64,000 bases of DNA from Candidatus Bathyarchaeia archaeon (GCA_049517415.1 JBEKSC010000011.1:15151-79150); one strand, 5' to 3'. Counted from the first letter of the stretch, positions 1 to 64,000 are shown. The notes: generated by a model from the letters alone, not told the origin. Made by a program: numbers and translations.

Positions 1-2
1 TC

Positions 3-689
3 GGACACGATCCATACGCGGATATGGCGTTGTTGAAGGTCGAGCGAACCGGCCTGAAACCGGTTGAAGTTGGGGACTCGGAGACGGTCGAAGTCGGCCA
101 GCTTGTCTTTGCTTTCGCCAACCCTTTCGGTGGAAGCTCAAGCACCACATCGGGAATCGTCACTACGGCTAAGGCCTCACTGGGCTGGGGACCAAGTTCT
201 GCCGAGGACGTGATTGTTACAGATGCACCCCTGAATCCAGGCTACTCAGGCGGCCCTCTCGTCAGCGCGTCGGGCAAGATGATCGGACTCAATGTGGCCT
301 ACGCAAACTCACGCGGCATCTCAATTCCAATCAACTCGGTCAAGGGTACTATTGACGCTCTCATCAATGAAGGAAGGATAAGGATCGCACACCTCGGAAT
401 CAGCACCGACCCGGTAAGCCTTCCTAAACGCCTAGCCGCTGAAGCGAACATAGACCAAGAGCAGGGCCTGATGATATTCGAAGTTGAAATCGACAGTCCC
501 GCTAAGAAAGCGGGCCTAGTAGTCGGAGATATTTTGATAACATTCGGCAAATCACCAATCGCTCGCCACAACGACCTCTACCGCCTACTGACAAAAGACA
601 TCATTGGGAAACCAATCGAGATTGAAATTCTAAGAGCAGAGAGACTAGTCAAGCTGAGCGTTACTCCCACTGAAGACGAAACTCAATAA
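3..689 (+). CDS. HtrA/DegP-like trypsin serine protease with C-terminal PDZ (5'-truncated by window)
   Basis: Frame open from window start (GHDPYADMALLKV); TDAPLNPGYSGGPL catalytic-Ser motif; SPAKKAGLVVGDIL PDZ motif. Confidence 0.9.
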   Translation, partial: GHDPYADMALLKVERTGLKPVEVGDSETVEVGQLVFAFANPFGGSSSTTSGIVTTAKASLGWGPSSAEDVIVTDAPLNPGYSGGPLVSASGKMIGLNVAYANSRGISIPINSVKGTIDALINEGRIRIAHLGISTDPVSLPKRLAAEANIDQEQGLMIFEVEIDSPAKKAGLVVGDILITFGKSPIARHNDLYRLLTKDIIGKPIEIEILRAERLVKLSVTPTEDETQ

Positions 690-789
690 GACATTCGAGA
701 AGACAATCCGGATCCGTCACGGAGGTTGTCTGCTGCACCCCAAGAGGAAAATTAGGGGATCTGTCTAGTGCAGCCAGAACCCACGATAT

Positions 790-819
790 TCGAGGGTTCG
801 AATCCCTCCGGGCCCACCA
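790..819 (+). tRNA. tRNA 3' fragment (T-arm + acceptor strand + CCA), Ile/Val-like; not a complete tRNA
   Basis: GAGGG-TTCGAAT-CCCTC T-arm followed by CGGGCCC-A-CCA; no GGGCCCG 5' strand upstream. Confidence 0.7.
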
Positions 820-940
820 CACGCTGAACCGTAGAACTTTCTTTGTTCTTTCGTTACTGAACTTTAACTGCCTTGTAGGGGTAAGGGAAAAATTTCTGCT
901 CATGCTTTCTTTGAAACGTGCTTTTGACGTTAAGCATTCA

Positions 941-1762
941 TCAGGAGTGAAATAGTGCTGCGCCATAGAGGCAAAGAAAACCAATGAATGTTGCGAGCAT
1001 TGTCCACCCCCATTGAGAATAGCTTAGCCCTCGGTCCTCCGAATGTCGAAATATTGGAAACACAACTAGCAAGGCTACTGAAAGTGCTGCTCCGACGCCT
1101 AGCGCGTAGAAATAGGCTGAGTCTATTTGGATAAAGTAGCCTATCACCTCCCCTAGAGCGGAAGGCACTCCGAATGCCAAACCAAGAACCGCGATCTTTG
1201 ACATTTTATTCCTGAAAGACTCGTTTTCGCCGATTGATATGCCAAGGTAGACAATGGCAACGATTGTTGCCTCAAGAAACTTATGAATGACGTACGCCAC
1301 GCCACCGCTTACCCCGCCAATCGCATCTAAGACTGTTACAGCCTGTGTTTGAGCAGATAGCCCGCCGAATTCTATTCCTTCTCCAATGCCGTGAAAACCC
1401 ATCCCGATTGCAACAATAATGCCAGTAATGTAGAGTTGCAAGATGCCCCCTCCCGTTTTTCTTGAAATGAAATACGTTGACAGGAGTGCTATCACGAGGA
1501 AGCCGAATACAAAAACGGCCACTAATCCACTGTGAGTACCAGAAGTCGTAAAGTCATAACCTTCGTTTACACCTAACTGTACCGCGTCGTTCATCGTGTC
1601 GAAGAAGAACCAGAACACCAGGCCTAACGCGAATGCTGAAAGATAACGAACATCAAGCTTAAATTTCATCTGCAAATAGGTGATGAATATCATCCCAAGA
1701 TAGAGGGGCATGAACGTAGCTAAAACGAATTCGATTAGCGAAACAGAAAACTCTATCATCAC
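941..1762 (-). CDS. ZIP-family-like divalent metal transporter
   Basis: ~8 TM segments; GMGFHGIGEGIEFG and IHKFLE motifs resemble ZIP TM4/TM5. Confidence 0.65.
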   Translation of the reverse strand: MMIEFSVSLIEFVLATFMPLYLGMIFITYLQMKFKLDVRYLSAFALGLVFWFFFDTMNDAVQLGVNEGYDFTTSGTHSGLVAVFVFGFLVIALLSTYFISRKTGGGILQLYITGIIVAIGMGFHGIGEGIEFGGLSAQTQAVTVLDAIGGVSGGVAYVIHKFLEATIVAIVYLGISIGENESFRNKMSKIAVLGLAFGVPSALGEVIGYFIQIDSAYFYALGVGAALSVALLVVFPIFRHSEDRGLSYSQWGWTMLATFIGFLCLYGAALFHS

Positions 1763-1950
1763 AAAACCACTGCCGACTGGTCGTTGACCTCTTTCTTTTT
1801 TAATATTCTGCTATTCGGGCCCACCATATCGTCGGGTTCGATAACCATTTCTGACGGCACGTATTGTTTAATGCTATTTTTATCAAAGGTTTCTGGGTAA
1901 TGGAGCCATATCGAATGTAGGTCTAGGCGCCTACAAACTGTCTTGGTTAG

Positions 1951-3177
1951 TTATCTTGACATTGCTCTGTTGAAGATTGGTACAGCGATTGCCATCGTGA
2001 CCACTGAGTATGCTAGGAGCACTAGCAGGTCTGGCGTGATGATGTTCAAGCTCGCATTCAGTATGACTACTTTTCTGAGGGCGTCCGCGGCGTAGTAGAG
2101 AGGGAAGGCTTTGCCGATATATTGGACGGGTACGGGTAGTTGGTCGATTGGGAAAAGTATTCCGCTGAGAAACATCATTGGGAATTGAAGTAGTGTGGTC
2201 ATCATCTGTGCTGTTTCCTGTTCAGGAGCGAGAGAGGTCACGATTATGCCGACGCCTATGAAGCTGGCAACGCCAAGCACCATGACAAGAAGCATGGTGA
2301 TAGGACTGCCGTAAATCACTACTCCGAACAATAGCATCGATAATCCAAGTATTAGGAACCCTTGAATCAATCCGCGTACTGTTTGCGCTACGATTTTTCC
2401 TAAGATAACGGATTGTCTCGGGATGGGTGCGACGAGTAATCCGTCCATTGTTCCTTGTTCTTTTTCTCTAGAGATGGCGGTGCTGACTCCGTTTAATGCT
2501 CCTGTGATGACGGTTAACGCCATGAATGATGGAGCTAGATATTCGAAGGACGTTGGGACACCTTGGATTAATGGAATGTTTGTTATCGTGATTGGTTGAA
2601 GAACGAATGTTGCATCAACTTTCATGTCTAAGTTTTGCTGAAGATATTGTGTTGATATTTGGCTTTCAATCGCCCCGAAAATTTCTGCGATTTCAGCTTG
2701 AACGGCGGCCGCTACTGATGGGTTTGTTTGATCGACTGTTACTTGTATTGTGGCCTGCGCGTCAGCCTGAATTGCAGCGCTGAATCCTTGGGGTATGACC
2801 ACTATTCCTGACAGTTGGCCCTTCACAATTCCATTTCTAGCTGTTGAGTAATCCGTTATTTCATTCACTGTGAATATCCCTTGAGATTCGGCGATTTGAA
2901 TGAATTGAGCCTCAACATTACGCGCTATCTGTCCGTTATCTTGCTGAACTATTGCTAACCCCAAGTTCGGGTATTGTGACGGTATTTGTCCGCTGTATGG
3001 ATTTACTTGAACTGTAGGTGGGTAAATGAAACCAAACATTGTCATGAAAAGCAGGGGCATTATTATGAAGAAGACGAGAAGCATCTTTGCTCGCCATAAA
3101 TCGAGGAGGTCGCGTTTGGCGATTTCAGTAGTAACTTTCCATACGCTCACCTGCCTTGCTTTAGTTTGCACGTTCAC
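1951..3177 (-). CDS. ABC-2 type exporter permease
   Basis: N-terminal TM, extracellular loop, REKEQGTMDGLLVAP motif, 5 C-terminal TMs. Confidence 0.92.
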   Translation of the reverse strand: MNVQTKARQVSVWKVTTEIAKRDLLDLWRAKMLLVFFIIMPLLFMTMFGFIYPPTVQVNPYSGQIPSQYPNLGLAIVQQDNGQIARNVEAQFIQIAESQGIFTVNEITDYSTARNGIVKGQLSGIVVIPQGFSAAIQADAQATIQVTVDQTNPSVAAAVQAEIAEIFGAIESQISTQYLQQNLDMKVDATFVLQPITITNIPLIQGVPTSFEYLAPSFMALTVITGALNGVSTAISREKEQGTMDGLLVAPIPRQSVILGKIVAQTVRGLIQGFLILGLSMLLFGVVIYGSPITMLLVMVLGVASFIGVGIIVTSLAPEQETAQMMTTLLQFPMMFLSGILFPIDQLPVPVQYIGKAFPLYYAADALRKVVILNASLNIITPDLLVLLAYSVVTMAIAVPIFNRAMSR

Positions 3178-3986
3178 ATTCTCCCTACAGCTTTCATGCT
3201 AACGCGGTCTGAAGCTGCATCGCGTAGCTCTCGGCCTGTAACCGTCAGGAAAACTTCAAGCATCGACTCTGTACCATACTTGTTCTTAAGTCCCGCAACA
3301 GTTCCCGTGTCCATGATTTTTCCATGGTCGATAATCGCAATTCTATCCGACAATTCGTCTGCTTCTTCCATTATGTGCGTTGTTAAGATTATTGTGTGTC
3401 CCCCCTTCTTCAGATCCAGTATTATGTCCCTGACGAACTTCGTGCTTTGTGGGTCAAGCGCCGTGGTTGGCTCATCTAGAAAGATGATTTCAGGATCGTG
3501 GATTAAGGCGCGGATCACATTCATTCTTTGCCTCATCCCGCTTGAGAAGCCGCCTACGCTCCGATCTTTGAAGGGCGTCAGCTTCATCATATCTAATAAT
3601 TCCTCGATCTTCAGCTTCAATTCTGCCTTGTCTATTCCGTAGAGTTTGCCGAAGAAAATTAGGTTCTGTTCAGCCGTCAACCGTGTGTACATTATTAGTT
3701 TCTCTGAGACTAATCCGATTCGTTTCCGAACTTCATTTGCGTCACTGTCAATGTTGAATCCTGCAACTGTCGCGGTGCCCGAGCTTGGCTTAAGTAATGT
3801 GCAAAGCATACGGATGGTAGTACTTTTTCCTGCGCCATTCGGTCCAAGAAACCCGTAGATTTCTCCCTTCTGGACGGCAAGGTCAATGTGGTCAACGGCT
3901 GTGAAGCTACCAAATTTCTTCGTCAGACCGTGAGTCTCAATCGCGTACTCGGATAGCGGAGCCAACTCGGTTCTCTGGAGAGTCAT
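3174..3986 (-). CDS. ABC exporter ATP-binding protein (DrrA-like)
   Basis: GPNGAGKST Walker A, FSSGMRQR signature, IFLDEPT Walker B; 4-nt overlap with permease. Confidence 0.95.
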   Translation of the reverse strand: MTLQRTELAPLSEYAIETHGLTKKFGSFTAVDHIDLAVQKGEIYGFLGPNGAGKSTTIRMLCTLLKPSSGTATVAGFNIDSDANEVRKRIGLVSEKLIMYTRLTAEQNLIFFGKLYGIDKAELKLKIEELLDMMKLTPFKDRSVGGFSSGMRQRMNVIRALIHDPEIIFLDEPTTALDPQSTKFVRDIILDLKKGGHTIILTTHIMEEADELSDRIAIIDHGKIMDTGTVAGLKNKYGTESMLEVFLTVTGRELRDAASDRVSMKAVGRM

Positions 3987-4074
3987 TATTGTGCCTCAGT
4001 CAATTCTTGTTGTGTCTCCGAGTACATTACGTTTAGCAGAGCCATCACGTCATCCTTTATGCGTTCGCTTCTAT

Positions 4075-4146
4075 ACATCGATACGATACTATCTTATCGA
4101 TGGTGGGTAATATTAAAATACGCCGGCTGATGTATCGATACGATAC
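4075..4146. promoter_or_regulatory. Putative PadR operator boxes in divergent promoter
   Basis: Perfect palindrome GTATCG-ATA-CGATAC (4132-4146), near copy ACATCG-ATA-CGATAC (4075-4089), degenerate inverted copy 4089-4103. Confidence 0.65.
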
Positions 4147-4148
4147 GG

Positions 4149-4559
4149 ATGCGGAGATGGCTCATGGCGAAGGGATTCCAGGCTGGCCCATACGAGGTAA
4201 TGTTCTTTCTGGCTTTAAAGGACGGACCGGCGTATGGGTATGAGTTGGCTATGCGGTTCAAGAAGATGACTAGAGGGCACATTAAGTTCAGTTTTGGTAC
4301 GATCTATCCTTTCCTTCGGCGGATGGAGCGCAGAGGGCTTATCAAATCGACTCGAGATGAGGGGTCGAGTAGAGTTTACTATGCACTTACGCGCAAGGGT
4401 CGAACGGCTCAAAGAAAGATTTTGATTCGGATCAAGGAGTCGCAGAAAGAATGGGAAGAGAAATTGCTTGGGATTCTGGCGATGCATGCGGAAGTGTTTG
4501 GTCGGAGAGCGCTTCGTGATCTGTTGGTACGTGGAAGGATTTTGGCGAAGGCGTCGTGA
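4149..4559 (+). CDS. PadR family transcriptional regulator
   Basis: GPAYGYEL, GTIYPFLRRMERRGLI, YYALTRKG motifs; divergent from ABC operon. Confidence 0.92.
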   Translation: MRRWLMAKGFQAGPYEVMFFLALKDGPAYGYELAMRFKKMTRGHIKFSFGTIYPFLRRMERRGLIKSTRDEGSSRVYYALTRKGRTAQRKILIRIKESQKEWEEKLLGILAMHAEVFGRRALRDLLVRGRILAKAS

Positions 4560-4597
4560 GGAGCTTTGATTGATTCAAGCGCCATATTATCCACTGC

Positions 4598-4795
4598 TTG
4601 GTGGGTGAAAGTATGAAAAGACGAACGTTCTCAATCGTTGGTGCAATAATCGCGCTGTTTGGCTTGGTATGGTCACTACAGGGAGCGGGCGTGCTTCCTG
4701 ACAGTGTGATGAGTGGTTCGCAATTCTGGGAAATAGCGGGCGCACTAACTTTCATTGTAGGTATCGCAATCGTTGCTTATTGCCTGAAAACTTGA
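4598..4795 (+). CDS. Small two-TM membrane protein
   Basis: Two hydrophobic helices around WSLQGAGVLPDSVMSG. Confidence 0.7.
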   Translation: MVGESMKRRTFSIVGAIIALFGLVWSLQGAGVLPDSVMSGSQFWEIAGALTFIVGIAIVAYCLKT

Positions 4796-4807
4796 GAGAG
4801 AAGTCCC

Positions 4808-5233
4808 TTGACAATACATGAATCGGACTCATCGGGTTGGCTAGAAGTCGCCAATGTTGACGAAATTCCCCTAGGCACAATGAAACATGTTGAAGTTAAC
4901 GACAGGGAAATTGCCATCGCGAATGTTAACGGAAAGTTCTACGCGATCGATGATAGATGCGGCCACGCGAGTGCCCGCCTCTCGAGTGGCGGACTCAGAG
5001 GAAACATTGTCACGTGTCCATTGCATGGTGCGCAGTTTGACGTCACCAGTGGAAAGAAACAGTCAGAAGCAAGGCTTGGCGGGAGCATCCCAGACATGGA
5101 CAAACTTCCTCAATCCTTTCTAAAACGGATCGAACATTCAGCGAAGATTGTGGGAGAGATTAAGACCTACGATCAGCGAAGCTACGAAGTTTCAATCGAC
5201 GGAAAAAGTATCAAACTTAAGGTGAAGAGCTGA
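4808..5233 (+). CDS. Rieske [2Fe-2S] ferredoxin
   Basis: C-G-H ... C-P-L-H Rieske ligands, FDV motif. Confidence 0.9.
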   Translation: MTIHESDSSGWLEVANVDEIPLGTMKHVEVNDREIAIANVNGKFYAIDDRCGHASARLSSGGLRGNIVTCPLHGAQFDVTSGKKQSEARLGGSIPDMDKLPQSFLKRIEHSAKIVGEIKTYDQRSYEVSIDGKSIKLKVKS

Positions 5234-5355
5234 AAGTCCCGAGGTTGGCGTTTCAATCCCCTGACTCTCGTTACTCCCTATGCCGATTCTAACTGCCCCT
5301 TCAACAAGATTCATGTTCATTAGGTGGCGGGAGTAGAATTTGCGTGCTGACCAAG

Positions 5356-7116
5356 TCAAGTCATACTGATGAGTTGTTTGGGAGTAAGAAGCCACAGCAG
5401 CGTCGCACACTTTCCAAGTTGCAGCTTCTCTACTTGAAGTTTACATAGCCCTCCTTTCTTCAGTAGTGGCCTCGCGCCTGCGCTACCCGAAGTCAATGTG
5501 GAGACTAAGGCACTTAATTGAGGATCATGTCCCACAAGTAACAGATTTCGACAAGATGAATACTTGTCCTGCAATGATCGGATCACTTCTTCCGGCAGAA
5601 CCTCCGGTTTCAGTGCAGCTGTTGTTTGAATCGATTCTCCCAGCCTATATTCGCGACCTACTACGAACGCGGTTTCCAGTGCTCGCCTGTACGGGCTTGT
5701 CAGGATAACATCAAACCTAACACCAAGACCGCGCATGCCCCGAGCGATTATACGCATCCTCTTCATGCCTTTCAAAGTTAACGGGCGGTCCGAATCTAAC
5801 GGGTAGCCTAGGTCTCCGCGGGCGACTGCGATCCCATGACGTAGAGCATAGAGTGTTTTCGAATCAGCAGTCTTAGAGATTGTTGAGTCGTGTAGGATGG
5901 GCTTCCAGATGTTCCCAAACTTAGGAATGGATCTTAGAAAGCGTTGAGCCACATCCGTTTTTCGGCGTTCAAGATCTAACCAGATTTCAATCACAGCTCG
6001 CCGAGCGCCATCTTGTTTCCATTTGAATTCAACCAAGCTCTTCATCAGAACCTCAATGTCCTGGATCTTACCCATCATTCGCGCGAGCGATTGAGCGGCT
6101 CTTAGCTGCTTGCGTTCTATTGGAACCAACGGTTGCAGCATTTCCAGCAGGTATCTGAACGGTTTGAACGCGATTCTTACGCTGTGAATCGTTGAATAAT
6201 CAGCGATAGTGGCATATTCGAGTTTTCCGTTGACATTGTCAAATGAACGATCCACTGCATCGTTGACGATCTTACTGGCGGCGGATACGGCTATTGTGGC
6301 TCGCCGAGCAGCAAGCCGAACTTGCGCCCTGTTGATCGCGTTCTCAATGAATTTCGTGTTCGAGGACATCTTCTTGGCAGCGCTGAGGTGGTCGCTTTCT
6401 CTTTCGCGCAACCTATCGTAGAATTGTTTGATTTCAGGTAATTGTTTCAGATAGCCGCGAATAGCAACCATTTCGACGTGAATATCTCTGAGATTGCTGA
6501 GCTCTGACAATTGCTCTTTGAGTGTAATGCGGGCTCTCCGGACAACATTATCCGGATTGAATCGTTCAACCAACTCAACACACGTCATGAGTCGCCTTAT
6601 ACTAACACGAAGATCGTGGACGTTCTTGACCGACGCCTTATGCCGAAACTCCTGAAGACGTTTCAAGTAACCAATCCATTCATGATCCAACGTCCCTGAG
6701 ATAAAATTCAACGCGTCGGGTACGCGTGCTCCTCGTCTCCGCGCTGGCAATCCACGATTACTAGGCATCCGTCCAGCCCGTTTAGCCGAGACTCGAAGAG
6801 ATGAGCGCAACTTCCCAGGAAAGTTTTGCCTAAGACGATCTGTCAGAATGGTTTTCTTTGAAGTCCGTTGCGGTGCAATCTTCCGCCTGTTTATCTCTTT
6901 CTTTCCTGCATTCTTCCTTAGGCTTCTTTTGGAACGTTGTGCTTTGAGCGAATATCGCTTACTTCTAATCGCCTTCGAGAGTCGTTTGGGCTTTCTCCTG
7001 GACCGGGTTGTCATCTGTTCTCTCGCCTTCTTCCTTGAGGCTTGCGCTGAGCGTGGCCTCAAAGATGACGTATGTGACGTAGTTGACCTTCTTTTTCTCC
7101 TTGGGACTTCACTCAA
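5356..7116 (-). CDS. Fusion: polybasic N-terminal extension + CHAD domain + SixA-type histidine phosphatase
   Basis: CHAD motifs HDLRVSIRRL, RDIHV, HSVRIAFKPFRY, GKIQD; SixA motifs LRHG, RPLT, SPYRRA, LVGHDP. Confidence 0.88.
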   Translation of the reverse strand: MSEVPRRKRRSTTSHTSSLRPRSAQASRKKAREQMTTRSRRKPKRLSKAIRSKRYSLKAQRSKRSLRKNAGKKEINRRKIAPQRTSKKTILTDRLRQNFPGKLRSSLRVSAKRAGRMPSNRGLPARRRGARVPDALNFISGTLDHEWIGYLKRLQEFRHKASVKNVHDLRVSIRRLMTCVELVERFNPDNVVRRARITLKEQLSELSNLRDIHVEMVAIRGYLKQLPEIKQFYDRLRERESDHLSAAKKMSSNTKFIENAINRAQVRLAARRATIAVSAASKIVNDAVDRSFDNVNGKLEYATIADYSTIHSVRIAFKPFRYLLEMLQPLVPIERKQLRAAQSLARMMGKIQDIEVLMKSLVEFKWKQDGARRAVIEIWLDLERRKTDVAQRFLRSIPKFGNIWKPILHDSTISKTADSKTLYALRHGIAVARGDLGYPLDSDRPLTLKGMKRMRIIARGMRGLGVRFDVILTSPYRRALETAFVVGREYRLGESIQTTAALKPEVLPEEVIRSLQDKYSSCRNLLLVGHDPQLSALVSTLTSGSAGARPLLKKGGLCKLQVEKLQLGKCATLLWLLTPKQLISMT

Positions 7117-7218
7117 CTCTCAACAGGCTCCCAAGTTAGCTACAGCTCTCCAACTCAAATCAGTTCCATGCAAGACGGATTTGCGTGCGCTTTCGGAATT
7201 TCCGATCTCGTAGGTTCA

Positions 7219-8736
7219 TCACCCTATCAGTAACTTCTTCTTGAATACCTTTTCGAATAGTCTGGAACGGTAACCCAAAGCCCATTTCTCAAGCAGCATG
7301 TCGCCCTGTCCTTTCAGACGCAAAATGATCTTCTTCTTACCCTTGACGAGCTTGAGCTCCTCTACTCTATTGGAATGTTCGCGGTCAAGCGCCTCCGCGA
7401 GTCTTAGGATGGCGGCCAACTTAGCCACTATTTGACGTCGCTTGGGTGAAAGGTCAGTGAATTCCTTGTGGCTGGGTCTGGGGAATGATCGGGTGTGGTA
7501 GCGAGCTACATTCGCAACCATCGTTTTCTCCACGTCATCGAGTCCTATTATTGGTGAAGCGTTGATCAAATAGAATGAGTGCTTGTGGTGGTCCATCGGA
7601 CCAATGAAGTAGCCGATATCATGTAACAACGCTGCAACTTCAAGGAGCGTCCTTTCGTCATAACCCAACTTATGGAGTTTCTTTGTAGCGTCAAACAGTT
7701 CAACCGCGAAACGGGCGACGGTCAATGCATGCTGCGCTTCGTAATCATACTTCCTTCCCAGCAATTTTGCGGAGATAATTACTTGGGTTCGGTGCAGTGG
7801 TCTTGCAGTGCTCTTCAGCCCTTCTGCCATATCGATTAGAAGTCCTTCTCTGACTCCGACGCGGGGGATTAGGATTTGCTGGACTCGTGCTTCTTTCGCG
7901 ACGTTTTGGAGAACGATAGTAGCTGGAATGATTACGTCTGCTCTGTCCGGTCGTAATCCGAAGTCTTTGATCCTGTCTTCATAAGACCGTGACTGTAGCT
8001 CTTTAAGAATTGAATCGAGCTCGTCCATGTTTACCGAAGTGTCATCTTTTCCATCGCACAATTGTACTCGTAAGTCGCCTAGGGATTCGACGTTGCCGCC
8101 CGTAGCGATGCATAAGTCTACTTTGCGTTCACCGATTTCCTTTCGAAGGCGCGTACCTGAAACGTTGATGTACTCACGAACCAGCTGCCGAAAGACTCTT
8201 TCACCCCGCTTCTTCTGTTCCAGCATCTGCAATAGTCTGACAGTGCCAATGCCGAAGCTTTCGGTGGCAATTATCTCGCGTCCAGTTGCCAGGGTTATTT
8301 CAACGCTACCGCCGCCAATATCCACGAGGAGCGCCACCTTGCCTTCCAAGTTTACGGCTTTAGAAGTAGCTAGGTAAAGCAAGCGTGCTTCTTCTTCTCC
8401 GCTAATCGGCTCGATGGCTATCTCTGTCGCTTTGGTAATCTGATTTATGCAATAATCTCGATTCCGTGCTTCCCGGATAGCGCTCGTGCCCACCGCTTTC
8501 ACTGACTTCACTTTGTGCTGGTTGATCAGTTTTCGAAATCTGAGGAACGCATCCATTGCTTCAACGAGTCGACTATCAGAAATCTCGCCTTTTGCGAACA
8601 CATCGGCGCCTAGCCGCACTGCCTCCCGGTTAGTCTGAACTATGTGCAACCTACCCTCATCATCGGCTGAGGCTATCGCTAGCCGCATCGCGTTCGAACC
8701 GACATCAATTGCGGCAAGTTTCGGCAAACTATGCAC
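7219..8736 (-). CDS. ppx: Exopolyphosphatase Ppx/GppA with C-terminal HD domain
   Basis: AIDVGSNAMR, GTSAIREA, DIGGGSVE, GVREG, LHDIG motifs. Confidence 0.93.
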   Translation of the reverse strand: MHSLPKLAAIDVGSNAMRLAIASADDEGRLHIVQTNREAVRLGADVFAKGEISDSRLVEAMDAFLRFRKLINQHKVKSVKAVGTSAIREARNRDYCINQITKATEIAIEPISGEEEARLLYLATSKAVNLEGKVALLVDIGGGSVEITLATGREIIATESFGIGTVRLLQMLEQKKRGERVFRQLVREYINVSGTRLRKEIGERKVDLCIATGGNVESLGDLRVQLCDGKDDTSVNMDELDSILKELQSRSYEDRIKDFGLRPDRADVIIPATIVLQNVAKEARVQQILIPRVGVREGLLIDMAEGLKSTARPLHRTQVIISAKLLGRKYDYEAQHALTVARFAVELFDATKKLHKLGYDERTLLEVAALLHDIGYFIGPMDHHKHSFYLINASPIIGLDDVEKTMVANVARYHTRSFPRPSHKEFTDLSPKRRQIVAKLAAILRLAEALDREHSNRVEELKLVKGKKKIILRLKGQGDMLLEKWALGYRSRLFEKVFKKKLLIG

Positions 8737-8862
8737 TTCTAGCTAAATGGAGTTACGTAGGCAAGCCTTAGTTCTCTGTGGCTTTTGCTTATCAATGGTG
8801 TGCAAGCGGAATCTTACATTGACTATCGAGCTGCGGGATTGCAAGAAGTGCAACTCGTTTTA

Positions 8863-11262
8863 TCATGTTCTCATGCGTGTGCGGACGGTTCTATGATACC
8901 GAGCATACGATTCTCTTGGGCGTCTCCGGAGCGGGTGCCATGTCTTCCATACAACCGTTAGATTACGCCCGAAGGCTTTCTCAAGTGGTTCCTTTGTCTT
9001 CATGAGCGCCAGGTCTGCTGCGCGGGCGTCCCCTTTAGCTTCGCACTCTAGATCCATTCGTTTGGGCAGTACTCTTATGGCAATCTTCCTCACGATGCAT
9101 TCAGTAGAATAGTTAAGCGCCTCCGCGACTCGTAGTATCGACGAGAGGACTGCGACTTTCTGCCTTTCAGCCCCACTAAGTAGTGCCAAGTTGAAATGAT
9201 TCGCATCTGGAATTGCCTTCCGGTGGTATCTGACGATGCTTCCGATTATGTACCTCTCTCTGAACGTGAACGGGAGTTCGAGATCGTTCAATATCAGCCT
9301 AAGCGATAATTTGTGGTAACCCCTGTTGCTTCTTGAGAGTCCAATGTCGTGAAGGATCGCCGCGCATTCCAACCAGTAGCGTTCCTTTCTGCCAAGAGTG
9401 TGCAGTCGTCTCGTCTTGTCGAAAATCATTAGCGCTAGCTTTCTGCTCTGTTTTGCATGCGAATCGTCCGAAATGAATCGCCTTGCTATTCTCCTGACTT
9501 TGCCTATGGTCGAGCGGCTCCTCCACAGCTGCTTTTTTTCAAGCGCAACATCCAGCTCCTTGGCAGCATCGAGGGATACGCCTCGCAGTAGAACTTGAGC
9601 GAGGCTTTCGGGTAGCCCCATTTTTCTTATCCCGTTAGCCACAGCTTCAACGTCATAGTTCACTCTTCGGAATTCTACGGAAAACGGATTGAATCTGAGT
9701 ACAGCGTACTCCGCTCTGTAGCCACCGTCAGCGGGTCTACCGACGCTTCCTGGATTCACGAACGTGACTCCACCCACGTTCCTGTTCATTTGTATGTGGG
9801 AGTGCCCGGTGATAATTGCCTCAGCATTGGCTTTTGACGCGATCTCTTTGAGACGTTTGCTCGGTGTGTTTGGATATATGTGTTCGTCGACTGAATCGGG
9901 AGTCCCATGAGTGAGCAGTATCTTCCTGCCACATATTTCGAGTCTCAGTTCCTTCGGGAGAGAGTGGAGGTAGGCTAGGTCGGACGGTGCCAGTTCCCTG
10001 AACGTGAACTGCATTATGCTGTTCTTCTCCAAGCTGAGATTATGTAACCCCTTCTCGAGGATTTCCAGATCGACGTTCCCAATCACGTTCAGAAACCTTG
10101 CAGAGCGGATAGCTTGGATCACTTGCTTTGGGTTGGGGCCGAAACCTACGGCGTCTCCCGCGTTGAGAAAAACATCGATTCCCGATCTCCTAGCATCCGC
10201 TACAACTGCCTTCAATGCGTCAAGATTACCATGAATATCTGAGATAACAGCTACGGTCGGGTTATCACGGTTCAAGATTTCGCGGACGACATCGCTACTC
10301 GGTCCCGTTTCAGTTACCTGCCGTATGTTGTCGAAAAGCCCTTTCGCGACGGCATTGTCCCATAGTGAAACGAAATCCTTGTAGCGGGACTTCCTCATTT
10401 CTGCTGCGTGGTTTAGTACCTTACTCGTGCCGTATCTGGCATCGTCTGGAATGCCTTGCAGAGAGGCGGCAAACTCTTGAACCCATACAACATAGTCGTG
10501 GATCTCGCCTAGTACGTCTTGGAGCTGTTTCATTAGCGAGATTTGTTCTTTCAATTCTTCCTTGTAGATGGAAGAGAAGATTTCCATCGTGTATCTTAGC
10601 CGTTTTGCGGCTATTCTCAGTTCGTGATGCTTTACGGCTGCACTTTCATCATGGACGAACTGTTCAAGAGCTAGGACCTCGTCGAGTCTGCTCGATATGT
10701 GATCGCGAGCTTTCTCGTAGGTTGACGGTGTCTTGATGGCGGATTCGCTACGGTTTCGTTCGTGTGGCAGATTCCTCAGGATCGTCATGCTACTGGTGGA
10801 AATATCCGTCAGAATGTTGGAGCCATCTAGCGCGTCAAGGACGCTGACTACGTCGGACTGCATTCCAACCCTGCGTGCCTTTTGTAGCGTTATGAGGTAT
10901 GTCAGTCCTGGTAAGGCGTTCCTATCTTCGACGCTTCCTGAGTAGTTCTCCAAAAAGGTTAGTTGAACGTCTGCGTCTCTCGCTGCTCCCGAAGATCTGG
11001 TTACGTTTCTGATCCCCTTCATCCATTTCCTTGATGCTTTCTTTGGGAAGCATTCTTCGAAGAGACTGAGGGCCGCTCTCATCCTTCTTGAGGTGACCCT
11101 TAGTTTGTGCATGAATTCGATGTCATAGTTCTTCCTTACACCTTCCATCTGATTCTCAAGCGTCGCAATTTGACGTAATAGCGTGTCGGCGCCGAGCAGA
11201 CAATAACCGTGGTCTTCATAGATTTCCGGAAGGTTGGGCTTTGACGCTTTCATGCCATGCAC
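8863..11262 (-). CDS. Fusion: CHAD + YfcE-like metallophosphoesterase + Ppx-type HD domain
   Basis: HKLRVTSRRMR and HELRIAAKRLRY (CHAD); SDIHGN, GDAVG, GNVD, THG, GHSH, NPGSVG (MPP); LHDIG (HD). Confidence 0.88.
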   Translation of the reverse strand: MHGMKASKPNLPEIYEDHGYCLLGADTLLRQIATLENQMEGVRKNYDIEFMHKLRVTSRRMRAALSLFEECFPKKASRKWMKGIRNVTRSSGAARDADVQLTFLENYSGSVEDRNALPGLTYLITLQKARRVGMQSDVVSVLDALDGSNILTDISTSSMTILRNLPHERNRSESAIKTPSTYEKARDHISSRLDEVLALEQFVHDESAAVKHHELRIAAKRLRYTMEIFSSIYKEELKEQISLMKQLQDVLGEIHDYVVWVQEFAASLQGIPDDARYGTSKVLNHAAEMRKSRYKDFVSLWDNAVAKGLFDNIRQVTETGPSSDVVREILNRDNPTVAVISDIHGNLDALKAVVADARRSGIDVFLNAGDAVGFGPNPKQVIQAIRSARFLNVIGNVDLEILEKGLHNLSLEKNSIMQFTFRELAPSDLAYLHSLPKELRLEICGRKILLTHGTPDSVDEHIYPNTPSKRLKEIASKANAEAIITGHSHIQMNRNVGGVTFVNPGSVGRPADGGYRAEYAVLRFNPFSVEFRRVNYDVEAVANGIRKMGLPESLAQVLLRGVSLDAAKELDVALEKKQLWRSRSTIGKVRRIARRFISDDSHAKQSRKLALMIFDKTRRLHTLGRKERYWLECAAILHDIGLSRSNRGYHKLSLRLILNDLELPFTFRERYIIGSIVRYHRKAIPDANHFNLALLSGAERQKVAVLSSILRVAEALNYSTECIVRKIAIRVLPKRMDLECEAKGDARAADLALMKTKEPLEKAFGRNLTVVWKTWHPLRRRPRESYARYHRTVRTRMRT

Positions 11263-13399
11263 CTCTGTTGTCGATCAACCAGCGCTGGGAGTCTATGATT
11301 TCCTCTCCGAGTAGCGGTCTAACTTTCTCGTATGTTCCGTCTGGAAGAAGACGCCTGGCCTTCACATTATCCCTCAGATGAATGTCGAGTATTTTCAGCA
11401 TTGCGGATATGATTGCGCGATCGGGAACGGAAAAGAGCAACTCGACTCTCCTCTCAAGGTTTCTCGGCATCATATCGCTGCTTCCCAGCAGAACCTCCTC
11501 ATCACCGCCGTTTCTGAAGTAGTATATTCTCGCGTGTTCAAGGAACCTGCCCACAATGGAGATGACGCGAATGTTTTCGCTCACACCAGAAATGCCAGGC
11601 CTCAGACAACAAAGTCCTCTTACGTTAAGGTCAACCTTAACGCCCGCTTGTGACGCTCTGTAGAGTGCCTGGATGATACTTTTGTCCACAAGTCCGTTCA
11701 TCTTAAGCGCCAAGTAACCGTGACCATTCTCTTTGTGGTTTGTTGTCTCCCTCTCGATGCGGCTGAGTATCTCGTTCTTGAGAGATGTCGGAGCGACCAG
11801 CAGATACTTGTATTGGCCGGCCTTTCGAGGGTCAGTTATCAGCTTATGAAACAGATCTAAGACTTCTGCGCATATCTCAGGCTTGGCTGTGAGGTAGCCT
11901 ATATCTCCGTAAATTCTTGTGGTCACGTTGTTGTAGTTTCCCGAGCCAAGATGCGCATACTGAACGAACTTACCGTCCTCTCTTCGAACTATTAACGCCA
12001 ATTTGGCGTGAACCTTGATCTTGGGAAAGTTATAGACGACTTTCACTCCTGCTTGAGTCATCATCCTAGCCCATTTGATGTTGTTAGCTTCATCGAATTT
12101 CGCCTTCAACTCGATCAAGGCTGTCACAGATTTTCCGTTCGCTGCCGCTTTCATCAGGGAGAATATGATGGGGGAATCCGGATCGATACGGTAGAGGGTG
12201 ATGTAGATTTCAGTGACGTTGGGATCCGTAGCTGCCTCTGCTAGTAGGGTTACTATCATCTCGAAACTGTCATATGGGTGGTAGAGCGCGAAATCTTTCG
12301 CGGCTATAGCTGCGAAAGCAGATTTGCCCGATTCCAATTCGGGCAGAACGTAACCTTTGAAAGGTGCATCCTTGAGGTTCGGCTTGTCCAGTTTGAGGAG
12401 CCGCCAGAAATCAACCAGCCCAAAGGGGCCTTCAACCTCATATTGCACGTCCTCAAGGCGTGGAACGCGGAATGAACCAACGCTACTCACTAGGTATTCA
12501 CGTAAGTGTCGAGGCATAGAAGCCTCAAACTCTAACCTCGCCGGCTTACCGTAGCGCCTCTGTCTAACGCTCAGTTCCATAGTTGTAAGAAAGTCGGCAT
12601 TCTCGTCGGCCTTGGTATCAATCTCCGCATTTCGCGTCACTCTGAACTTATAACATTCGCGGACTCGAACCGATGGAAATAACAGATCCAGGTTCGCGGC
12701 GACTAAATCCTCCAACAATACGAAATTGTTCTGTGTGGCATCACGAGCGTCATCGGAGTCAGGAACTCGGATGAAACGCCCAAAAGTATCAGTAGGCACC
12801 TCAACCATGAGCTTAGTTGAAGCTTCTTTCATTCTCGGATCCTCTCCGACTACTAGCAAGTTGACATGTAGGTTGGAGATGTAACTCGCCACGTAATCTG
12901 CATCTGGCTTTTTCATGACCGGAAGTATTTCGTTCTGGAAATAGTCACGAAGCATTCGTTTCTTCTGCTTTGTCAGGTTGTTGGTTTTCTGTATTCGTAT
13001 GTTTTCCTTGGCTAAGGCAGGAGAAAGCTCCTCCTCCCAACATTTTCTCTGCTTGGCGAGAAGCGGAAGAATCTCGCTTCTCGTAACCTGCATCTGCTCT
13101 AGCGGAGTCATGCGAGAGCCGGGAGTTGGCTCAAAGTCGCCTCTTTCAATTTGCTGCTCAAGGATGGACGCGCGGGTCATGAAGAATTCATCGAGATTAC
13201 TCCCACTAATGGCGAGGAATTTCACGCGTTCAAGAATCGGGTGATGAGTATCCTGTGCTTCTTCGAGAACCCGGTAGTTGAAGCGTATCCAGCTAACCTC
13301 TCGATTGATGAAGAGCGCAGGATCATCCAGCGACTTACCTGCAGTACTTTGGTCGGCTATTTGAGTCGATGGGACTTGATTCAATAATCTCTCTGTCAT
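11216..13399 (-). CDS. ppk1: Polyphosphate kinase 1
   Basis: NREVSW, NLDEFFM, HPYDSF, KVHAK phospho-His, GNYN, RFLEHAR, RNLERRVE. Confidence 0.96.
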   Translation of the reverse strand: MTERLLNQVPSTQIADQSTAGKSLDDPALFINREVSWIRFNYRVLEEAQDTHHPILERVKFLAISGSNLDEFFMTRASILEQQIERGDFEPTPGSRMTPLEQMQVTRSEILPLLAKQRKCWEEELSPALAKENIRIQKTNNLTKQKKRMLRDYFQNEILPVMKKPDADYVASYISNLHVNLLVVGEDPRMKEASTKLMVEVPTDTFGRFIRVPDSDDARDATQNNFVLLEDLVAANLDLLFPSVRVRECYKFRVTRNAEIDTKADENADFLTTMELSVRQRRYGKPARLEFEASMPRHLREYLVSSVGSFRVPRLEDVQYEVEGPFGLVDFWRLLKLDKPNLKDAPFKGYVLPELESGKSAFAAIAAKDFALYHPYDSFEMIVTLLAEAATDPNVTEIYITLYRIDPDSPIIFSLMKAAANGKSVTALIELKAKFDEANNIKWARMMTQAGVKVVYNFPKIKVHAKLALIVRREDGKFVQYAHLGSGNYNNVTTRIYGDIGYLTAKPEICAEVLDLFHKLITDPRKAGQYKYLLVAPTSLKNEILSRIERETTNHKENGHGYLALKMNGLVDKSIIQALYRASQAGVKVDLNVRGLCCLRPGISGVSENIRVISIVGRFLEHARIYYFRNGGDEEVLLGSSDMMPRNLERRVELLFSVPDRAIISAMLKILDIHLRDNVKARRLLPDGTYEKVRPLLGEEIIDSQRWLIDNRGAWHESVKAQPSGNL

Positions 13400-13992
13400 G
13401 TTCCTGTCTTCTTTCCTGAATAGTAATCGATCAGGTCGAATGTTGTCCAGGATCTACATTCTTCTGGCTGGAATCCAAGAAGTTTGGCGTGCAGATGTAT
13501 CACCTCGATATCCTTCCCCTCAATCTCCAACAATTCTGGTATATGCGAATACTCCCCAGCGTACTTGTCTATGTCAACTTCAACTCCGCTTTTCAGTGTA
13601 TAGCTGGTTCGGTGTTTCTCCATTCGCCAAGTTGAGACGAGGCCAATAGATTCGAGTATCAGGCACATTGTCTCAAAATCCGAGATTGAGACTTCGTACT
13701 CATTTCTAATCTTTGCCGAATGGCTCTCCACGAACTTCTTGAATGTCAAAACAGTCTCGTCGCCAATTTTCCTGAGGCGCAAGAGGTTTCTTGCCCGCGT
13801 AATTGTATCATCTTGAAAGTCGAAAAACCATGTCTCTACGTCACCATCGAAAGTCTTCGCAGCGCCTAGAGTTGCCAAGCTATCCTCAACTTTTTTTCTG
13901 TCAATTTCGATGATCTTGATCTCTATCTCTTTCATGATATTGGAATTGATTTCGCATGGGTTAATCAGTTTCGGTGCTGACGCATAGCGCAA
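13396..13992 (-). CDS. CYTH domain protein (class IV adenylate cyclase / triphosphate tunnel metalloenzyme); likely start at MKEIEIK
   Basis: EIEIK ExExK motif, LRLR, LTFK, EKHR, LEIE; 4-nt overlap with ppk1. Confidence 0.88.
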   Translation of the reverse strand: MRYASAPKLINPCEINSNIMKEIEIKIIEIDRKKVEDSLATLGAAKTFDGDVETWFFDFQDDTITRARNLLRLRKIGDETVLTFKKFVESHSAKIRNEYEVSISDFETMCLILESIGLVSTWRMEKHRTSYTLKSGVEVDIDKYAGEYSHIPELLEIEGKDIEVIHLHAKLLGFQPEECRSWTTFDLIDYYSGKKTGT

Positions 13993-14210
13993 GAGGAGAG
14001 ACGAGAGAGTGTGAGCATCCTAGCATCATTCGAGGTCATAAACAACCTAGAAGAAGGAGAGTTTGGGGTAGGAATTGGTTGAGATAATCGATCTGGGATA
14101 GTGAAACTGCAGTTCTCACATTGGCTCGTTAGTGGGACACGTTTGTCGGGATTGGGGAGCGAAAAGGGAAACAGTTAATCTTCTTGCACGGGCTCTCTTC
14201 GGTCATTTAG

Positions 14211-15020
14211 TTACTTGAGAACATACCGAGAGACGTTGAAAGAAGGTTTCGGAAATTTCATGTTTAAATCATCTAGTGTCTTGACAATGATGTGTGATAC
14301 TGCAAGGTTTCTGAACCATTTCTTGTTTGAGGGGATGATATACCATGGCGCCCATGGAGTGCTGCAGTATCGGAGCACGTCTTCGTAAGCGTCCATGTAG
14401 TCGTTCCAGTACCTTCTCTCCTGGAAATCATGTTGCGAGAGTTCCCACCATTTGGTGCGGTCTTCCAATCTTTGCTGGAAGCGCTTCTTCTGTTCTTCCC
14501 TACTGATATGCAAGTAGAACTTCAGTATCTTAACCTTGTTTTCGGCAAGGATCCTTTCGAAATTGTTGATCTCTCTGTAGCGTCTTGACCAGATGGATTC
14601 TGGCACGAGCTTGTGAACTCTTACTACTAGGACGTCTTCGTAGTGGGAACGGTTGAATATGCCTATCTCGCCTCGGTCGGGAATAGCGTTATGGATGCGC
14701 CATAGGAAGTCATGAGCTGCCTCTTCGACAGAAGGGGCCTTAAACGACGTAACGCGGCAACCTTGGGGATTTACTCCTGATATCACGTGGCGGATAGTTC
14801 CATCTTTTCCGGCTCCATCCATTCCTTGAAGGACAATGAGAAGTGAGTACGTCTTTGAAGCATAGAGCAGATATTGTAAGTCATCTAGCCGAGCAACAAG
14901 CTTCTGAAGCATCCTCTGCGACCCCTCATCGTTCTTCAATCCTAGAGTATCGTCTGGATCCAACTTGCTAAGCCTGTTTTTCTTCCCAGGGGCCACGAGT
15001 AGTCGGTTATGTATTTTCAT
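14211..15020 (-). CDS. ppk2: Polyphosphate kinase 2 family (class III-like)
   Basis: QGMDGAGKDG P-loop, VNPQG, FNRSHYEDV (Glu signature of class III), WAPWYIIP. Confidence 0.93.
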   Translation of the reverse strand: MKIHNRLLVAPGKKNRLSKLDPDDTLGLKNDEGSQRMLQKLVARLDDLQYLLYASKTYSLLIVLQGMDGAGKDGTIRHVISGVNPQGCRVTSFKAPSVEEAAHDFLWRIHNAIPDRGEIGIFNRSHYEDVLVVRVHKLVPESIWSRRYREINNFERILAENKVKILKFYLHISREEQKKRFQQRLEDRTKWWELSQHDFQERRYWNDYMDAYEDVLRYCSTPWAPWYIIPSNKKWFRNLAVSHIIVKTLDDLNMKFPKPSFNVSRYVLK

Positions 15021-15023
15021 CGC

Positions 15024-17540
15024 TCAGAATCCTTCATGCTTGTAAAAGAGCCGCTTAGTTAGCTCCGCGCCCAGAATGTATAATCCAACAATAATCGCAG
15101 TGAAGACGAGGAAAGTAAGCGAGACAGGAACAAATCCAAACAACATTCCTAGAGCCGTAAAGGGTAGAAGACCAGTTGCAACTACTACGCATAATGTCGC
15201 AAACATAAGGTATTTGCTAGGCTTACTTCTGAAGAACGATTGTTGAGTACGAATGACTAACACAATCAGAGTGGCAGAAGCCACTGATTCAATGAACCAA
15301 CCTGTTCTGAACTGATCCGCTGTTGCATGCAAGATGAAGAGAAGTACACCGAATGTTGCGTAGTCGAAGACCGAGCTAAGGAGACCGAAAATCATCATGA
15401 AGTCCCGGATGAATTTTATGTTCCAGCGTCTGGGTTTCTGCACCATGCCACTGTCAACGCTATCCGTGGGTATGGCCATTTCAGGGAAGTCAGTCATGAG
15501 ATTTGTAAGCAGAACTTGCGTGGGCAGCAAGGGTAGGAAGGATAAGAATAGTGAAGCTCCCGCCATGCTGAACATGTTTCCGAAATTGGCACTCGCAGCC
15601 ATGAACACGTACTTGAGAGTGTTAGCGAAAGTTTTTCGACCATCTTGCACACCTTGTACTAGAACACCCAAGTCTTTCTCAAGTAATACGATGTCAGCAG
15701 CTTCCTTAGCTACGTCTACTGCAGTGTTCACTGAGATTCCGACGTCTGCAGCATGGAGTGCTGAGGCGTCATTGATTCCGTCGCCGATGAAGCCTACAAT
15801 ATATCCTGCTTTCTTGAACGCTAAGATAATTCGCTCTTTATGGTTGGGATCGACTTCAGCGAACACGTCGGTAACTTTGACTCGTTCAAGGAGCGCTTCG
15901 TCACTCATAATATGGAGTTCAGGGCCTGTAAGAACACGTGAACTGGTTAGCCCTACTTGTGTGCTCAGATATGCCGCGACGAATCTGTTGTCTCCCGTTA
16001 TGATCTTTAACGCAATTCCAAGGTTCTGTAGGTCTTGTAGAACTGTCTTAATCATCGGCTTAGGCGGATCAAACAATAGTAAGAAACCCAAGAAAGTCAT
16101 CTGAGTTTCTTGATCTTTGCCAATGCGGTCAGTAGGAACGTTCTTGTATGCCACACCGAGCAGCCGGAAACCTTGGCCGCTCAAGTCTTCGAAGCGTTGC
16201 TGGACTTGCTCGCGAACATCGGCAATTTGAACGAGCCCCTTCGTGGTCTCTGCTTGGGTGCAGGCGTCGAGTATGTTTTGTACCGCGCCCTTTGTCGTCA
16301 TGATGTGCATGTTATCCTTCGACACCAGGATACTGAGTCTCTTCCGGACAAAATCGTATGGGATTTCGTCCACTTTCTTGTAAGAGGTGAAGTCAAACGT
16401 ACTCTTCGCTCGAATTGCTTCGTCTATGGGGTTTGCAAAGCCGCTCTCAAAATTTGCATTCAGACATGCATATAGGAGAACCTTTTCGCTGGTGTTGCCT
16501 TCGAAATCAATGGTAGAATGGATCTCTACTTTTCCTTCGGTTAGGGTTCCGGTCTTGTCCGAACAGAGAAGGTTCATGCTGCCAAAGTTTTCAATTGAGA
16601 CAAGTCGTTTCACGATAACTTTCTGCTTTGCCATTTCCTTCGCGCCGTGCGCAAGATTTACGGTTACTATAGCGGGTAGTAGTTGTGGTGTTAAACCGAC
16701 CGCGAGTGCCACTGCGAATAGAAAGGACGAAAGGATTGGCCGTCCCAAGTAGGCGTTGACAGCGAAGATCACGATTGCCATGACTAGAGTGATTTCCATG
16801 AGGAGGTAGCCGAATTGCCTGACACCGTGCTCGAACCCGGTCTCTGGGGGTTTAAGCGCAAGACTTTCAGAGATTTTCCCGAATTCGGTTTTCTTCCCGG
16901 TTGTTACGACAAGAGCTTTGCCAGTACCGCTGACAACATGAGTTCCCATGAACAAAGTGTTCGAGCGAGCGCTCAAGGGTGCGTCGGGCGCAAGGACCCC
17001 GACGGATTTTTCTGCGGGGTAAGTCTCACCCGTAAGCGTCGCTTCATCAACGAAAAGATCCCTAACTTCGATAATTGCGCAGTCGCCGGGAACCATGTTC
17101 CCTGCGTTCAGTATCGCAACATCCCCTGGTACGATTTGCTCTAGAGGAATTTGGCTTGGTTCTCCGTTCCGTAGTGCAGTCGTATTGATCTGTACGATTG
17201 ATAGTAACTTCTTCACGGCATCGCTTGCGCCGCGCTCCTGCGAGAACCCGAGTAGACCGCTGACGAATACAATGGCTAAGATAATTGCGGCACTTGTTGG
17301 ATCCTGCAGAAAGATGGAAAGTATAGCTGCAACGAGCAAGATGAGTACGAGAGGGCTTCTGAATTGATTAAGTAGAAGCGTGATGGCGTCAGTTTTCTTC
17401 TTCTCCTTTAATAGATTATATCCATATGATGAGAGTCGTAGTTGAGCTTCGTTATTGGTCAAGCCTTCTGGGGCCGTCTTAAGCTGATCAAATAGCTCTG
17501 AGCTGGGAATGCTCCAGAAAGGTTTCTCATCAGAGCTGAT
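15024..17540 (-). CDS. mgtA: Mg2+-translocating P-type ATPase (start extended 5' of ORF call)
   Basis: TGETYP, LTPQLLP, DKTGTLT, GDGIND, SANFGNMFS, TGWFIES; N-terminal cation-ATPase motif begins upstream of 17462. Confidence 0.9.
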   Translation of the reverse strand: MSSDEKPFWSIPSSELFDQLKTAPEGLTNNEAQLRLSSYGYNLLKEKKKTDAITLLLNQFRSPLVLILLVAAILSIFLQDPTSAAIILAIVFVSGLLGFSQERGASDAVKKLLSIVQINTTALRNGEPSQIPLEQIVPGDVAILNAGNMVPGDCAIIEVRDLFVDEATLTGETYPAEKSVGVLAPDAPLSARSNTLFMGTHVVSGTGKALVVTTGKKTEFGKISESLALKPPETGFEHGVRQFGYLLMEITLVMAIVIFAVNAYLGRPILSSFLFAVALAVGLTPQLLPAIVTVNLAHGAKEMAKQKVIVKRLVSIENFGSMNLLCSDKTGTLTEGKVEIHSTIDFEGNTSEKVLLYACLNANFESGFANPIDEAIRAKSTFDFTSYKKVDEIPYDFVRKRLSILVSKDNMHIMTTKGAVQNILDACTQAETTKGLVQIADVREQVQQRFEDLSGQGFRLLGVAYKNVPTDRIGKDQETQMTFLGFLLLFDPPKPMIKTVLQDLQNLGIALKIITGDNRFVAAYLSTQVGLTSSRVLTGPELHIMSDEALLERVKVTDVFAEVDPNHKERIILAFKKAGYIVGFIGDGINDASALHAADVGISVNTAVDVAKEAADIVLLEKDLGVLVQGVQDGRKTFANTLKYVFMAASANFGNMFSMAGASLFLSFLPLLPTQVLLTNLMTDFPEMAIPTDSVDSGMVQKPRRWNIKFIRDFMMIFGLLSSVFDYATFGVLLFILHATADQFRTGWFIESVASATLIVLVIRTQQSFFRSKPSKYLMFATLCVVVATGLLPFTALGMLFGFVPVSLTFLVFTAIIVGLYILGAELTKRLFYKHEGF

Positions 17541-17840
17541 TGTATCCCTCTCCCAAAATCTGTATCACAACACTACATCGCCCGGCTATAAGCACACAAC
17601 GTCGAAGCACTTGAAGGGACACTTGCATGCAACCTCTCATGAGATCATGAACAAAGAAGTCAAGACTGTTCCTGTTCTGATTTGCATCGATAAAGTGGCT
17701 CTTGCAAGCCGTGAACACGGTGCTTCTAACTTACCTACTTCTGCTAGGTCTAGACCAATGAACCCTAGATATTTGAGGAGAAATAAAATGTAGGATTTTC
17801 GGTCAACAAAGTTTCTAGGCTGTTCGCCTAGTGGCTTTGT

Positions 17841-17993
17841 CTAGTAGCTTCGGTGCTTCTGGTAGCAGTCTCTACAGTAGACTGGTCTGCCCGTCGTCGG
17901 CACAAACGGTACTTCTGTGTCTGCACCACAGTCGGAGCATTTGACTTTCGTCATTTGCCTCGGGGCACCAGATCGTCGATTCTCGTAACCCAT
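17841..17993 (-). CDS. CxxC-x17-CxxC zinc-ribbon microprotein (50 aa; not in ORF track)
   Basis: MGYENRRSGAPRQMTKVKCSDCGADTEVPFVPTTGRPVYCRDCYQKHRSY; GGTGA RBS upstream. Confidence 0.9.
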   Translation of the reverse strand: MGYENRRSGAPRQMTKVKCSDCGADTEVPFVPTTGRPVYCRDCYQKHRSY

Positions 17994-18264
17994 CTCGCTT
18001 TTCACCATCCCTATCCTCTAGTTATACGAAAGATAATACTCGCAGCGATAATCGGCATGGGCCTGGCGGCCCCCCCATCATCCGCGCAGGTAAGATCTCC
18101 AGCATACTGGCTGTGCAACCGGCATGAGTACTATAAAAAGCGTACCAATACTTACCGATGTGAGCTGCCCACCCATAGGAGACGATTCACGTCGAAAAGC
18201 ATCAGGTTCACCGCTAGATTCGAACGATAGGGACTCCTATAAGCGGCGCCTCCGTTAGTAGCCT

Positions 18265-18657
18265 ATGTCAAATCGAATTTTCCTGTGCAGTTGCCAGAAA
18301 TGCGGCACCAGATTTGATTTCACTGGAAACTACGAGAAGTTTAACGAATTCTTAGACTCAAAGAACTTCACTTGCCCGGGTGGTCACACCGAAAGCCGTT
18401 CCCCGCGAGCTTTTGTCAAGCTTGTAACGATGAGTGAGTCTAAGGTTATCCTAGAGTGGAAACCTACTGTGGGAAGAAACTACGTAGACGTTCTCGATTC
18501 TATGACGGCTCGTATCAAGGGCATGCAGATAGATCACCTCGGCTCAGGCCTATACATTGACCGGCGTACAATGAAGAAGTACGATTACGAAGAGGATGCT
18601 AAAGGAGTGCGGCACTACTTCGAAGTACTCCAGCAACACATTCGAAACTCAGCCTAA
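18265..18657 (+). CDS. Hypothetical protein with N-terminal zinc-binding motif
   Basis: CQKC...CPGGH; TATA-like box ~25 nt upstream. Confidence 0.65.
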   Translation: MSNRIFLCSCQKCGTRFDFTGNYEKFNEFLDSKNFTCPGGHTESRSPRAFVKLVTMSESKVILEWKPTVGRNYVDVLDSMTARIKGMQIDHLGSGLYIDRRTMKKYDYEEDAKGVRHYFEVLQQHIRNSA

Positions 18658-18685
18658 GACCTCCCCACCGTTAATGATGATTTGC

Positions 18686-20455
18686 TTAGCTCGGATTTCG
18701 TAATCTTTCTGTTAGTTTCGAAAGTTCCTGCCACAATATGTTAGGAAATTGTTCTCCGAGAGTTTTGAAGAACCTCCAGGAGGATTCGAGTTCGTCCATC
18801 CACGCTGCGTTATTTACATGTAGCAACTCTTCGATTGTGTTTCCCGGAAGATTCATCTCGTTCAGGTTGAGCGATTCAGGGGTCGGAACGTAGCCTATCG
18901 GCGTTTCAACCGCTTCAGCTCTACCTCTACAGCGGTCGACTATCCACTTGAGAACGACGAGGTTGTGGCCATAGCCTGGCCAGAGGAATCTTCCATCTCG
19001 CCCCATTCTGAATGCATTTATCTGGAATATTTTCGGGAGGTTTTCGCTTTTTGATCGAAACGAAAGCCAATGCCTGAAGTAATCGGCGATGTGGTATCCG
19101 CAGAATGGCTTCATAGCCATGGGATCGTATCTTAGAACCCCAACCTCCCCTCCAGCGGCGGCTGTAGTTTCAACTTTAAGCATGGCGCCCATTAGGACGC
19201 CGTGTTCCCAGCTGAATGATTCGTAAACTAACGGAACAAGATCTGACCTTCTTCCGCCGAAAATTATGGCCGTTATTGGAACGCCATTCGGATTTGTGTA
19301 CTCCCGTGACAGGAACGGGTATTGATTGGTCGAAGTTGTGAACCTTGAGTTTGGATGGGCAGCGCTTCCCTTGCCGGCTGTCCATACTCTTCCTTGCCAA
19401 TCCCAAAGTTTTCTGGGATGGTCGCCCATGCCTTCCCACCATGGAGTTCCGTCCATCGCCAAAGCGACATTCGTGAAAATTGTGTTTTTCATCACTGTTT
19501 CCATTATTCGGGGGTTCGTCCTGATGTTGGTGTTGGGCGACACCGCGAAGAATCCACTCTCGGGGTTGATTGCTCTGAACCTGCCTTCGGAATCTAGGTG
19601 CATCCAAGCTATGTCGTCGCTGACCGCCCAGACCTTCCAGTCCTTCATGTATTCTGGTGGCTTGAGCATAGCGAGGTTAGTTTTGCCGCTGGTGCTGGGA
19701 AACGCCCCGGTCACATAAGTCACTGTGCCGTCTGGGTCTTCTATTCCTATGATTAGCATGTGTTCCGCCAGCCAACCTTGGTCTCTCGCCATCACGCTCG
19801 CGATCCTAAGGGAGTGGCATTTCTTGCTGAGGAGGGCGTTTCCTCCATAATTCGAGTTCAAACTCATTATGAGTTTCTTATCCGGGAAATGACAAATGTA
19901 CCTTTTATTGGGATCCAACTGGCCGGTTGAATGTATGCCCTTCATAAATTCGCCGTCCTTGATGTGCTCTAACGCAACTTTGCCGACTTTCGTCATAATT
20001 TCCATATTCGCAGCGACGTAGCAACTATCGGTGAGTTCGATTCCGACTTGAGAATAAGGCGAACCTACGGGTCCCAGCAGGTATGGGATAACATACATTG
20101 TTCGCCCTATCATGCATCCGTCAAGAAGCTTCAGTAACTTTGCTTCTCCTTCATCAGAAGACATCCAATTATTTGTGGGGCCCACGTCCTCTCTGTTCTT
20201 TGTGCAGATGAAGGTCGCTTCTTCGGTTCTGGCCACGTCGTTCGGGTTGCTTCTATGCAGATAGCAGTTGGGGTATTTTTCTTGGTTGAGCTTAATCAGT
20301 GTCCCATCTGCGGTCATCAGTTTGATAAGCGATTGAAATTCTTCATCAGACCCATCACACCAGGCTATGCCATCCGGTTTAGTTGTTTTAGCAACAGCAG
20401 CTACCCATTCCAGTAAAGGCCGCTCAATTCCATAGTTCTCGGGCCCGTGGATCAT
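18686..20455 (-). CDS. pckG: Phosphoenolpyruvate carboxykinase (GTP)
   Basis: DVARTE, YGGNALL, WLAEHM, FPSTSGKTN, DDIAW, INPESG, HPNSRF, DPMAM. Confidence 0.96.
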   Translation of the reverse strand: MIHGPENYGIERPLLEWVAAVAKTTKPDGIAWCDGSDEEFQSLIKLMTADGTLIKLNQEKYPNCYLHRSNPNDVARTEEATFICTKNREDVGPTNNWMSSDEGEAKLLKLLDGCMIGRTMYVIPYLLGPVGSPYSQVGIELTDSCYVAANMEIMTKVGKVALEHIKDGEFMKGIHSTGQLDPNKRYICHFPDKKLIMSLNSNYGGNALLSKKCHSLRIASVMARDQGWLAEHMLIIGIEDPDGTVTYVTGAFPSTSGKTNLAMLKPPEYMKDWKVWAVSDDIAWMHLDSEGRFRAINPESGFFAVSPNTNIRTNPRIMETVMKNTIFTNVALAMDGTPWWEGMGDHPRKLWDWQGRVWTAGKGSAAHPNSRFTTSTNQYPFLSREYTNPNGVPITAIIFGGRRSDLVPLVYESFSWEHGVLMGAMLKVETTAAAGGEVGVLRYDPMAMKPFCGYHIADYFRHWLSFRSKSENLPKIFQINAFRMGRDGRFLWPGYGHNLVVLKWIVDRCRGRAEAVETPIGYVPTPESLNLNEMNLPGNTIEELLHVNNAAWMDELESSWRFFKTLGEQFPNILWQELSKLTERLRNPS

Positions 20456-20752
20456 GACGATTCTCCCAAGTTCAATCGTATTTTCTCAAAGAGCTAACGT
20501 GAGTGACGGTGTTGCTCACTCATGGCAAGACCTAACGAACGTTGAAGTAAAAGGGTGTTTATGAGCTGAAATTATTCACCGTTGAATTGGCACTTCACAG
20601 GCTATTGGAAATCAAAGTCCTTTCCTGGGGTAGGCGAACGTTGAGCATTTCAGCAGGTTGTCGATGATGTCTCCAGACTTGACCCGAAGATGGGCCAACT
20701 CGTCAAGAAGCACTGAATGATTGGAATCATGAAAATGTCGACTTTACCCAGC

Positions 20753-21430
20753 TTATTTGCGAATCTCGCTGTTTGCTTCTTCCAGTATTGTGTATGCTCG
20801 TGGTCCGTCGGATTCATTGAGTACCAGAATAATGTCATCATAACCTAGGAATGCGTCTACGATGTTTATTCCGTTGCGGTAAAGCAGGTCAGTTATGTAC
20901 GCTGCGATTCCAGGTGACCGCTCAGCTTCCTCGGATAGATGTATTGTAATCTTCGCCGCGTTGAGTCGAGGTTTTAGGGGGTATCGACTCTTCAATGCCG
21001 CTTTCAATTTTCCATAATCATTTGCGTCGGCTATGATCTTGATGGAGCTTACAAGCGGAAAGATGTGAGGACGTTCATTCAGCTCAGAAGACAGTTCAAC
21101 TAGCCCCTTCAATTCGTTAATGAAAGCTTCTCTCTTGGGGGTGATAGTTACGTCGACCACTCCGCTGCTCAACGTCATCTTTGAATTTCTAAGTACTGAC
21201 ATTGTGGGTGGTAGCCCAAGCTTCGACTGCGCATCCGAAAACCTCTTGATGATCACAACTATAGTGTTAACGTTCACGTCTCTTTGGGTAACCCGATCCA
21301 CGGTAGGCTTGATTTTTGCTGCTAGGGCATGATAGTTGATCAGTCCCATTCGAATGTGTTGGTGGACAGCATGGTTTCGCGTTAAGAGATCCACCACGAC
21401 CTCAGAGATCGTAGGTCTTGTACCCTTCAT
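20753..21430 (-). CDS. Archaeal ACT-domain regulator-like protein
   Basis: N-terminal GLINYHALA HTH-like motif; C-terminal PGIAAY...NGINI ACT motif. Confidence 0.75.
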   Translation of the reverse strand: MKGTRPTISEVVVDLLTRNHAVHQHIRMGLINYHALAAKIKPTVDRVTQRDVNVNTIVVIIKRFSDAQSKLGLPPTMSVLRNSKMTLSSGVVDVTITPKREAFINELKGLVELSSELNERPHIFPLVSSIKIIADANDYGKLKAALKSRYPLKPRLNAAKITIHLSEEAERSPGIAAYITDLLYRNGINIVDAFLGYDDIILVLNESDGPRAYTILEEANSEIRK

Positions 21431-21549
21431 GACTCATGCCCACATCGGAGAAGTCCCAGCGCGTCGGTGAAACGAAGCCTCACTAACGGCTCCGCGACGT
21501 ATTCTTCTTGAATCGGCAGCTGAGTTCCGCGTTCGTCTACAGCTCGCAT
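21427..21549 (-). CDS. 40-aa ORF translationally coupled to ACT gene
   Basis: AAGGAG RBS, ATG at 21549, ATGA stop/start overlap. Confidence 0.4.
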   Translation of the reverse strand: MRAVDERGTQLPIQEEYVAEPLVRLRFTDALGLLRCGHES

Positions 21550-21664
21550 TTTCTTTCTCCTTTTCGGCCCATTATAGTTCGATGTTACAAATATATCTTT
21601 TGGTAACAAAGCTTATATGTATGATACAGGTATAGCTAACAGTAACAATACTTGGAGTTAGTAG

Positions 21665-22189
21665 GTGAATATAATGCAAGCAAACAAAATGTTCCCAACT
21701 TACGTGTTCGCAAAGGTCGAGCGCGACAATGTGCACCATGTGATTGAGGAATTACGAAAGTTCAACGAAATAGAGTTCTCTGCACAAGTGACCGGTCGAT
21801 ACGATATAGTCATGCGATTGAAGACTAACAATCCAGAACAAATCTACAACCTAGTCAACAAGATACGCACTATTCATGGCGTGAACGCTACCAATACTTT
21901 CACATCAAATGATGGATTCACCAACGGCCAGAAACTTGAAGGCCAAGGAGTATGGGGATTCAGCCTCCTGTCAATCAACAGACCACTACCAGAAGTCTTA
22001 CAGAAGTTGAAGAAGCTGCCAGCCCTATACGACGCATGTAGTGTTCCAGGTCAGTTCGACATCATCATGAGTTACAAGACTGCGAACTATGAGGATCTCA
22101 TGAGGACGAGCGTCGAGCAGATCGCCCAAACTGAGGGTATCTGGAGAAGCGAGACTCTATTCGCATACCAGCCTTACATTAAGGCATAA
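21665..22189 (+). CDS. Tandem Lrp/AsnC ligand-binding domain protein, no HTH
   Basis: Two repeats (VTGRYDIV, VPGQFDII) with C-terminal T/SET strands. Confidence 0.82.
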   Translation: MNIMQANKMFPTYVFAKVERDNVHHVIEELRKFNEIEFSAQVTGRYDIVMRLKTNNPEQIYNLVNKIRTIHGVNATNTFTSNDGFTNGQKLEGQGVWGFSLLSINRPLPEVLQKLKKLPALYDACSVPGQFDIIMSYKTANYEDLMRTSVEQIAQTEGIWRSETLFAYQPYIKA

Positions 22190-22305
22190 ATCTCTAGTAA
22201 CCTGGGAGGATCCGCTCCCAGTATACCTGTTTTTTCTACACTTACTTTCCGAAGATAACTGATGACACTCACTATTATTATCACAATGGCTTCAATTAGG
22301 TTCTA

Positions 22306-22572
22306 TCAACTGAGCGCTTCATCGGACTTTCTCATGTGATTTATGCGCTTTTTGGATGCTTCGTTTTGCAGTTTGGATAATTTGTCAATTTCGTCGAGCA
22401 GAACCTTGAGTTCCAGATTGTAAAGGCCGCATCTCGGGCAGCTCTCGTTGCCCTTCAGTCTTTCCCTTTGCTCAATTAGTCTGCTTACGATCCCATCATG
22501 AACTTCCAATGTGTGGTCAGCATACTTGCGCGGAATAGGTATTTCGGGCTTATGTTCTGGATTAGGATCAAC
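22306..22572 (-). CDS. Hypothetical small protein with CPRC and coiled coil (start uncertain)
   Basis: Only the 3' third of the 247-aa ORF looks protein-like; the remainder is antisense to the acidic gene and repeat. Confidence 0.45.
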   Translation of the reverse strand, partial: VDPNPEHKPEIPIPRKYADHTLEVHDGIVSRLIEQRERLKGNESCPRCGLYNLELKVLLDEIDKLSKLQNEASKKRINHMRKSDEALS

Positions 22573-22604
22573 CGCATGTCTTGTGTGTAGATGCTGGGAG
22601 CGTC

Positions 22605-22632
22605 TGGTGCGGGGGGGGAGTGGGATTCGAAC
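22605..22632 (-). repeat. tRNA-Leu-like 3' end remnant (att-like), copy 1
   Basis: Minus strand GTTCGAATCCCAC-TCCCCCCCCGC-ACCA, with C-run longer than a normal acceptor strand. Confidence 0.55.
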
Positions 22633-22742
22633 GGATGCAAGAGCCAACTCGACTTCGCCTAGTGGCAGAAGACCACAAGAAAAGGCCATTAATGATAGAG
22701 CACTCGTGAATAAGATAGAAGAATGCGGCGGAGGCGATACAT

Positions 22743-22961
22743 TTGAGTGAAGAGTCCGACGAAGAAGAGGAAAAGCAGCGTGAGGAAACGCAGGAAGAAG
22801 ATCAGCGAGAGCAGGAAGATGAGGATGAGAGTGAACGGGAAGGCGCTGATGAGAGTGCCGAAGAGGAGAGGGATGAGGATCGATTGGAGCAGGATGAAGA
22901 AGAGCGTGAACGGGAAGGGACACAGTTGAAGACCAAGAAAACCAAGAGAAACTCCCAATGA
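22743..22961 (+). CDS. Highly acidic low-complexity microprotein
   Basis: E/D-dominated 72 aa; GGAGG RBS upstream; diverged remnant of its 3' end at ~26566-26605. Confidence 0.6.
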   Translation: MSEESDEEEEKQREETQEEDQREQEDEDESEREGADESAEEERDEDRLEQDEEEREREGTQLKTKKTKRNSQ

Positions 22962-23016
22962 AACCATGATGATTCAGCAGCAGATTGGGCACATCATGGT
23001 CGGCGCGCGACCACGT
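22933..23016. repeat. Dispersed ~85-bp repeat, copy 1
   Basis: Core ATGATTCAGCAGCAGATTGGGCA shared with copies at 24.6, 26.6 and 42.5 kb. Confidence 0.85.
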
Positions 23017-23026
23017 ATGCCATGAT

Positions 23027-23223
23027 TCACTTCGCGATAAGACGTCCAATTATCGTAAGCATGATGCCCAGCACGTACCCCAACGTCGATGAGACATATC
23101 CTTTGAAATATTCATTGATTCGTATTCCTTGGTGCCAAGCGAGGCTCATGGGGATCATGAAACCGAACAGACCTAATCCGGCACCGGGTAAGTGCGGCTA
23201 TGAATATCAGCACCCTTGGGAAG
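23027..23223 (-). pseudogene. Truncated, internally deleted duplicate of membrane gene 26713-27138
   Basis: ~140 bp nearly identical to ~26732-26872, then a deletion and loss of the 5' part. Confidence 0.85.
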
Positions 23224-23382
23224 TAACGGCCAGGGCTCCAGACTCACGTTTGCATGACGGCCAAATCCACAAAGGATGCAGTAGACAGTTCCTCGAAAGG
23301 CCCTCTACCATCCCTCATACCAATCTGCGCAAAACTCTCAGGCATCTCGTCAAATAAGATATCAAATGCGTATCTTGAACCG

Positions 23383-24348
23383 TCAATCAAGCTGTGGCCG
23401 TAGCAGTGATCCCAGTTTGATAGTTTCCGCATGTGGGTTTAGTGTTCGATCCAACACTACTATTCGGTTCCGGTCGTAGCGACCCTTCGCAAGTCTCCGA
23501 AGAATAATTGACTCAGCCTTGCCACGACCAATATAGGTCCCGGCAGAGTAATGCAGACTAAATCCGATAAGGACTATGAGCGCATAATGGTAAGAAGTAG
23601 GTGCCCCTGCCGAGAGAACTTTGTAGAAGATTCCTAACAGACTAACCACTATGTTGAGACCGATAATCGATCCAAATACAGCGGTTAGAAGAGTTGAGTG
23701 AAATGGTCCTGAATTTATGCCAATAATCTTGAACCGCCTGAAATATGGAAGGGCAATCGAAGGGACCAAGCCCGAGATCACAGTGATCGCGACCAACGCC
23801 GGTGTAAGCCGGAGGGAAAATAGAACACCGATCGCACGCTGAGGAGTAGCCAAGAAGTTCAATGAATGCAGTACCAACCGCAGCGTACTGGGCCTTGTAC
23901 CTGCGGTCGTTGACGGTGTCCTTGACGGGTCAGCGCTATAGATGTCCCATCCTAGGGCAATGGACGTGAAGAACAATACTAGGGGAAGGTAGACTAAGTG
24001 AGATTTCGCTATGAGAGCCTTCCCGAGGTGCAAGAGTTTTTCTTCCTTAGGTCTGATCACTTGCTTCGTCTTAGTGAGCCGCCCAATCAATCCGGCTATG
24101 TTTAACGAGCATATGCCTCCGAGGAGTACGATTGACCCATAGCCCAGGCCTATGACCAGAAGCCCTGCTACTGACGTCAAGAGTGCAATTTCAAGTGGAT
24201 CAAGACGAACATGTGTGAGTTGGGGGATTGAAAACGTTGAAACCGCAGCGACAGAATACGCAACGAATCCTAGGATCAGCGGTGCGGCCGAATCGATAAC
24301 CGCCGTATGTTCTCTAAGTTTTCCCTTGATCTTAGTTTGTTTAACCAT
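23383..24348 (-). CDS. Multi-pass membrane protein of unknown function
   Basis: 321-aa ORF with 6-7 hydrophobic segments. Confidence 0.7.
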   Translation of the reverse strand: MVKQTKIKGKLREHTAVIDSAAPLILGFVAYSVAAVSTFSIPQLTHVRLDPLEIALLTSVAGLLVIGLGYGSIVLLGGICSLNIAGLIGRLTKTKQVIRPKEEKLLHLGKALIAKSHLVYLPLVLFFTSIALGWDIYSADPSRTPSTTAGTRPSTLRLVLHSLNFLATPQRAIGVLFSLRLTPALVAITVISGLVPSIALPYFRRFKIIGINSGPFHSTLLTAVFGSIIGLNIVVSLLGIFYKVLSAGAPTSYHYALIVLIGFSLHYSAGTYIGRGKAESIILRRLAKGRYDRNRIVVLDRTLNPHAETIKLGSLLRPQLD

Positions 24349-24580
24349 TCTCTGAGTCGTCCTGTTCTCGCGGTAGACTGGCTTCTGTAGTGTTCAAGCC
24401 CTTTTCTATTATGAGCGTTACGGCTAGGCATCCGACCAGCATGACTAGTTCGAGTGCGGCTGCGAATTCAGGAATGGGTGTCGGAGTAGCCGTTCCGTAA
24501 ATTATGGTAAGTCTTAAATTATCTTCTCTTTTTTGGACTGCGGTAATTGTATGTGTGGTATTGGTGGCGCGCGCACACAC
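24341..24580 (-). pseudogene. C-terminal fragment of a PEF-CTERM-type surface protein
   Basis: Thr/Pro linker TATPTPIPEF followed by a TM helix; no plausible N-terminus. Confidence 0.5.
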
Positions 24581-24632
24581 ACGGGAAAACCACCTAGTTC
24601 AAGTGACGATCCTCACACGGCAAGTAGTAAGT

Positions 24633-24703
24633 AGAAAGTCCCAAGAGAAAGCAGAATGATTCAGCAGCAGATTCGGCAGATGCTGGTTTGCGCCCTACCA
24701 TGT
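24633..24703. repeat. Dispersed repeat, copy 2 (left-truncated)
   Basis: GAAAGCAGAATGATTCAGCAGCAGATTCGGCAGATGCTGGT. Confidence 0.85.
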
Positions 24704-24862
24704 AACCGGCAGCAGTAACCTTGCAATGAAGTACAAACTAAGCAAGTATTTCTTCCGTATCAAAGAAGCTGAGTGTGTAGGGCGAGTTTCGATTAACGGC
24801 ATTTCTTCTTCAAACCTAACCTTTGCGGAAAGCTTACATGTATTTACTTACACATATGACTC

Positions 24863-25369
24863 ATGCAACATACACGGCACTATGAATTTGCCCTTGCTGG
24901 GGCGGTTATGGTACTCGTTGGGTGTCTTCTGCTCTTCGTTTTGCTTGGGGTCATTGGGATTTTCAGCGTTCTGCCGGGCTTGCTGGTTGGGGTTGGAATA
25001 ATATTCCTTGCGCTCGGGTTCGTTAGGCTTAGTCATCATGATACTGTTGGGAGAATGTATGTAACGTACGGTGTCGTGGCGCTCGGTATCGGTGCGATTT
25101 GGTTTGGCTGGGCGATCCAATTGATCGTCGCCCAGTATGCGTTGGCTCTATTACTGATTCTGTTCGGCGGTATCTTTCTCTTGTACTCTACTGCGACTAA
25201 CATTCCATTCCTAGGCCGGAGACAAACGACAACAACACAGACGACAACCACAACAACACAAAAACAGCAAAGGGTCTGCAGCAATTGTGGAGCCAACCTG
25301 GGACCAAAGGATGGGTTCTGTGAAAGGTGCGGTGCGACCACTGGAATTTCAGGGGTTGGCGGAAGTTGA
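24863..25369 (+). CDS. Four-TM membrane protein with Thr linker and C-terminal zinc ribbon
   Basis: CSNCG...FCERCG zinc-ribbon motif. Confidence 0.8.
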   Translation: MQHTRHYEFALAGAVMVLVGCLLLFVLLGVIGIFSVLPGLLVGVGIIFLALGFVRLSHHDTVGRMYVTYGVVALGIGAIWFGWAIQLIVAQYALALLLILFGGIFLLYSTATNIPFLGRRQTTTTQTTTTTTQKQQRVCSNCGANLGPKDGFCERCGATTGISGVGGS

Positions 25370-25609
25370 CCACGAATGCTTGCACGGCCACATTAAGGGC
25401 CCCCTAAGCCCCATAAGCAATCACTCCACTATTTGGAAAGACTCGAATCCTTCTTATTCTCTTCTGAGCGTTTCCTTCCAGCCTCTATTCGATTCGCAAC
25501 TTATGCATGCGGATGAACAGGAGTCTACTGTCGTGGACAACTCTTGAGACTATGCAAGTCTTGCATCAAGAAAAGAGAGAAGATAGGAACAGGGTTTTGC
25601 CTGTTTAGT

Positions 25610-26278
25610 CTAGGCTGTAACCGTTAGTTTGTTCTCGACCTCAGATACGCCGGGAGCACAATAGGCAGCGTATTCGGCTTCATCATAATCTGCCCAAGAG
25701 CCAACGTTGCCATGTAGAATTACCTTGCTACCTGAAATTTCAACCTGAATCTTGTCGGCATCTCGAAGCAACCTGGCATTGCGCTTAAGTGCGTCTTCGA
25801 TTCCGTTCTTCACCTCGAACGCTTTCACCGTCGGCACCGGCGGTTTAATAGTGATCCTGTTGGTGACTCCCGAAATCCCCCACAAGTGACGTACGCTATC
25901 CTCCGCATACTCTTTTTGGTGATAGTGATTCACATCGCCACTCAGAGTGATCCAACCGTTCTGCACCAACACCTTGACGCGGTCACGCGGAACCCAAACA
26001 TTCCAGTCGATAGTGTTTTTCGCCGACCGGGCAATATCTTCGTCAGTGCGCTTGTAAGCGTCAGGGAGCCTGACCTTGATCTCTTCAGTTAATCCCTTTA
26101 CGCCTGAAATCCGCCTGACAGCGCGCTCGGCAGCCCACTTCATACTGTAGGTGTCAACATAGCCGTTCAACGTAACCACTCCATCCTTGACAGCAACACC
26201 AATCTCCGCCGCATGAATCGTCGGCTCCCACTTGAGCTCAGTCATAACATCTCGTTGCAATTCTGAATCCTTCTTCAC
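25610..26278 (-). CDS. Triple BON-domain (OsmY-like) protein
   Basis: Three repeats of V.V.DG.VTL.G.V...A...GV..V.N.L; GGAGGTGA RBS. Confidence 0.9.
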   Translation of the reverse strand: MKKDSELQRDVMTELKWEPTIHAAEIGVAVKDGVVTLNGYVDTYSMKWAAERAVRRISGVKGLTEEIKVRLPDAYKRTDEDIARSAKNTIDWNVWVPRDRVKVLVQNGWITLSGDVNHYHQKEYAEDSVRHLWGISGVTNRITIKPPVPTVKAFEVKNGIEDALKRNARLLRDADKIQVEISGSKVILHGNVGSWADYDEAEYAAYCAPGVSEVENKLTVTA

Positions 26279-26490
26279 AACAATTCACCTCCCCCATCGT
26301 GATTCTAACTTCTACTTCTGCTCGGAAGTTCATTGCGCTCTTCCTCTTAACACCACTCTATAGTGCTGGTTAAAACACATTTCTTGGCTCAACAGCTTGA
26401 ATAATAGAGTTCCCGCATGAAGCAATTAATCTCTGGAAAAATCATTAGTGCTGCTCCTGGTGCGACGATTCCTTCGGGGCAGACACGCTG

Positions 26491-26565
26491 TCTTGCTTTC
26501 TGCGATCCATGCTTCCGTTCGATGCGTTCGTAGAATTCTCGCATGCGAGGGTCGTGTTGTCTTGC
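26491..26565 (-). mobile_element. IS110-family transposase C-terminal fragment
   Basis: ARQHDPRMREFYERIERKHGSQKAR resembles the IS110 C-terminal DPxLxxFYxR...GxxKA motif. Confidence 0.55.
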
Positions 26566-26617
26566 GGAAGAGCGTGAACAGAAAGGGACACGGCTGAAGG
26601 GGTAACCGCTAGTGAAG

Positions 26618-26702
26618 GTCAAGAAACCCAAGAGAACGTCCCTATGAAAGCAGAATGATTCAGGAGCAGGTTGGGCTGATGGTAGTTGGCGCGCTACTAT
26701 GT
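26618..26702. repeat. Dispersed repeat, copy 3
   Basis: GTCAAGAAACCCAAGAGAACGTCCCTATGAAAGCAGAATGATTCAGGAGCAGGTTGGGC. Confidence 0.85.
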
Positions 26703-26712
26703 GCGCTATGAT

Positions 26713-27138
26713 TTACTTTGCGATGAGGCGCCCAATTATCGTAAGCATGATGCCCAGCACGTACCCCAACGTCGATGAGACATATCCTTTGAAATATTCA
26801 TTGATTGGTATTCCTTGGTGCCAAGCGAGGCTCATGGGGATCATGAAACCGAACAGACCTAATCCGGCACCGAGCATTACCAATGGCTTTCCTATTCTTG
26901 GAACGTGCAAAATCAAGAGGCCACTTATTATGACAGAGATTCCACCAAGGGCGGCTATGAATATCAGCACCTTGAAGATCGTGGCGAGGATCGGGGACGC
27001 GTCAACTGTTGGTTGAATGTACTTCAGGATTTCCTCTAGCAAAGGCTTCATGCCGGTGGTTCCTGCGACCACAAGAAGAGCACCGCCCACAATGCACAGG
27101 ATACCGGCTGTTTTGTTCCTGGGAGTCACAACCTCCAC
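26713..27138 (-). CDS. Four-TM small membrane protein
   Basis: Gly-rich TM helices; partial duplicate at 23.0-23.2 kb. Confidence 0.78.
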   Translation of the reverse strand: MEVVTPRNKTAGILCIVGGALLVVAGTTGMKPLLEEILKYIQPTVDASPILATIFKVLIFIAALGGISVIISGLLILHVPRIGKPLVMLGAGLGLFGFMIPMSLAWHQGIPINEYFKGYVSSTLGYVLGIMLTIIGRLIAK

Positions 27139-27377
27139 TTCCCCTTAGTGTGTTTGGTCCATATCGTTTTGATGGGATACCTTTGATTCCTATGCTGCTC
27201 TTGAGCTAACAACCTGTGTTTTCGACGCTTGCAATTGAATACGAGAAAAGACGACGACCACCATCTGTGTTTCTCGAAATCGTCAGACTTTCACAACAAC
27301 ACAAGAGTACAATTGATAGAAACTCTCCAACACTTTAGTATCTAATTAGTTGTACACGGCGAATACCGGGGACGGGT

Positions 27378-28856
27378 TTGAAGACAAGAGTAACTCTCAG
27401 AAGGCGATTGAATGCCTTTGACACTACAAACCTTGTGGTTGGCGCAACTATAGGTGCCGACATCTATGTGGCCGCGGCTCTCTGTGCGAAACTTCTAGGG
27501 CCCACATCTATTCTAATTTGGTTAATTGGCGGTGTGATGGCGACTGTTGTAGCGCTGTCGTTCGGATATTGTGCCGCTATCTTCCCGAGAGTTGGAGGAC
27601 CATATGTGTACGCGAAAGAAGCGGCTGGACAGTTTAGCGGGTTTATGGTGGGGTGGGCTCTCGTGCTCGCTGAATGGTTCTCTCTAGCCGTCTTCCCTGT
27701 AGCTTTTCTTCAGTACTTCCTTGCGTTCGTTCCGAACCTAGACTCAGTAACCCAAATCCTACTCAAAGGCGCGTTCATGCTGATCATTTTCGTAACTAAT
27801 GTGATTGGCGTGAGGGAGGCGAGTAAGTTCAATGATTTCTTGACCATTGCTAAAGTGACACCTCTGCTTCTACTCATGTGTTTGGGAGGTGTATTTCTCG
27901 CATTACAACCGCAGATGATATCCTCGCGTTTCCAAGCTTTTCCTGACGGTAATTTACAAAATGTTGGCCAAGTGTTGGTGATAGTCTTCTGGGCGTATGC
28001 AGGTTTTGAGTTGTCCACTCTTCCGGCGAATGAGATTCAAGATGCAAAGAAGACAATTCCGCGGGCACTGACGATTGGGATGCTCATTGCTGCTTTGATC
28101 TACATGGCTACTAACTTTGTAGTAATTGGTGTCGTAGATCAACATACTTTAGCTTTATCACAAGCACCATTGGTTGTTGCAGCTGCGAATATCCTCAGTT
28201 TCTCGCCTGTTTTGGCATGGATTGGGAGTCTTGTAGTAGGTGTTGGCGCGCTGATTTCGATTATGGGCGCTGATGAGTCAGGGACGATGGGGACGTCACG
28301 ATTGACTTTCGCCATGTCAATTGACGGGTATCTTCCTCAAGCCTTCAGCAGATTGCAGAAATCATACCACACGCCTTACATTGGGTTAGCTGTACTATGT
28401 TCAACAGCCTTCATCGCGAGCCTTGTCAACTCGCTATCTGCATTGGTGAACAGCTCTGTCTTCCTTTTGTCACTCGCATATCTCGCAACCGGCATCTCGG
28501 CTCTCATTCTGGAGAGAAGACATCTAAGATCCTCACCTAAGGGGTTGTGGACTATACTCGTTCCAGCGCTGACCGTTATTTTCTCAATTGTAATGATGAC
28601 ACAAGTATCCAGACAGCAGACCTTGATCTCACTGGCACTCATTGCTGTCGGCGTTCCAGTGTATACATTCTTCGCTCCGAAGAAAGAGTTGTATGAAATG
28701 AGGGAAGCTTACTTATCGGAGGAAGCAATCCTCGAAAGAGCCTACCACCAAGAAGAGACATTCATGGCATACGTGTTGCGACACATCAAGTTGCTCATCT
28801 ACAGAATCAGAGGAATCGAAACGGCTTGGACCATTCAAGAAGAACCTGAAAGCTGA
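27378..28856 (+). CDS. APC family amino acid permease
   Basis: GATIGADIY, PRVGGPYVY, FWAYAGFE, SRLTFAMS..G.LP; ~12 TMs. Confidence 0.93.
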   Translation: MKTRVTLRRRLNAFDTTNLVVGATIGADIYVAAALCAKLLGPTSILIWLIGGVMATVVALSFGYCAAIFPRVGGPYVYAKEAAGQFSGFMVGWALVLAEWFSLAVFPVAFLQYFLAFVPNLDSVTQILLKGAFMLIIFVTNVIGVREASKFNDFLTIAKVTPLLLLMCLGGVFLALQPQMISSRFQAFPDGNLQNVGQVLVIVFWAYAGFELSTLPANEIQDAKKTIPRALTIGMLIAALIYMATNFVVIGVVDQHTLALSQAPLVVAAANILSFSPVLAWIGSLVVGVGALISIMGADESGTMGTSRLTFAMSIDGYLPQAFSRLQKSYHTPYIGLAVLCSTAFIASLVNSLSALVNSSVFLLSLAYLATGISALILERRHLRSSPKGLWTILVPALTVIFSIVMMTQVSRQQTLISLALIAVGVPVYTFFAPKKELYEMREAYLSEEAILERAYHQEETFMAYVLRHIKLLIYRIRGIETAWTIQEEPES

Positions 28857-29070
28857 CAACACCCATATCCTCCTCTTCCTATTGAGATGGGTGCAATACA
28901 GTGCAATACCTTCGTGAATACTTGTGAGGTCAAGTAATCAAATGGTAAAGTGGCATCCAATCAGCAACTCGGAGAATTCAATGTGAACATCTTATAGCAG
29001 GGTAAGCACCGATTTGGGTAATTGCTTTCTTGGGAGCCTGTGACCCAAGGCGTAGAAGGTGAGTGGACCA

Positions 29071-29238
29071 TCATCCATTACTCTTCATCTTAGCCTTCTT
29101 GAATTCTCCGTATTCTTGAAATGAATCAAACCCTGCATCCAAAAGCTCTTGTAGATTCTGTAGAGCCTCTTCATTAAGCGTAGTCTTCATGATTTCCAAC
29201 GTTTTCTGCATTACCTGTCTTGCCTCTTCCTCATTCAT
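29071..29238 (-). CDS. 55-aa helical microprotein (not in ORF track)
   Basis: MNEEEARQVMQKTLEIMKTTLNEEALQNLQELLDAGFDSFQEYGEFKKAKMKSNG; GGTGA RBS. Confidence 0.6.
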   Translation of the reverse strand: MNEEEARQVMQKTLEIMKTTLNEEALQNLQELLDAGFDSFQEYGEFKKAKMKSNG

Positions 29239-29535
29239 CTAATGATTCACCCAATCTTCCTGCATCTATCTTGAGATTCTTTACAGCTATGACCAACGGT
29301 ACTTAGTGAATAAGTCTATTCTTGTCGGAAATTAGGGTGGGTCATTACTTTGTGTATGCGCACCATTGATGCACACGCTGGCTGACGACTACTCGCGGCG
29401 GGTCAAATTACGACTGCCGCAACAACGATGATACGGGAAATCGAAAAGATTAGGCAGATATTTGCAATTAAATGAGAGAAAAGAGGATGAGCACAATCCG
29501 TGCTCAGTCTAGTCGGTTTAGTTTCGACGCTCGGA

Positions 29536-29697
29536 TCAGCGGTAGTACGGATACGAACCGTAGCCGTACCAAGGGGAGTTATAGTTCCCTCCATAGTATG
29601 GATAACCATACGAACCGTAGCCGTAACCGTACGAGGGAGCGAATAGATAGTCCGATATGTGACCGTAATAATTGCCTCCAATAACTACATATGACAT
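29536..29697 (-). CDS. Tyr/Gly-rich 53-aa peptide (not in ORF track)
   Basis: MSYVVIGGNYYGHISDYLFAPSYGYGYGSYGYPYYGGNYNSPWYGYGSYPYYR; GGAGGTGA RBS; 21 nt downstream of RHH gene. Confidence 0.8.
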   Translation of the reverse strand: MSYVVIGGNYYGHISDYLFAPSYGYGYGSYGYPYYGGNYNSPWYGYGSYPYYR

Positions 29698-29718
29698 TTC
29701 TTACTTCACCTCCCCTTC

Positions 29719-29886
29719 TTACGTCCCAGGAATTTCAAGTTTCGACCAATCCTTGGCTAGCCAGTCATTGACAGCTTCCTCTATCGCGCCGCTGAGGTCT
29801 CCTTTCTTGCCTCCAAGTCTCTTCACAATTGCAAGTCGCAGTCGGCGCTCAACGCCATCCGAGAGCACTACGTAGATTCTTCCCAA
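29719..29886 (-). CDS. Ribbon-helix-helix protein, paralog A (55 aa; not in ORF track)
   Basis: MGRIYVVLSDGVERRLRLAIVKRLGGKKGDLSGAIEEAVNDWL; TTG start; clear paralog of 30175-30429. Confidence 0.85.
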   Translation of the reverse strand: MGRIYVVLSDGVERRLRLAIVKRLGGKKGDLSGAIEEAVNDWLAKDWSKLEIPGT

Positions 29887-29923
29887 AGATTATCTGGCCG
29901 CACTGTATATGCGCAAAGCACGA

Positions 29924-29942
29924 TATAAACTTATATATTTAT
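29924..29942. promoter_or_regulatory. 19-bp AT-rich site upstream of RHH-A (promoter/operator)
   Basis: TATAAACTTATATATTTAT; exact reverse complement at 30472-30490. Confidence 0.6.
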
Positions 29943-30174
29943 CCATGTAGCTATATAACTGCGATTAATTTCAGTAGGTCTTGGGAGGAAATTTAGAATG
30001 CGTGTACACATCGGGCCTTTTGGGATCATGCTCATTGTTCTCATTCTTTGTTTGATTCTTCGGTAGAACTGAAGCTTCTTCGCGGTTACGGGCGATTCCC
30101 AAAACTACTCAGAGATACTGCGGTTCCAGAAATACGTGAAGAAGGGATTTGCGCCTACAAGTAAATAGAATGAC

Positions 30175-30429
30175 TTAGGGCATGCCAGAATCATTAGGGG
30201 ACCCATGAGTTCCCTGAGAAGCACGGGATCTGCCTGGCCTCTTTTCATGCAGCTGCTCGCGTACCCATTTGGTAATGTCGGCTTCTGTAGCATGTTTCTC
30301 CAACCATTCTTTGATAGCCACCTCGATAGCACTGCTTAGGTCGCCCTTCTTTCCGCCGAGAATTGTGACAACGGCCAGTCGGAGTCTGCGTTCCGTTTCA
30401 TCAGAAAGAACTATGTACATCTTACCCAA
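30175..30429 (-). CDS. Ribbon-helix-helix protein, paralog B
   Basis: MGKMYIVLSDETERRLRLAVVTILGGKKGDLSSAIEVAIKEWL: beta-strand + two helices. Confidence 0.85.
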   Translation of the reverse strand: MGKMYIVLSDETERRLRLAVVTILGGKKGDLSSAIEVAIKEWLEKHATEADITKWVREQLHEKRPGRSRASQGTHGSPNDSGMP

Positions 30430-30471
30430 AGTCTACACCCCTGAACGAAGGCCACGTTCAGCATTAACGAT

Positions 30472-30490
30472 ATAAATATATAAGTTTATA
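30472..30490. promoter_or_regulatory. 19-bp AT-rich site in divergent promoter of RHH-B and the membrane-protein operon
   Basis: ATAAATATATAAGTTTATA, inverted copy of 29924-29942. Confidence 0.6.
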
Positions 30491-30504
30491 AACACGATTC
30501 AACT

Positions 30505-30789
30505 ATGGTAAATCTTGACTTGATTGATATGCGCAAGGTCTATTCTATGATAGCGCCTTTACTTGGCGTAAGTCTGTTTCGAATCCTTAACGAAATAGGT
30601 GTAAATCAGAGTGCAAGTTCCATGGTTAGTTCCGCGTACGCGTGGCTGCTGACCCTGAACCCAATCGTTCTGATAATCCTAGGCGTAATCGTATTCATTG
30701 CGGGCAAGCTAGCGAAATGGATCGGCGTCATAATGATTATCGTCGGAATAATCTTCCTAGCCCTGCCGTACCTATTGCACCTCATTTAG
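30505..30789 (+). CDS. Small membrane protein
   Basis: C-terminal hydrophobic hairpin; start uncertain. Confidence 0.65.
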   Translation: MVNLDLIDMRKVYSMIAPLLGVSLFRILNEIGVNQSASSMVSSAYAWLLTLNPIVLIILGVIVFIAGKLAKWIGVIMIIVGIIFLALPYLLHLI

Positions 30790-30809
30790 AATCTAAAAGT
30801 GGATTCTTG

Positions 30810-31127
30810 ATGGCTAAAGCTTCCTTGGGGAAGCTTGCGTACCTTCTCGCATTAATCGGCGGAGTAATCCTTGTAATCCAAGGGCTCCTAAGTTTTGTGG
30901 GAATGGCTTTCATGATGTTCATGCCCTCGGTGCTTGGGTCTGTGGGTGGAGCCTTTTGGGGAATCATTGAAATCATCCTCGGAATCGTTGCCATCTACGG
31001 CTCTAAACGTGCTACCGACCTCACTTGGGATATTATTCTCATAGTCGTAGGCGTAATCGGAGGCGGCCTTGGTGGCATACTCATACTCATCGGCGGCATA
31101 GTCGGCTTAGCATCAAAGTACGTCTAA
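30810..31127 (+). CDS. Small Gly-rich multi-TM membrane protein
   Basis: MAKASLGK start 20 nt after the previous stop; 3-4 TMs. Confidence 0.75.
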   Translation: MAKASLGKLAYLLALIGGVILVIQGLLSFVGMAFMMFMPSVLGSVGGAFWGIIEIILGIVAIYGSKRATDLTWDIILIVVGVIGGGLGGILILIGGIVGLASKYV

Positions 31128-31154
31128 AATGATATCACGTGAGGTGAATCATTA

Positions 31155-31307
31155 ATGGATCTATTAGTGGCCATAATAGTGGTTATCGTGATCCTCTGGC
31201 TACTGGGGTTCATTGCTGGTATCGGCGGAGGTCTAATCCACATATTGCTCATTATCGCAGTCATAGTGATAATAGTTAGACTACTTCAAGGACGTCGTAT
31301 ATTGTAA
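31155..31307 (+). CDS. lmo0937-family (DUF5670) small membrane protein (not in ORF track)
   Basis: MDLLVAIIVVIVILWLLGFIAGIGGGLIHILLIIAVIVIIVRLLQGRRIL; GAGGTGA RBS. Confidence 0.88.
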   Translation: MDLLVAIIVVIVILWLLGFIAGIGGGLIHILLIIAVIVIIVRLLQGRRIL

Positions 31308-31321
31308 TAGAAGCCCTTGCT

Positions 31322-31540
31322 ATGAGTTATTCGAATAATTACTGCGACCAGTGCGGCGCCAACCTGGAACCCCAGTTCCAGTTCCATGAGAACCAGCCCA
31401 TGCTATTCTACTGCCTTCAGTGCAAAGCCCCTAGAACCGTCGTGCCCACAGAACATAAGCAGCGAACCGACTACGCATTGGCTGATTGTCCCATATGCGG
31501 TTCAAAAATGAGCACGTACGAAGCGAACCCTTCAGGATAG
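31322..31540 (+). CDS. Zinc-ribbon microprotein with three CxxC motifs
   Basis: CDQC, CLQC, CPIC. Confidence 0.75.
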   Translation: MSYSNNYCDQCGANLEPQFQFHENQPMLFYCLQCKAPRTVVPTEHKQRTDYALADCPICGSKMSTYEANPSG

Positions 31541-31578
31541 AAAAGACCTGAAAAAGAGATTCAAGGGGTGATTCCAAA

Positions 31579-31698
31579 ATGGCGAAGAAAAGTAGAGGAG
31601 GAAGAATGACTGCGGCTAAGAGGCGTGCCGCTAAGTCAACTGGTGGACGCGGTCCCGTGAGAAAACGTCGAGCAGGTCGAAACATCATGAGGACTTAA
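31579..31698 (+). CDS. 39-aa highly basic peptide (not in ORF track)
   Basis: MAKKSRGGRMTAAKRRAAKSTGGRGPVRKRRAGRNIMRT; GGGGTGA RBS at normal spacing. Confidence 0.72.
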   Translation: MAKKSRGGRMTAAKRRAAKSTGGRGPVRKRRAGRNIMRT

Positions 31699-31797
31699 GA
31701 GTAAAGGAGCAGGTGAACCTGCTAGACCTCCTCAGCCAGGTAAAGTACGTTTAGCTCACAAGGAGCTAATCTTCCTCATCGCGGATAGAAGTTGTCT

Positions 31798-32262
31798 TCA
31801 GAATAGTATCGATGCAAGAAGGAGAAGGAATGCTAAACCTACGGCGAGGCCAGTGAAGAATCCTGCCACATGGCGAAACGGGTGGCCAAAGAGAACACCA
31901 GTCAACGTCGTGCGCACACCGCTCAAGTAATCCGCCAGTGGAACCAGCATACTCAGAAAAACAATCCACCAAGCATATCGACCAAGCATTCCTACAACCT
32001 CCGGACTGAACGAAACATTGGCCCCACCAATGCCGATTAGCCCGATTGCAACACCAAACACGAGACCGAATACCACTGCCATGGAGATCTTCAACACAAA
32101 CAGACCCTGACCATCCTCTCCCTCCCTTCTCACTATTAATTGTAATACTGCGGCGGCTACAAACGCAATGATTGCAGTAGTAGAGTAAGGTAACGGTACC
32201 TCTTCGTCACCTACACCTTCCTGTCCGACGTTTATTCTGAAAGATTCAACGGCCTGATTCAT
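31798..32262 (-). CDS. Four-TM membrane protein
   Basis: Hydrophobic segments; start uncertain. Confidence 0.65.
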   Translation of the reverse strand: MNQAVESFRINVGQEGVGDEEVPLPYSTTAIIAFVAAAVLQLIVRREGEDGQGLFVLKISMAVVFGLVFGVAIGLIGIGGANVSFSPEVVGMLGRYAWWIVFLSMLVPLADYLSGVRTTLTGVLFGHPFRHVAGFFTGLAVGLAFLLLLASILF

Positions 32263-32283
32263 CGACTTGTGTAGAAACCCTTA

Positions 32284-32829
32284 TTGGAGCAAGCCTCTTG
32301 TTTTACCAGCCGAAAGATTTTGTCAGCTCAAGTGAAACAAGACATTAAGATTAAACCGAGTCTTGTGCCGTTCGTTTGGAAGGGGTTTTTGGTAGTGTTG
32401 TTGGGTCTCGTGGTTTTGGGTGTGAGCTTTCTTTTCAAGTCTTCACTTTCATCTGCCGGTTCTCTCCTCGGGTATGTGGCGTTGGGACTGATTGGCTTAG
32501 GTGTCTTGGGTATGTTGATTGGCCTTGTTCTTAGGAACGCGTTTACGTATTTGATTACTGATTCTGATGTTGTTGTGAAGAGGCAGTTGTTGCGTCGTAG
32601 TGTTCGGCGCATTCCCTTCGCGTCTATTAGTGATGTGCAGGTTTCGCAGAGTATTGTGGGTAGATTGGCGAAGTATGGGGACGTTGTTCCCGTGACAAAG
32701 AGTGGCTACGGCTTAGTTCGCGGGACGGAGCCAGGTGAAAAGATAGTCGCAGAAATGACCGGCGTCCCGAACCCGGACAAGGTAGCTGATTTGATAATGT
32801 CCAGATTACACGCCAGCAAAGTCACTTAG
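32284..32829 (+). CDS. Membrane-flanked bacterial PH-domain (bPH_2-like) protein
   Basis: Two TMs, then YLIT...IPFASISDVQVSQSIVGRL.KYGDV...VPNP. Confidence 0.82.
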   Translation: MEQASCFTSRKILSAQVKQDIKIKPSLVPFVWKGFLVVLLGLVVLGVSFLFKSSLSSAGSLLGYVALGLIGLGVLGMLIGLVLRNAFTYLITDSDVVVKRQLLRRSVRRIPFASISDVQVSQSIVGRLAKYGDVVPVTKSGYGLVRGTEPGEKIVAEMTGVPNPDKVADLIMSRLHASKVT

Positions 32830-33074
32830 CACCCGCGACCTTTCGATTATTGGCGGCGAGTAAAGGGTACACGCATGACCTCCGAATCATGATCCATGAG
32901 TTGCTCGTTATCGCAGTGAAACAGGACCAGTCATACGGCCCTTCCTCTCTTATTCGCCATTCCCCGGGGTCTCACGTATGACCTAAAACGAATCCAATCG
33001 CTACATAATGAGTCGCGTTGGTGGGCAGCCTTATGTTACACCACCACTACTATCACCACTACTGGCAAAATGAA

Positions 33075-33236
33075 ATGACTTTGATGAAATGCACCAACTG
33101 CGGCTACGTTCAAAACTACGCCGGCCGTCGCAATCTGACCTACACGTGCACCAACTGCAAACGCTCAGACATCGACCAACGCGAAGCCGCTAGCGCCTTC
33201 CTGAAAGTGAAGCGGAAGGAGGCGAAAAAAGAATGA
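33075..33236 (+). CDS. Zinc-ribbon microprotein
   Basis: CTNC...CTNC; ATGA overlap with the next gene. Confidence 0.7.
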   Translation: MTLMKCTNCGYVQNYAGRRNLTYTCTNCKRSDIDQREAASAFLKVKRKEAKKE

Positions 33237-33589
33237 CAATGTCGTACTATCAGCCTCCTAAACAATACTACAACTATCAGCCGCCTACCCAGTATTATCA
33301 ACCGCCTGCTCAGTACTATCAGCAGCCTACTCAGTACTATCAGCCGCCTACCCAGTATTACCAGCCACCTGCTCAGTACTATCAACCGCCCACCCAATAC
33401 TATCAGCCACCCACCGAGATGTACTCCTATCAGCCGCCTACCCAGTCCTACTATCAGCCAGCTACCCAGTACTACAATTATCAGGCACCTACCCAATACT
33501 ACAACTATCAGCCCCCGAGCGAGATGTACTCCTACCAGCCTGCTGCTCAGAAATACTCGTATCAACCACAAGCATACAGGGTCCAGTGA
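33233..33589 (+). CDS. Tyr/Gln/Pro tandem-repeat protein (YYQPPTQ)n
   Basis: ~14 heptad/nonad units with synonymous codon variation; AAGGAGG RBS. Confidence 0.82.
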   Translation: MTMSYYQPPKQYYNYQPPTQYYQPPAQYYQQPTQYYQPPTQYYQPPAQYYQPPTQYYQPPTEMYSYQPPTQSYYQPATQYYNYQAPTQYYNYQPPSEMYSYQPAAQKYSYQPQAYRVQ

Positions 33590-33824
33590 CAGCTCTCTAG
33601 GCGTACTTTCTCACGCCTTTCCAGATAGCCCGAACCTTCTTTTTTCCCAAACGAAGCGGCTACCATTGATTTGAACTCCCCGACAGCTTCGTGATAACTG
33701 ATTGAATCAATTACCGTAGGTCTACGCACTCCCTTAACTCAGAATTGGGTTTAGAGAATTCATGAGAAGCGCAGTTCCAACGTACTTTACGATCCGGTGA
33801 TCTGTTCGAGGCGAAAAGACGGTT

Positions 33825-33841
33825 TGGTGCGGAGAGTGGGA
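33825..33841 (-). repeat. tRNA-Leu-like 3' end remnant (att-like), copy 2
   Basis: Minus strand TCCCAC-TCTCCGC-A-CCA; same orientation as 22605-22632. Confidence 0.45.
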
Positions 33842-33948
33842 CATTCGCCGGTTTTTTTGGCCGGGATTCGGACCCAGTGGGTTTTTCTAATTCGATTTGG
33901 AGCGAGCGTTTTCATATCGGGTCGATATCTCATTTATTCGTGAGACCC

Positions 33949-34224
33949 ATGCGCGAGAAAAACAGTTTTCGGAAGAGGACTCTACTGACGAAAATTGAAA
34001 ACTTAATTGCCAAGAGGGAAGCGGAAAAAAACAACCTGTCATATGAGGAATACAAATTAGACGCACAATACATTCAAGGCTACATTGCAGGCTTGGAGGA
34101 AGCGCGACGAATAATGAAAGGCCTTCCGTCGGGCGGTTGGCGTCCATCCGCGGTTCATCAACGGCTTGTCGAGAAGAAGGAGAAGAATCTCGGACTTCTT
34201 CCTAACCGCAACCGCCTTCAATGA
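33949..34224 (+). CDS. Hypothetical helical protein
   Basis: Open frame with YIQGYIAGLEEA segment; likely start MREKN. Confidence 0.55.
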   Translation: MREKNSFRKRTLLTKIENLIAKREAEKNNLSYEEYKLDAQYIQGYIAGLEEARRIMKGLPSGGWRPSAVHQRLVEKKEKNLGLLPNRNRLQ

Positions 34225-34253
34225 TAATTCCTAACAAGAAGAACACTTTCTCA

Positions 34254-34676
34254 CTACTTCGCTTCCGTATGCTCTGACGAACCGCATCTAGGGCAGGTGA
34301 GCTTGGGTTTGCTTTGCTTGCTTTCTCCCCGCTTGACCCACTCGCTTTGAAGGCCCTCTAATCCGCAGTTTTGACATATGAGCAATATGGGGTGGGCCAG
34401 GTCGAGATGCGTCTCCATCTCTTTCTCATGTGCCAACACAGCTGTGCTGCCAAATTGCATCGTGATCTTCTTGGCTTCCTTGCCGCCAACTAGAACAGTG
34501 TCTGTTCTGTCTGTTACATGTGTTCGTATTGTTTTGTCTCCGCGCTTTTTCTTGGTCTTGCCCCTAGCGGGGGTTAGGCCAATGCTTCCCCTTTTCGCTT
34601 CGCCTTCAAGCAAGGTTAGGTCAAACTCAACCTTCTTTCTTCTCTTGCGGCCTACCTTACTTTCCTTCCATCCCAA
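34254..34676 (-). CDS. Basic protein with C-terminal zinc ribbon
   Basis: K/R-rich N-terminus; CQNCG...CPRCGS. Confidence 0.65.
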   Translation of the reverse strand: MGWKESKVGRKRRKKVEFDLTLLEGEAKRGSIGLTPARGKTKKKRGDKTIRTHVTDRTDTVLVGGKEAKKITMQFGSTAVLAHEKEMETHLDLAHPILLICQNCGLEGLQSEWVKRGESKQSKPKLTCPRCGSSEHTEAK

Positions 34677-34962
34677 GATTGTTCAACGACTATTACGCAA
34701 ACAGAGTAAATTTAGATTCCGGCATAGGATCCGACGCTCCAATGTAGATTTAGAGAAGTGAGACAGAAGTTAGTCTGCGAAGTCTCAGTGTAAGTTGTAA
34801 GGCATAGGTGGAGATCTGACATGCGTCTCTTTCTAAATGAAGATCGAATCTACCGAACCTCCAGGTGTGATCCTGCTTTCCCTGCAAACCTTCAGCAATT
34901 GTTACGTGAGTATTGATCATAGACAGAGATAACGAGAAAAAAATAGAGAGGCGGCGAGGAAG

Positions 34963-35244
34963 TTACTTTACCGGTATCCTCTTGCCGCGGGGTTTTGTCT
35001 TGAAAGGTAGGTTAAGTGTTAGTAGGCCGCTAGCGAATCTTGCTTTAGCCTTTTTCGGGTCTACCTCATGCGCTAGGGTATAGCCGCTTGAGTATTCGAA
35101 GTCTTCTCTGGGAGCCTCAACGCAGAAATCATCACTGCTCACATCGACGGCCACATTTTCTTTCTTCACACCTGGAAGTTCAACTTGGATCGTGAATTCT
35201 TTGTCATCGTGATATGCGGACCAGAAGTTTGGAACGACCTTCAC
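34963..35244 (-). CDS. Small heat shock protein Hsp20
   Basis: ELPGVKKENV, AKARFASGLLTLNLP, C-terminal IPV motif. Confidence 0.9.
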   Translation of the reverse strand: MKVVPNFWSAYHDDKEFTIQVELPGVKKENVAVDVSSDDFCVEAPREDFEYSSGYTLAHEVDPKKAKARFASGLLTLNLPFKTKPRGKRIPVK

Positions 35245-35424
35245 CTTTTCTTAGCCAAGCAACCACACCTCCTTTTCTCTATTCACTCCTAGTGTTCATG
35301 TTCGCCTTCAGACTCTAATGTTCAACTGATACTTATCGTGTTTTTTTTATCGGGCTGCTGTTCAACCATAGGAGTTTTCTATTGGGTCTGAATTATATGA
35401 GTCCCGCCTAGGAGGTAATCAGCG

Positions 35425-36681
35425 ATGTCTATGAATTTTGGAAGAATTATGGGGATTCCGATCAGGATTCACTACACGCTGTGGTTCGTTTTCATTCTTA
35501 TCGCCTGGTCGCTCGCGGTTGGATACATGCCTCATCAGTACCCAGGCCTCAGCACGGTGACTTACTGGGCCATTGGCATTGCGTCCGCAATAATTCTCTT
35601 CGTTTCCGTCCTTGTGCATGAGCTCTCTCATTCTTACATAGCGAAGAAGAATGGGCTGCCAATTGCAAGGATTACGCTCTTCTTCTTCGGCGGTGTCTCT
35701 GAGATGACTGAAGAGCCTAAAGACCCAGGCTTAGAGGTTCGTATGGCTGTCGCGGGTCCCTTGATGAGTTTCCTAATCGCGGGCGTTTTGGGTGCACTTT
35801 GGTACCTGGGAGGATCCGCTCACGCACCGGTCGCGATAATTGCTGTACTCGGCTACGCGGCGCTAATCAACGGTGCTCTCGGCGTTTTCAATTTACTTCC
35901 AGCATTCCCGTTGGATGGTGGTAGAGTATTCCGTGGAAGCATCTGGAAGCGTTCGAACAATTTTGTCGGAGCCACTAGGACCGCTATAAGAGTTAGTGAG
36001 GGCATTTCGTTGCTAATGATGTTTGGAGGGTTCGTATTCATAATACTCGGAGACTTCGTTGATGGGCTATGGGTAATAGTGCTAGGTTGGTTCATCAGAT
36101 CCGGGGCGCAAACCAGTCTCAAGCAAACGCTTGTTGGCGAAGCTCTTTTGGGGGTCTCGGTTGGCGACATCATGACTAGAGAGGTGTTGACTGTCCCGCC
36201 AGAGGTCACTGTTCAGCAGCTCGTCTCAAATTATCTCCTTGTGCACCGCCATGGAGGCTACCCTGTTGTGAAGAACGGTGAGGTTCTGGGCGTAGTCACA
36301 TTGCAGTCTGTGCGGGCTGTTCCTAAGGAAAAGAGGGATTTTGTGACTGTTCGGGAAGCGATGGTTCCATTTGAACGCACGGTAATGGTGGAGGCTTCAG
36401 TCACCGCCTTGGATGCAATGCAGAAGATGGCTCGGAACAAAGTCGGGCGTGTCTTAGTGATCGACGGGGGTCGACTGGTCGGCATAGCAACTCGTGAGGA
36501 CGTTGTCAGCACGATCCAGACGCGGCAAGAGCTCGAGCTGGGCCCTGGTCTCGGTCCCTCGGGTTTGCCCTCTTCCCAGTATCCTCGCATTCAAGCCGGG
36601 CATTGCGTCCAATGCGGTGCCCTTTTGCCCGCCGACGTCAAATTCTGTCCCCAATGCGGCGCTAAACAAAACATATCATAA
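35425..36681 (+). CDS. Site-2 (M50) metalloprotease + CBS pair + zinc ribbon
   Basis: HELSH, AGP, FNLLPAFPLDGGR, two CBS domains, CVQC...FCPQCG. Confidence 0.93.
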   Translation: MSMNFGRIMGIPIRIHYTLWFVFILIAWSLAVGYMPHQYPGLSTVTYWAIGIASAIILFVSVLVHELSHSYIAKKNGLPIARITLFFFGGVSEMTEEPKDPGLEVRMAVAGPLMSFLIAGVLGALWYLGGSAHAPVAIIAVLGYAALINGALGVFNLLPAFPLDGGRVFRGSIWKRSNNFVGATRTAIRVSEGISLLMMFGGFVFIILGDFVDGLWVIVLGWFIRSGAQTSLKQTLVGEALLGVSVGDIMTREVLTVPPEVTVQQLVSNYLLVHRHGGYPVVKNGEVLGVVTLQSVRAVPKEKRDFVTVREAMVPFERTVMVEASVTALDAMQKMARNKVGRVLVIDGGRLVGIATREDVVSTIQTRQELELGPGLGPSGLPSSQYPRIQAGHCVQCGALLPADVKFCPQCGAKQNIS

Positions 36682-37212
36682 TTGGAACCTCCGGTCGAAA
36701 TTGATACTTCTCGATTCAGCCGCTAAGGCACTACGGTCTCTGCTGTTGAATTCGCTCAAAATCGGTTGGTAGATTGCGATCTAACCTGTCTTCCAAGCCC
36801 TTCCCGGCTTACGTTAAAGTCTACCGCGTCCTGCCGCTAGCTTGACCCGCTCTACTGGCCATTTTCTTTCGTTTCTTCTGCCATTCAGGTTTCGTCAAAT
36901 CAAGACCCTTCCATCAGGTTCAGTAACACGCCGCGAACTGAAGAGTCTTTCCTGTTATCCTTTGCCTCGGAGTGCGAAGCACAGGATTTTGCTTCCGTTA
37001 TGCCATCAGGGGTAGTTCTCGCTATTCGGTGGTAAGATTTAGTTCCCTGTAATCTCAAAGATCAGCCTCAAGGCGTTATCGAGTCAAAGGCGGGAGCAAC
37101 GGTCGCCCTAATCCCAAACGTTTGTAGAAGAGTCCTGACGTAGAGGTAATGGAATCAGAAATCGCAAACGGTGTAGAGAGAGTTGACTACAGAGGGGAAC
37201 GAGACTCACACG

Positions 37213-37332
37213 ATGTATTGTTCAAATTGCGGTAAGAAGATCGAAAAACCCGTTTTACACGAGGGGTACGCGTTCTGCTCAGATCAATGCCATCAATCTT
37301 TCATACAACCGCGACGTGGCCCGAACCCCTGA
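37213..37332 (+). CDS. TRASH/YHS-like metal-binding microprotein (39 aa; not in ORF track)
   Basis: MYCSNCGKKIEKPVLHEGYAFCSDQCHQSF: CxxC...FCSxxC. Confidence 0.7.
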   Translation: MYCSNCGKKIEKPVLHEGYAFCSDQCHQSFIQPRRGPNP

Positions 37333-37762
37333 CCGCATTTGGATCGAAATGGGAAAGGTTCTTTTCGCGCGCCTGCTTCAAATCTGTGAGATCTCGATTT
37401 GACGAAAGGAGTCTCTCAGCAGTAGCTAGTGTAGGGATGGGCTTTGAAAGGAAAAGAGAGACGTAGAGTCAGAAAAATGAGAAGGACCAGTCGCAGAAAG
37501 GAAGAGAGGAGAGAAAACAAGAAAAGAACAGAACGCGGGCTACCCAATCCTATGACAAAAAGGAATTACGAAGAAGAATCGCAAATTCCTAGCTGCGTGA
37601 TATAATTGCCTCAAACTCAAGAGAATAAGACGAGAAGAAGAAAGCGATTGAAAACGAAGAGGGCTCACTACTAAAACGAAGGGTTGCTTCGAGCGCGACA
37701 CGAGAAAAGCTGCATTATTCGGTCATCCTACGGGAAACGTTCGGATATTCTGAGTGGAGCAT

Positions 37763-38155
37763 TTAGCGCCTACTGGATAGGGTTTTTGTCATTCGTCCGT
37801 AGTCGTCCTCGTATCTCTGGATGTCGTTTTCAGAGAAATCTCCAAATGAGATTTCCAGCAGTCGAACTTTCGATCTTCCCTCACAAAGCAGTCGATGTTT
37901 TGCTCCTTTTCTTACAACGATGCTCGATCCTTTCCGCAAAGAAATCCTCCTCTTTCCGATCTGGACATGTAGCCCCTCGTCGAGAGCTACCCAGAATTCT
38001 TTCCTGTGCGCGTGTGACTGTAGGCTTGTGCGCGCGCCAGGGTTAATGGTGAGCATCTTCACGGTCGAGCGTTCGTTCAAAGTGTATTGGTCGAACGATC
38101 CCCAGGGTTTGTTGACATGCCTCAACTTATTCAGCCGCGAAACAATCTGCTTCAA
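37763..38155 (-). CDS. Cupin, phosphomannose isomerase type II C-terminal-like
   Basis: KPWG, SLQSHAHRKEFW, HRL, EISFG, DIQRYEDDYGR. Confidence 0.9.
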   Translation of the reverse strand: MKQIVSRLNKLRHVNKPWGSFDQYTLNERSTVKMLTINPGARTSLQSHAHRKEFWVALDEGLHVQIGKRRISLRKGSSIVVRKGAKHRLLCEGRSKVRLLEISFGDFSENDIQRYEDDYGRMTKTLSSRR

Positions 38156-38209
38156 GGGATACTTATGGATAATGTGCTTGAGATGGTTTGGAAGTGGCCT
38201 CGATAATTG

Positions 38210-39949
38210 TTACGTCATTGCCTCGTTCAGTTTGTTTAGTCCGTTGGGAACATTGACTAGATGGAATCGGATAATTCGCCTGCCTGCTTCTACAAGAGCT
38301 TGGTTGTCTCCAATCGCCTCGGCTTGTTTCAGAAGTGAGAAAGTTATGGATGAGGCTGAGGACCCTAAGTCGTCTGGTATTCCTATATCTTCCGAGTCTC
38401 CGGCGGCTATCTGAATAAAAAGTCCGTGCCCGGCGTCGCCCTTGTGGAGTTGACCAGTTGAATGCAGGTAGCGAGGACCGTGGCCAAGAGTCGTAGCTAG
38501 CTTGTATCGGTCACGTATTTTCCTCCGTATTTCTAACAAGACCTTTTCCGTCTCGGAACTTGGTTCTAAATATGCTTGGATTGCGACATAAGCCCCTGAG
38601 GTGGCCTGGGTTAAGAACCCACGCAGGATTTCGCTTAGGAGCTTTCCGTGTATGTTACCGTAAACTAGGACGTCCCCTGAGAATAGATCTGGTTCCGTTA
38701 CGGGTAAAGATCCGCTTGAAGCGAAGTCTGAAACCAGTTTTCTCGCCAATGCTTTAGCGTATTCCACGTTCGGTTGATCGAAGGGATTTATTCCGATTAT
38801 GTAACCAGTAATCGCCACCGCCACTTCCCAAATGAAAAACTGGCTGCCCAGCTCGTAAATATCTTGCAACTGCAGGCGGACGACAGGTTGGTCTGCTTCC
38901 TCAAGCCTAGTGACCGCATTATCGTACTCCAAGTCGCCTTCTAGACGCATATACACGAAGAGCCTATCGTTACCGTAAACCTCAGGGGGACCGACGGGCT
39001 CTCCAATAACTGGGACTAAGCCTTTCCCTTCTTTGCCGGTGCTTTCAGCAATTAGTTGTTCTACCCACTCGCCGAAACTGGAAATTCTGGGAGAGGTGAT
39101 CAGCGTAACCTTGTTTCTTCCAACCTTTGCCAGTTCGCCGAGAATTGCTCCAAGCAAAGCGCCCGGATTTTCCTTTATGTTTACGGATGTTTCACAAGCG
39201 TGCATTGCGGTGATAGCCTGGTCCAGGAGTCTAACGAGGTCTATTCCCAGTAGTGCGGCTGGGACAAGTCCGAAGTATGATAGTGCCGAATAACGGCCTC
39301 CAATGTTAGGATCGTTCAGGAACTTCGTTCGGAAATGATTGTAGTCAGCTATCTGTTCGAGTGGGCTTTTGGGATCTGTTATGGCTACGAAATGATTGCC
39401 TGCGTCTTCCTTTCCTGCAAAGAGGACTTCATTGCAATAGAAGTACCTCATTAGAGAAAGCGTTTCAACTGTGCCGCCGGACTTACTTGAGACGATGTAG
39501 AGCGTTTCAGCAGGATCCAGGAGCTTTGATTGGGCTGCTATGGCGTCGGAATCGACAGTGTCGAGAACACTAAGCCTTGGGTAATCCTCTTTACAGTCAA
39601 AGGTTTTCAAGAATACTCGTGGAGCTAGGCTCGAACCTCCCATACCTAGGAGCAACGCATCTTTGTACCCAGCCTTTCTTATCTCCTCCACGAATTCGTT
39701 TAAGCGAGGGGCAAGTTCCTTCATTATTTCGGCGGTGTGTAGCCATCCTAGCCGATTACTGATCTCGGTTGGTACGGTTTTCCAGACTGTGAAATCATGA
39801 GCCCAAATGCGTTGGAGAATCTTCTTCTCAGCCATTGCAGTTAGCGAAGCGTTCACAGTGCTCTCGTACGGTCCAAGTCTTGCCGAGATCCGGCTCCATT
39901 GTCGCTTGGTAATTCGTTCACTCATTCGTCCAGAATCACCAATCAACAC
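38210..39949 (-). CDS. pgi: Glucose-6-phosphate isomerase (type found in Tal-Pgi fusions)
   Basis: GMGGSSL, SKSGGT, IGGRYS, QLIAESTGK, NPFDQPNVE, HSTGQLHKG. Confidence 0.9.
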   Translation of the reverse strand: MLIGDSGRMSERITKRQWSRISARLGPYESTVNASLTAMAEKKILQRIWAHDFTVWKTVPTEISNRLGWLHTAEIMKELAPRLNEFVEEIRKAGYKDALLLGMGGSSLAPRVFLKTFDCKEDYPRLSVLDTVDSDAIAAQSKLLDPAETLYIVSSKSGGTVETLSLMRYFYCNEVLFAGKEDAGNHFVAITDPKSPLEQIADYNHFRTKFLNDPNIGGRYSALSYFGLVPAALLGIDLVRLLDQAITAMHACETSVNIKENPGALLGAILGELAKVGRNKVTLITSPRISSFGEWVEQLIAESTGKEGKGLVPVIGEPVGPPEVYGNDRLFVYMRLEGDLEYDNAVTRLEEADQPVVRLQLQDIYELGSQFFIWEVAVAITGYIIGINPFDQPNVEYAKALARKLVSDFASSGSLPVTEPDLFSGDVLVYGNIHGKLLSEILRGFLTQATSGAYVAIQAYLEPSSETEKVLLEIRRKIRDRYKLATTLGHGPRYLHSTGQLHKGDAGHGLFIQIAAGDSEDIGIPDDLGSSASSITFSLLKQAEAIGDNQALVEAGRRIIRFHLVNVPNGLNKLNEAMT

Positions 39950-40177
39950 AGCTTTTCAACGGTATGAATCCTTAAGAGAATACTATCAATAAAAAGAGGA
40001 CGCAGACCACTGAACAAAAGAACCCATTTCTACCGGAAAACATTCGAGAAATTAGCGATCGGACTACCCCTCTGAGTCCCGACGGTTGGCAGTCAAGCGA
40101 AAAACCCGCAGACGTAGGAGGTGGAAGAGGATTTATGTAAGAGGCCTTACCTTGGGTAACAAGTCTGATGATCTGAT

Positions 40178-41836
40178 ATGTCCACACAAGGTATACCGGT
40201 TATGATTCTGAGAGAAGGTTCTCAACGTACAACTGGAAAGGATGCGCAGCGAAACAACATACTCGCCGCTAAAGTGATCACTGAAACCATCAAGACCACG
40301 CTTGGCCCCCAAGGGATGGACAAGATGTTGGTATCTGGAATGGGTGATGTAGTCATAACAAACGACGGAGCCACCATAATGAAGGAACTGGATGTTCAAC
40401 ATCCTGCCGCCAAGATGCTTGTTGAGGTAGCGAAGAGCCAGGACAGCGAGGTTGGGGATGGTACGACAACCGTCGTCGTTCTCGCTGGCGAACTCTTGAC
40501 GAAGGCGGAGAAGCTTCTAGACCAGGAAGTCCACCCAACCGTCATCGTTGAAGGTTACAAGAAGGCTTCAGAGAAAGCTTTGGAGATCCTCCAAGGCCTT
40601 GCAATTGACATACAACCTGACGACGAAAAGATGCTCAACCTCATTGCAATGACCTCGATGGGCACAAAGGCAACTGTAGGAACGAGTGAGTACCTCGGAA
40701 CACTGGCCACGAAAGCCATCCGTCAGGTCATGGAAGAGAGAGAGGGCAAGATTACCGCTGACATAGACCGAATCAAAGTCTTGAAGAAAAAGGGCGAGAG
40801 CATGGAGCAAAGCGAACTCGTCAAAGGCATCGTCGTCGACAAAGAGGTCGCACACCCTCAAATGCCAAAACAAGTGACAAACGCTAAAATCGCCTTGCTC
40901 AACGCGAAACTCGAGATTGAAAAGACCGAGTTCGATGCTAAGATTAACATCAATTCTCCAGACCAGATGAAAGGCTTCCTCGACGAAGAAGAATCAATGC
41001 TCCGCGAAATGACGGAAAAGGTAGCGAAGAGCGGTGCCAACGTGATCTTCTGTGAGAAGGGCATTGACGACATGGCACTACACTTCCTCGCCAAGAAGAA
41101 CATAATGGCGGTTAAGAACCTCAGCAGCGGCGACATGGAGAAACTCGCCAAAGCCACCGGCGGAACCATACAAGCCAGCACAAAAGACATACCCTCCGAA
41201 GGGCTCGGTGAAGCAAAACTCGTCGAAGAGCTGAAGATTGGAGACGACAAACTCATCTACGTTCGCGACTGCAAAGACCCCCACTCGGTCACCGTGATGA
41301 TCAGGGGCGGTTCCGACCATGTCGTAGACGAAGCCGAACGCTCCTTCCACGACGCCCTCTGCGTAGTCAGAAACGCCGTCGAAGACGGCAAGATTGTTGC
41401 CGGCGGAGGGGCCCCCGAAGCTGAAACGGCCAAGCAACTTCGCGACTACGCTCTAAAAGTGGGAGGCCGCGAACAACTCGCCATCGAAGCCTACGCCGAA
41501 GCACTGGAAGCCATCCCCCTCACGATAGCTGAAAACAGCGGACTTGACCCAATCGACATAATGGTCGAACTTAGATCGAAACACGCGAATCCAGAAAACA
41601 AATGGTTTGGCGTCCAAGTCAAGACCGGCAAGATCGCTGATATGCTCGCGGATAAGATTGTCGAACCACTCAGGGTAAAGCAGCAAGCCGTTAAATCCGC
41701 CACAGAAGCCGCCTGCATGCTCTTGCGAATAGATGACATTCTCTCATCAAAAGGCGCGAAGGAAGGCGGTCCACCAGGAGGCCCCGGCGGAATGCCGGGA
41801 GGCATGCCAGGCGGAATGCCCCCAGGCATGATGTAA
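40178..41836 (+). CDS. ths: Thermosome (group II chaperonin) subunit
   Basis: [36 protein letters not shown]-rich tail. Confidence 0.97.
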
Positions 41837-42019
41837 CCACCTTATCCTGATAGGCCGAAGACCGCGAAAACGCAACCGATACCCGATGGCATCGCCAGAA
41901 CGGCCTCTCTCTTTCTGTAGAGAGGTCATTCTCAGTATTGTGAGTTTACGTTCTCGTAAGGAGACTCTTTGTGTGTCCGCACTGCAGCGGCATTCGGTTA
42001 TGGGGTGGGCTAAATCTTG

Positions 42020-42418
42020 CTACTCTGTGGTTCGCCCGTCGAAGTGCTCTTCACCCGCCATTGCTTCGGCTTTCGTATGGCGGACCACACCATCCTTGTG
42101 TTCAGGTGGGGAGTAAATCGTGTAGAGTCTAAGCGTCGCTCGCTTAGAGGTGTTGATTACATTATGCCTAGCGCCAGCGGGGACGATGATTCCATCCCCG
42201 TCCTTAACACGGTGTTCTACGCCGTCAATGACTACTTTTCCTTCTCCGCGTTCAAATCGAAAGAATTGATCTCTATCCTCGTGTGTTTCTGCACCAATCT
42301 CTTCTAATGGTTTAAGGCTCATGAGTACGAGTTGACTGTGCTTCCCAGTATACAACACACGCCGAAAATCCGCATTCTTCCTTGTCTCTTTCTCAATTTG
42401 GATGACGTATCCTTTCAT
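42020..42418 (-). CDS. Cupin domain protein
   Basis: FRRVLYTG, EIGAETH...DQFF, VPAGARHN, LYTIYSPPEH. Confidence 0.9.
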   Translation of the reverse strand: MKGYVIQIEKETRKNADFRRVLYTGKHSQLVLMSLKPLEEIGAETHEDRDQFFRFERGEGKVVIDGVEHRVKDGDGIIVPAGARHNVINTSKRATLRLYTIYSPPEHKDGVVRHTKAEAMAGEEHFDGRTTE

Positions 42419-42496
42419 TTTCCCTCACACTAATTCACCAACACTTCGTCTTCAATTTATCGTATGCGATGCATTCTTGGAAGAATCTAGAACTAT

Positions 42497-42567
42497 GTCA
42501 AGAAACCCAAAAGAAAGTCTCCATGAAACCAGGATGATTCAGCCGCAGATGGGGCAGATGTTGGTCG
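42497..42567. repeat. Dispersed repeat, copy 4
   Basis: GTCAAGAAACCCAAAAGAAAGTCTCCATGAAACCAGGATGATTCAGCCGCAGATGGGGCAGATG. Confidence 0.85.
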
Positions 42568-43200
42568 TAACAGAGGGTAATAAGGTAACGTCAAGTCGGT
42601 AATGTAACATTGACGGTTGGTAGTTTCTCCTGTAACAAACTAGTTGGTGGCTAGGTACCGTTACCACAGGAAAGAAATAGTAGAGCGGGCGACGCGCCCT
42701 TTCGTTACGAGTCACCTACTCAACTTAGGCTAGAAAGCTAAGTTAGGTAGAATCTGCCGCAGCATGAAGGGGTAGCTGGGATACCCAATCCATCCGGCAC
42801 CAGCATGGAGTAGGAAAACGAATTCCACTAGATTTATCGTTGTTATTTTCACCTCACTTGTCGCTGTATCGCGGAAAATTCAGTTAAGCCTTAGTCTCAT
42901 GCTTTCCGTAGGATATTGTGACTCGCGGTGCCGAATTGTCTTACGAGCGAGTCGCATGTCATCATGCGGATACTTGTGCATGCTTTTATCTAATGGACGA
43001 CTTGGCGTTCTCAATCGCCCAGATTAGCCCCCGAAATCAACCGATTTTATCCATCACCTTTTTTCCGTGCACTAACGGTTGCACACCATGCAGCTTAGGT
43101 GACGGTTTTATCGAACCTATAGAAACTATGGTAGGTGACGAAGAGGTAACGTTATCGTCAAGTCCTCGGTTGAAAAGCATATTTCGAGCCGGCGAATCCA

Positions 43201-45465
43201 TTGCACGCAATCATCATCGTTACTGGCATTGTCCAAGGCGTAGGGTTCAGGCCATTCATCTATAGGATCGCCAAGCGCCAAGAACTCCGAGGATTCGTTC
43301 GGAACCGCGCTGATGCCGTCGTCGAAATCAGCGTGGAAGGCGAAAAGTCTCGAATCGACGCGTTCCTGCACTCACTGAGGGAGGAAAAGCCGCCCCTTGC
43401 ACGATTAGATAGCGTACAGGTCGAATACCCTGAAACCGAATTGGGTCTAGCCGACTTCACCATTGAAAAAAGCAGCCAAGAGCGAACCAAGAGCGGTTCG
43501 GTCATCCCGCCCGATATCGCAATCTGCGACGACTGCCTCAAAGAGCTGAGGTCCCCCGGAGATAGGAGGCATCGATACTTTTTCATCACCTGCACAAACT
43601 GCGGCCCCAGATACACAACGATTGTCGGGGTTCCCTATGACCGACCCAACACAACCCTGAACCAGTTCCCAATGTGCCCCAAGTGCCGAGTCGAATACAC
43701 AAATCCCGGAGACCGAAGGTTCCATGCCCAGACCATAGCATGCCCAATCTGTGGGCCTAAAGTCACCTTGCTCAACAACTCTGGGAACCCAATGGATGTC
43801 GTCGAGCCAATCAGAGAAGCCGGAAGATTACTCTCAGAGGGCAAAACTTTGGCCCTCAAGGGAAATGGTGGATTCCACCTTGCGGCTTCGACACTTCAAG
43901 ACGACCCCATTGAAAGGTTGAGGCGAAGTAAAGAGAGAAGAAGCAAACCTTTCGCGATAATGGCACGTAGCCTTGACTCTATTCTAGCGTTCGCTGAGGT
44001 CCGTTCTTGCGAACGTGAATTACTCGAATCCTACGTTCGACCCATAGTTCTGCTGCGCCGCAAAGAGCCTTTCCCGCTTTCCTCTCTCATCTCGCCGGGA
44101 CTGGATACCGTAGGAGTGATGTTGCCCTACACGGGGATGCATTACCTGATTTTCGATTCGACAAGCGACCCAGCGCTCATAATGACGAGTGCCAACGCAC
44201 CTAACGAACCAATAATCACTGACAACAGGAAAGCGATTCAGAGACTCGGCACCGTAGTAGACTACTTTCTAGTTCATGATCGAGAGATTGCGCAACGGGC
44301 AGATGACTCAGTAATCCGATTCATAGGCGATGAACCTACCCCTATTCGACGGTCACGAGGATACGCACCCGTCCCGATAGTTCTGTCAAATCCATCTAAG
44401 ATGAGAGCTCTTGCGTTCGGCGCAGAGCTGAACGTTACTGCGTGCATGACTCTTGACAACAAGGCATACTTGACTCAGCACATTGGAGACACAGAAACGG
44501 TCGAGACAGCGAAATTCCTGGAAGCCGCAGTGGCACATTTGGGTCGGCTTATCGGATTCGAACCAGAAACCATAGCCTGTGATCTTCACCCGAAGTTCAC
44601 GACCACCAAGATTGCCGAGCGTATGTCGAAAGAACACAATGTCCCATTGCGAAGAATCCAGCACCACCATGCTCACGCGGGTTCACTTATGGCGGAACAT
44701 TCCTTGGACGCAATAGTTGGCATCGTTTGCGACGGCTTCGGATTAGGCTACAAGAACGAAGCTTGGGGAGGAGAGATCTTCGTCTGCCACGCCTCCCAAG
44801 TCAGGAGAGCCGCACATTTAGAAGAGCAACCGATGGTTGGCGCAGATCTAGCGACTCGATATCCCGCGAGAATGGCGGCAGGCATTCTCAGAGATGAACC
44901 CACTATTCAGGCTTGGCTGAAGGCTAATGCATCGCACTTGCCTCACGGTGAATCTGAGATCCCTATTGTCATGCGCCAGCTTGACAGAAAGGATTTCATC
45001 TGGACTTCAAGCTGTGGGCGAGTTCTGGATTCGATAGCCGCGATTTTGGGCATTAGTTACGAAAGAACGTACGAGGGAGAACCTGCCATGAAACTGGAAG
45101 CTTACTCAAGAGGAGGCGCGGATAGACTGAACATCAAACCCGAGATCGATGGCGAAGTTATCAAAACCACAAACATGGTTCACAACATATACGATCAGAA
45201 AACGAAAATCGCTCTTCCGGATCTGGCATTCTCTGCGCATGCATACCTGGGTCGAGCTTTGGCAAATGCTGCCATCACGATAGCGGAGGAAGAAGGTATC
45301 AAGGTAGTGGGCTTTTCTGGCGGTGTGGCTTTGAACGAGATTATCTCGCTCACGATTCGGAAGCTTGTTTCCGACGCGGGATTTCGCTATGTTAGTAATG
45401 TGGCGGTTCCCCCTGGAGATGGTGGAGTATCTTTCGGTCAGGCTTACCTAGCCTCACTCCAGTAA
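43201..45465 (+). CDS. hypF: Carbamoyltransferase HypF
   Basis: GIVQGVGFRP acylphosphatase, two CxxC-x18-CxxC fingers, QHHHAH, DGFG, GDGG. Confidence 0.97.
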   Translation: MHAIIIVTGIVQGVGFRPFIYRIAKRQELRGFVRNRADAVVEISVEGEKSRIDAFLHSLREEKPPLARLDSVQVEYPETELGLADFTIEKSSQERTKSGSVIPPDIAICDDCLKELRSPGDRRHRYFFITCTNCGPRYTTIVGVPYDRPNTTLNQFPMCPKCRVEYTNPGDRRFHAQTIACPICGPKVTLLNNSGNPMDVVEPIREAGRLLSEGKTLALKGNGGFHLAASTLQDDPIERLRRSKERRSKPFAIMARSLDSILAFAEVRSCERELLESYVRPIVLLRRKEPFPLSSLISPGLDTVGVMLPYTGMHYLIFDSTSDPALIMTSANAPNEPIITDNRKAIQRLGTVVDYFLVHDREIAQRADDSVIRFIGDEPTPIRRSRGYAPVPIVLSNPSKMRALAFGAELNVTACMTLDNKAYLTQHIGDTETVETAKFLEAAVAHLGRLIGFEPETIACDLHPKFTTTKIAERMSKEHNVPLRRIQHHHAHAGSLMAEHSLDAIVGIVCDGFGLGYKNEAWGGEIFVCHASQVRRAAHLEEQPMVGADLATRYPARMAAGILRDEPTIQAWLKANASHLPHGESEIPIVMRQLDRKDFIWTSSCGRVLDSIAAILGISYERTYEGEPAMKLEAYSRGGADRLNIKPEIDGEVIKTTNMVHNIYDQKTKIALPDLAFSAHAYLGRALANAAITIAEEEGIKVVGFSGGVALNEIISLTIRKLVSDAGFRYVSNVAVPPGDGGVSFGQAYLASLQ

Positions 45466-45475
45466 CCGAACCAAT

Positions 45476-45688
45476 CTAACGCCAATGAGCCAACGTTCGC
45501 TTGGCTTCTTCAATATCCATGACTTTCAGTACGTAGCCTGCGTGTACCAGAACGTAATCTCCGACCTTTGCGTCGGTTAGTGCGATGTTTGCCGTGACTA
45601 TTGTTCCACCGCCTAGATCGACTTTCGCGATTTCGCCTTGTATTTGGACTATTCTGCCGACCTGTGCGAGGTCGTATGGGTCGCTCAT
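45476..45688 (-). CDS. HypC/HybG/HupF family paralog lacking the N-terminal Cys
   Basis: AKVGDYVLVHAGY motif; N-terminus MSDPYD. Confidence 0.8.
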   Translation of the reverse strand: MSDPYDLAQVGRIVQIQGEIAKVDLGGGTIVTANIALTDAKVGDYVLVHAGYVLKVMDIEEAKRTLAHWR

Positions 45689-45769
45689 GCTGAAGGCTGA
45701 CCTGGCAGCATTGGTAATTGTTGTATAAACTAATAAGTAGATGAGGTCGACAATCGACTGACAAAGACA

Positions 45770-46036
45770 ATGTGCTTAGCCTATCCAGGAAAAGTTGTCG
45801 AGCTAGACGGTGATTTTGCTAGGGTGGATTTTGGCGAAGGCACAATCAGGGAAGGGGTCAACGTCTCGCTTGTCCAAGCCAAGACGGGCGACTACGTACT
45901 AGTTCACGCGGGATACGCGATCCAAATCGTCGATGAAGCTGATGCCCGCCAGACGCTGAAATATTGGCAACAAATTCTCGCAGTTGTCCCGGAGGATCGC
46001 GTAGCCTACGAGGGTCAATTGAAAGGTGGGCTCTGA
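45770..46036 (+). CDS. hypC: Hydrogenase maturation chaperone HypC
   Basis: MCLAYP N-terminus; GDYVLVHAGYAI. Confidence 0.95.
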   Translation: MCLAYPGKVVELDGDFARVDFGEGTIREGVNVSLVQAKTGDYVLVHAGYAIQIVDEADARQTLKYWQQILAVVPEDRVAYEGQLKGGL

Positions 46037-47142
46037 TGATTCTGGAGGGATATCGGGATCCGGTACTGGCAAAGAAGCTGCGCGTCGAAATCGAACGGCT
46101 TGCCCAAGCCATCCAGGAACACGTCTTAATCATGCACGTTTGCGGCTCTCATGAATGGGCGATCACACATTTCGGCATCCGGGCTCTACTGCCGGATAAT
46201 GTCGAAGTCCGCGCAGGCCCCGGATGCCCAGTTTGCGTTACACCCGCAGCTGACATCGACGCCGCGGTGCGGTTATCTCTCGAAGGGAAGACAATTCTCA
46301 CATATGGGGATATGTCGCGGGCGAAAGGATCCGGTATGTCTCTGTTTGAGGCTAAGGCGTCGGGCGGAGATGTCCGAGTTGTGTACAGTGTGCACGATGC
46401 CGTTAAGATGGCCGAAGCCAATCCCGGGCGTGAACATGTATTCTTCGCAGTCGGCTTTGAGACGACAGTGCCACCAACCGCTTACGAGATCTTGAAAGGC
46501 CCTCCACCGAATCTCACCTTCTTGACATCATATCGCTACGTTCCACCCGCTGTGGAAGCAGTTGCAACATCACCGGACCTAGCGGTTAGCGGATTCATGA
46601 ACGCCGGTCACGCCTCCACAGTGACCGGTATGAAAGCGTACGACCCTTGTTTCCAGAAAACACAGAAACCCATGGTCTTTTCAGGATTCGAACCCGTCGA
46701 CGTTCTGATCTCCCTAGCCATGCTGCTACGTCAGATCGCGAACGGTGAACCGAAGATGGAGAACGAGTATACTCGCGCCGTGACCTGGAACGGAAATGAA
46801 CGGGCACAAGCAGCTATGGATAAAGTCTTCGACCGAGTGGACGGATATTGGCGTGGCGTAGCCACAATCCCAGCCTCTGGGTTTAATATGCGAGAGGAAT
46901 TCCGAGAACATGATACGCGTTCACGCTTCGGTCTGAAGGAGACACCGGAAAGCGAACAATTCGTACCGCAAGCGAGATGTGGCGACGTAATTCTCGGAAA
47001 GATCGATCCGCCCGAATGCCCTCTCTACATGAAGGAATGCACGCCTGCCTCCCCGAAAGGGCCCACCATGGTTTCAGCGGAGGGGACCTGCAAGATATGG
47101 GCCGATCATAAGATTCTGGCGAGTATGCGTTGTCGTGTCTAG
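46036..47142 (+). CDS. hypD: Hydrogenase maturation protein HypD
   Basis: MHVCGSH, GPGCPVC, GFETT, C-terminal Cys cluster; TGATG overlap with hypC. Confidence 0.95.
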   Translation: MILEGYRDPVLAKKLRVEIERLAQAIQEHVLIMHVCGSHEWAITHFGIRALLPDNVEVRAGPGCPVCVTPAADIDAAVRLSLEGKTILTYGDMSRAKGSGMSLFEAKASGGDVRVVYSVHDAVKMAEANPGREHVFFAVGFETTVPPTAYEILKGPPPNLTFLTSYRYVPPAVEAVATSPDLAVSGFMNAGHASTVTGMKAYDPCFQKTQKPMVFSGFEPVDVLISLAMLLRQIANGEPKMENEYTRAVTWNGNERAQAAMDKVFDRVDGYWRGVATIPASGFNMREEFREHDTRSRFGLKETPESEQFVPQARCGDVILGKIDPPECPLYMKECTPASPKGPTMVSAEGTCKIWADHKILASMRCRV

Positions 47143-47148
47143 TTTAGT

Positions 47149-48204
47149 TCAGCAGATTCTCGGAACTGGATCGCCCGCTGGAGGTGCAATAATTCTCCTG
47201 CCGCCGACAACAGTCTCCGTGGCCACTAGATCGAACTCTGAAGTCGCCTCTCCAATGATCGCAGCGTCCCTCCCTTGCAGTGTATCCTTCAAAGCGGCGA
47301 GCACCGCCTGAGCTTTCTCAGGTACAACAGCGGCGACAAGTTTCCCTTCATTTCCGATCTCTAAGACATCCAGACCTAACATTTCACAAGCAGCTCGAAC
47401 TCCCTCCTTCACAGGAATCGATTGCTCTTCCACAAGGATTCCAACATGGGATTTCTGGCTCCATTCATTCAGGAGGTTAGCTAAACCTCCTCGAGTGGGA
47501 TCTTTCATCGCCACGATCCCACCTATCTCGAGCATTCGGTTCACCGTGCCTTTGAGCGGCGCGGCATCCGACTCGATTCGAGTTTCGAATCCATATCCCT
47601 CTCGAGCCGAAAGAACCGCGATTCCATGGTCCCCAATTGTTCCGGACAGTATGATCTTGTCGCCTGTTCGCACATTGCTGTCGAGTAACCATTGAGCGTC
47701 CAAGGTACGGTGCCTCTTTACTTCAAGTAGATTCTTGTCGAGCAGCAGGTTGCGCTTTCCGACCCCGGACGAATTGATCACGAACTTGTCGAGTGCTCCT
47801 CTCTCCATGACTTTCGTGTCTCCAGTAATCACAGGGACTCCCGCCTCGTCGCTGGCTTTCCTCATGCTTTCGAGGATCTTCTCAAGTTCGCTCAGGTCGA
47901 ATCCTTCCTCAAGTATGAAACCCTCCGCTAAGGCCAAGGGATCCCCACCGATCATGCAAATGTCATTTACCGTTCCGCTAATGGCGAGTCTTCCAATGTC
48001 GCCTCCAGGGAAGAAGAGCGGCTTCACAGTATAGGAGTCAGATTTCAGAACTATTCCTTGAACGACGGCCGCGTCATCAAGTGCATCCAGAGGGACATCC
48101 ACCTTTGCGCCGCCAAGATGCTTCAGCATGTACTTCTCGATCAAGGACTGCATTACTGTACCACCGGCGCCGTGTGCCATCGTCACGAGATCCGTTTTAG
48201 CCAT
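47149..48204 (-). CDS. hypE: Carbamoyl dehydratase HypE
   Basis: HGAGG, FFPGGDIG, GDTKV, DPTRGG, NEG, C-terminal PRIC. Confidence 0.96.
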   Translation of the reverse strand: MAKTDLVTMAHGAGGTVMQSLIEKYMLKHLGGAKVDVPLDALDDAAVVQGIVLKSDSYTVKPLFFPGGDIGRLAISGTVNDICMIGGDPLALAEGFILEEGFDLSELEKILESMRKASDEAGVPVITGDTKVMERGALDKFVINSSGVGKRNLLLDKNLLEVKRHRTLDAQWLLDSNVRTGDKIILSGTIGDHGIAVLSAREGYGFETRIESDAAPLKGTVNRMLEIGGIVAMKDPTRGGLANLLNEWSQKSHVGILVEEQSIPVKEGVRAACEMLGLDVLEIGNEGKLVAAVVPEKAQAVLAALKDTLQGRDAAIIGEATSEFDLVATETVVGGRRIIAPPAGDPVPRIC

Positions 48205-48598
48205 GGCGAAATCGACCTAGGCAAAGTTCTGAGTTGTCCGGCCTTTATAGACTTGAAACGCGACGCTAGGGGGATCTTGTCTTCATGCTCGCTGTGACGG
48301 CGTGGGCGATTCCGGTTTGTGTGCATTAGTAATCCTAGTTCCGTGCGGCCCGTGTGACCTTAACTCGATGACGAATTGAGGCCTTAAATCGACATTGACA
48401 CATGCGAAATTACTGGCAAACTACGGCGATATGAGCGGAATTTTCAGCTTATACATGATGAAGGAAGGCGGTGGCCTTCCCGACCCGCTACTACCATCCA
48501 GTTTTTGTCGCTGGGGTGTTTTTCCATTCTTGCCAAGCGTGGAAAGCAGAAGCATGTGTATTAAGGGCAGTTTCTTTCCAAATCGTAGAGAGAGTAAC

Positions 48599-49729
48599 AT
48601 GTCTAGCAAGAAGGCAGACTTAGCTGGTCCTGGGATTGGCAGTTACGATGAGCTTGAAAAGATTCTTCCACAAGATTACAACTCGCTCCTATCCCCGAAG
48701 GATACGCAGAAGGCTATCTTTGCGGTTAAGAGCTTCATCGAGGAAAACCTTTGCAAAGAACTCAACTTGATGATGGTTCAAGTTCCGCTGATTGTCGATG
48801 TTGAGAGTGGTGTAAATGACATGCTCGATCGGGACGGTTCACGCACCCCGGTCCAATTTCACATCTCAAACGACTACAACAAGCACCCAATAGATGCGCA
48901 AGTGGTCCAAGCTGCAACTAAGTGGAAGCGCGTTGCGCTGAAGCAATTTGCGATGAAAGCCAGCGAGGGGATCTGCACCGACATGCGTGCGGTGCGCAAG
49001 GACTACTTCCTAGACCACGATCACAGTGCCTACGTGGACCAATGGGATTGGGAGAAGGTGATGACTGAGGATGAACGAAATTTGGATTACCTTAAGGAGA
49101 CCGTCCGCAAAATCTGGAAAGTTCTCAAGGGAGCTCAGAACCAAGCGGAAAGGCTCTTTCCCCAGCTTAAGACAGCAAAATACCCGAGCCTCCCTGATGA
49201 GATTACATTCCTTCATGCCGAAGATATCCTCGAAAAGTACCCGGACATGCCTCGGAAGGCGCGTGAGACTGCGATATTGCAAAAGTACCCTGCAATATTC
49301 ATCATTGGAATTGGGTGGGTGTTGAAAGATGGTTATCCGCATGAGATGAGGGCTGCGGACTATGATGATTGGATTACGGAAACAAGGTCTGAGGACGGAA
49401 GGCCTATGCATGGCCTCAACGGGGATATTCTAGTCTGGAACCCTGTTACAAAGCGCCGCCACGAGCTAACGTCCATGGGCATCCGCGTTAACTCTAGCTC
49501 ACTCAAGAAGCAATTGGAGGTTACTGGGCAACTGGACTTCCTCAAATTCCCATACCATCAGGCCATCGTCAACAAAGAATTGCCGCTCAGTATTGGGGGC
49601 GGCATTGGTCAATCACGAACGTATATGCTCCTACTGAAGAAGGCACATCTAGGTGAGGTTAGCGTCACGGTTTGGCCAAAGATCCTGAAGGACCTGTGTG
49701 ATAAGAAGAATATCCACGTATTACAGTAA
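48599..49729 (+). CDS. asnA: Aspartate-ammonia ligase
   Basis: KWKR, DHSAYVDQWDWEK, RAADYDDW, LNGDI, IGGGIGQSR; likely start MSSKKADL. Confidence 0.93.
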   Translation: MSSKKADLAGPGIGSYDELEKILPQDYNSLLSPKDTQKAIFAVKSFIEENLCKELNLMMVQVPLIVDVESGVNDMLDRDGSRTPVQFHISNDYNKHPIDAQVVQAATKWKRVALKQFAMKASEGICTDMRAVRKDYFLDHDHSAYVDQWDWEKVMTEDERNLDYLKETVRKIWKVLKGAQNQAERLFPQLKTAKYPSLPDEITFLHAEDILEKYPDMPRKARETAILQKYPAIFIIGIGWVLKDGYPHEMRAADYDDWITETRSEDGRPMHGLNGDILVWNPVTKRRHELTSMGIRVNSSSLKKQLEVTGQLDFLKFPYHQAIVNKELPLSIGGGIGQSRTYMLLLKKAHLGEVSVTVWPKILKDLCDKKNIHVLQ

Positions 49730-49736
49730 GCCTCTG

Positions 49737-52127
49737 CTACGAAGCGAAAGCTTGGAAGTGTTTAACGGTCTCCGCCATTTCGCGTAACCGTTTGTCTACT
49801 CGGCCGTAAATGGAGTTCTCCTCATAGTTCCCGTTCGGCAACCTCTTTCCTGCTGGGACCCCTGTGAGAAGTTCTATGCCTTCCTCGATGGTTTTCACGG
49901 GGTATATGTGAAACTTTCCCGCCTTCACGGCGTCCACGACTTCCTGTTTCAACATGAGGTTCTGAGTGTTGCTTTGCGGAATAATCACGCTATGCTGCCC
50001 GTTTAGGCCCCTCGCCTTGCAGATTTCGTAATAGCCTTCAATCTTCTCGTTGGCGCCTCCGATTGGTTGAACGTCGCCATTTTGGTTAACTGAGCCGGTT
50101 ACCGCGAAGCTCTGCTTAATTGGAACGCCTGAAAGTGCCGAAAGCAGCGCGTACAGCTCCGTGCTTGACGCGCTGTCGCCTTCAACTCCTTCATAATTCT
50201 GCTCAAAAACAATCCTCGCTGACAACGTCAACGGCTTGTCGTAGGCGAATTTTGTAGCCAAGTAACCAGCGATTATCATAACGCCTTTGCCGTGTATGGG
50301 GCCGCTCATGTTAACCTCTCTTTGGACATCAATCAATCCCCCTTTTCCCAAGCCAACGGCAATGGTAATTCGTGATGGGGCGCCAAAGGAAAAGTCACCT
50401 ACGCTCAGAACCGACAAGCCGTTAATCTGACCAACCGTTGCTCCGTCCGTTGAAATGAAAATTACATTTCGTTGAATGTATTCTCGGATTTTGTCTTGTA
50501 TTAGGTTTGAACGATAGAGTTTAGCTTCGATTGCTTTCTCAACATGAGATGCCGTTATGTATTTGACATCTTCTTGGCTGGCATAGAAATGTGCTTCGCG
50601 CACCACGTCCGCCACAAGCCCAAACTGCGTTGAAAGCTTGTTTTGGTCTTCGGCTATCCTGGAACTATGTTCCACCAATCGAGCCACTGCTGAAGTGTCG
50701 AGGTGTTTCAGGTTTTCGTTTACAACTAGAGTTGTGAAGAATCCTGCGTAACGTTTGAGACTGCTATCCGATTTCTCCATGGTGGAGTCGAAATCCGCCT
50801 TTACTTTGAAGAGTTCGCGAAATTCGGGGTCGTACGCAAAGAGAAGTTGGTATGTGGAGGAGTCCCCGATTAGTACAACCTTTACATCGAGAGGTATCGG
50901 CTGGGGGGAGAGGCTCCTTACATTCGCGTAGCCTATTCGTTGAGGCAGTTCTTCAATTGTCGCCTCTCCTGCCTTCAACGCACGTTTCAAACCCTCGTAA
51001 ACATTCAGGTCGCGAAGTAGGTGCTCGGCGCGAACAATCAAAAACCCGCCATTCGCCTCATGTATAGCTCCGCCACGGATCAGAGTGAAATCGGTTGTTA
51101 AAGTTCCGAGCTGACTCTCTTTTTCAATTCGGCCGAGCAAATTATCGTAGGTTGGGTTTTGTTCTAGAATTATCGGGGCTCCTTGGACGCCTGAATTGTC
51201 AGCGATTACATTCACATCGTAGACTCGAAAGGCCAATTCATCAGCCAAGGCTTCCTGCACATCCTCTTTCCTGTCTCCGCGCCGAGTCCTGAACCTTTCC
51301 AGATCCTCAACGATGTGTGTTTGAATTTCATTGAGGAAATCCGTAATCTCGCTGTGTTGTTTATACTTCGTGAGTAGATTCGACATCAAAGTTTCAATTG
51401 CATACAATGTTACGTCCCGATCGAATTCGATCATCTCATCTCGCGCTTTCAACTCGACATCGCGGAGTTCTCTGAGAAGAGGCTGAAGTTTTTCCCTGAC
51501 TGTCTCGCGTTTTTCCGTGAATTTCTGTTGTGTTTCTTTGGGTAGTGAAAGGAAGTCCTGTTCGGACAATGCGTGACCTTTCTCAACGGGGACTAAGGAT
51601 ATTCCGAGGGCTGTGAGCTGCATTATGAATCCCTCGCCCTCAGCGGCCTGTTCCATGCGTGTAATCACATCCTGCCTTCGCTGATTCATTTTGCGCGCCA
51701 TTTCGTCTCGTTTTGTGGCGTAATCATCCCCTTCGAATAATTGCGAGATCGCGATTCGCGCAGCTTGGACGAGTTCACGCATGTCCTGTTTGAGTTCCTT
51801 TCCCAACCCTAGGGGACAGCGAAGCACCTTCGGCTCGTATTCGTCCTCGAAGTTGTGAACATAGCACCAGTCTTGGGGTGTGGGCAATTTCTTAGCTATG
51901 TCCTCAAGGAAGTCGGTCGTTGTTGTTGTCTTTCCGGTAGCTGACGGGCCGGCCGCGAATATGTTGAATCCGGCTTCTTTGATGTTAAACCCAAACAACA
52001 ATGCTTGGTAGGCGCGCGGTTGGCCAACTAGTATGTCAAGAGGCTTCAATTCCTCTGTGGACTTCGCTCCGATGAGCTTTGGGTCGCAGGTCCACCTCAG
52101 GCTTGTGGCTGGAAGCTCGGACGGCAA
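49737..52127 (-). CDS. Soluble Lon-like (LonC-type) protease
   Basis: GPSATGKT, coiled-coil insert, ANGGFL, EGDSAS catalytic Ser, PIGG..EK; no TM segment. Confidence 0.9.
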   Translation of the reverse strand: MPSELPATSLRWTCDPKLIGAKSTEELKPLDILVGQPRAYQALLFGFNIKEAGFNIFAAGPSATGKTTTTTDFLEDIAKKLPTPQDWCYVHNFEDEYEPKVLRCPLGLGKELKQDMRELVQAARIAISQLFEGDDYATKRDEMARKMNQRRQDVITRMEQAAEGEGFIMQLTALGISLVPVEKGHALSEQDFLSLPKETQQKFTEKRETVREKLQPLLRELRDVELKARDEMIEFDRDVTLYAIETLMSNLLTKYKQHSEITDFLNEIQTHIVEDLERFRTRRGDRKEDVQEALADELAFRVYDVNVIADNSGVQGAPIILEQNPTYDNLLGRIEKESQLGTLTTDFTLIRGGAIHEANGGFLIVRAEHLLRDLNVYEGLKRALKAGEATIEELPQRIGYANVRSLSPQPIPLDVKVVLIGDSSTYQLLFAYDPEFRELFKVKADFDSTMEKSDSSLKRYAGFFTTLVVNENLKHLDTSAVARLVEHSSRIAEDQNKLSTQFGLVADVVREAHFYASQEDVKYITASHVEKAIEAKLYRSNLIQDKIREYIQRNVIFISTDGATVGQINGLSVLSVGDFSFGAPSRITIAVGLGKGGLIDVQREVNMSGPIHGKGVMIIAGYLATKFAYDKPLTLSARIVFEQNYEGVEGDSASSTELYALLSALSGVPIKQSFAVTGSVNQNGDVQPIGGANEKIEGYYEICKARGLNGQHSVIIPQSNTQNLMLKQEVVDAVKAGKFHIYPVKTIEEGIELLTGVPAGKRLPNGNYEENSIYGRVDKRLREMAETVKHFQAFAS

Positions 52128-52290
52128 GAGAATTCAGCAGGTCTTCCGAAGAGCGTAGGCTAATTACTTTACTGAGTTGCTGTAGCCTCCTGATAGTTGA
52201 CGGGGCAGGTTACGGGTTTCGTTCACCGCAGGTGCCCTAGCGTTCTTTCCCCAGATCCCACAAACGATGAGCCGGAGACAAAGGCGTCGA

Positions 52291-52542
52291 TTAGGCTGGG
52301 GGTTTCACTTCGTCGAGCCTGACGGGGCTGTGGGTTTTTGGGTCAATCCAAATGAAGGGGTCATCCCATCTATCCGTGAGCTCGATCTTAACGAGGTGGT
52401 CGCACCGGGGGCATCTTGGTCCTCTTGTCTCGAAAATCGTGTCCGGGCACTTGCAGTTGCAGTCAACGTGTTCCAACAGAATTTTTCGGCCCTCATACCT
52501 AGGGATTCTGGGTGGGCTGCAAGCTTCGCAGAAGGTTTCCAC
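52291..52542 (-). CDS. Cys-rich zinc-finger microprotein (start uncertain)
   Basis: CEAC, HVDCNCKC, CPRC; directly downstream of SNF2. Confidence 0.6.
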   Translation of the reverse strand: METFCEACSPPRIPRYEGRKILLEHVDCNCKCPDTIFETRGPRCPRCDHLVKIELTDRWDDPFIWIDPKTHSPVRLDEVKPPA

Positions 52543-52611
52543 TTCCTTTACGACGAAGTTTAGCGTGTCGAGGCCTATTACGCTAGAGAGGTGAGTGAAA
52601 CTTACGCACGA

Positions 52612-54735
52612 CTATTGCAATTTGTCAGGAATTCGTCGGCCGCTTGAGCTCTCTACGCGGAGGCCGTAATGCTCACGTATTTTTTCAGCCAGCTTCAACA
52701 TATCAAAGCCGAAGACCTCTCTCAACTCGTCGAGCGACAGATCCTCGCTCTCCGCTATTTCACTCACCGTCACGTCTCTGAACAGCTTTCGTTTTCGCTC
52801 TAGCACATCGCGAACATGCTCCTCCACAGTGCCTTTGACGACGAAGTTTACCGCAAGAACCTTGTTGGTCTGGCCGATTCGGTGCAGACGAGCTATGCGC
52901 TGTTGCAATCGGGCTGGGTTCCAAGGTAAATCGTAATTTACTACGACATCGGCGGCTTGGAGGTTCAATCCGAATTGTCCCGCGTCCGTACTGGCGAGGA
53001 CACGGTATTCTGTTTGCTCTATGAATTGTCTCAGATGCGTGGTTCGGTCGTCGCCGGAAAGCTGACCGTGGTATACAAGTGTTGGAATTCCTAGGCTCGA
53101 GAGTTCTTCCTGGATCAGGTTAACGACGGCTACAAATTGTGAGAACACAACTATCTTGTGGCCTTGTTCGGTAAGCTCATTTACCAATTCCTTTAGCTCA
53201 ACCAATTTCGCGTTTTCTGGTTCGAGGTTTGCTAGTACGCGGATAAGTTTCTTGAAGATGGCTGACTCCCGTAATGTCCGAGCGTCCTCTGTGTTTTCTC
53301 GTTGCTTGCGGCGTAGGTAGCCTGCTATCATGCTGATGTCTGCACAGGCTTCGCGCAAGAGCGTGTAGAATCTGAGGCGGTTTGCGGTGAAGGGGTTGGG
53401 TCCTTCCTGGTCGCTGGTGCTGTAGGCATACTCTTCTAGAACAGTTTCGCCTAAGCTTTCTTGGAGTATGTCATAGATCATTTTCTGGTTCCTTGCCGGT
53501 TCCGTATACACGTATTGAGTCGTAAGTGCCGGCAGTTGCTTCAATACCTGGGCCTTCGTTCGCCGAATAGAAACCAGCCGTAACTCCCTTCTGAGTTCAG
53601 GTAGGTTTTCAGGGTTAACAATGGGGCGCGAACTCAGCCATCCTTGACCAGAAAGTTTCAGCGTGAACCTGGCTAGGAAGTCTTCGTTGTAGCGTCCAAA
53701 GAAGCCGGGTTGGACAATGTTGACGATGTTGTAAAGTTCCCCAAGATGATTTTCGAGTGGCGTGCCGGTCAAGGCGATAACGTTTCTGACGATGAGCTTC
53801 TTCGCCGCTTCACTTGTTTGCGTATCCCAGTTCTTTACCCGAGTTACCTCGTCGAGGATTAACGTGTCGAAGTTTTTTTGAAGTATTAACTCCAAATCAG
53901 TTCTAAGCAACTCATAGTTCATCACGATGAGCGGATCATTGTATAGTTCCATACGTTCGCTTAGCGTGCGCCGAGATGAAACCATCGTTGGTTCGAGGTT
54001 GAATTTCTCAACTAATTCCCCATGCCATTGTTCAACTACCGCATTTGGGGTAACAATGATGGCCCTCGAGGCTTTCTTCTGCTTGATAAGTTCCAGCAAT
54101 GCTGTGGTGGCGGTAATAGTTTTCCCGAGCCCCATCTCGTCGAAGAGGCAAGCTCGGCCGTTGTTTCTTAGGATGAATTCTACTGCTTTTCGTTGAAAGG
54201 GATAGAGTGTAACGTTGATTTTTCGCGGAAGCTTAATGACGGCTAGTCGAACTTCGGTTTCGGGGAAGTTTTGGAGTAGGACGCGTACACCCTGATTTTC
54301 GAAGGCGTGTTTGGCGAACTTGACCGATCCGGCTTGCCTCAGTCTATATGCGTCGTAGTATGGACTCCAGATGACATATGTTTTGAAGGTTCGGTCGTCG
54401 AGAATTTCTTTCAATGAATCGTCCTTAAGTGGTCTGACCCATACGACGCCGTCTCTGTCGTACTCAAGAATTACTGATCGGTGTTCCCGGATTAATTTGA
54501 GGGCGCGGGGCGAATATAGCAGCCTTAGGCCTGCTTGGCGGTAGGTCTCCTTCGCGACTTCGGGGTTAAGGGTGAGGGGGTGGCGAAAGAATCCAGCCTT
54601 GAAAGGCGTAATCTCAACCAGCGATCCGAAGCTAGGTTGAGGCACGTGAACTTCAGGTTGAATGGCCATTGAGGGCTGAACTAAGACACGTTGTAAGCGT
54701 ACTCGTTCTGTCTTCCTTTCTGGCATTGCCCCCAA
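52612..54735 (-). CDS. SNF2/SWI2 family helicase-like ATPase
   Basis: DEMGLGKT, ILDE, TGTPLEN, FSQF, GLNLQ, PWNP..LQQRIARLHRIGQ. Confidence 0.94.
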   Translation of the reverse strand: MGAMPERKTERVRLQRVLVQPSMAIQPEVHVPQPSFGSLVEITPFKAGFFRHPLTLNPEVAKETYRQAGLRLLYSPRALKLIREHRSVILEYDRDGVVWVRPLKDDSLKEILDDRTFKTYVIWSPYYDAYRLRQAGSVKFAKHAFENQGVRVLLQNFPETEVRLAVIKLPRKINVTLYPFQRKAVEFILRNNGRACLFDEMGLGKTITATTALLELIKQKKASRAIIVTPNAVVEQWHGELVEKFNLEPTMVSSRRTLSERMELYNDPLIVMNYELLRTDLELILQKNFDTLILDEVTRVKNWDTQTSEAAKKLIVRNVIALTGTPLENHLGELYNIVNIVQPGFFGRYNEDFLARFTLKLSGQGWLSSRPIVNPENLPELRRELRLVSIRRTKAQVLKQLPALTTQYVYTEPARNQKMIYDILQESLGETVLEEYAYSTSDQEGPNPFTANRLRFYTLLREACADISMIAGYLRRKQRENTEDARTLRESAIFKKLIRVLANLEPENAKLVELKELVNELTEQGHKIVVFSQFVAVVNLIQEELSSLGIPTLVYHGQLSGDDRTTHLRQFIEQTEYRVLASTDAGQFGLNLQAADVVVNYDLPWNPARLQQRIARLHRIGQTNKVLAVNFVVKGTVEEHVRDVLERKRKLFRDVTVSEIAESEDLSLDELREVFGFDMLKLAEKIREHYGLRVESSSGRRIPDKLQ

Positions 54736-55084
54736 GCCCTCTGAACGCCTCGTCTAAGTTCAAAACCAACGACTACCAAAAAACCACAATATGAGTGTCT
54801 CGGAAATGTGGCCCATTACGTGGAATGCGGCCTACCTTCCTCGGGGGGCAGGTAGACGGCGAACAATCCCCCAGAAAAGCATACGGTACTCTGCGTTCTG
54901 CCTTCTCTACAAGAATCAGCCTTACATCAAGATCCATCCAAGCTATCCTATCGAACTTTGCTTTTTCTCATGTCACCAATTTTAGCGAGCCTCGACAAAT
55001 CAGTTGGGATGCTATTGTACTGATTTAAGTACGAGGCTTCGCTACGCTGCGTTGTAATAGAATTCGGATTCCGATGAGTCAGCT

Positions 55085-55693
55085 ATGAGTTCGCCCTTGA
55101 AAACATATTCTTACATTCTCGCAGTCATAGAACGCGGGCAGATAGCAGACGTTGTCAAAGCGGTTAAGGAAATTAGCCAGATTGAGGAAGGGGCACTTCT
55201 AATCGGCAAGTACGAATTGCTCGTGCGAGTGTCGCACTATGATCGTTCTGATTTGTACAAGTCCGTTTCACAAATCCGAGATACGCCGGGAATTAGGGCC
55301 ACAAGCACTCACATACCTTTCGAAGGTTTCACGAAAGAGTACACTGTTGACGAGAATGACGCCCTAACGATTTCACTGTTACGGGCACAGGGTTCACTCC
55401 CCGACGTTTTGTCCCAACTTAAAAAACTGGAACATGTTGTTGAAGGGCATATCATTCCAGGGGATTGGGATCTACTCACGATTCTTCACAGCAAGAACGT
55501 TAGCCAGATTCTTGAAAAAGCCGTAAACCAATTTGAGGGAGTACAGGGTGTTTCTAAGACCGAGACTCTGATCGCCCGGCAATACTTCCATAGGATCCAG
55601 GACGAGACCGTGTCCGTCGGAACGTACGTACCACAGTATGCGTTTGACCAGTTGAAAGACAGTAAAGTCCTAGGAACGCAGAGCACTTCGTGA
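55085..55693 (+). CDS. Tandem Lrp/AsnC ligand-binding domain protein, no HTH
   Basis: Two repeats (IGKYEL, PGDWDL) ending TST and TET; paralog of 21665-22189. Confidence 0.78.
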   Translation: MSSPLKTYSYILAVIERGQIADVVKAVKEISQIEEGALLIGKYELLVRVSHYDRSDLYKSVSQIRDTPGIRATSTHIPFEGFTKEYTVDENDALTISLLRAQGSLPDVLSQLKKLEHVVEGHIIPGDWDLLTILHSKNVSQILEKAVNQFEGVQGVSKTETLIARQYFHRIQDETVSVGTYVPQYAFDQLKDSKVLGTQSTS

Positions 55694-55770
55694 CGGAAGG
55701 AAAAAGCAAGCTTAAGAATTGCCTGTTGTGGTTTCAAACCCTTTGTAGTGGTCCCGAGTTGCCAACCGAA

Positions 55771-56352
55771 ATGAGTAAAGAATCACAGGCCAAGGCTGGG
55801 AGCCCTCTATCTATTCAACAGATGCGGAAGGAGCTGGAGCAAGTTACTGAGGAGAAGGAGCAGAGCGAAAAGAAGGCGGCTGAGTACTTGGACCGTTTAC
55901 AGCGCCTTCAGGCAGACATGGAGAACTTCCAGAAGATCGCAAAACGCCAGGTTGACGCCGTAACTAAGCAGGCCTCTGAAAGACTGCTCGTCAAATTGCT
56001 GCCGGTTCTGGATGCTTTGGAACAGGCTGGAAAATTGAGCCAATCTGGTGACTCGATGCCTACGGACGAGATTGGGGTAGGGCTAAAGATGCTACATCAG
56101 CAACTCGCAGAAGTCCTCTTCGCCGAAGGTTTAGAGGAAATTCCGTCCGTGGGGGGCCTACTGGATACGGAGCGACACGAAGTTGTCGGCTACTTGGAAG
56201 CTGATGACAAGCCTGAGAACACAGTTGTTGAGGAAGTCCGTAAAGGGTACTTTTTGAATGGGAAAGTGATTCGGCCGAGCCTTGTCGTTGTTGCTAAAGC
56301 AAGAAGATCTGAAGCAGAGCCTGAAAGTGAGACGGGGGGAGACTCGAATTGA
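55771..56352 (+). CDS. grpE: Nucleotide exchange factor GrpE
   Basis: RLQADMEN, LLPVLD, HEVV, KGY.LNGKVIRP; start uncertain. Confidence 0.94.
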   Translation: MSKESQAKAGSPLSIQQMRKELEQVTEEKEQSEKKAAEYLDRLQRLQADMENFQKIAKRQVDAVTKQASERLLVKLLPVLDALEQAGKLSQSGDSMPTDEIGVGLKMLHQQLAEVLFAEGLEEIPSVGGLLDTERHEVVGYLEADDKPENTVVEEVRKGYFLNGKVIRPSLVVVAKARRSEAEPESETGGDSN

Positions 56353-56412
56353 GCTCCCATAATGTTTTTGAACCGATACCTAGTTCCTTGTTACGTCAAG
56401 TAACTATTAGGG

Positions 56413-58302
56413 ATGCGAAATATGCCAAAGATCATAGGAATTGACCTCGGAACCAGCAACTCAGCAGCTGCGGCAGTAATCGCTGGACGACCAACTATTA
56501 TCCCAAGCGCTGAAGGCACTTCGGTGGGCGGGAAGGCGTTTCCGTCATACGTGGCGTTCACCAAAGACGGGCAACTGCTCGTGGGAGAACCCGCCAGGCG
56601 ACAAGCTGTCTCGAACCCTGAGGGTACGGTTCAAGCAATCAAACGCAAGATGGGTACTGACTATAAGGTCAACATTTTCGGGAAAGAATACACTCCGCAG
56701 CAAATCTCCGCTTTCATCCTTCAGAAGATTAAGCGTGATGCGGAAGCTTTCTTGGGGGATAAGGTCGAGAAAGCTGTAATCACTGTCCCAGCATATTTCA
56801 ATGACAACCAACGCCAGGCCACAAAGGACGCTGGCGCGATTGCAGGCCTTGAGGTTGTTAGGATAATCAACGAACCAACTGCCGCATCGCTAGCCTATGG
56901 TCTTGACAGGGCCGAGAAGGAACTCAAGATAATGGTCTTTGACCTGGGAGGGGGAACCTTGGACGTTACGATGATGGAGGTGGGTCGGTCTGATTCCCAG
57001 GCAACGCCAGTCTTTGAGGTTCTATCAACTAACGGCGACACTCAGCTCGGCGGTACGGACATGGACAATGCACTCATAGACTACATAGCTGGAGACTTCA
57101 AAGCGAGCACCGGGATAGACCTGCGCAATGATAAGGTGGCTATTCAGAGAGTTCGCGAGGCGGCTGAAAAGGCGAAGATCGAATTATCAACCGTGCTGAC
57201 CACGGACATTAACTTACCATTTATTTCCGCAGACGCAGCGGGTCCAAAGCACCTTACGATGAATTTGACTCGGGGTAAGTTGGAAGAAATAGTGAGGCCA
57301 ACGATTGACCGTTGCCGCGGCCCCACGGAGAAGGCTGTTCAAGACGCCAAGCTCACCCCGAAGGACGTTGACAAAATCATTCTTGTTGGTGGGCCGACGC
57401 GTATGCCCATTGTTCGAAAATTCGTTCAGGAATACATGGGCAAAGAAGCGGAAAGCGGTGTCGACCCGATGGAATGCGTCGCCACGGGGGCATCAATACA
57501 GGCGGGCGTGATCGCGGGAGAAGTTCGCGACCTGTTGCTCCTCGATGTTACCCCTCTATCCCTTGGTGTTGAAACTCTCGGGGGCGTTTCCACTAAGATA
57601 ATTGATAGGAACACTACGATTCCAACGAGGAGAAGCCAAATCTTCTCGACCGCGGCCGACTTCCAGACTACGGTCACGGTGCATGTTCTTCAGGGAGAGA
57701 GGCCGATGTCAGCCGACAACGTTTCTCTAGGAATGTTCAACTTGACCGGCATTCCACCCGCACCGCGTGGAGTACCACAAATCGAAGTGACATTCGACAT
57801 AGATGCCAACGGCATACTGAACGTAACTGCAAAAGACTTGGCCACTAACAAAGAGCAGAAGATCACGATAACGGCTTCCACAAAACTCTCGAAAGACAAC
57901 ATTGAGAAGATGGTCAAACAAGCGGAGCAATTCGGGGCAGAAGACCAAAAACGTAAGGAAGAAGCAGAGGTTCGAAATTCAGCTGACAACCTCATCTACA
58001 GCGCAGAACGACTAACAAAGGAACTCGCGGGCAAGATATCAAAAGAACAATCTGAACAGGTCATGAGCCGCGTTTCGGAGCTTCGACAAGCTCTGGCGGG
58101 TAAAGATGTTGGGGCGATTAAGCAAAAGCTCGAAGCACTCCAGAAGGTCATGCAGGATGTTGGAACCGCTGCTTACCAGCAAGTGGCCCAGAAGCAAGCC
58201 GGACCAGGCGGACAAGCCGGCCCATCCGCATCAGGCCCGCAAAGTGAAAACCCTGCCCAACCGGTCGATGTAGATTACAAAGTCGTAGACGACAAGAAGT
58301 AG
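56413..58302 (+). CDS. dnaK: Chaperone DnaK
   Basis: [47 protein letters not shown]. Confidence 0.98.
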
Positions 58303-58326
58303 CAATGATACCGCGGCCGACCAATA

Positions 58327-59409
58327 TTGTCGAAACGTGACTACTACGATATACTTGGTGTGCCGCGCAATTCGAGCAAGGACCAAATCAAGAACGAATA
58401 CAGAAAACTTGCCCTGAAATACCACCCTGACCGAAACAAAGAGCCCGGCGCTGAAGACAAATTCAAAGAGATATCCGAGGCTTACGCCATCCTCTCGGAT
58501 GATGATAAGCGGGCACAATACGATAGCTATGGCCACGCGGGCATAGATTCACGGTACACCACGGAGGATATTTTCCGAGGAGTAAACTTCGACGAGGTAT
58601 TCAGAGACATCGGTTTCGGGTCCGGCGGATTCGAGTCAATCTTCGACATGTTCTTTGGCGGGCGCGAAGAGCGTCGCCCAACGAGGGGTGGCGACCTACG
58701 TTATGATCTCGAAATATCCTTGGAGCAAGCCTACTCTGGCCTCGCCACTGAAATAGAAGTCCCTAGACGAGAACGCTGCTCAGAATGTAACGGCACGGGT
58801 GCGAAGTCTGGGACTTCGCCAAAGAAGTGTTCGGAATGTGGAGGCACTGGCCAAATCCAACATGTCCAAACTCGGGGATTCATCCATTTCGCTCGAATTG
58901 AGCCCTGCCGTAAATGCCGTGGTAGAGGAACGATAATCGAGAAACCTTGCACTGTGTGCCGTGGGGTGGGAATCGTTGAACGCCACAGGCGAATCAACAT
59001 AAGGATTCCCCCTGGTGTCGATACTGGCTCTCAGTTAATCCTACGTGGCGAGGGGGACGCAGCTAATGGGGGCGGGCAGAGGGGGAACCTGTACGTCGTC
59101 GTTAACGTCAGGCCGCACGATGTGTTCAGAAGGGAGGGGAACGACCTTCTCTCCAATATCGAAGTGAATTTCTCCAAGGCTATCTTAGGCGGTGAGGTCG
59201 AAGTACCAACATTAGACGGGCCTGCGAAAATAGTGATGCCCCCCGGAACACAAACTGGAGCGGTTTTCCGCTTAAGACGAAAAGGAATGCCGAGCCTTCG
59301 CGAGAACGATAGAGGAGACGAACTTGTCGCAGTTCGCGTGAAGACTCCTTCGAAACTAACCTCAAAGCAACGCGAATTAGTCGAAGAGCTCTCGCGAGAG
59401 GGCCTCTGA
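58327..59409 (+). CDS. dnaJ: Chaperone DnaJ
   Basis: HPD J-domain, G/F region, four CxxCxGxG repeats. Confidence 0.97.
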
Positions 59410-59421
59410 GCTCAGTTACGA

Positions 59422-60234
59422 TTAGAGTCTTCTAACGAGTGACAAGAGCTGCTCGTGCACTTTCGGTCCACCCGCTAATATTGAGCGCGTGAACTTCCTC
59501 CAGCTATTGCCCGATGAGTCTGTTACTCGGCCCCTCGCTTCCTCTAGGATTAGACAACCGGCAGCTGTTTCGTAAATCGGTGACCTTTGAAAAACCGTTA
59601 CGACTCCGTCGAACCTCCCGGAAGCTACGGAACACAAGTTTAACGCAACGCTTCCCGGAGACCGGAGCCTGCGCGTATAGTCATAGAGGCGCGCCTCGAA
59701 TCCCAACGGATTAGGGATCGAGGGTTCCCTATCCCACCATTCGAAAATGAGGGAGGAATTTCTCAACGATTTTGTGTTGGAAACATGTATTCGCTTACCA
59801 TTCAATTGCGAGCCTCTTCGTTGGCAACCGGTGTACATCTCATCCAAAACAGGGTTGTATATTGCGCCTGCCACTGGCTCTCCCTTTAGCAGCACGCCGA
59901 TTGACACTGCAAAGTATGGTATCCTCTTTGCGTAATTCAACGTCCCATCCAGTGGATCCAGCGCCCAAACGAGATCGCGCGAACCGTAGTTTATGATACC
60001 TGCTTCCTCAGAATTCACTGTTGATTTGATCCTGCTTCGTCTTATGTTTTGCAAAATGATTCTTTCGGATTCTGTGTCAGCATTGGTAACGATGCTACCG
60101 GGGTAATCATACTTCCGCGTAATGGAGAGTTTTTTCGAGCTTTGAAACAGTTTCAGGAGCTTCTTTCCCGCCTCCTCAGCGCTGGCGGCGGCTACCTGTA
60201 GCAAGTCTTCAGGGTCGGTGGTCATGTCATTCAA
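59422..60234 (-). CDS. Inositol monophosphatase family protein
   Basis: SEE, WALDPLDGTLNY, GSVAL. Confidence 0.9.
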   Translation of the reverse strand: MNDMTTDPEDLLQVAAASAEEAGKKLLKLFQSSKKLSITRKYDYPGSIVTNADTESERIILQNIRRSRIKSTVNSEEAGIINYGSRDLVWALDPLDGTLNYAKRIPYFAVSIGVLLKGEPVAGAIYNPVLDEMYTGCQRRGSQLNGKRIHVSNTKSLRNSSLIFEWWDREPSIPNPLGFEARLYDYTRRLRSPGSVALNLCSVASGRFDGVVTVFQRSPIYETAAGCLILEEARGRVTDSSGNSWRKFTRSILAGGPKVHEQLLSLVRRL

Positions 60235-60256
60235 CTCGCTGCGATCGAACCCTCGA

Positions 60257-60505
60257 CTACCCAGCCTGAAGGCCGTCGACCAACGCAGTCTGGCCCTTAC
60301 TGAGCCAGTTCTCCATAAATTCGGTTATTAAAAGCAGCAAGCCGATGATGAGCATGAGGGCTCCTACTGTTGCTAAAATTGGAACGCTTACGGAGGCCGC
60401 GTAGCGAGTCAGCAATGAGTCGATTGCGAGGCCAATGCAGGAGATTCCCAGCGCCATCAAGATTATTGCAACAACAGCGCGCGTTCGCAAATGGAATCTG
60501 GCCAA
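60257..60505 (-). CDS. Two-TM small membrane protein
   Basis: Two hydrophobic helices. Confidence 0.6.
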   Translation of the reverse strand: MARFHLRTRAVVAIILMALGISCIGLAIDSLLTRYAASVSVPILATVGALMLIIGLLLLITEFMENWLSKGQTALVDGLQAG

Positions 60506-60564
60506 GCTCGCAAGTGGAATGCTTTAAACTTCCCCTATTCCATGGACGCTTCCAGGCGGAGTAA

Positions 60565-61062
60565 ATGGATTGGTTTCCTGAATTTGTTCTCAAGTACCTG
60601 AACTTCACGGGAAAATGCTACCGGCACTGCGATAAACCTACGGCGATGACAGTTGTTTCACAGAATTCAACCAGCCTAGTTGGTGCTTACCTTTGCCCGG
60701 AAGGGTTTGTTTCACAAGTTGTATACTTTAGCACCCAACCTGACCGCGAATGGTTTGAGAATTCGCTCCGCGAGCAGGTCGGAGAAGAGAACGTGAATCA
60801 CAGAGATTTGCGAGTCGCTTCGCGCCACGGCTGGGAGCTTGGAGGAGATGCGCAAGAAATCCTTGATTCCAGGTTGGGGGAAGGCGCCGGCGTCACGGAA
60901 ATTTATTGGACTAGATATCCTAAAACTGAGGAGCAAAAGCAGCAGGCCGTTTCCCTTTGCGTGGGGGACGGATCAAAGGTTGGTTGTATGAAGTTGTTCA
61001 TGCATGATCGAAGCTCGACAGAGCGGCTCTGCCTGTCCTGTAGAGCGAAGTTCGGAAAATGA
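60565..61062 (+). CDS. Cys-rich hypothetical protein
   Basis: CYRHC...CP...C...C...CLSC; TATA-like box upstream. Confidence 0.65.
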   Translation: MDWFPEFVLKYLNFTGKCYRHCDKPTAMTVVSQNSTSLVGAYLCPEGFVSQVVYFSTQPDREWFENSLREQVGEENVNHRDLRVASRHGWELGGDAQEILDSRLGEGAGVTEIYWTRYPKTEEQKQQAVSLCVGDGSKVGCMKLFMHDRSSTERLCLSCRAKFGK

Positions 61063-61064
61063 AC

Positions 61065-61403
61065 CTACCCGGCCGACTTAAGCAAGCCTGCATAGTACTT
61101 ACTCGCAAAGAAATTGTCCCATTGAGCACTTGTGACCTGAACTCCTTCCGAGAACCCGGTGAAAACGTGCTGTATGCTCCCGTCGTCTTGCTCGATGAAT
61201 ACTTGGGGTATAAGGTAGTCCTCCGCACAGTCACCCTGTTCCTTTACCAGTATGTCCGCCTCCTTCGCTTGGTCAGGTGAGTCTATGTCTAGAACACGAA
61301 GCTCAAAGTTCAATTCCCTCGCCATCCGCTGCGTCGTCTCAAGGGACAGCGGAACGCAGTGTGGGCACCACTGGGCTAGAACAATCGTTATCATGCGCAA
61401 CAC
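61065..61403 (-). CDS. Thioredoxin/glutaredoxin-fold protein
   Basis: WCPHC active site; IPQ cis-Pro motif. Confidence 0.8.
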   Translation of the reverse strand: MLRMITIVLAQWCPHCVPLSLETTQRMARELNFELRVLDIDSPDQAKEADILVKEQGDCAEDYLIPQVFIEQDDGSIQHVFTGFSEGVQVTSAQWDNFFASKYYAGLLKSAG

Positions 61404-61478
61404 AAGCTACTCCACAAGGCGTTTACTACTCTTAGCTTTAATTCATTACGAAAGCCCCTCAAAAAACTAGGGATTCGC

Positions 61479-62135
61479 ATGCATTCTGGCAAGACGCTAA
61501 TCATGTCCGATTTCGACGAGACAATCGTCAACATCGACACCGCCGAATTTGCACTGGAGCGTTTTGCTGATCCAAGTTGGAAACGGATCGAAGAGAAATT
61601 TGAGAGCGGCAAGATTACTTTCGAAGAGTCTATACGAAATGAATTTGCCATGCTCAAGGTTAACGAACAGCAGATCCTGGAAGCGCTGGACAAAGTCGTA
61701 GTCTTCAGGCCAAATTTCGATAAGCTCGTCGAGTCTTGCAAGAAAAAGCGTTTGCCATTGACTATCGTGAGCGCCGGACTCGAGTTTTGTATACGGCATT
61801 TCCTAGGGCGGCAGGGCTGGTTGGAGTTTGTGGAAGTATATGCACCGAAAGCCACGTACACTCCCAACGGTTACGAACTGACCTTCCCTGAATTGTTGGG
61901 AACCGGGGCAATCAACTTCAAGGATGACCTAGTCAGGTATCGCAAAAAACAGGGCGACAGGGTGTTCTTCATAGGTGATGGAACAGGGGATTTCCCGGCT
62001 GCGAGAGCGGCTGATTTTCCATTCGCAATCAAGGGCTCTAGATTAGCAGCGGCATGTCGTAAGGGAAAGGTCACCCACAAGGAAATCAGCGACTTTCAAG
62101 AAGTTGTTGACGCAATCGACGAATTGAAGGGCTGA
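61479..62135 (+). CDS. MtnX-like HAD-IB phosphatase
   Basis: SDFDETI, VSAG, K, IGDGTGD. Confidence 0.85.
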   Translation: MHSGKTLIMSDFDETIVNIDTAEFALERFADPSWKRIEEKFESGKITFEESIRNEFAMLKVNEQQILEALDKVVVFRPNFDKLVESCKKKRLPLTIVSAGLEFCIRHFLGRQGWLEFVEVYAPKATYTPNGYELTFPELLGTGAINFKDDLVRYRKKQGDRVFFIGDGTGDFPAARAADFPFAIKGSRLAAACRKGKVTHKEISDFQEVVDAIDELKG

Positions 62136-62196
62136 GAACTCACTCAGACAAGTTTTATTTGGGCATCGAATACGGGTCTGTCCGGGGTTTTGTGTA

Positions 62197-63090
62197 TTGA
62201 TCGTAATTGGAGGTTCATCGGCCGAAACTCTAGCGTCGAAGGTTGCACAAGAACTCCATCTAAAATCAGGATCATTGGATCTCCGACGGTTCCCAGACGG
62301 GGAGAAGTATCTCCGAGTGCTCGATGATGTCAAGAACGAAAACGTCGCCGTCATTCAATCAATACATCACACGCCTGACGAATTACTTTTCGAATATCTA
62401 CTGCTCGTTGATACACTGAAAGATTTAGGAGCTAGCAAGGTTACCGCGTTCATACCATACTTCGCCTACGCTAGACAGGATGAACGCTTCAAACCTGGCG
62501 AAGCGCTAAGCTTCAGGACTGTCACAAAACTCATGGAAAGCGTCGGGACCGATGAGGTCTACACGATCGACATGCATCACCATCGCGTCCTGAAGTCTTC
62601 GGAGGTCTTCAAGATACCATCACATAATCTGTCTGCAATGCCTCTTCTCGCCGATTACGCTAAGAAAGCGGGGGAGGTACAGAAGCCTCTAGTGATTGGG
62701 CCGGACGCTGAGGCTGAGCAGTGGGCGAAAGTCGCCGCCGACAGGCTCGGGACTGACTACGATGTTTTCGAGAAAAAGCGGCTTGGAGATGACCACGTGG
62801 AAGTCCGCCCAAGGAGGTCGGACGCCAAGGGACGAGATGTGTTAATCGTTGATGACATAATCAGCACCGGAGGAACGATCGTAGAAGCTTCGAAAATACT
62901 TTTGTCACAAGGGGCGAATAAAGTCGCCGTTGCCTGCACTCACCCGATCCTAGCGCCCGGCGCACTTGAAAAAATACGACAGGCGGGAGTGGTTAGCGTC
63001 GTCGGGACCGACACCGTTCCTAGCCCAATCAGTCGTGTAAGCGTGGCCCCGTTGATTGCGAGTGAACTCAGAAAGGCAGGAATGAAGTGA
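62197..63090 (+). CDS. prs: Ribose-phosphate pyrophosphokinase
   Basis: FPDGE, PYFAYARQD, VDDIISTGGT, TH. Confidence 0.95.
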   Translation: MIVIGGSSAETLASKVAQELHLKSGSLDLRRFPDGEKYLRVLDDVKNENVAVIQSIHHTPDELLFEYLLLVDTLKDLGASKVTAFIPYFAYARQDERFKPGEALSFRTVTKLMESVGTDEVYTIDMHHHRVLKSSEVFKIPSHNLSAMPLLADYAKKAGEVQKPLVIGPDAEAEQWAKVAADRLGTDYDVFEKKRLGDDHVEVRPRRSDAKGRDVLIVDDIISTGGTIVEASKILLSQGANKVAVACTHPILAPGALEKIRQAGVVSVVGTDTVPSPISRVSVAPLIASELRKAGMK

Positions 63091-63896
63091 CAAGTTCCAA
63101 GAGAAACCTCTGGGTTACGTTCGACCTTTGGGGAACGCTCTTCATCGACCGCCCTGAGTTAGACGACGCTCGGAACGCAATGAGATGTGAAAGGATGTGC
63201 CGAATACTTTCGGAATCCGGCAATAGAGTTTCGGAAGAAGACGTGAAGGAGGGTTACGAGCAGACCGCTACCCAATTCCAAGCAATTTGGCGGAGCAACA
63301 AAGAACTCCATACAATGGAGCAAATTCGTCTAATCATGAATGCCGCACGCCTAAGCGACTTTGCCTTGGATTCTGGGACAGCTAGGAAACTTGAGAGTGC
63401 GTATGTTGACCCAATTTTTGATTCTCCTCCAGAGCTTAATGGCGATGCAATCAAAACTCTGCAGGGAATGCGCAACCAAGTTCGCGGAATCGGATTAATC
63501 AGCAACACGGGCCGAAGCCCGGGTACAGCCTTACGCGAACTGCTCAGGAAGTATGGCGTGTTGGGGTTCTTCGATTCAACGGTTTTCTCAGATGAAGTGG
63601 GTTCAAGGAAACCGGATCGCCAGATATTTGAGAAAGCAGTAGCCGCGCTTGGGACGGACCCAGCTAAGGTTGTCCACATTGGTGATGACCCCGAGGCGGA
63701 TGTTTGGGGTGCTAAGAACGCTGGCATGAAGGCTCTGCTGTACGACTATCCCATACCAGAAGGCTTCAAGAATCGGCCAAGCTCATTGTTCGCCCTGTCT
63801 AGGTTTGATAGGCGAGTTCCGGATTCTGAGATCAGACCGGATGGCAGGATTAGTTCGCTGAGAGAAGCCCTCGACTTTCTGGATGCCCAAGATTGA
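63087..63896 (+). CDS. HAD family hydrolase
   Basis: FDLWGTL, ISN, KP, HIGDD..AD. Confidence 0.9.
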   Translation: MTSSKRNLWVTFDLWGTLFIDRPELDDARNAMRCERMCRILSESGNRVSEEDVKEGYEQTATQFQAIWRSNKELHTMEQIRLIMNAARLSDFALDSGTARKLESAYVDPIFDSPPELNGDAIKTLQGMRNQVRGIGLISNTGRSPGTALRELLRKYGVLGFFDSTVFSDEVGSRKPDRQIFEKAVAALGTDPAKVVHIGDDPEADVWGAKNAGMKALLYDYPIPEGFKNRPSSLFALSRFDRRVPDSEIRPDGRISSLREALDFLDAQD

Positions 63897-63916
63897 TGCC
63901 AACGGGGGCCGTCTGT

Positions 63917-64000
63917 TCAGGCGAGGTATTTCAGTAGAGTTTCGCGGTTTGGACTTCCGCGTGTTTCGGTTCGTGTTGCCTTTAGGCTTCCTGCCACGTT
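63917..64000 (-). CDS. C-terminal end of probable PfkB-family carbohydrate kinase (partial)
   Basis: NVAGSLKATRTETRGSPNRETLLKYLA* resembles the PfkB C-terminal motif. Confidence 0.55.
   Translation of the reverse strand, partial: NVAGSLKATRTETRGSPNRETLLKYLA

Follow-up and report, generated by a model that had tools for sequence, protein, structure and literature searches.

In bacteria, protein families of the lmo0937, CsbD and OsmY/BON type belong to the sigmaB/sigmaS regulons, and to our knowledge little is known about general stress or the resting state in archaea, which work without sigma factors or spores. The Bathyarchaeia are abundant and mostly uncultured carbon cyclers of wetlands and sediments. 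Among the bacterial genes, Listeria lmo0937 has been listed as sigmaB-dependent (PMC2813243, PMC7690807), while another report assigns it to PrfA and states that regulation by sigmaB had not been known before (PMC3225968). Two papers (PMC10294668, PMC5437024) describe CsbD as a general stress protein.

We analyzed a stretch of 64,000 nucleotides (the window) from a Candidatus Bathyarchaeia archaeon, in agreement with the archaeal host assumed in a first-pass annotation. The interval 29071-33589 contains 14 small genes, seven of which encode fewer than 60 aa; the annotation had counted about 13 in roughly 4.5 kb, and all ORFs that it named are in place, as are the BON, Hsp20, acidic-peptide and site-2 protease-CBS genes that it placed nearby (Table 1). 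ORFs of at least 150 aa cover just 33% of the interval, which ranks 20 among 1618 windows of the genome; such sparse coverage is unusual, not unique.

Table 1. Coordinates of the genes and sites of the interval and of its neighbors
Feature	Position	Strand	Description
acid72	22743-22961	+	Glu/Asp-rich hydrophilic 72-aa peptide; recurrent neighbor
BON	25610-26278	-	triple-BON (OsmY-like) protein; PF04972
m141	26713-27138	-	membrane protein; in relatives usually directly behind the YG gene
acid55	29071-29238	-	55-aa mildly acidic helical peptide; accessory, rarely linked
YG53	29536-29697	-	Tyr/Gly-rich peptide directly behind RHH1
RHH1	29719-29886	-	ribbon-helix-helix protein, lineage-expanded family
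18-bp AT-rich site	29925-29942		in divergent RHH1/mem22 promoter; kept in relatives
mem22	29998-30066	+	22-aa single-helix membrane peptide; weakly supported; ribosome-binding site, homologues in relatives
RHH2	30175-30429	-	RHH1 paralogue with C-terminal extension
promoter A	30464-30508	+	divergent RHH2/mem86 promoter; includes second 18-bp site
mem86	30529-30789	+	small membrane protein (hydropathy), first gene of main operon
mem105	30810-31127	+	Gly-rich multi-pass membrane protein; paralogues elsewhere in genome
lmo0937	31155-31307	+	lmo0937/DUF5670 family membrane protein
Zn72	31322-31540	+	zinc-ribbon protein, three invariant CxxC pairs; lineage-restricted
basic39	31579-31698	+	Arg/Lys/Gly-rich peptide, net +15, RGG/GGR motifs
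mem94	31798-32082	-	small membrane protein; accessory, unlinked in some relatives
bPH_2 protein	32284-32829	+	membrane protein, bacterial PH domain, PF03703 E 4.5e-13
Zn53	33075-33236	+	single C4 zinc ribbon, basic tail; overlaps YQP118 start
YQP118	33233-33589	+	Tyr/Gln/Pro heptad-repeat protein (21-nt repeats); ends conserved, repeat number variable
Hsp20	34963-35244	-	PF00011
site-2 protease (M50)	35425-36681	+	CBS pair and zinc ribbon; recurrent neighbor
25-aa basic peptide	36821-36898	-	conserved; dN/dS 0.18

Most of these genes are real, with the frame kept in relatives under purifying selection (dN/dS 0.11–0.35), and they are co-located there, as the annotation had required. In pooled comparisons with relatives basic39 is the most constrained gene of the set, hereafter the kit (0.11), followed by RHH2 (0.17), RHH1 (0.19), lmo0937 (0.20), Zn72 and mem105 (both 0.23), YG53 (0.30), mem86 (0.31) and bPH_2 (0.35), the start of which may lie ~36 nt downstream. 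Values for YQP118 (0.11, a rough figure from aligned repeats) and Zn53 (0.30, from a single homologue) fall in the same range; mem22 (0.67) and mem94 (0.68) are less well supported, both on few sites. A longer 154-aa frame over mem94 was rejected owing to stops in both homologues, which leaves the shorter frame as the gene. Among the neighbors, acid72 has a dN/dS of 0.25 vs 0.78 for the overlapping alternative frame. The 25-aa peptide, which we take to resemble the KGG stress motif, matched no Pfam family, KGG (PF10685) included, at E up to 10, in a search whose sensitivity is limited by the very short query.

Our preferred reading, to which we give a probability of roughly 0.55, is a modular, laterally exchanged general-stress or stationary-phase kit of a wetland-soil Bathyarchaeia lineage. 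It would be best read as an archaeal equivalent of the small-protein clusters that bacteria use in general stress or stationary phase, with new peptide families added, and probably helps cells to survive once growth stops. The only named stress family inside the interval is lmo0937, whose assignment by the annotation holds, as the protein scores over the curated cut-offs of NF033488 (45 vs 30 bits) and PF18919 (46.6 vs 23.5 bits). The other marker families are OsmY/BON, for which the neighboring BON protein reaches 67 bits with the OsmY model, below its cut-off of 174, and CsbD, found in relatives only: the host genome has no CsbD match, 11 of 105 genomes do, and two of the three matches over the cut-off lie inside kit loci, with CsbD also in 17 of 67 metagenome loci. 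Repeated neighbors of the kit are BON, Hsp20, the site-2 protease and a thermosome copy, and ferritin, Usp and VIT1 adjoin some RHH or kit copies. Most of the remaining cargo (Zn72, basic39, YG, YQP, mem86 and mem105) consists of peptide families that matched no known family in our profile searches; Zn72 gave generic zinc-ribbon hints only, mem86 weak DUF3185/LiaF-TM hints below cut-off, and acid55 no family over cut-off.

The recurrent unit consists of an RHH gene, divergent from promoter A and mem86-mem105-lmo0937-Zn72-basic39; RHH1-YG lies on the opposite strand, and Zn53-YQP often comes after basic39. Its lmo0937-Zn72-basic39 core is tightly linked: lmo0937 precedes Zn72 in 45 of 56 metagenome loci, and basic39 follows Zn72 in 47 of 57. 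Zn72 occurs in 11 of the 105 genomes of the order and basic39 in 12, as well as in 52 of 67 metagenome loci. Zn53 is present in 8 of those 67, near-identical acid55 homologues in two of the 67 and in none of the genome loci, and the bPH_2 gene is linked to the kit in many relatives at varying positions. Many relatives, including near-complete genomes, yielded no kit, which is thus dispensable. In four relatives (G011, G078, G079 and G048) synonymous divergence (pS) is 0.24–0.33 for the kit vs 0.82–0.87, which is saturated, for dnaK; in G079 both lie on one contig. Because kit pS is low where dnaK pS is saturated, the kit has apparently been exchanged laterally between genera and families of related wetland and soil archaea, with a patchy distribution. 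Kit loci are heavily reshuffled, with partial duplications; the reshuffling and the apparent movement had escaped the first-pass annotation. Microprotein genes that standard length filters drop thus appear to move, at low synonymous divergence, between archaeal genera and families.

The same lateral exchange, patchiness and reshuffling with partial duplications would suit cargo or a remnant of a mobile element, in which the RHH proteins were plasmid-type autoregulators and the small genes served maintenance (a toxin-antitoxin-like RHH-YG or mem22 pair, exclusion, transfer) and not host stress. The closest solved RHH structure, PDB 2k6l, which we take to be a Xanthomonas plasmid protein, and an IS110-like transposase, identified by eye in one relative's cluster, also point this way. 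However, no integrase matched on the window's contig, which ends at the window's right edge with the far flank outside it; the window holds no tRNA that could mark an attachment site; and no viral hallmark gene was found, the 14 proteins having no PHROG match and one short weak match each in viral contigs. Moreover, kits lie on chromosome-sized contigs, and their cargo includes host-benefit stress families and no toxin family known to our searches. We consider a mobile-element origin of this kind quite unlikely.

The two RHH proteins are 60% identical, and the window contains exactly two copies of an 18-bp upstream site, oppositely oriented (29925-29942, plus strand; 30472-30489, minus strand), vs 0.03 expected from shuffling, which bears out the paralogous pair with a shared site proposed at first pass. 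The site, conserved in relatives and overlapping TATA-like sequence, is a candidate RHH operator; it failed to single out a regulon in a genome-wide search, and the short motif ATAT-NN-ATAT defines none either, most of 30 unselected sites lying inside genes. RHH1 and RHH2 match Pfam RHH_6 (PF16762) at E 1.2e-5 and 1.1e-4 (26.2 and 23.2 bits), under the 27-bit cut-off, in the former case just so, and the match to 2k6l (E 1.6e-6) spans the GGxKGDLS turn. Modeling of RHH1 predicted an intertwined homodimer with the N-terminal strand in the interface and helices at 10-24 and 31-44 (0.47 vs 0.00 for the best control; runs agreeing in at least 92% of contacts, pLDDT at least 74), passing a mark that 20 of 30 solved homodimers and 1 of 23 monomers reach, although this pass may reflect likeness to solved dimers. 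The match to 2k6l and the predicted dimer are in common with RHH_6 and 2k6l; the differences are Pfam scores below the cut-off and, in this lineage, up to 13 matches per genome, mostly standing alone on chromosomes, as other RHH copies in relatives mostly do. Twin RHH control, which the annotation presented as a design, found no support: the pair is a variable duplication of an RHH-plus-promoter cassette that is single in G014 and G002, and RHH control of the kit is a proposal. A YG gene lies directly behind 14 of the 25 RHH genes with room to see.

In relatives, homologues of promoter A stand before lmo0937, before BON and before a basic-peptide/z98/YQP operon, as a rule with an RHH gene on the divergent side. 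Where an RHH gene diverges from mem86, promoter A lies before mem86 in 22 of 23 loci. lmo0937 has its own copy in 19 of 25 loci where it is neither behind mem86/mem105 nor divergent from a kit gene, and in none of the 22 loci where transcription would reach it from mem86/mem105; given the common descent of the copies and the near-duplicates among the metagenome contigs, these counts are not independent events. The host genome has a single strong copy, and its BON gene has none; CsbD uses another promoter. A heat-shock-type box (GTTACC-N3-GGTAAC-like) stands before thermosome, dnaK, Hsp20-like and HtpX-like genes in the host, which encodes four TBP and four TFB proteins; because no such box lies within 29071-33589, the kit is not part of the heat-shock regulon. 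Of the earlier proposal of a co-regulated stress or resting-state module, the module is our best reading (lmo0937, the relatives' CsbD, BON, Hsp20 and a promoter shared by unrelated genes), while its RHH design found no support.

Six of the 14 genes encode membrane proteins (by hydropathy), bPH_2, BON and the site-2 protease are envelope-linked, and in several relatives a large exported protein of 730–890 aa lies behind mem105; this protein is present in 18 of 67 metagenome loci. Promoter A could then drive the small membrane proteins and, in relatives, the large protein for aggregation, biofilm formation or surface-layer remodeling, with the stress genes as fellow travelers. The large protein is, however, absent from the clusters of the window, G014 and G021, and such a module would leave Zn72 and basic39, both soluble and strongly constrained, unexplained; we consider an envelope or adhesion module improbable.

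The Tyr-rich peptides invite two further comparisons. YG53 is 32% Tyr with five [GS]Y[GS] motifs, its homologues (40–96 aa) keeping both ends while repeat number varies; YQP118 is 27% Tyr and 24% Gln. CotC and CotT are Tyr-rich Bacillus spore-coat proteins, likewise small and of low complexity, and the annotation had suggested a cross-linkable layer of this type, that is, Tyr-rich peptides cross-linked into the outer coat of a resting cell. Besides composition, Cys-rich ends in some homologues would fit, as would the one multicopper-oxidase domain that the rest of the genome offers, matched weakly at 25 bits. By hydropathy, in place of a dedicated signal-peptide predictor, neither peptide has a hydrophobic signal or anchor (best 19-residue values 0.41 for YG53 and -1.27 for YQP118). 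Searches for SpoIVA and CotE, with controls that score in Bacillus subtilis, gave no match in this genome scored 100% complete. There is also no Pfam or NCBIfam coat-family match, no oxidase or peroxidase in the cluster and, in contrast to CotC/CotT, no mother-cell compartment. Given the lack of an export signal and of SpoIVA/CotE, a spore-type coat is highly improbable.

FET proteins (FUS/EWS/TAF15) are described as joining a Tyr-driven low-complexity domain, RGG repeats and a zinc finger (PMC10634919), and the kit holds the same element types: Tyr-rich [GS]Y[GS] or Y/Q/P sequence, RGG-type basic sequence and C4 zinc fingers. These lie in separate microproteins with no RRM and no homology, unlike the single FET chain that also carries an RRM, and the likeness is one of composition. 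A split FET-like condensate, in which Tyr-rich stickers, basic39 and zinc ribbons co-condense with DNA, RNA or polyphosphate and store the nucleoid or ribosomes in dormancy, is rather unlikely; it could sit inside the general-stress reading as its mechanism. About ten metagenome loci carry Zn53-YQP or YQP behind basic39 in the same orientation; fixed ends around a changing number of repeats are what one would expect of a material and not of an enzyme; and a ppk1/ppk2/ppx cluster lies 14-24 kb away. But that linkage to polyphosphate was seen in the host genome and its closest relative only, Tyr-rich ORFs are also scattered elsewhere in the host genome, G021 and G079 have loci where basic39 and Zn72 come without any Tyr peptide in view, and so high a Tyr density could equally yield insoluble fibers. 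A more elaborate version, a mobile archaeal dormancy cassette with a FUS-like grammar split over the operon (YG53, YQP118, basic39, zinc ribbons) forming a protective cytoplasmic condensate and switched on through a promoter of its own that an alternative TBP/TFB pair would recognize, much as a stress sigma factor does, we regard as unlikely. If Tyr/Arg peptides did co-condense with nucleic acid, the FET condensate grammar would have a prokaryotic form divided among separate peptides; judging by composition, DNA compaction and phase separation may both occur. Hc1/Hc2 are histone H1-like/protamine-like condensing peptides and Sra is a stationary-phase ribosome-associated basic peptide; basic39 is likewise very short and Arg/Lys-rich, one homologue has AAKK repeats, and profile searches gave no family match.

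In the general-stress reading, promoter A would fire on growth arrest, as caused by exposure to oxygen, by drying or by starvation where the water table moves; the back-to-back RHH dimer and perhaps one of the alternative TBP/TFB pairs would tune it. Remodeling of the envelope would fall to the small membrane proteins, BON, bPH_2 and, in relatives, the large exported protein; Hsp20, an extra thermosome and acidic or CsbD hydrophilins would protect proteins; basic39 may bind DNA or RNA by charge; and the Tyr-rich repeats could self-associate in the cytoplasm as a protective matrix. The kit is a compact candidate for an archaeal stress or resting-state system: its promoter is defined, a regulator can be proposed and the length of several of its peptides puts them within reach of synthesis. 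It differs from the bacterial sigmaB/sigmaS sets in its archaeal host, which has no sigma factor, and in its shared TATA-type promoter back-to-back with an RHH gene; most of its cargo matched no family, and its joint induction is a prediction. It shares with them the clustering of lmo0937, BON, Hsp20 and, in two relatives' clusters, CsbD, together with many uncharacterized small membrane and hydrophilic proteins.

The interval at 29071-33589 contains 14 small ORFs, in a source genome (G000) of 2.65 Mb with a completeness score of 100%; the window corresponds to G000 C11:15151-79150. Family scans placed lmo0937 (NCBIfam and Pfam) and bPH_2, a PH-domain membrane protein, over the cut-off and the ribbon-helix-helix family RHH_6 slightly below it; no match over the cut-off was obtained for the Tyr/Gly peptide YG53, the Tyr/Gln/Pro-repeat protein YQP118, the Arg/Lys/Gly peptide basic39, or the membrane proteins mem22, mem105 and mem94. 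When the ORFs were compared with relatives' loci, nine genes showed pooled dN/dS of 0.11-0.35, with most change at third positions and antisense-frame values of 0.6-2.5. YQP118 and the zinc ribbon Zn53 were concordant on smaller data, mem22 and mem94 were weakly supported as genes, and the strongest constraint in the kit was detected for basic39. The small ORFs are therefore real genes. The structure model of the zinc ribbon Zn72 was of low confidence (pLDDT 60) and in a fold search resembled nothing beyond generic zinc ribbons (Z at most 3.1); atlas matches of Zn72 and basic39 were all below 0.9. The BON homologue list was taken up by close relatives, most of them unnamed, and gave no indication of where BON came from. 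An Rfam search gave no match, and a scan for sigma-70 promoters and terminators stayed at chance level. Further conserved microgenes lie at 36821-37674, usually beside a thermosome copy (Table).

Table. Coordinates of sequence features in the window and in related loci
Feature	Location	Remark
GTTACC-N3-GGTAAC	window 40146-40160, 56390-56404	
GTTACC-N3-GGTAAC	G000 C11:12195, C14:13547, C48:5207, C6:8088, C23:35151/35183	
25-aa basic peptide	within window 36821-37674	dN/dS 0.18
49-aa zinc finger	within window 36821-37674	conserved microgene
Two Arg/Lys-rich peptides	within window 36821-37674	frames shift among relatives
36-aa Arg/Lys-rich ORF	G000 C53:874-984	immediately behind second BON gene
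Other Tyr-rich small ORFs	G000 C19:40235-40609, C30:3648-3881, C4:117685-117999, C20:44129-44365	
acid72/m141-junction sequence, ~70-90 nt	window 22934, 24621, 26620, 42499	four copies
730-890-aa exported protein	L024:6282-8957	and homologues
Polyphosphate cluster	window 5356-17462	complete: ppk1, ppk2, ppx, two CHAD proteins, CYTH; with P-type cation ATPase
Hydrogenase maturation genes	window 42918-48204	hypF/D/E-like, by eye; no hydrogenase in window
154-aa frame	window 31798-32262	rejected: shadow frame
247-aa frame	window 22306-23049	rejected: shadow frame
60-aa frame	across acid72 (22743-22961)	rejected: shadow frame

Co-location also held in relatives. The order YG←RHH1, (mem22), RHH2← →mem86-mem105-insert-lmo0937-Zn72-basic39 was found in G004, G011, G013 and G019, with a single RHH gene in G014 and G002 and none in view in G021. 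In relatives the insert carries genes for a 730-890-aa exported protein, a CsbD-like protein and bPH_2; the exported protein, behind mem105 in several relatives, gave only a weak NPCBM_assoc match and has no counterpart in the window's cluster. We also analyzed 69 metagenome loci, reduced to 67 by removal of the two weakest (19-residue matches). Of the 56 loci with room upstream of Zn72, 45 have lmo0937 before it and nine have mem86, and basic39 followed Zn72 in 47/57, counts that are not independent because the contigs include near-duplicates. Tyr-rich peptides were present in 34/67 loci, CsbD and thermosome in 17/67 each, Zn53 in 8/67, and the mildly acidic peptide acid55 in 2/67. In about ten loci basic39 continues straight to Zn53-YQP or YQP, while in the window mem94 and bPH_2 separate them. 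Among YG and YQP homologues the residues at both ends are conserved, and the number of repeats differs; the Tyr-rich ORFs scattered through G000 include one YQP paralogue and one Cys-ended form of YG whose conserved RVGNCLMICQ tail is also present in relatives.

Kit modules occur in rearranged order between genomes. The window itself carries broken duplicates of the junction between the neighbouring genes acid72 and m141, confined in G000 to this contig, which look like debris of local duplications. The G014 assembly breaks within two bPH_2 copies (contig ends C1, C2, C3), which implies kit segments duplicated about 280 kb apart.

The common 18-bp site is real and sits in both divergent promoters (RHH1/mem22 and RHH2/mem86). 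A 45-bp matrix, built from five RHH2/mem86-type promoter copies of which none came from the metagenome loci, though they are related to some of these, identified 43 distinct sites in those loci: 18 ahead of mem86, 14 of lmo0937, three of RHH, one each of BON and mem22, and six other sites, three of which head a basic 39-aa peptide, z98 and YQP. Of 25 loci in which lmo0937 stands free, 19 had a separate copy ahead of it, against none of 22 in which it is read through from mem86/mem105 and none of six in which it diverges from another kit gene; mem86 had a copy in 22/23 loci with a divergent RHH versus 1/21 others. These copies ahead of lmo0937 and mem86 are the best evidence that the kit may be co-regulated, and they descend from few events. 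G000 has one strong copy, the element overlaps a TATA-like sequence, the common upstream word of G000 is TTAAATA-like, and the CsbD promoter is of a different type. A 16-bp operator matrix at score 13 gave 36 genome matches versus 45 in shuffled DNA, the top ones being training sites only. In the loci from which ATAT-NN-ATAT was derived, 19/23 sites fell in the 120 nt ahead of kit genes; the motif was rejected as a regulon marker, since most of 30 sites fetched from five whole genomes were intragenic. The intergenic ones include heat-shock TATA regions, and per-genome counts across the family did not clearly separate carriers from non-carriers.

The RHH assignment is supported by a match to PDB 2k6l (E 1.6e-6) and by a homodimer model; a fold search with the monomer model gave no significant match. 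The homodimer model scored 0.47 versus 0.00 for the best control (contact agreement at least 92%, pLDDT at least 74), a mark reached by 20/30 solved homodimers and 1/23 monomers, which RHH may pass by likeness. Matches to the family were obtained in 27/61 relatives, at most 13 in any one genome. Among those listed of 40 further fetched copies, most stand alone in varied contexts, and some adjoin ferritin, Usp, BON or additional TBP genes; the distance between such TBP genes and RHH paralogues is below 3 kb in G006. G000 encodes four TBP (C6, C8, C12, C50) and four TFB genes (C4, C15, C34, C52). RHH control of the kit cargo is plausible by position.

The inverted repeat GTTACC-N3-GGTAAC precedes four thermosome genes, dnaK, and an HtpX-like and an Hsp20-like gene (both named by eye); it is a candidate operator for the heat-shock response in this lineage. 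An RHH paralogue in G010 also bears it; no copy occurs in the interval 29071-33589.

A Zn72 scan of species-representative genomes returned 16 loci: 11 full-length, all on Candidatus Bathyarchaeia/Bathyarchaeota records, and five with 19-residue matches in Alphaproteobacteria, treated as chance. The isolate labels of the carriers presumably stem from surveys of peatland and soil. Of the order's 105 genomes, 13 matched Zn72 (11 at 81-100% identity, two weak), with basic39 in 12, lmo0937 in 18 (16 over cut-off) and CsbD in 11 (three over cut-off); many are incomplete, so absence means not found in those searched. Zn72 is nearly without relatives in wider collections (four clusters), with two matches at E up to 1e-10 in 1.84 billion representatives.

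Beyond the genus, the kit is carried by G078 and G079 (another genus) and G048 (another family). Their Zn72 is 86-89% and their basic39 85-92% identical to the copy in the window, against 68% for DnaK and 38-43% for PRPP synthetase. Pooled synonymous divergence (pS) of kit genes was 0.24 in G011, 0.33 in G078, 0.28 in G079 and 0.27 in G048, the pool excluding matches below 65% identity, including G078 lmo0937 (pS 0.80) and G048 RHH (0.89); dnaK pS was 0.82-0.87 in these genomes. In the closest relative, G014, kit pS was 0.17 versus 0.26 for dnaK. These differences, with a core-gene baseline of two genes only, suggest that the kit was laterally exchanged. Evidence against mis-binning comes from G079, where the kit and the divergent dnaK share a contig; the neighbouring permease gene has 90% DNA-level identity. 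The vehicle was not found: the window's contig has no integrase, no tRNA was found in the window, kit proteins matched no phage families, and viral contigs gave no real match.

OsmY is a sigmaS gene. Listeria lmo0937 stands in a sigmaB-dependent table (PMC2813243) and is listed among down-regulated genes in tables of a sigB-mutant study (PMC7690807); it is lowered by a sigmaB inhibitor, yet termed PrfA-regulated (PMC3225968). CsbD/YjbJ is described as a general stress protein (PMC10294668, PMC5437024) whose family also occurs in archaea (PMC5437024). Given these stress families and the recurrent kit neighbours (BON, Hsp20, site-2 protease, a thermosome copy, acidic and basic hydrophilic peptides), the best reading is a general-stress or stationary-phase kit, to which we give a probability of roughly 55%; the new peptides' roles are inferred from charge and composition. 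A polyphosphate cluster also adjoins the kit in G014, and the hydrogenase maturation genes are missing there at the corresponding place.

The spore-type coat considered in the first-pass annotation is unlikely, as the Tyr-rich peptides lack a hydrophobic export segment and the genome has no SpoIVA/CotE match. A Tyr/Arg condensate split across separate microproteins has a low probability. Ingredients that FET proteins unite in a single chain (PMC10634919) occur in the kit on separate microproteins, and its polycation would be basic39, the gene under the strongest constraint. Both basic39 and Zn72, however, are also found in loci with no Tyr peptide in view. In open-access PMC and bioRxiv we found no description of the cluster, some genes of which could be listed in supplementary MAG annotation tables. 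Compared with known systems, the general-stress reading would place the kit among general-stress small-protein clusters, a known kind; new are the archaeal host, several unnamed peptide families and an apparent mobility across families.
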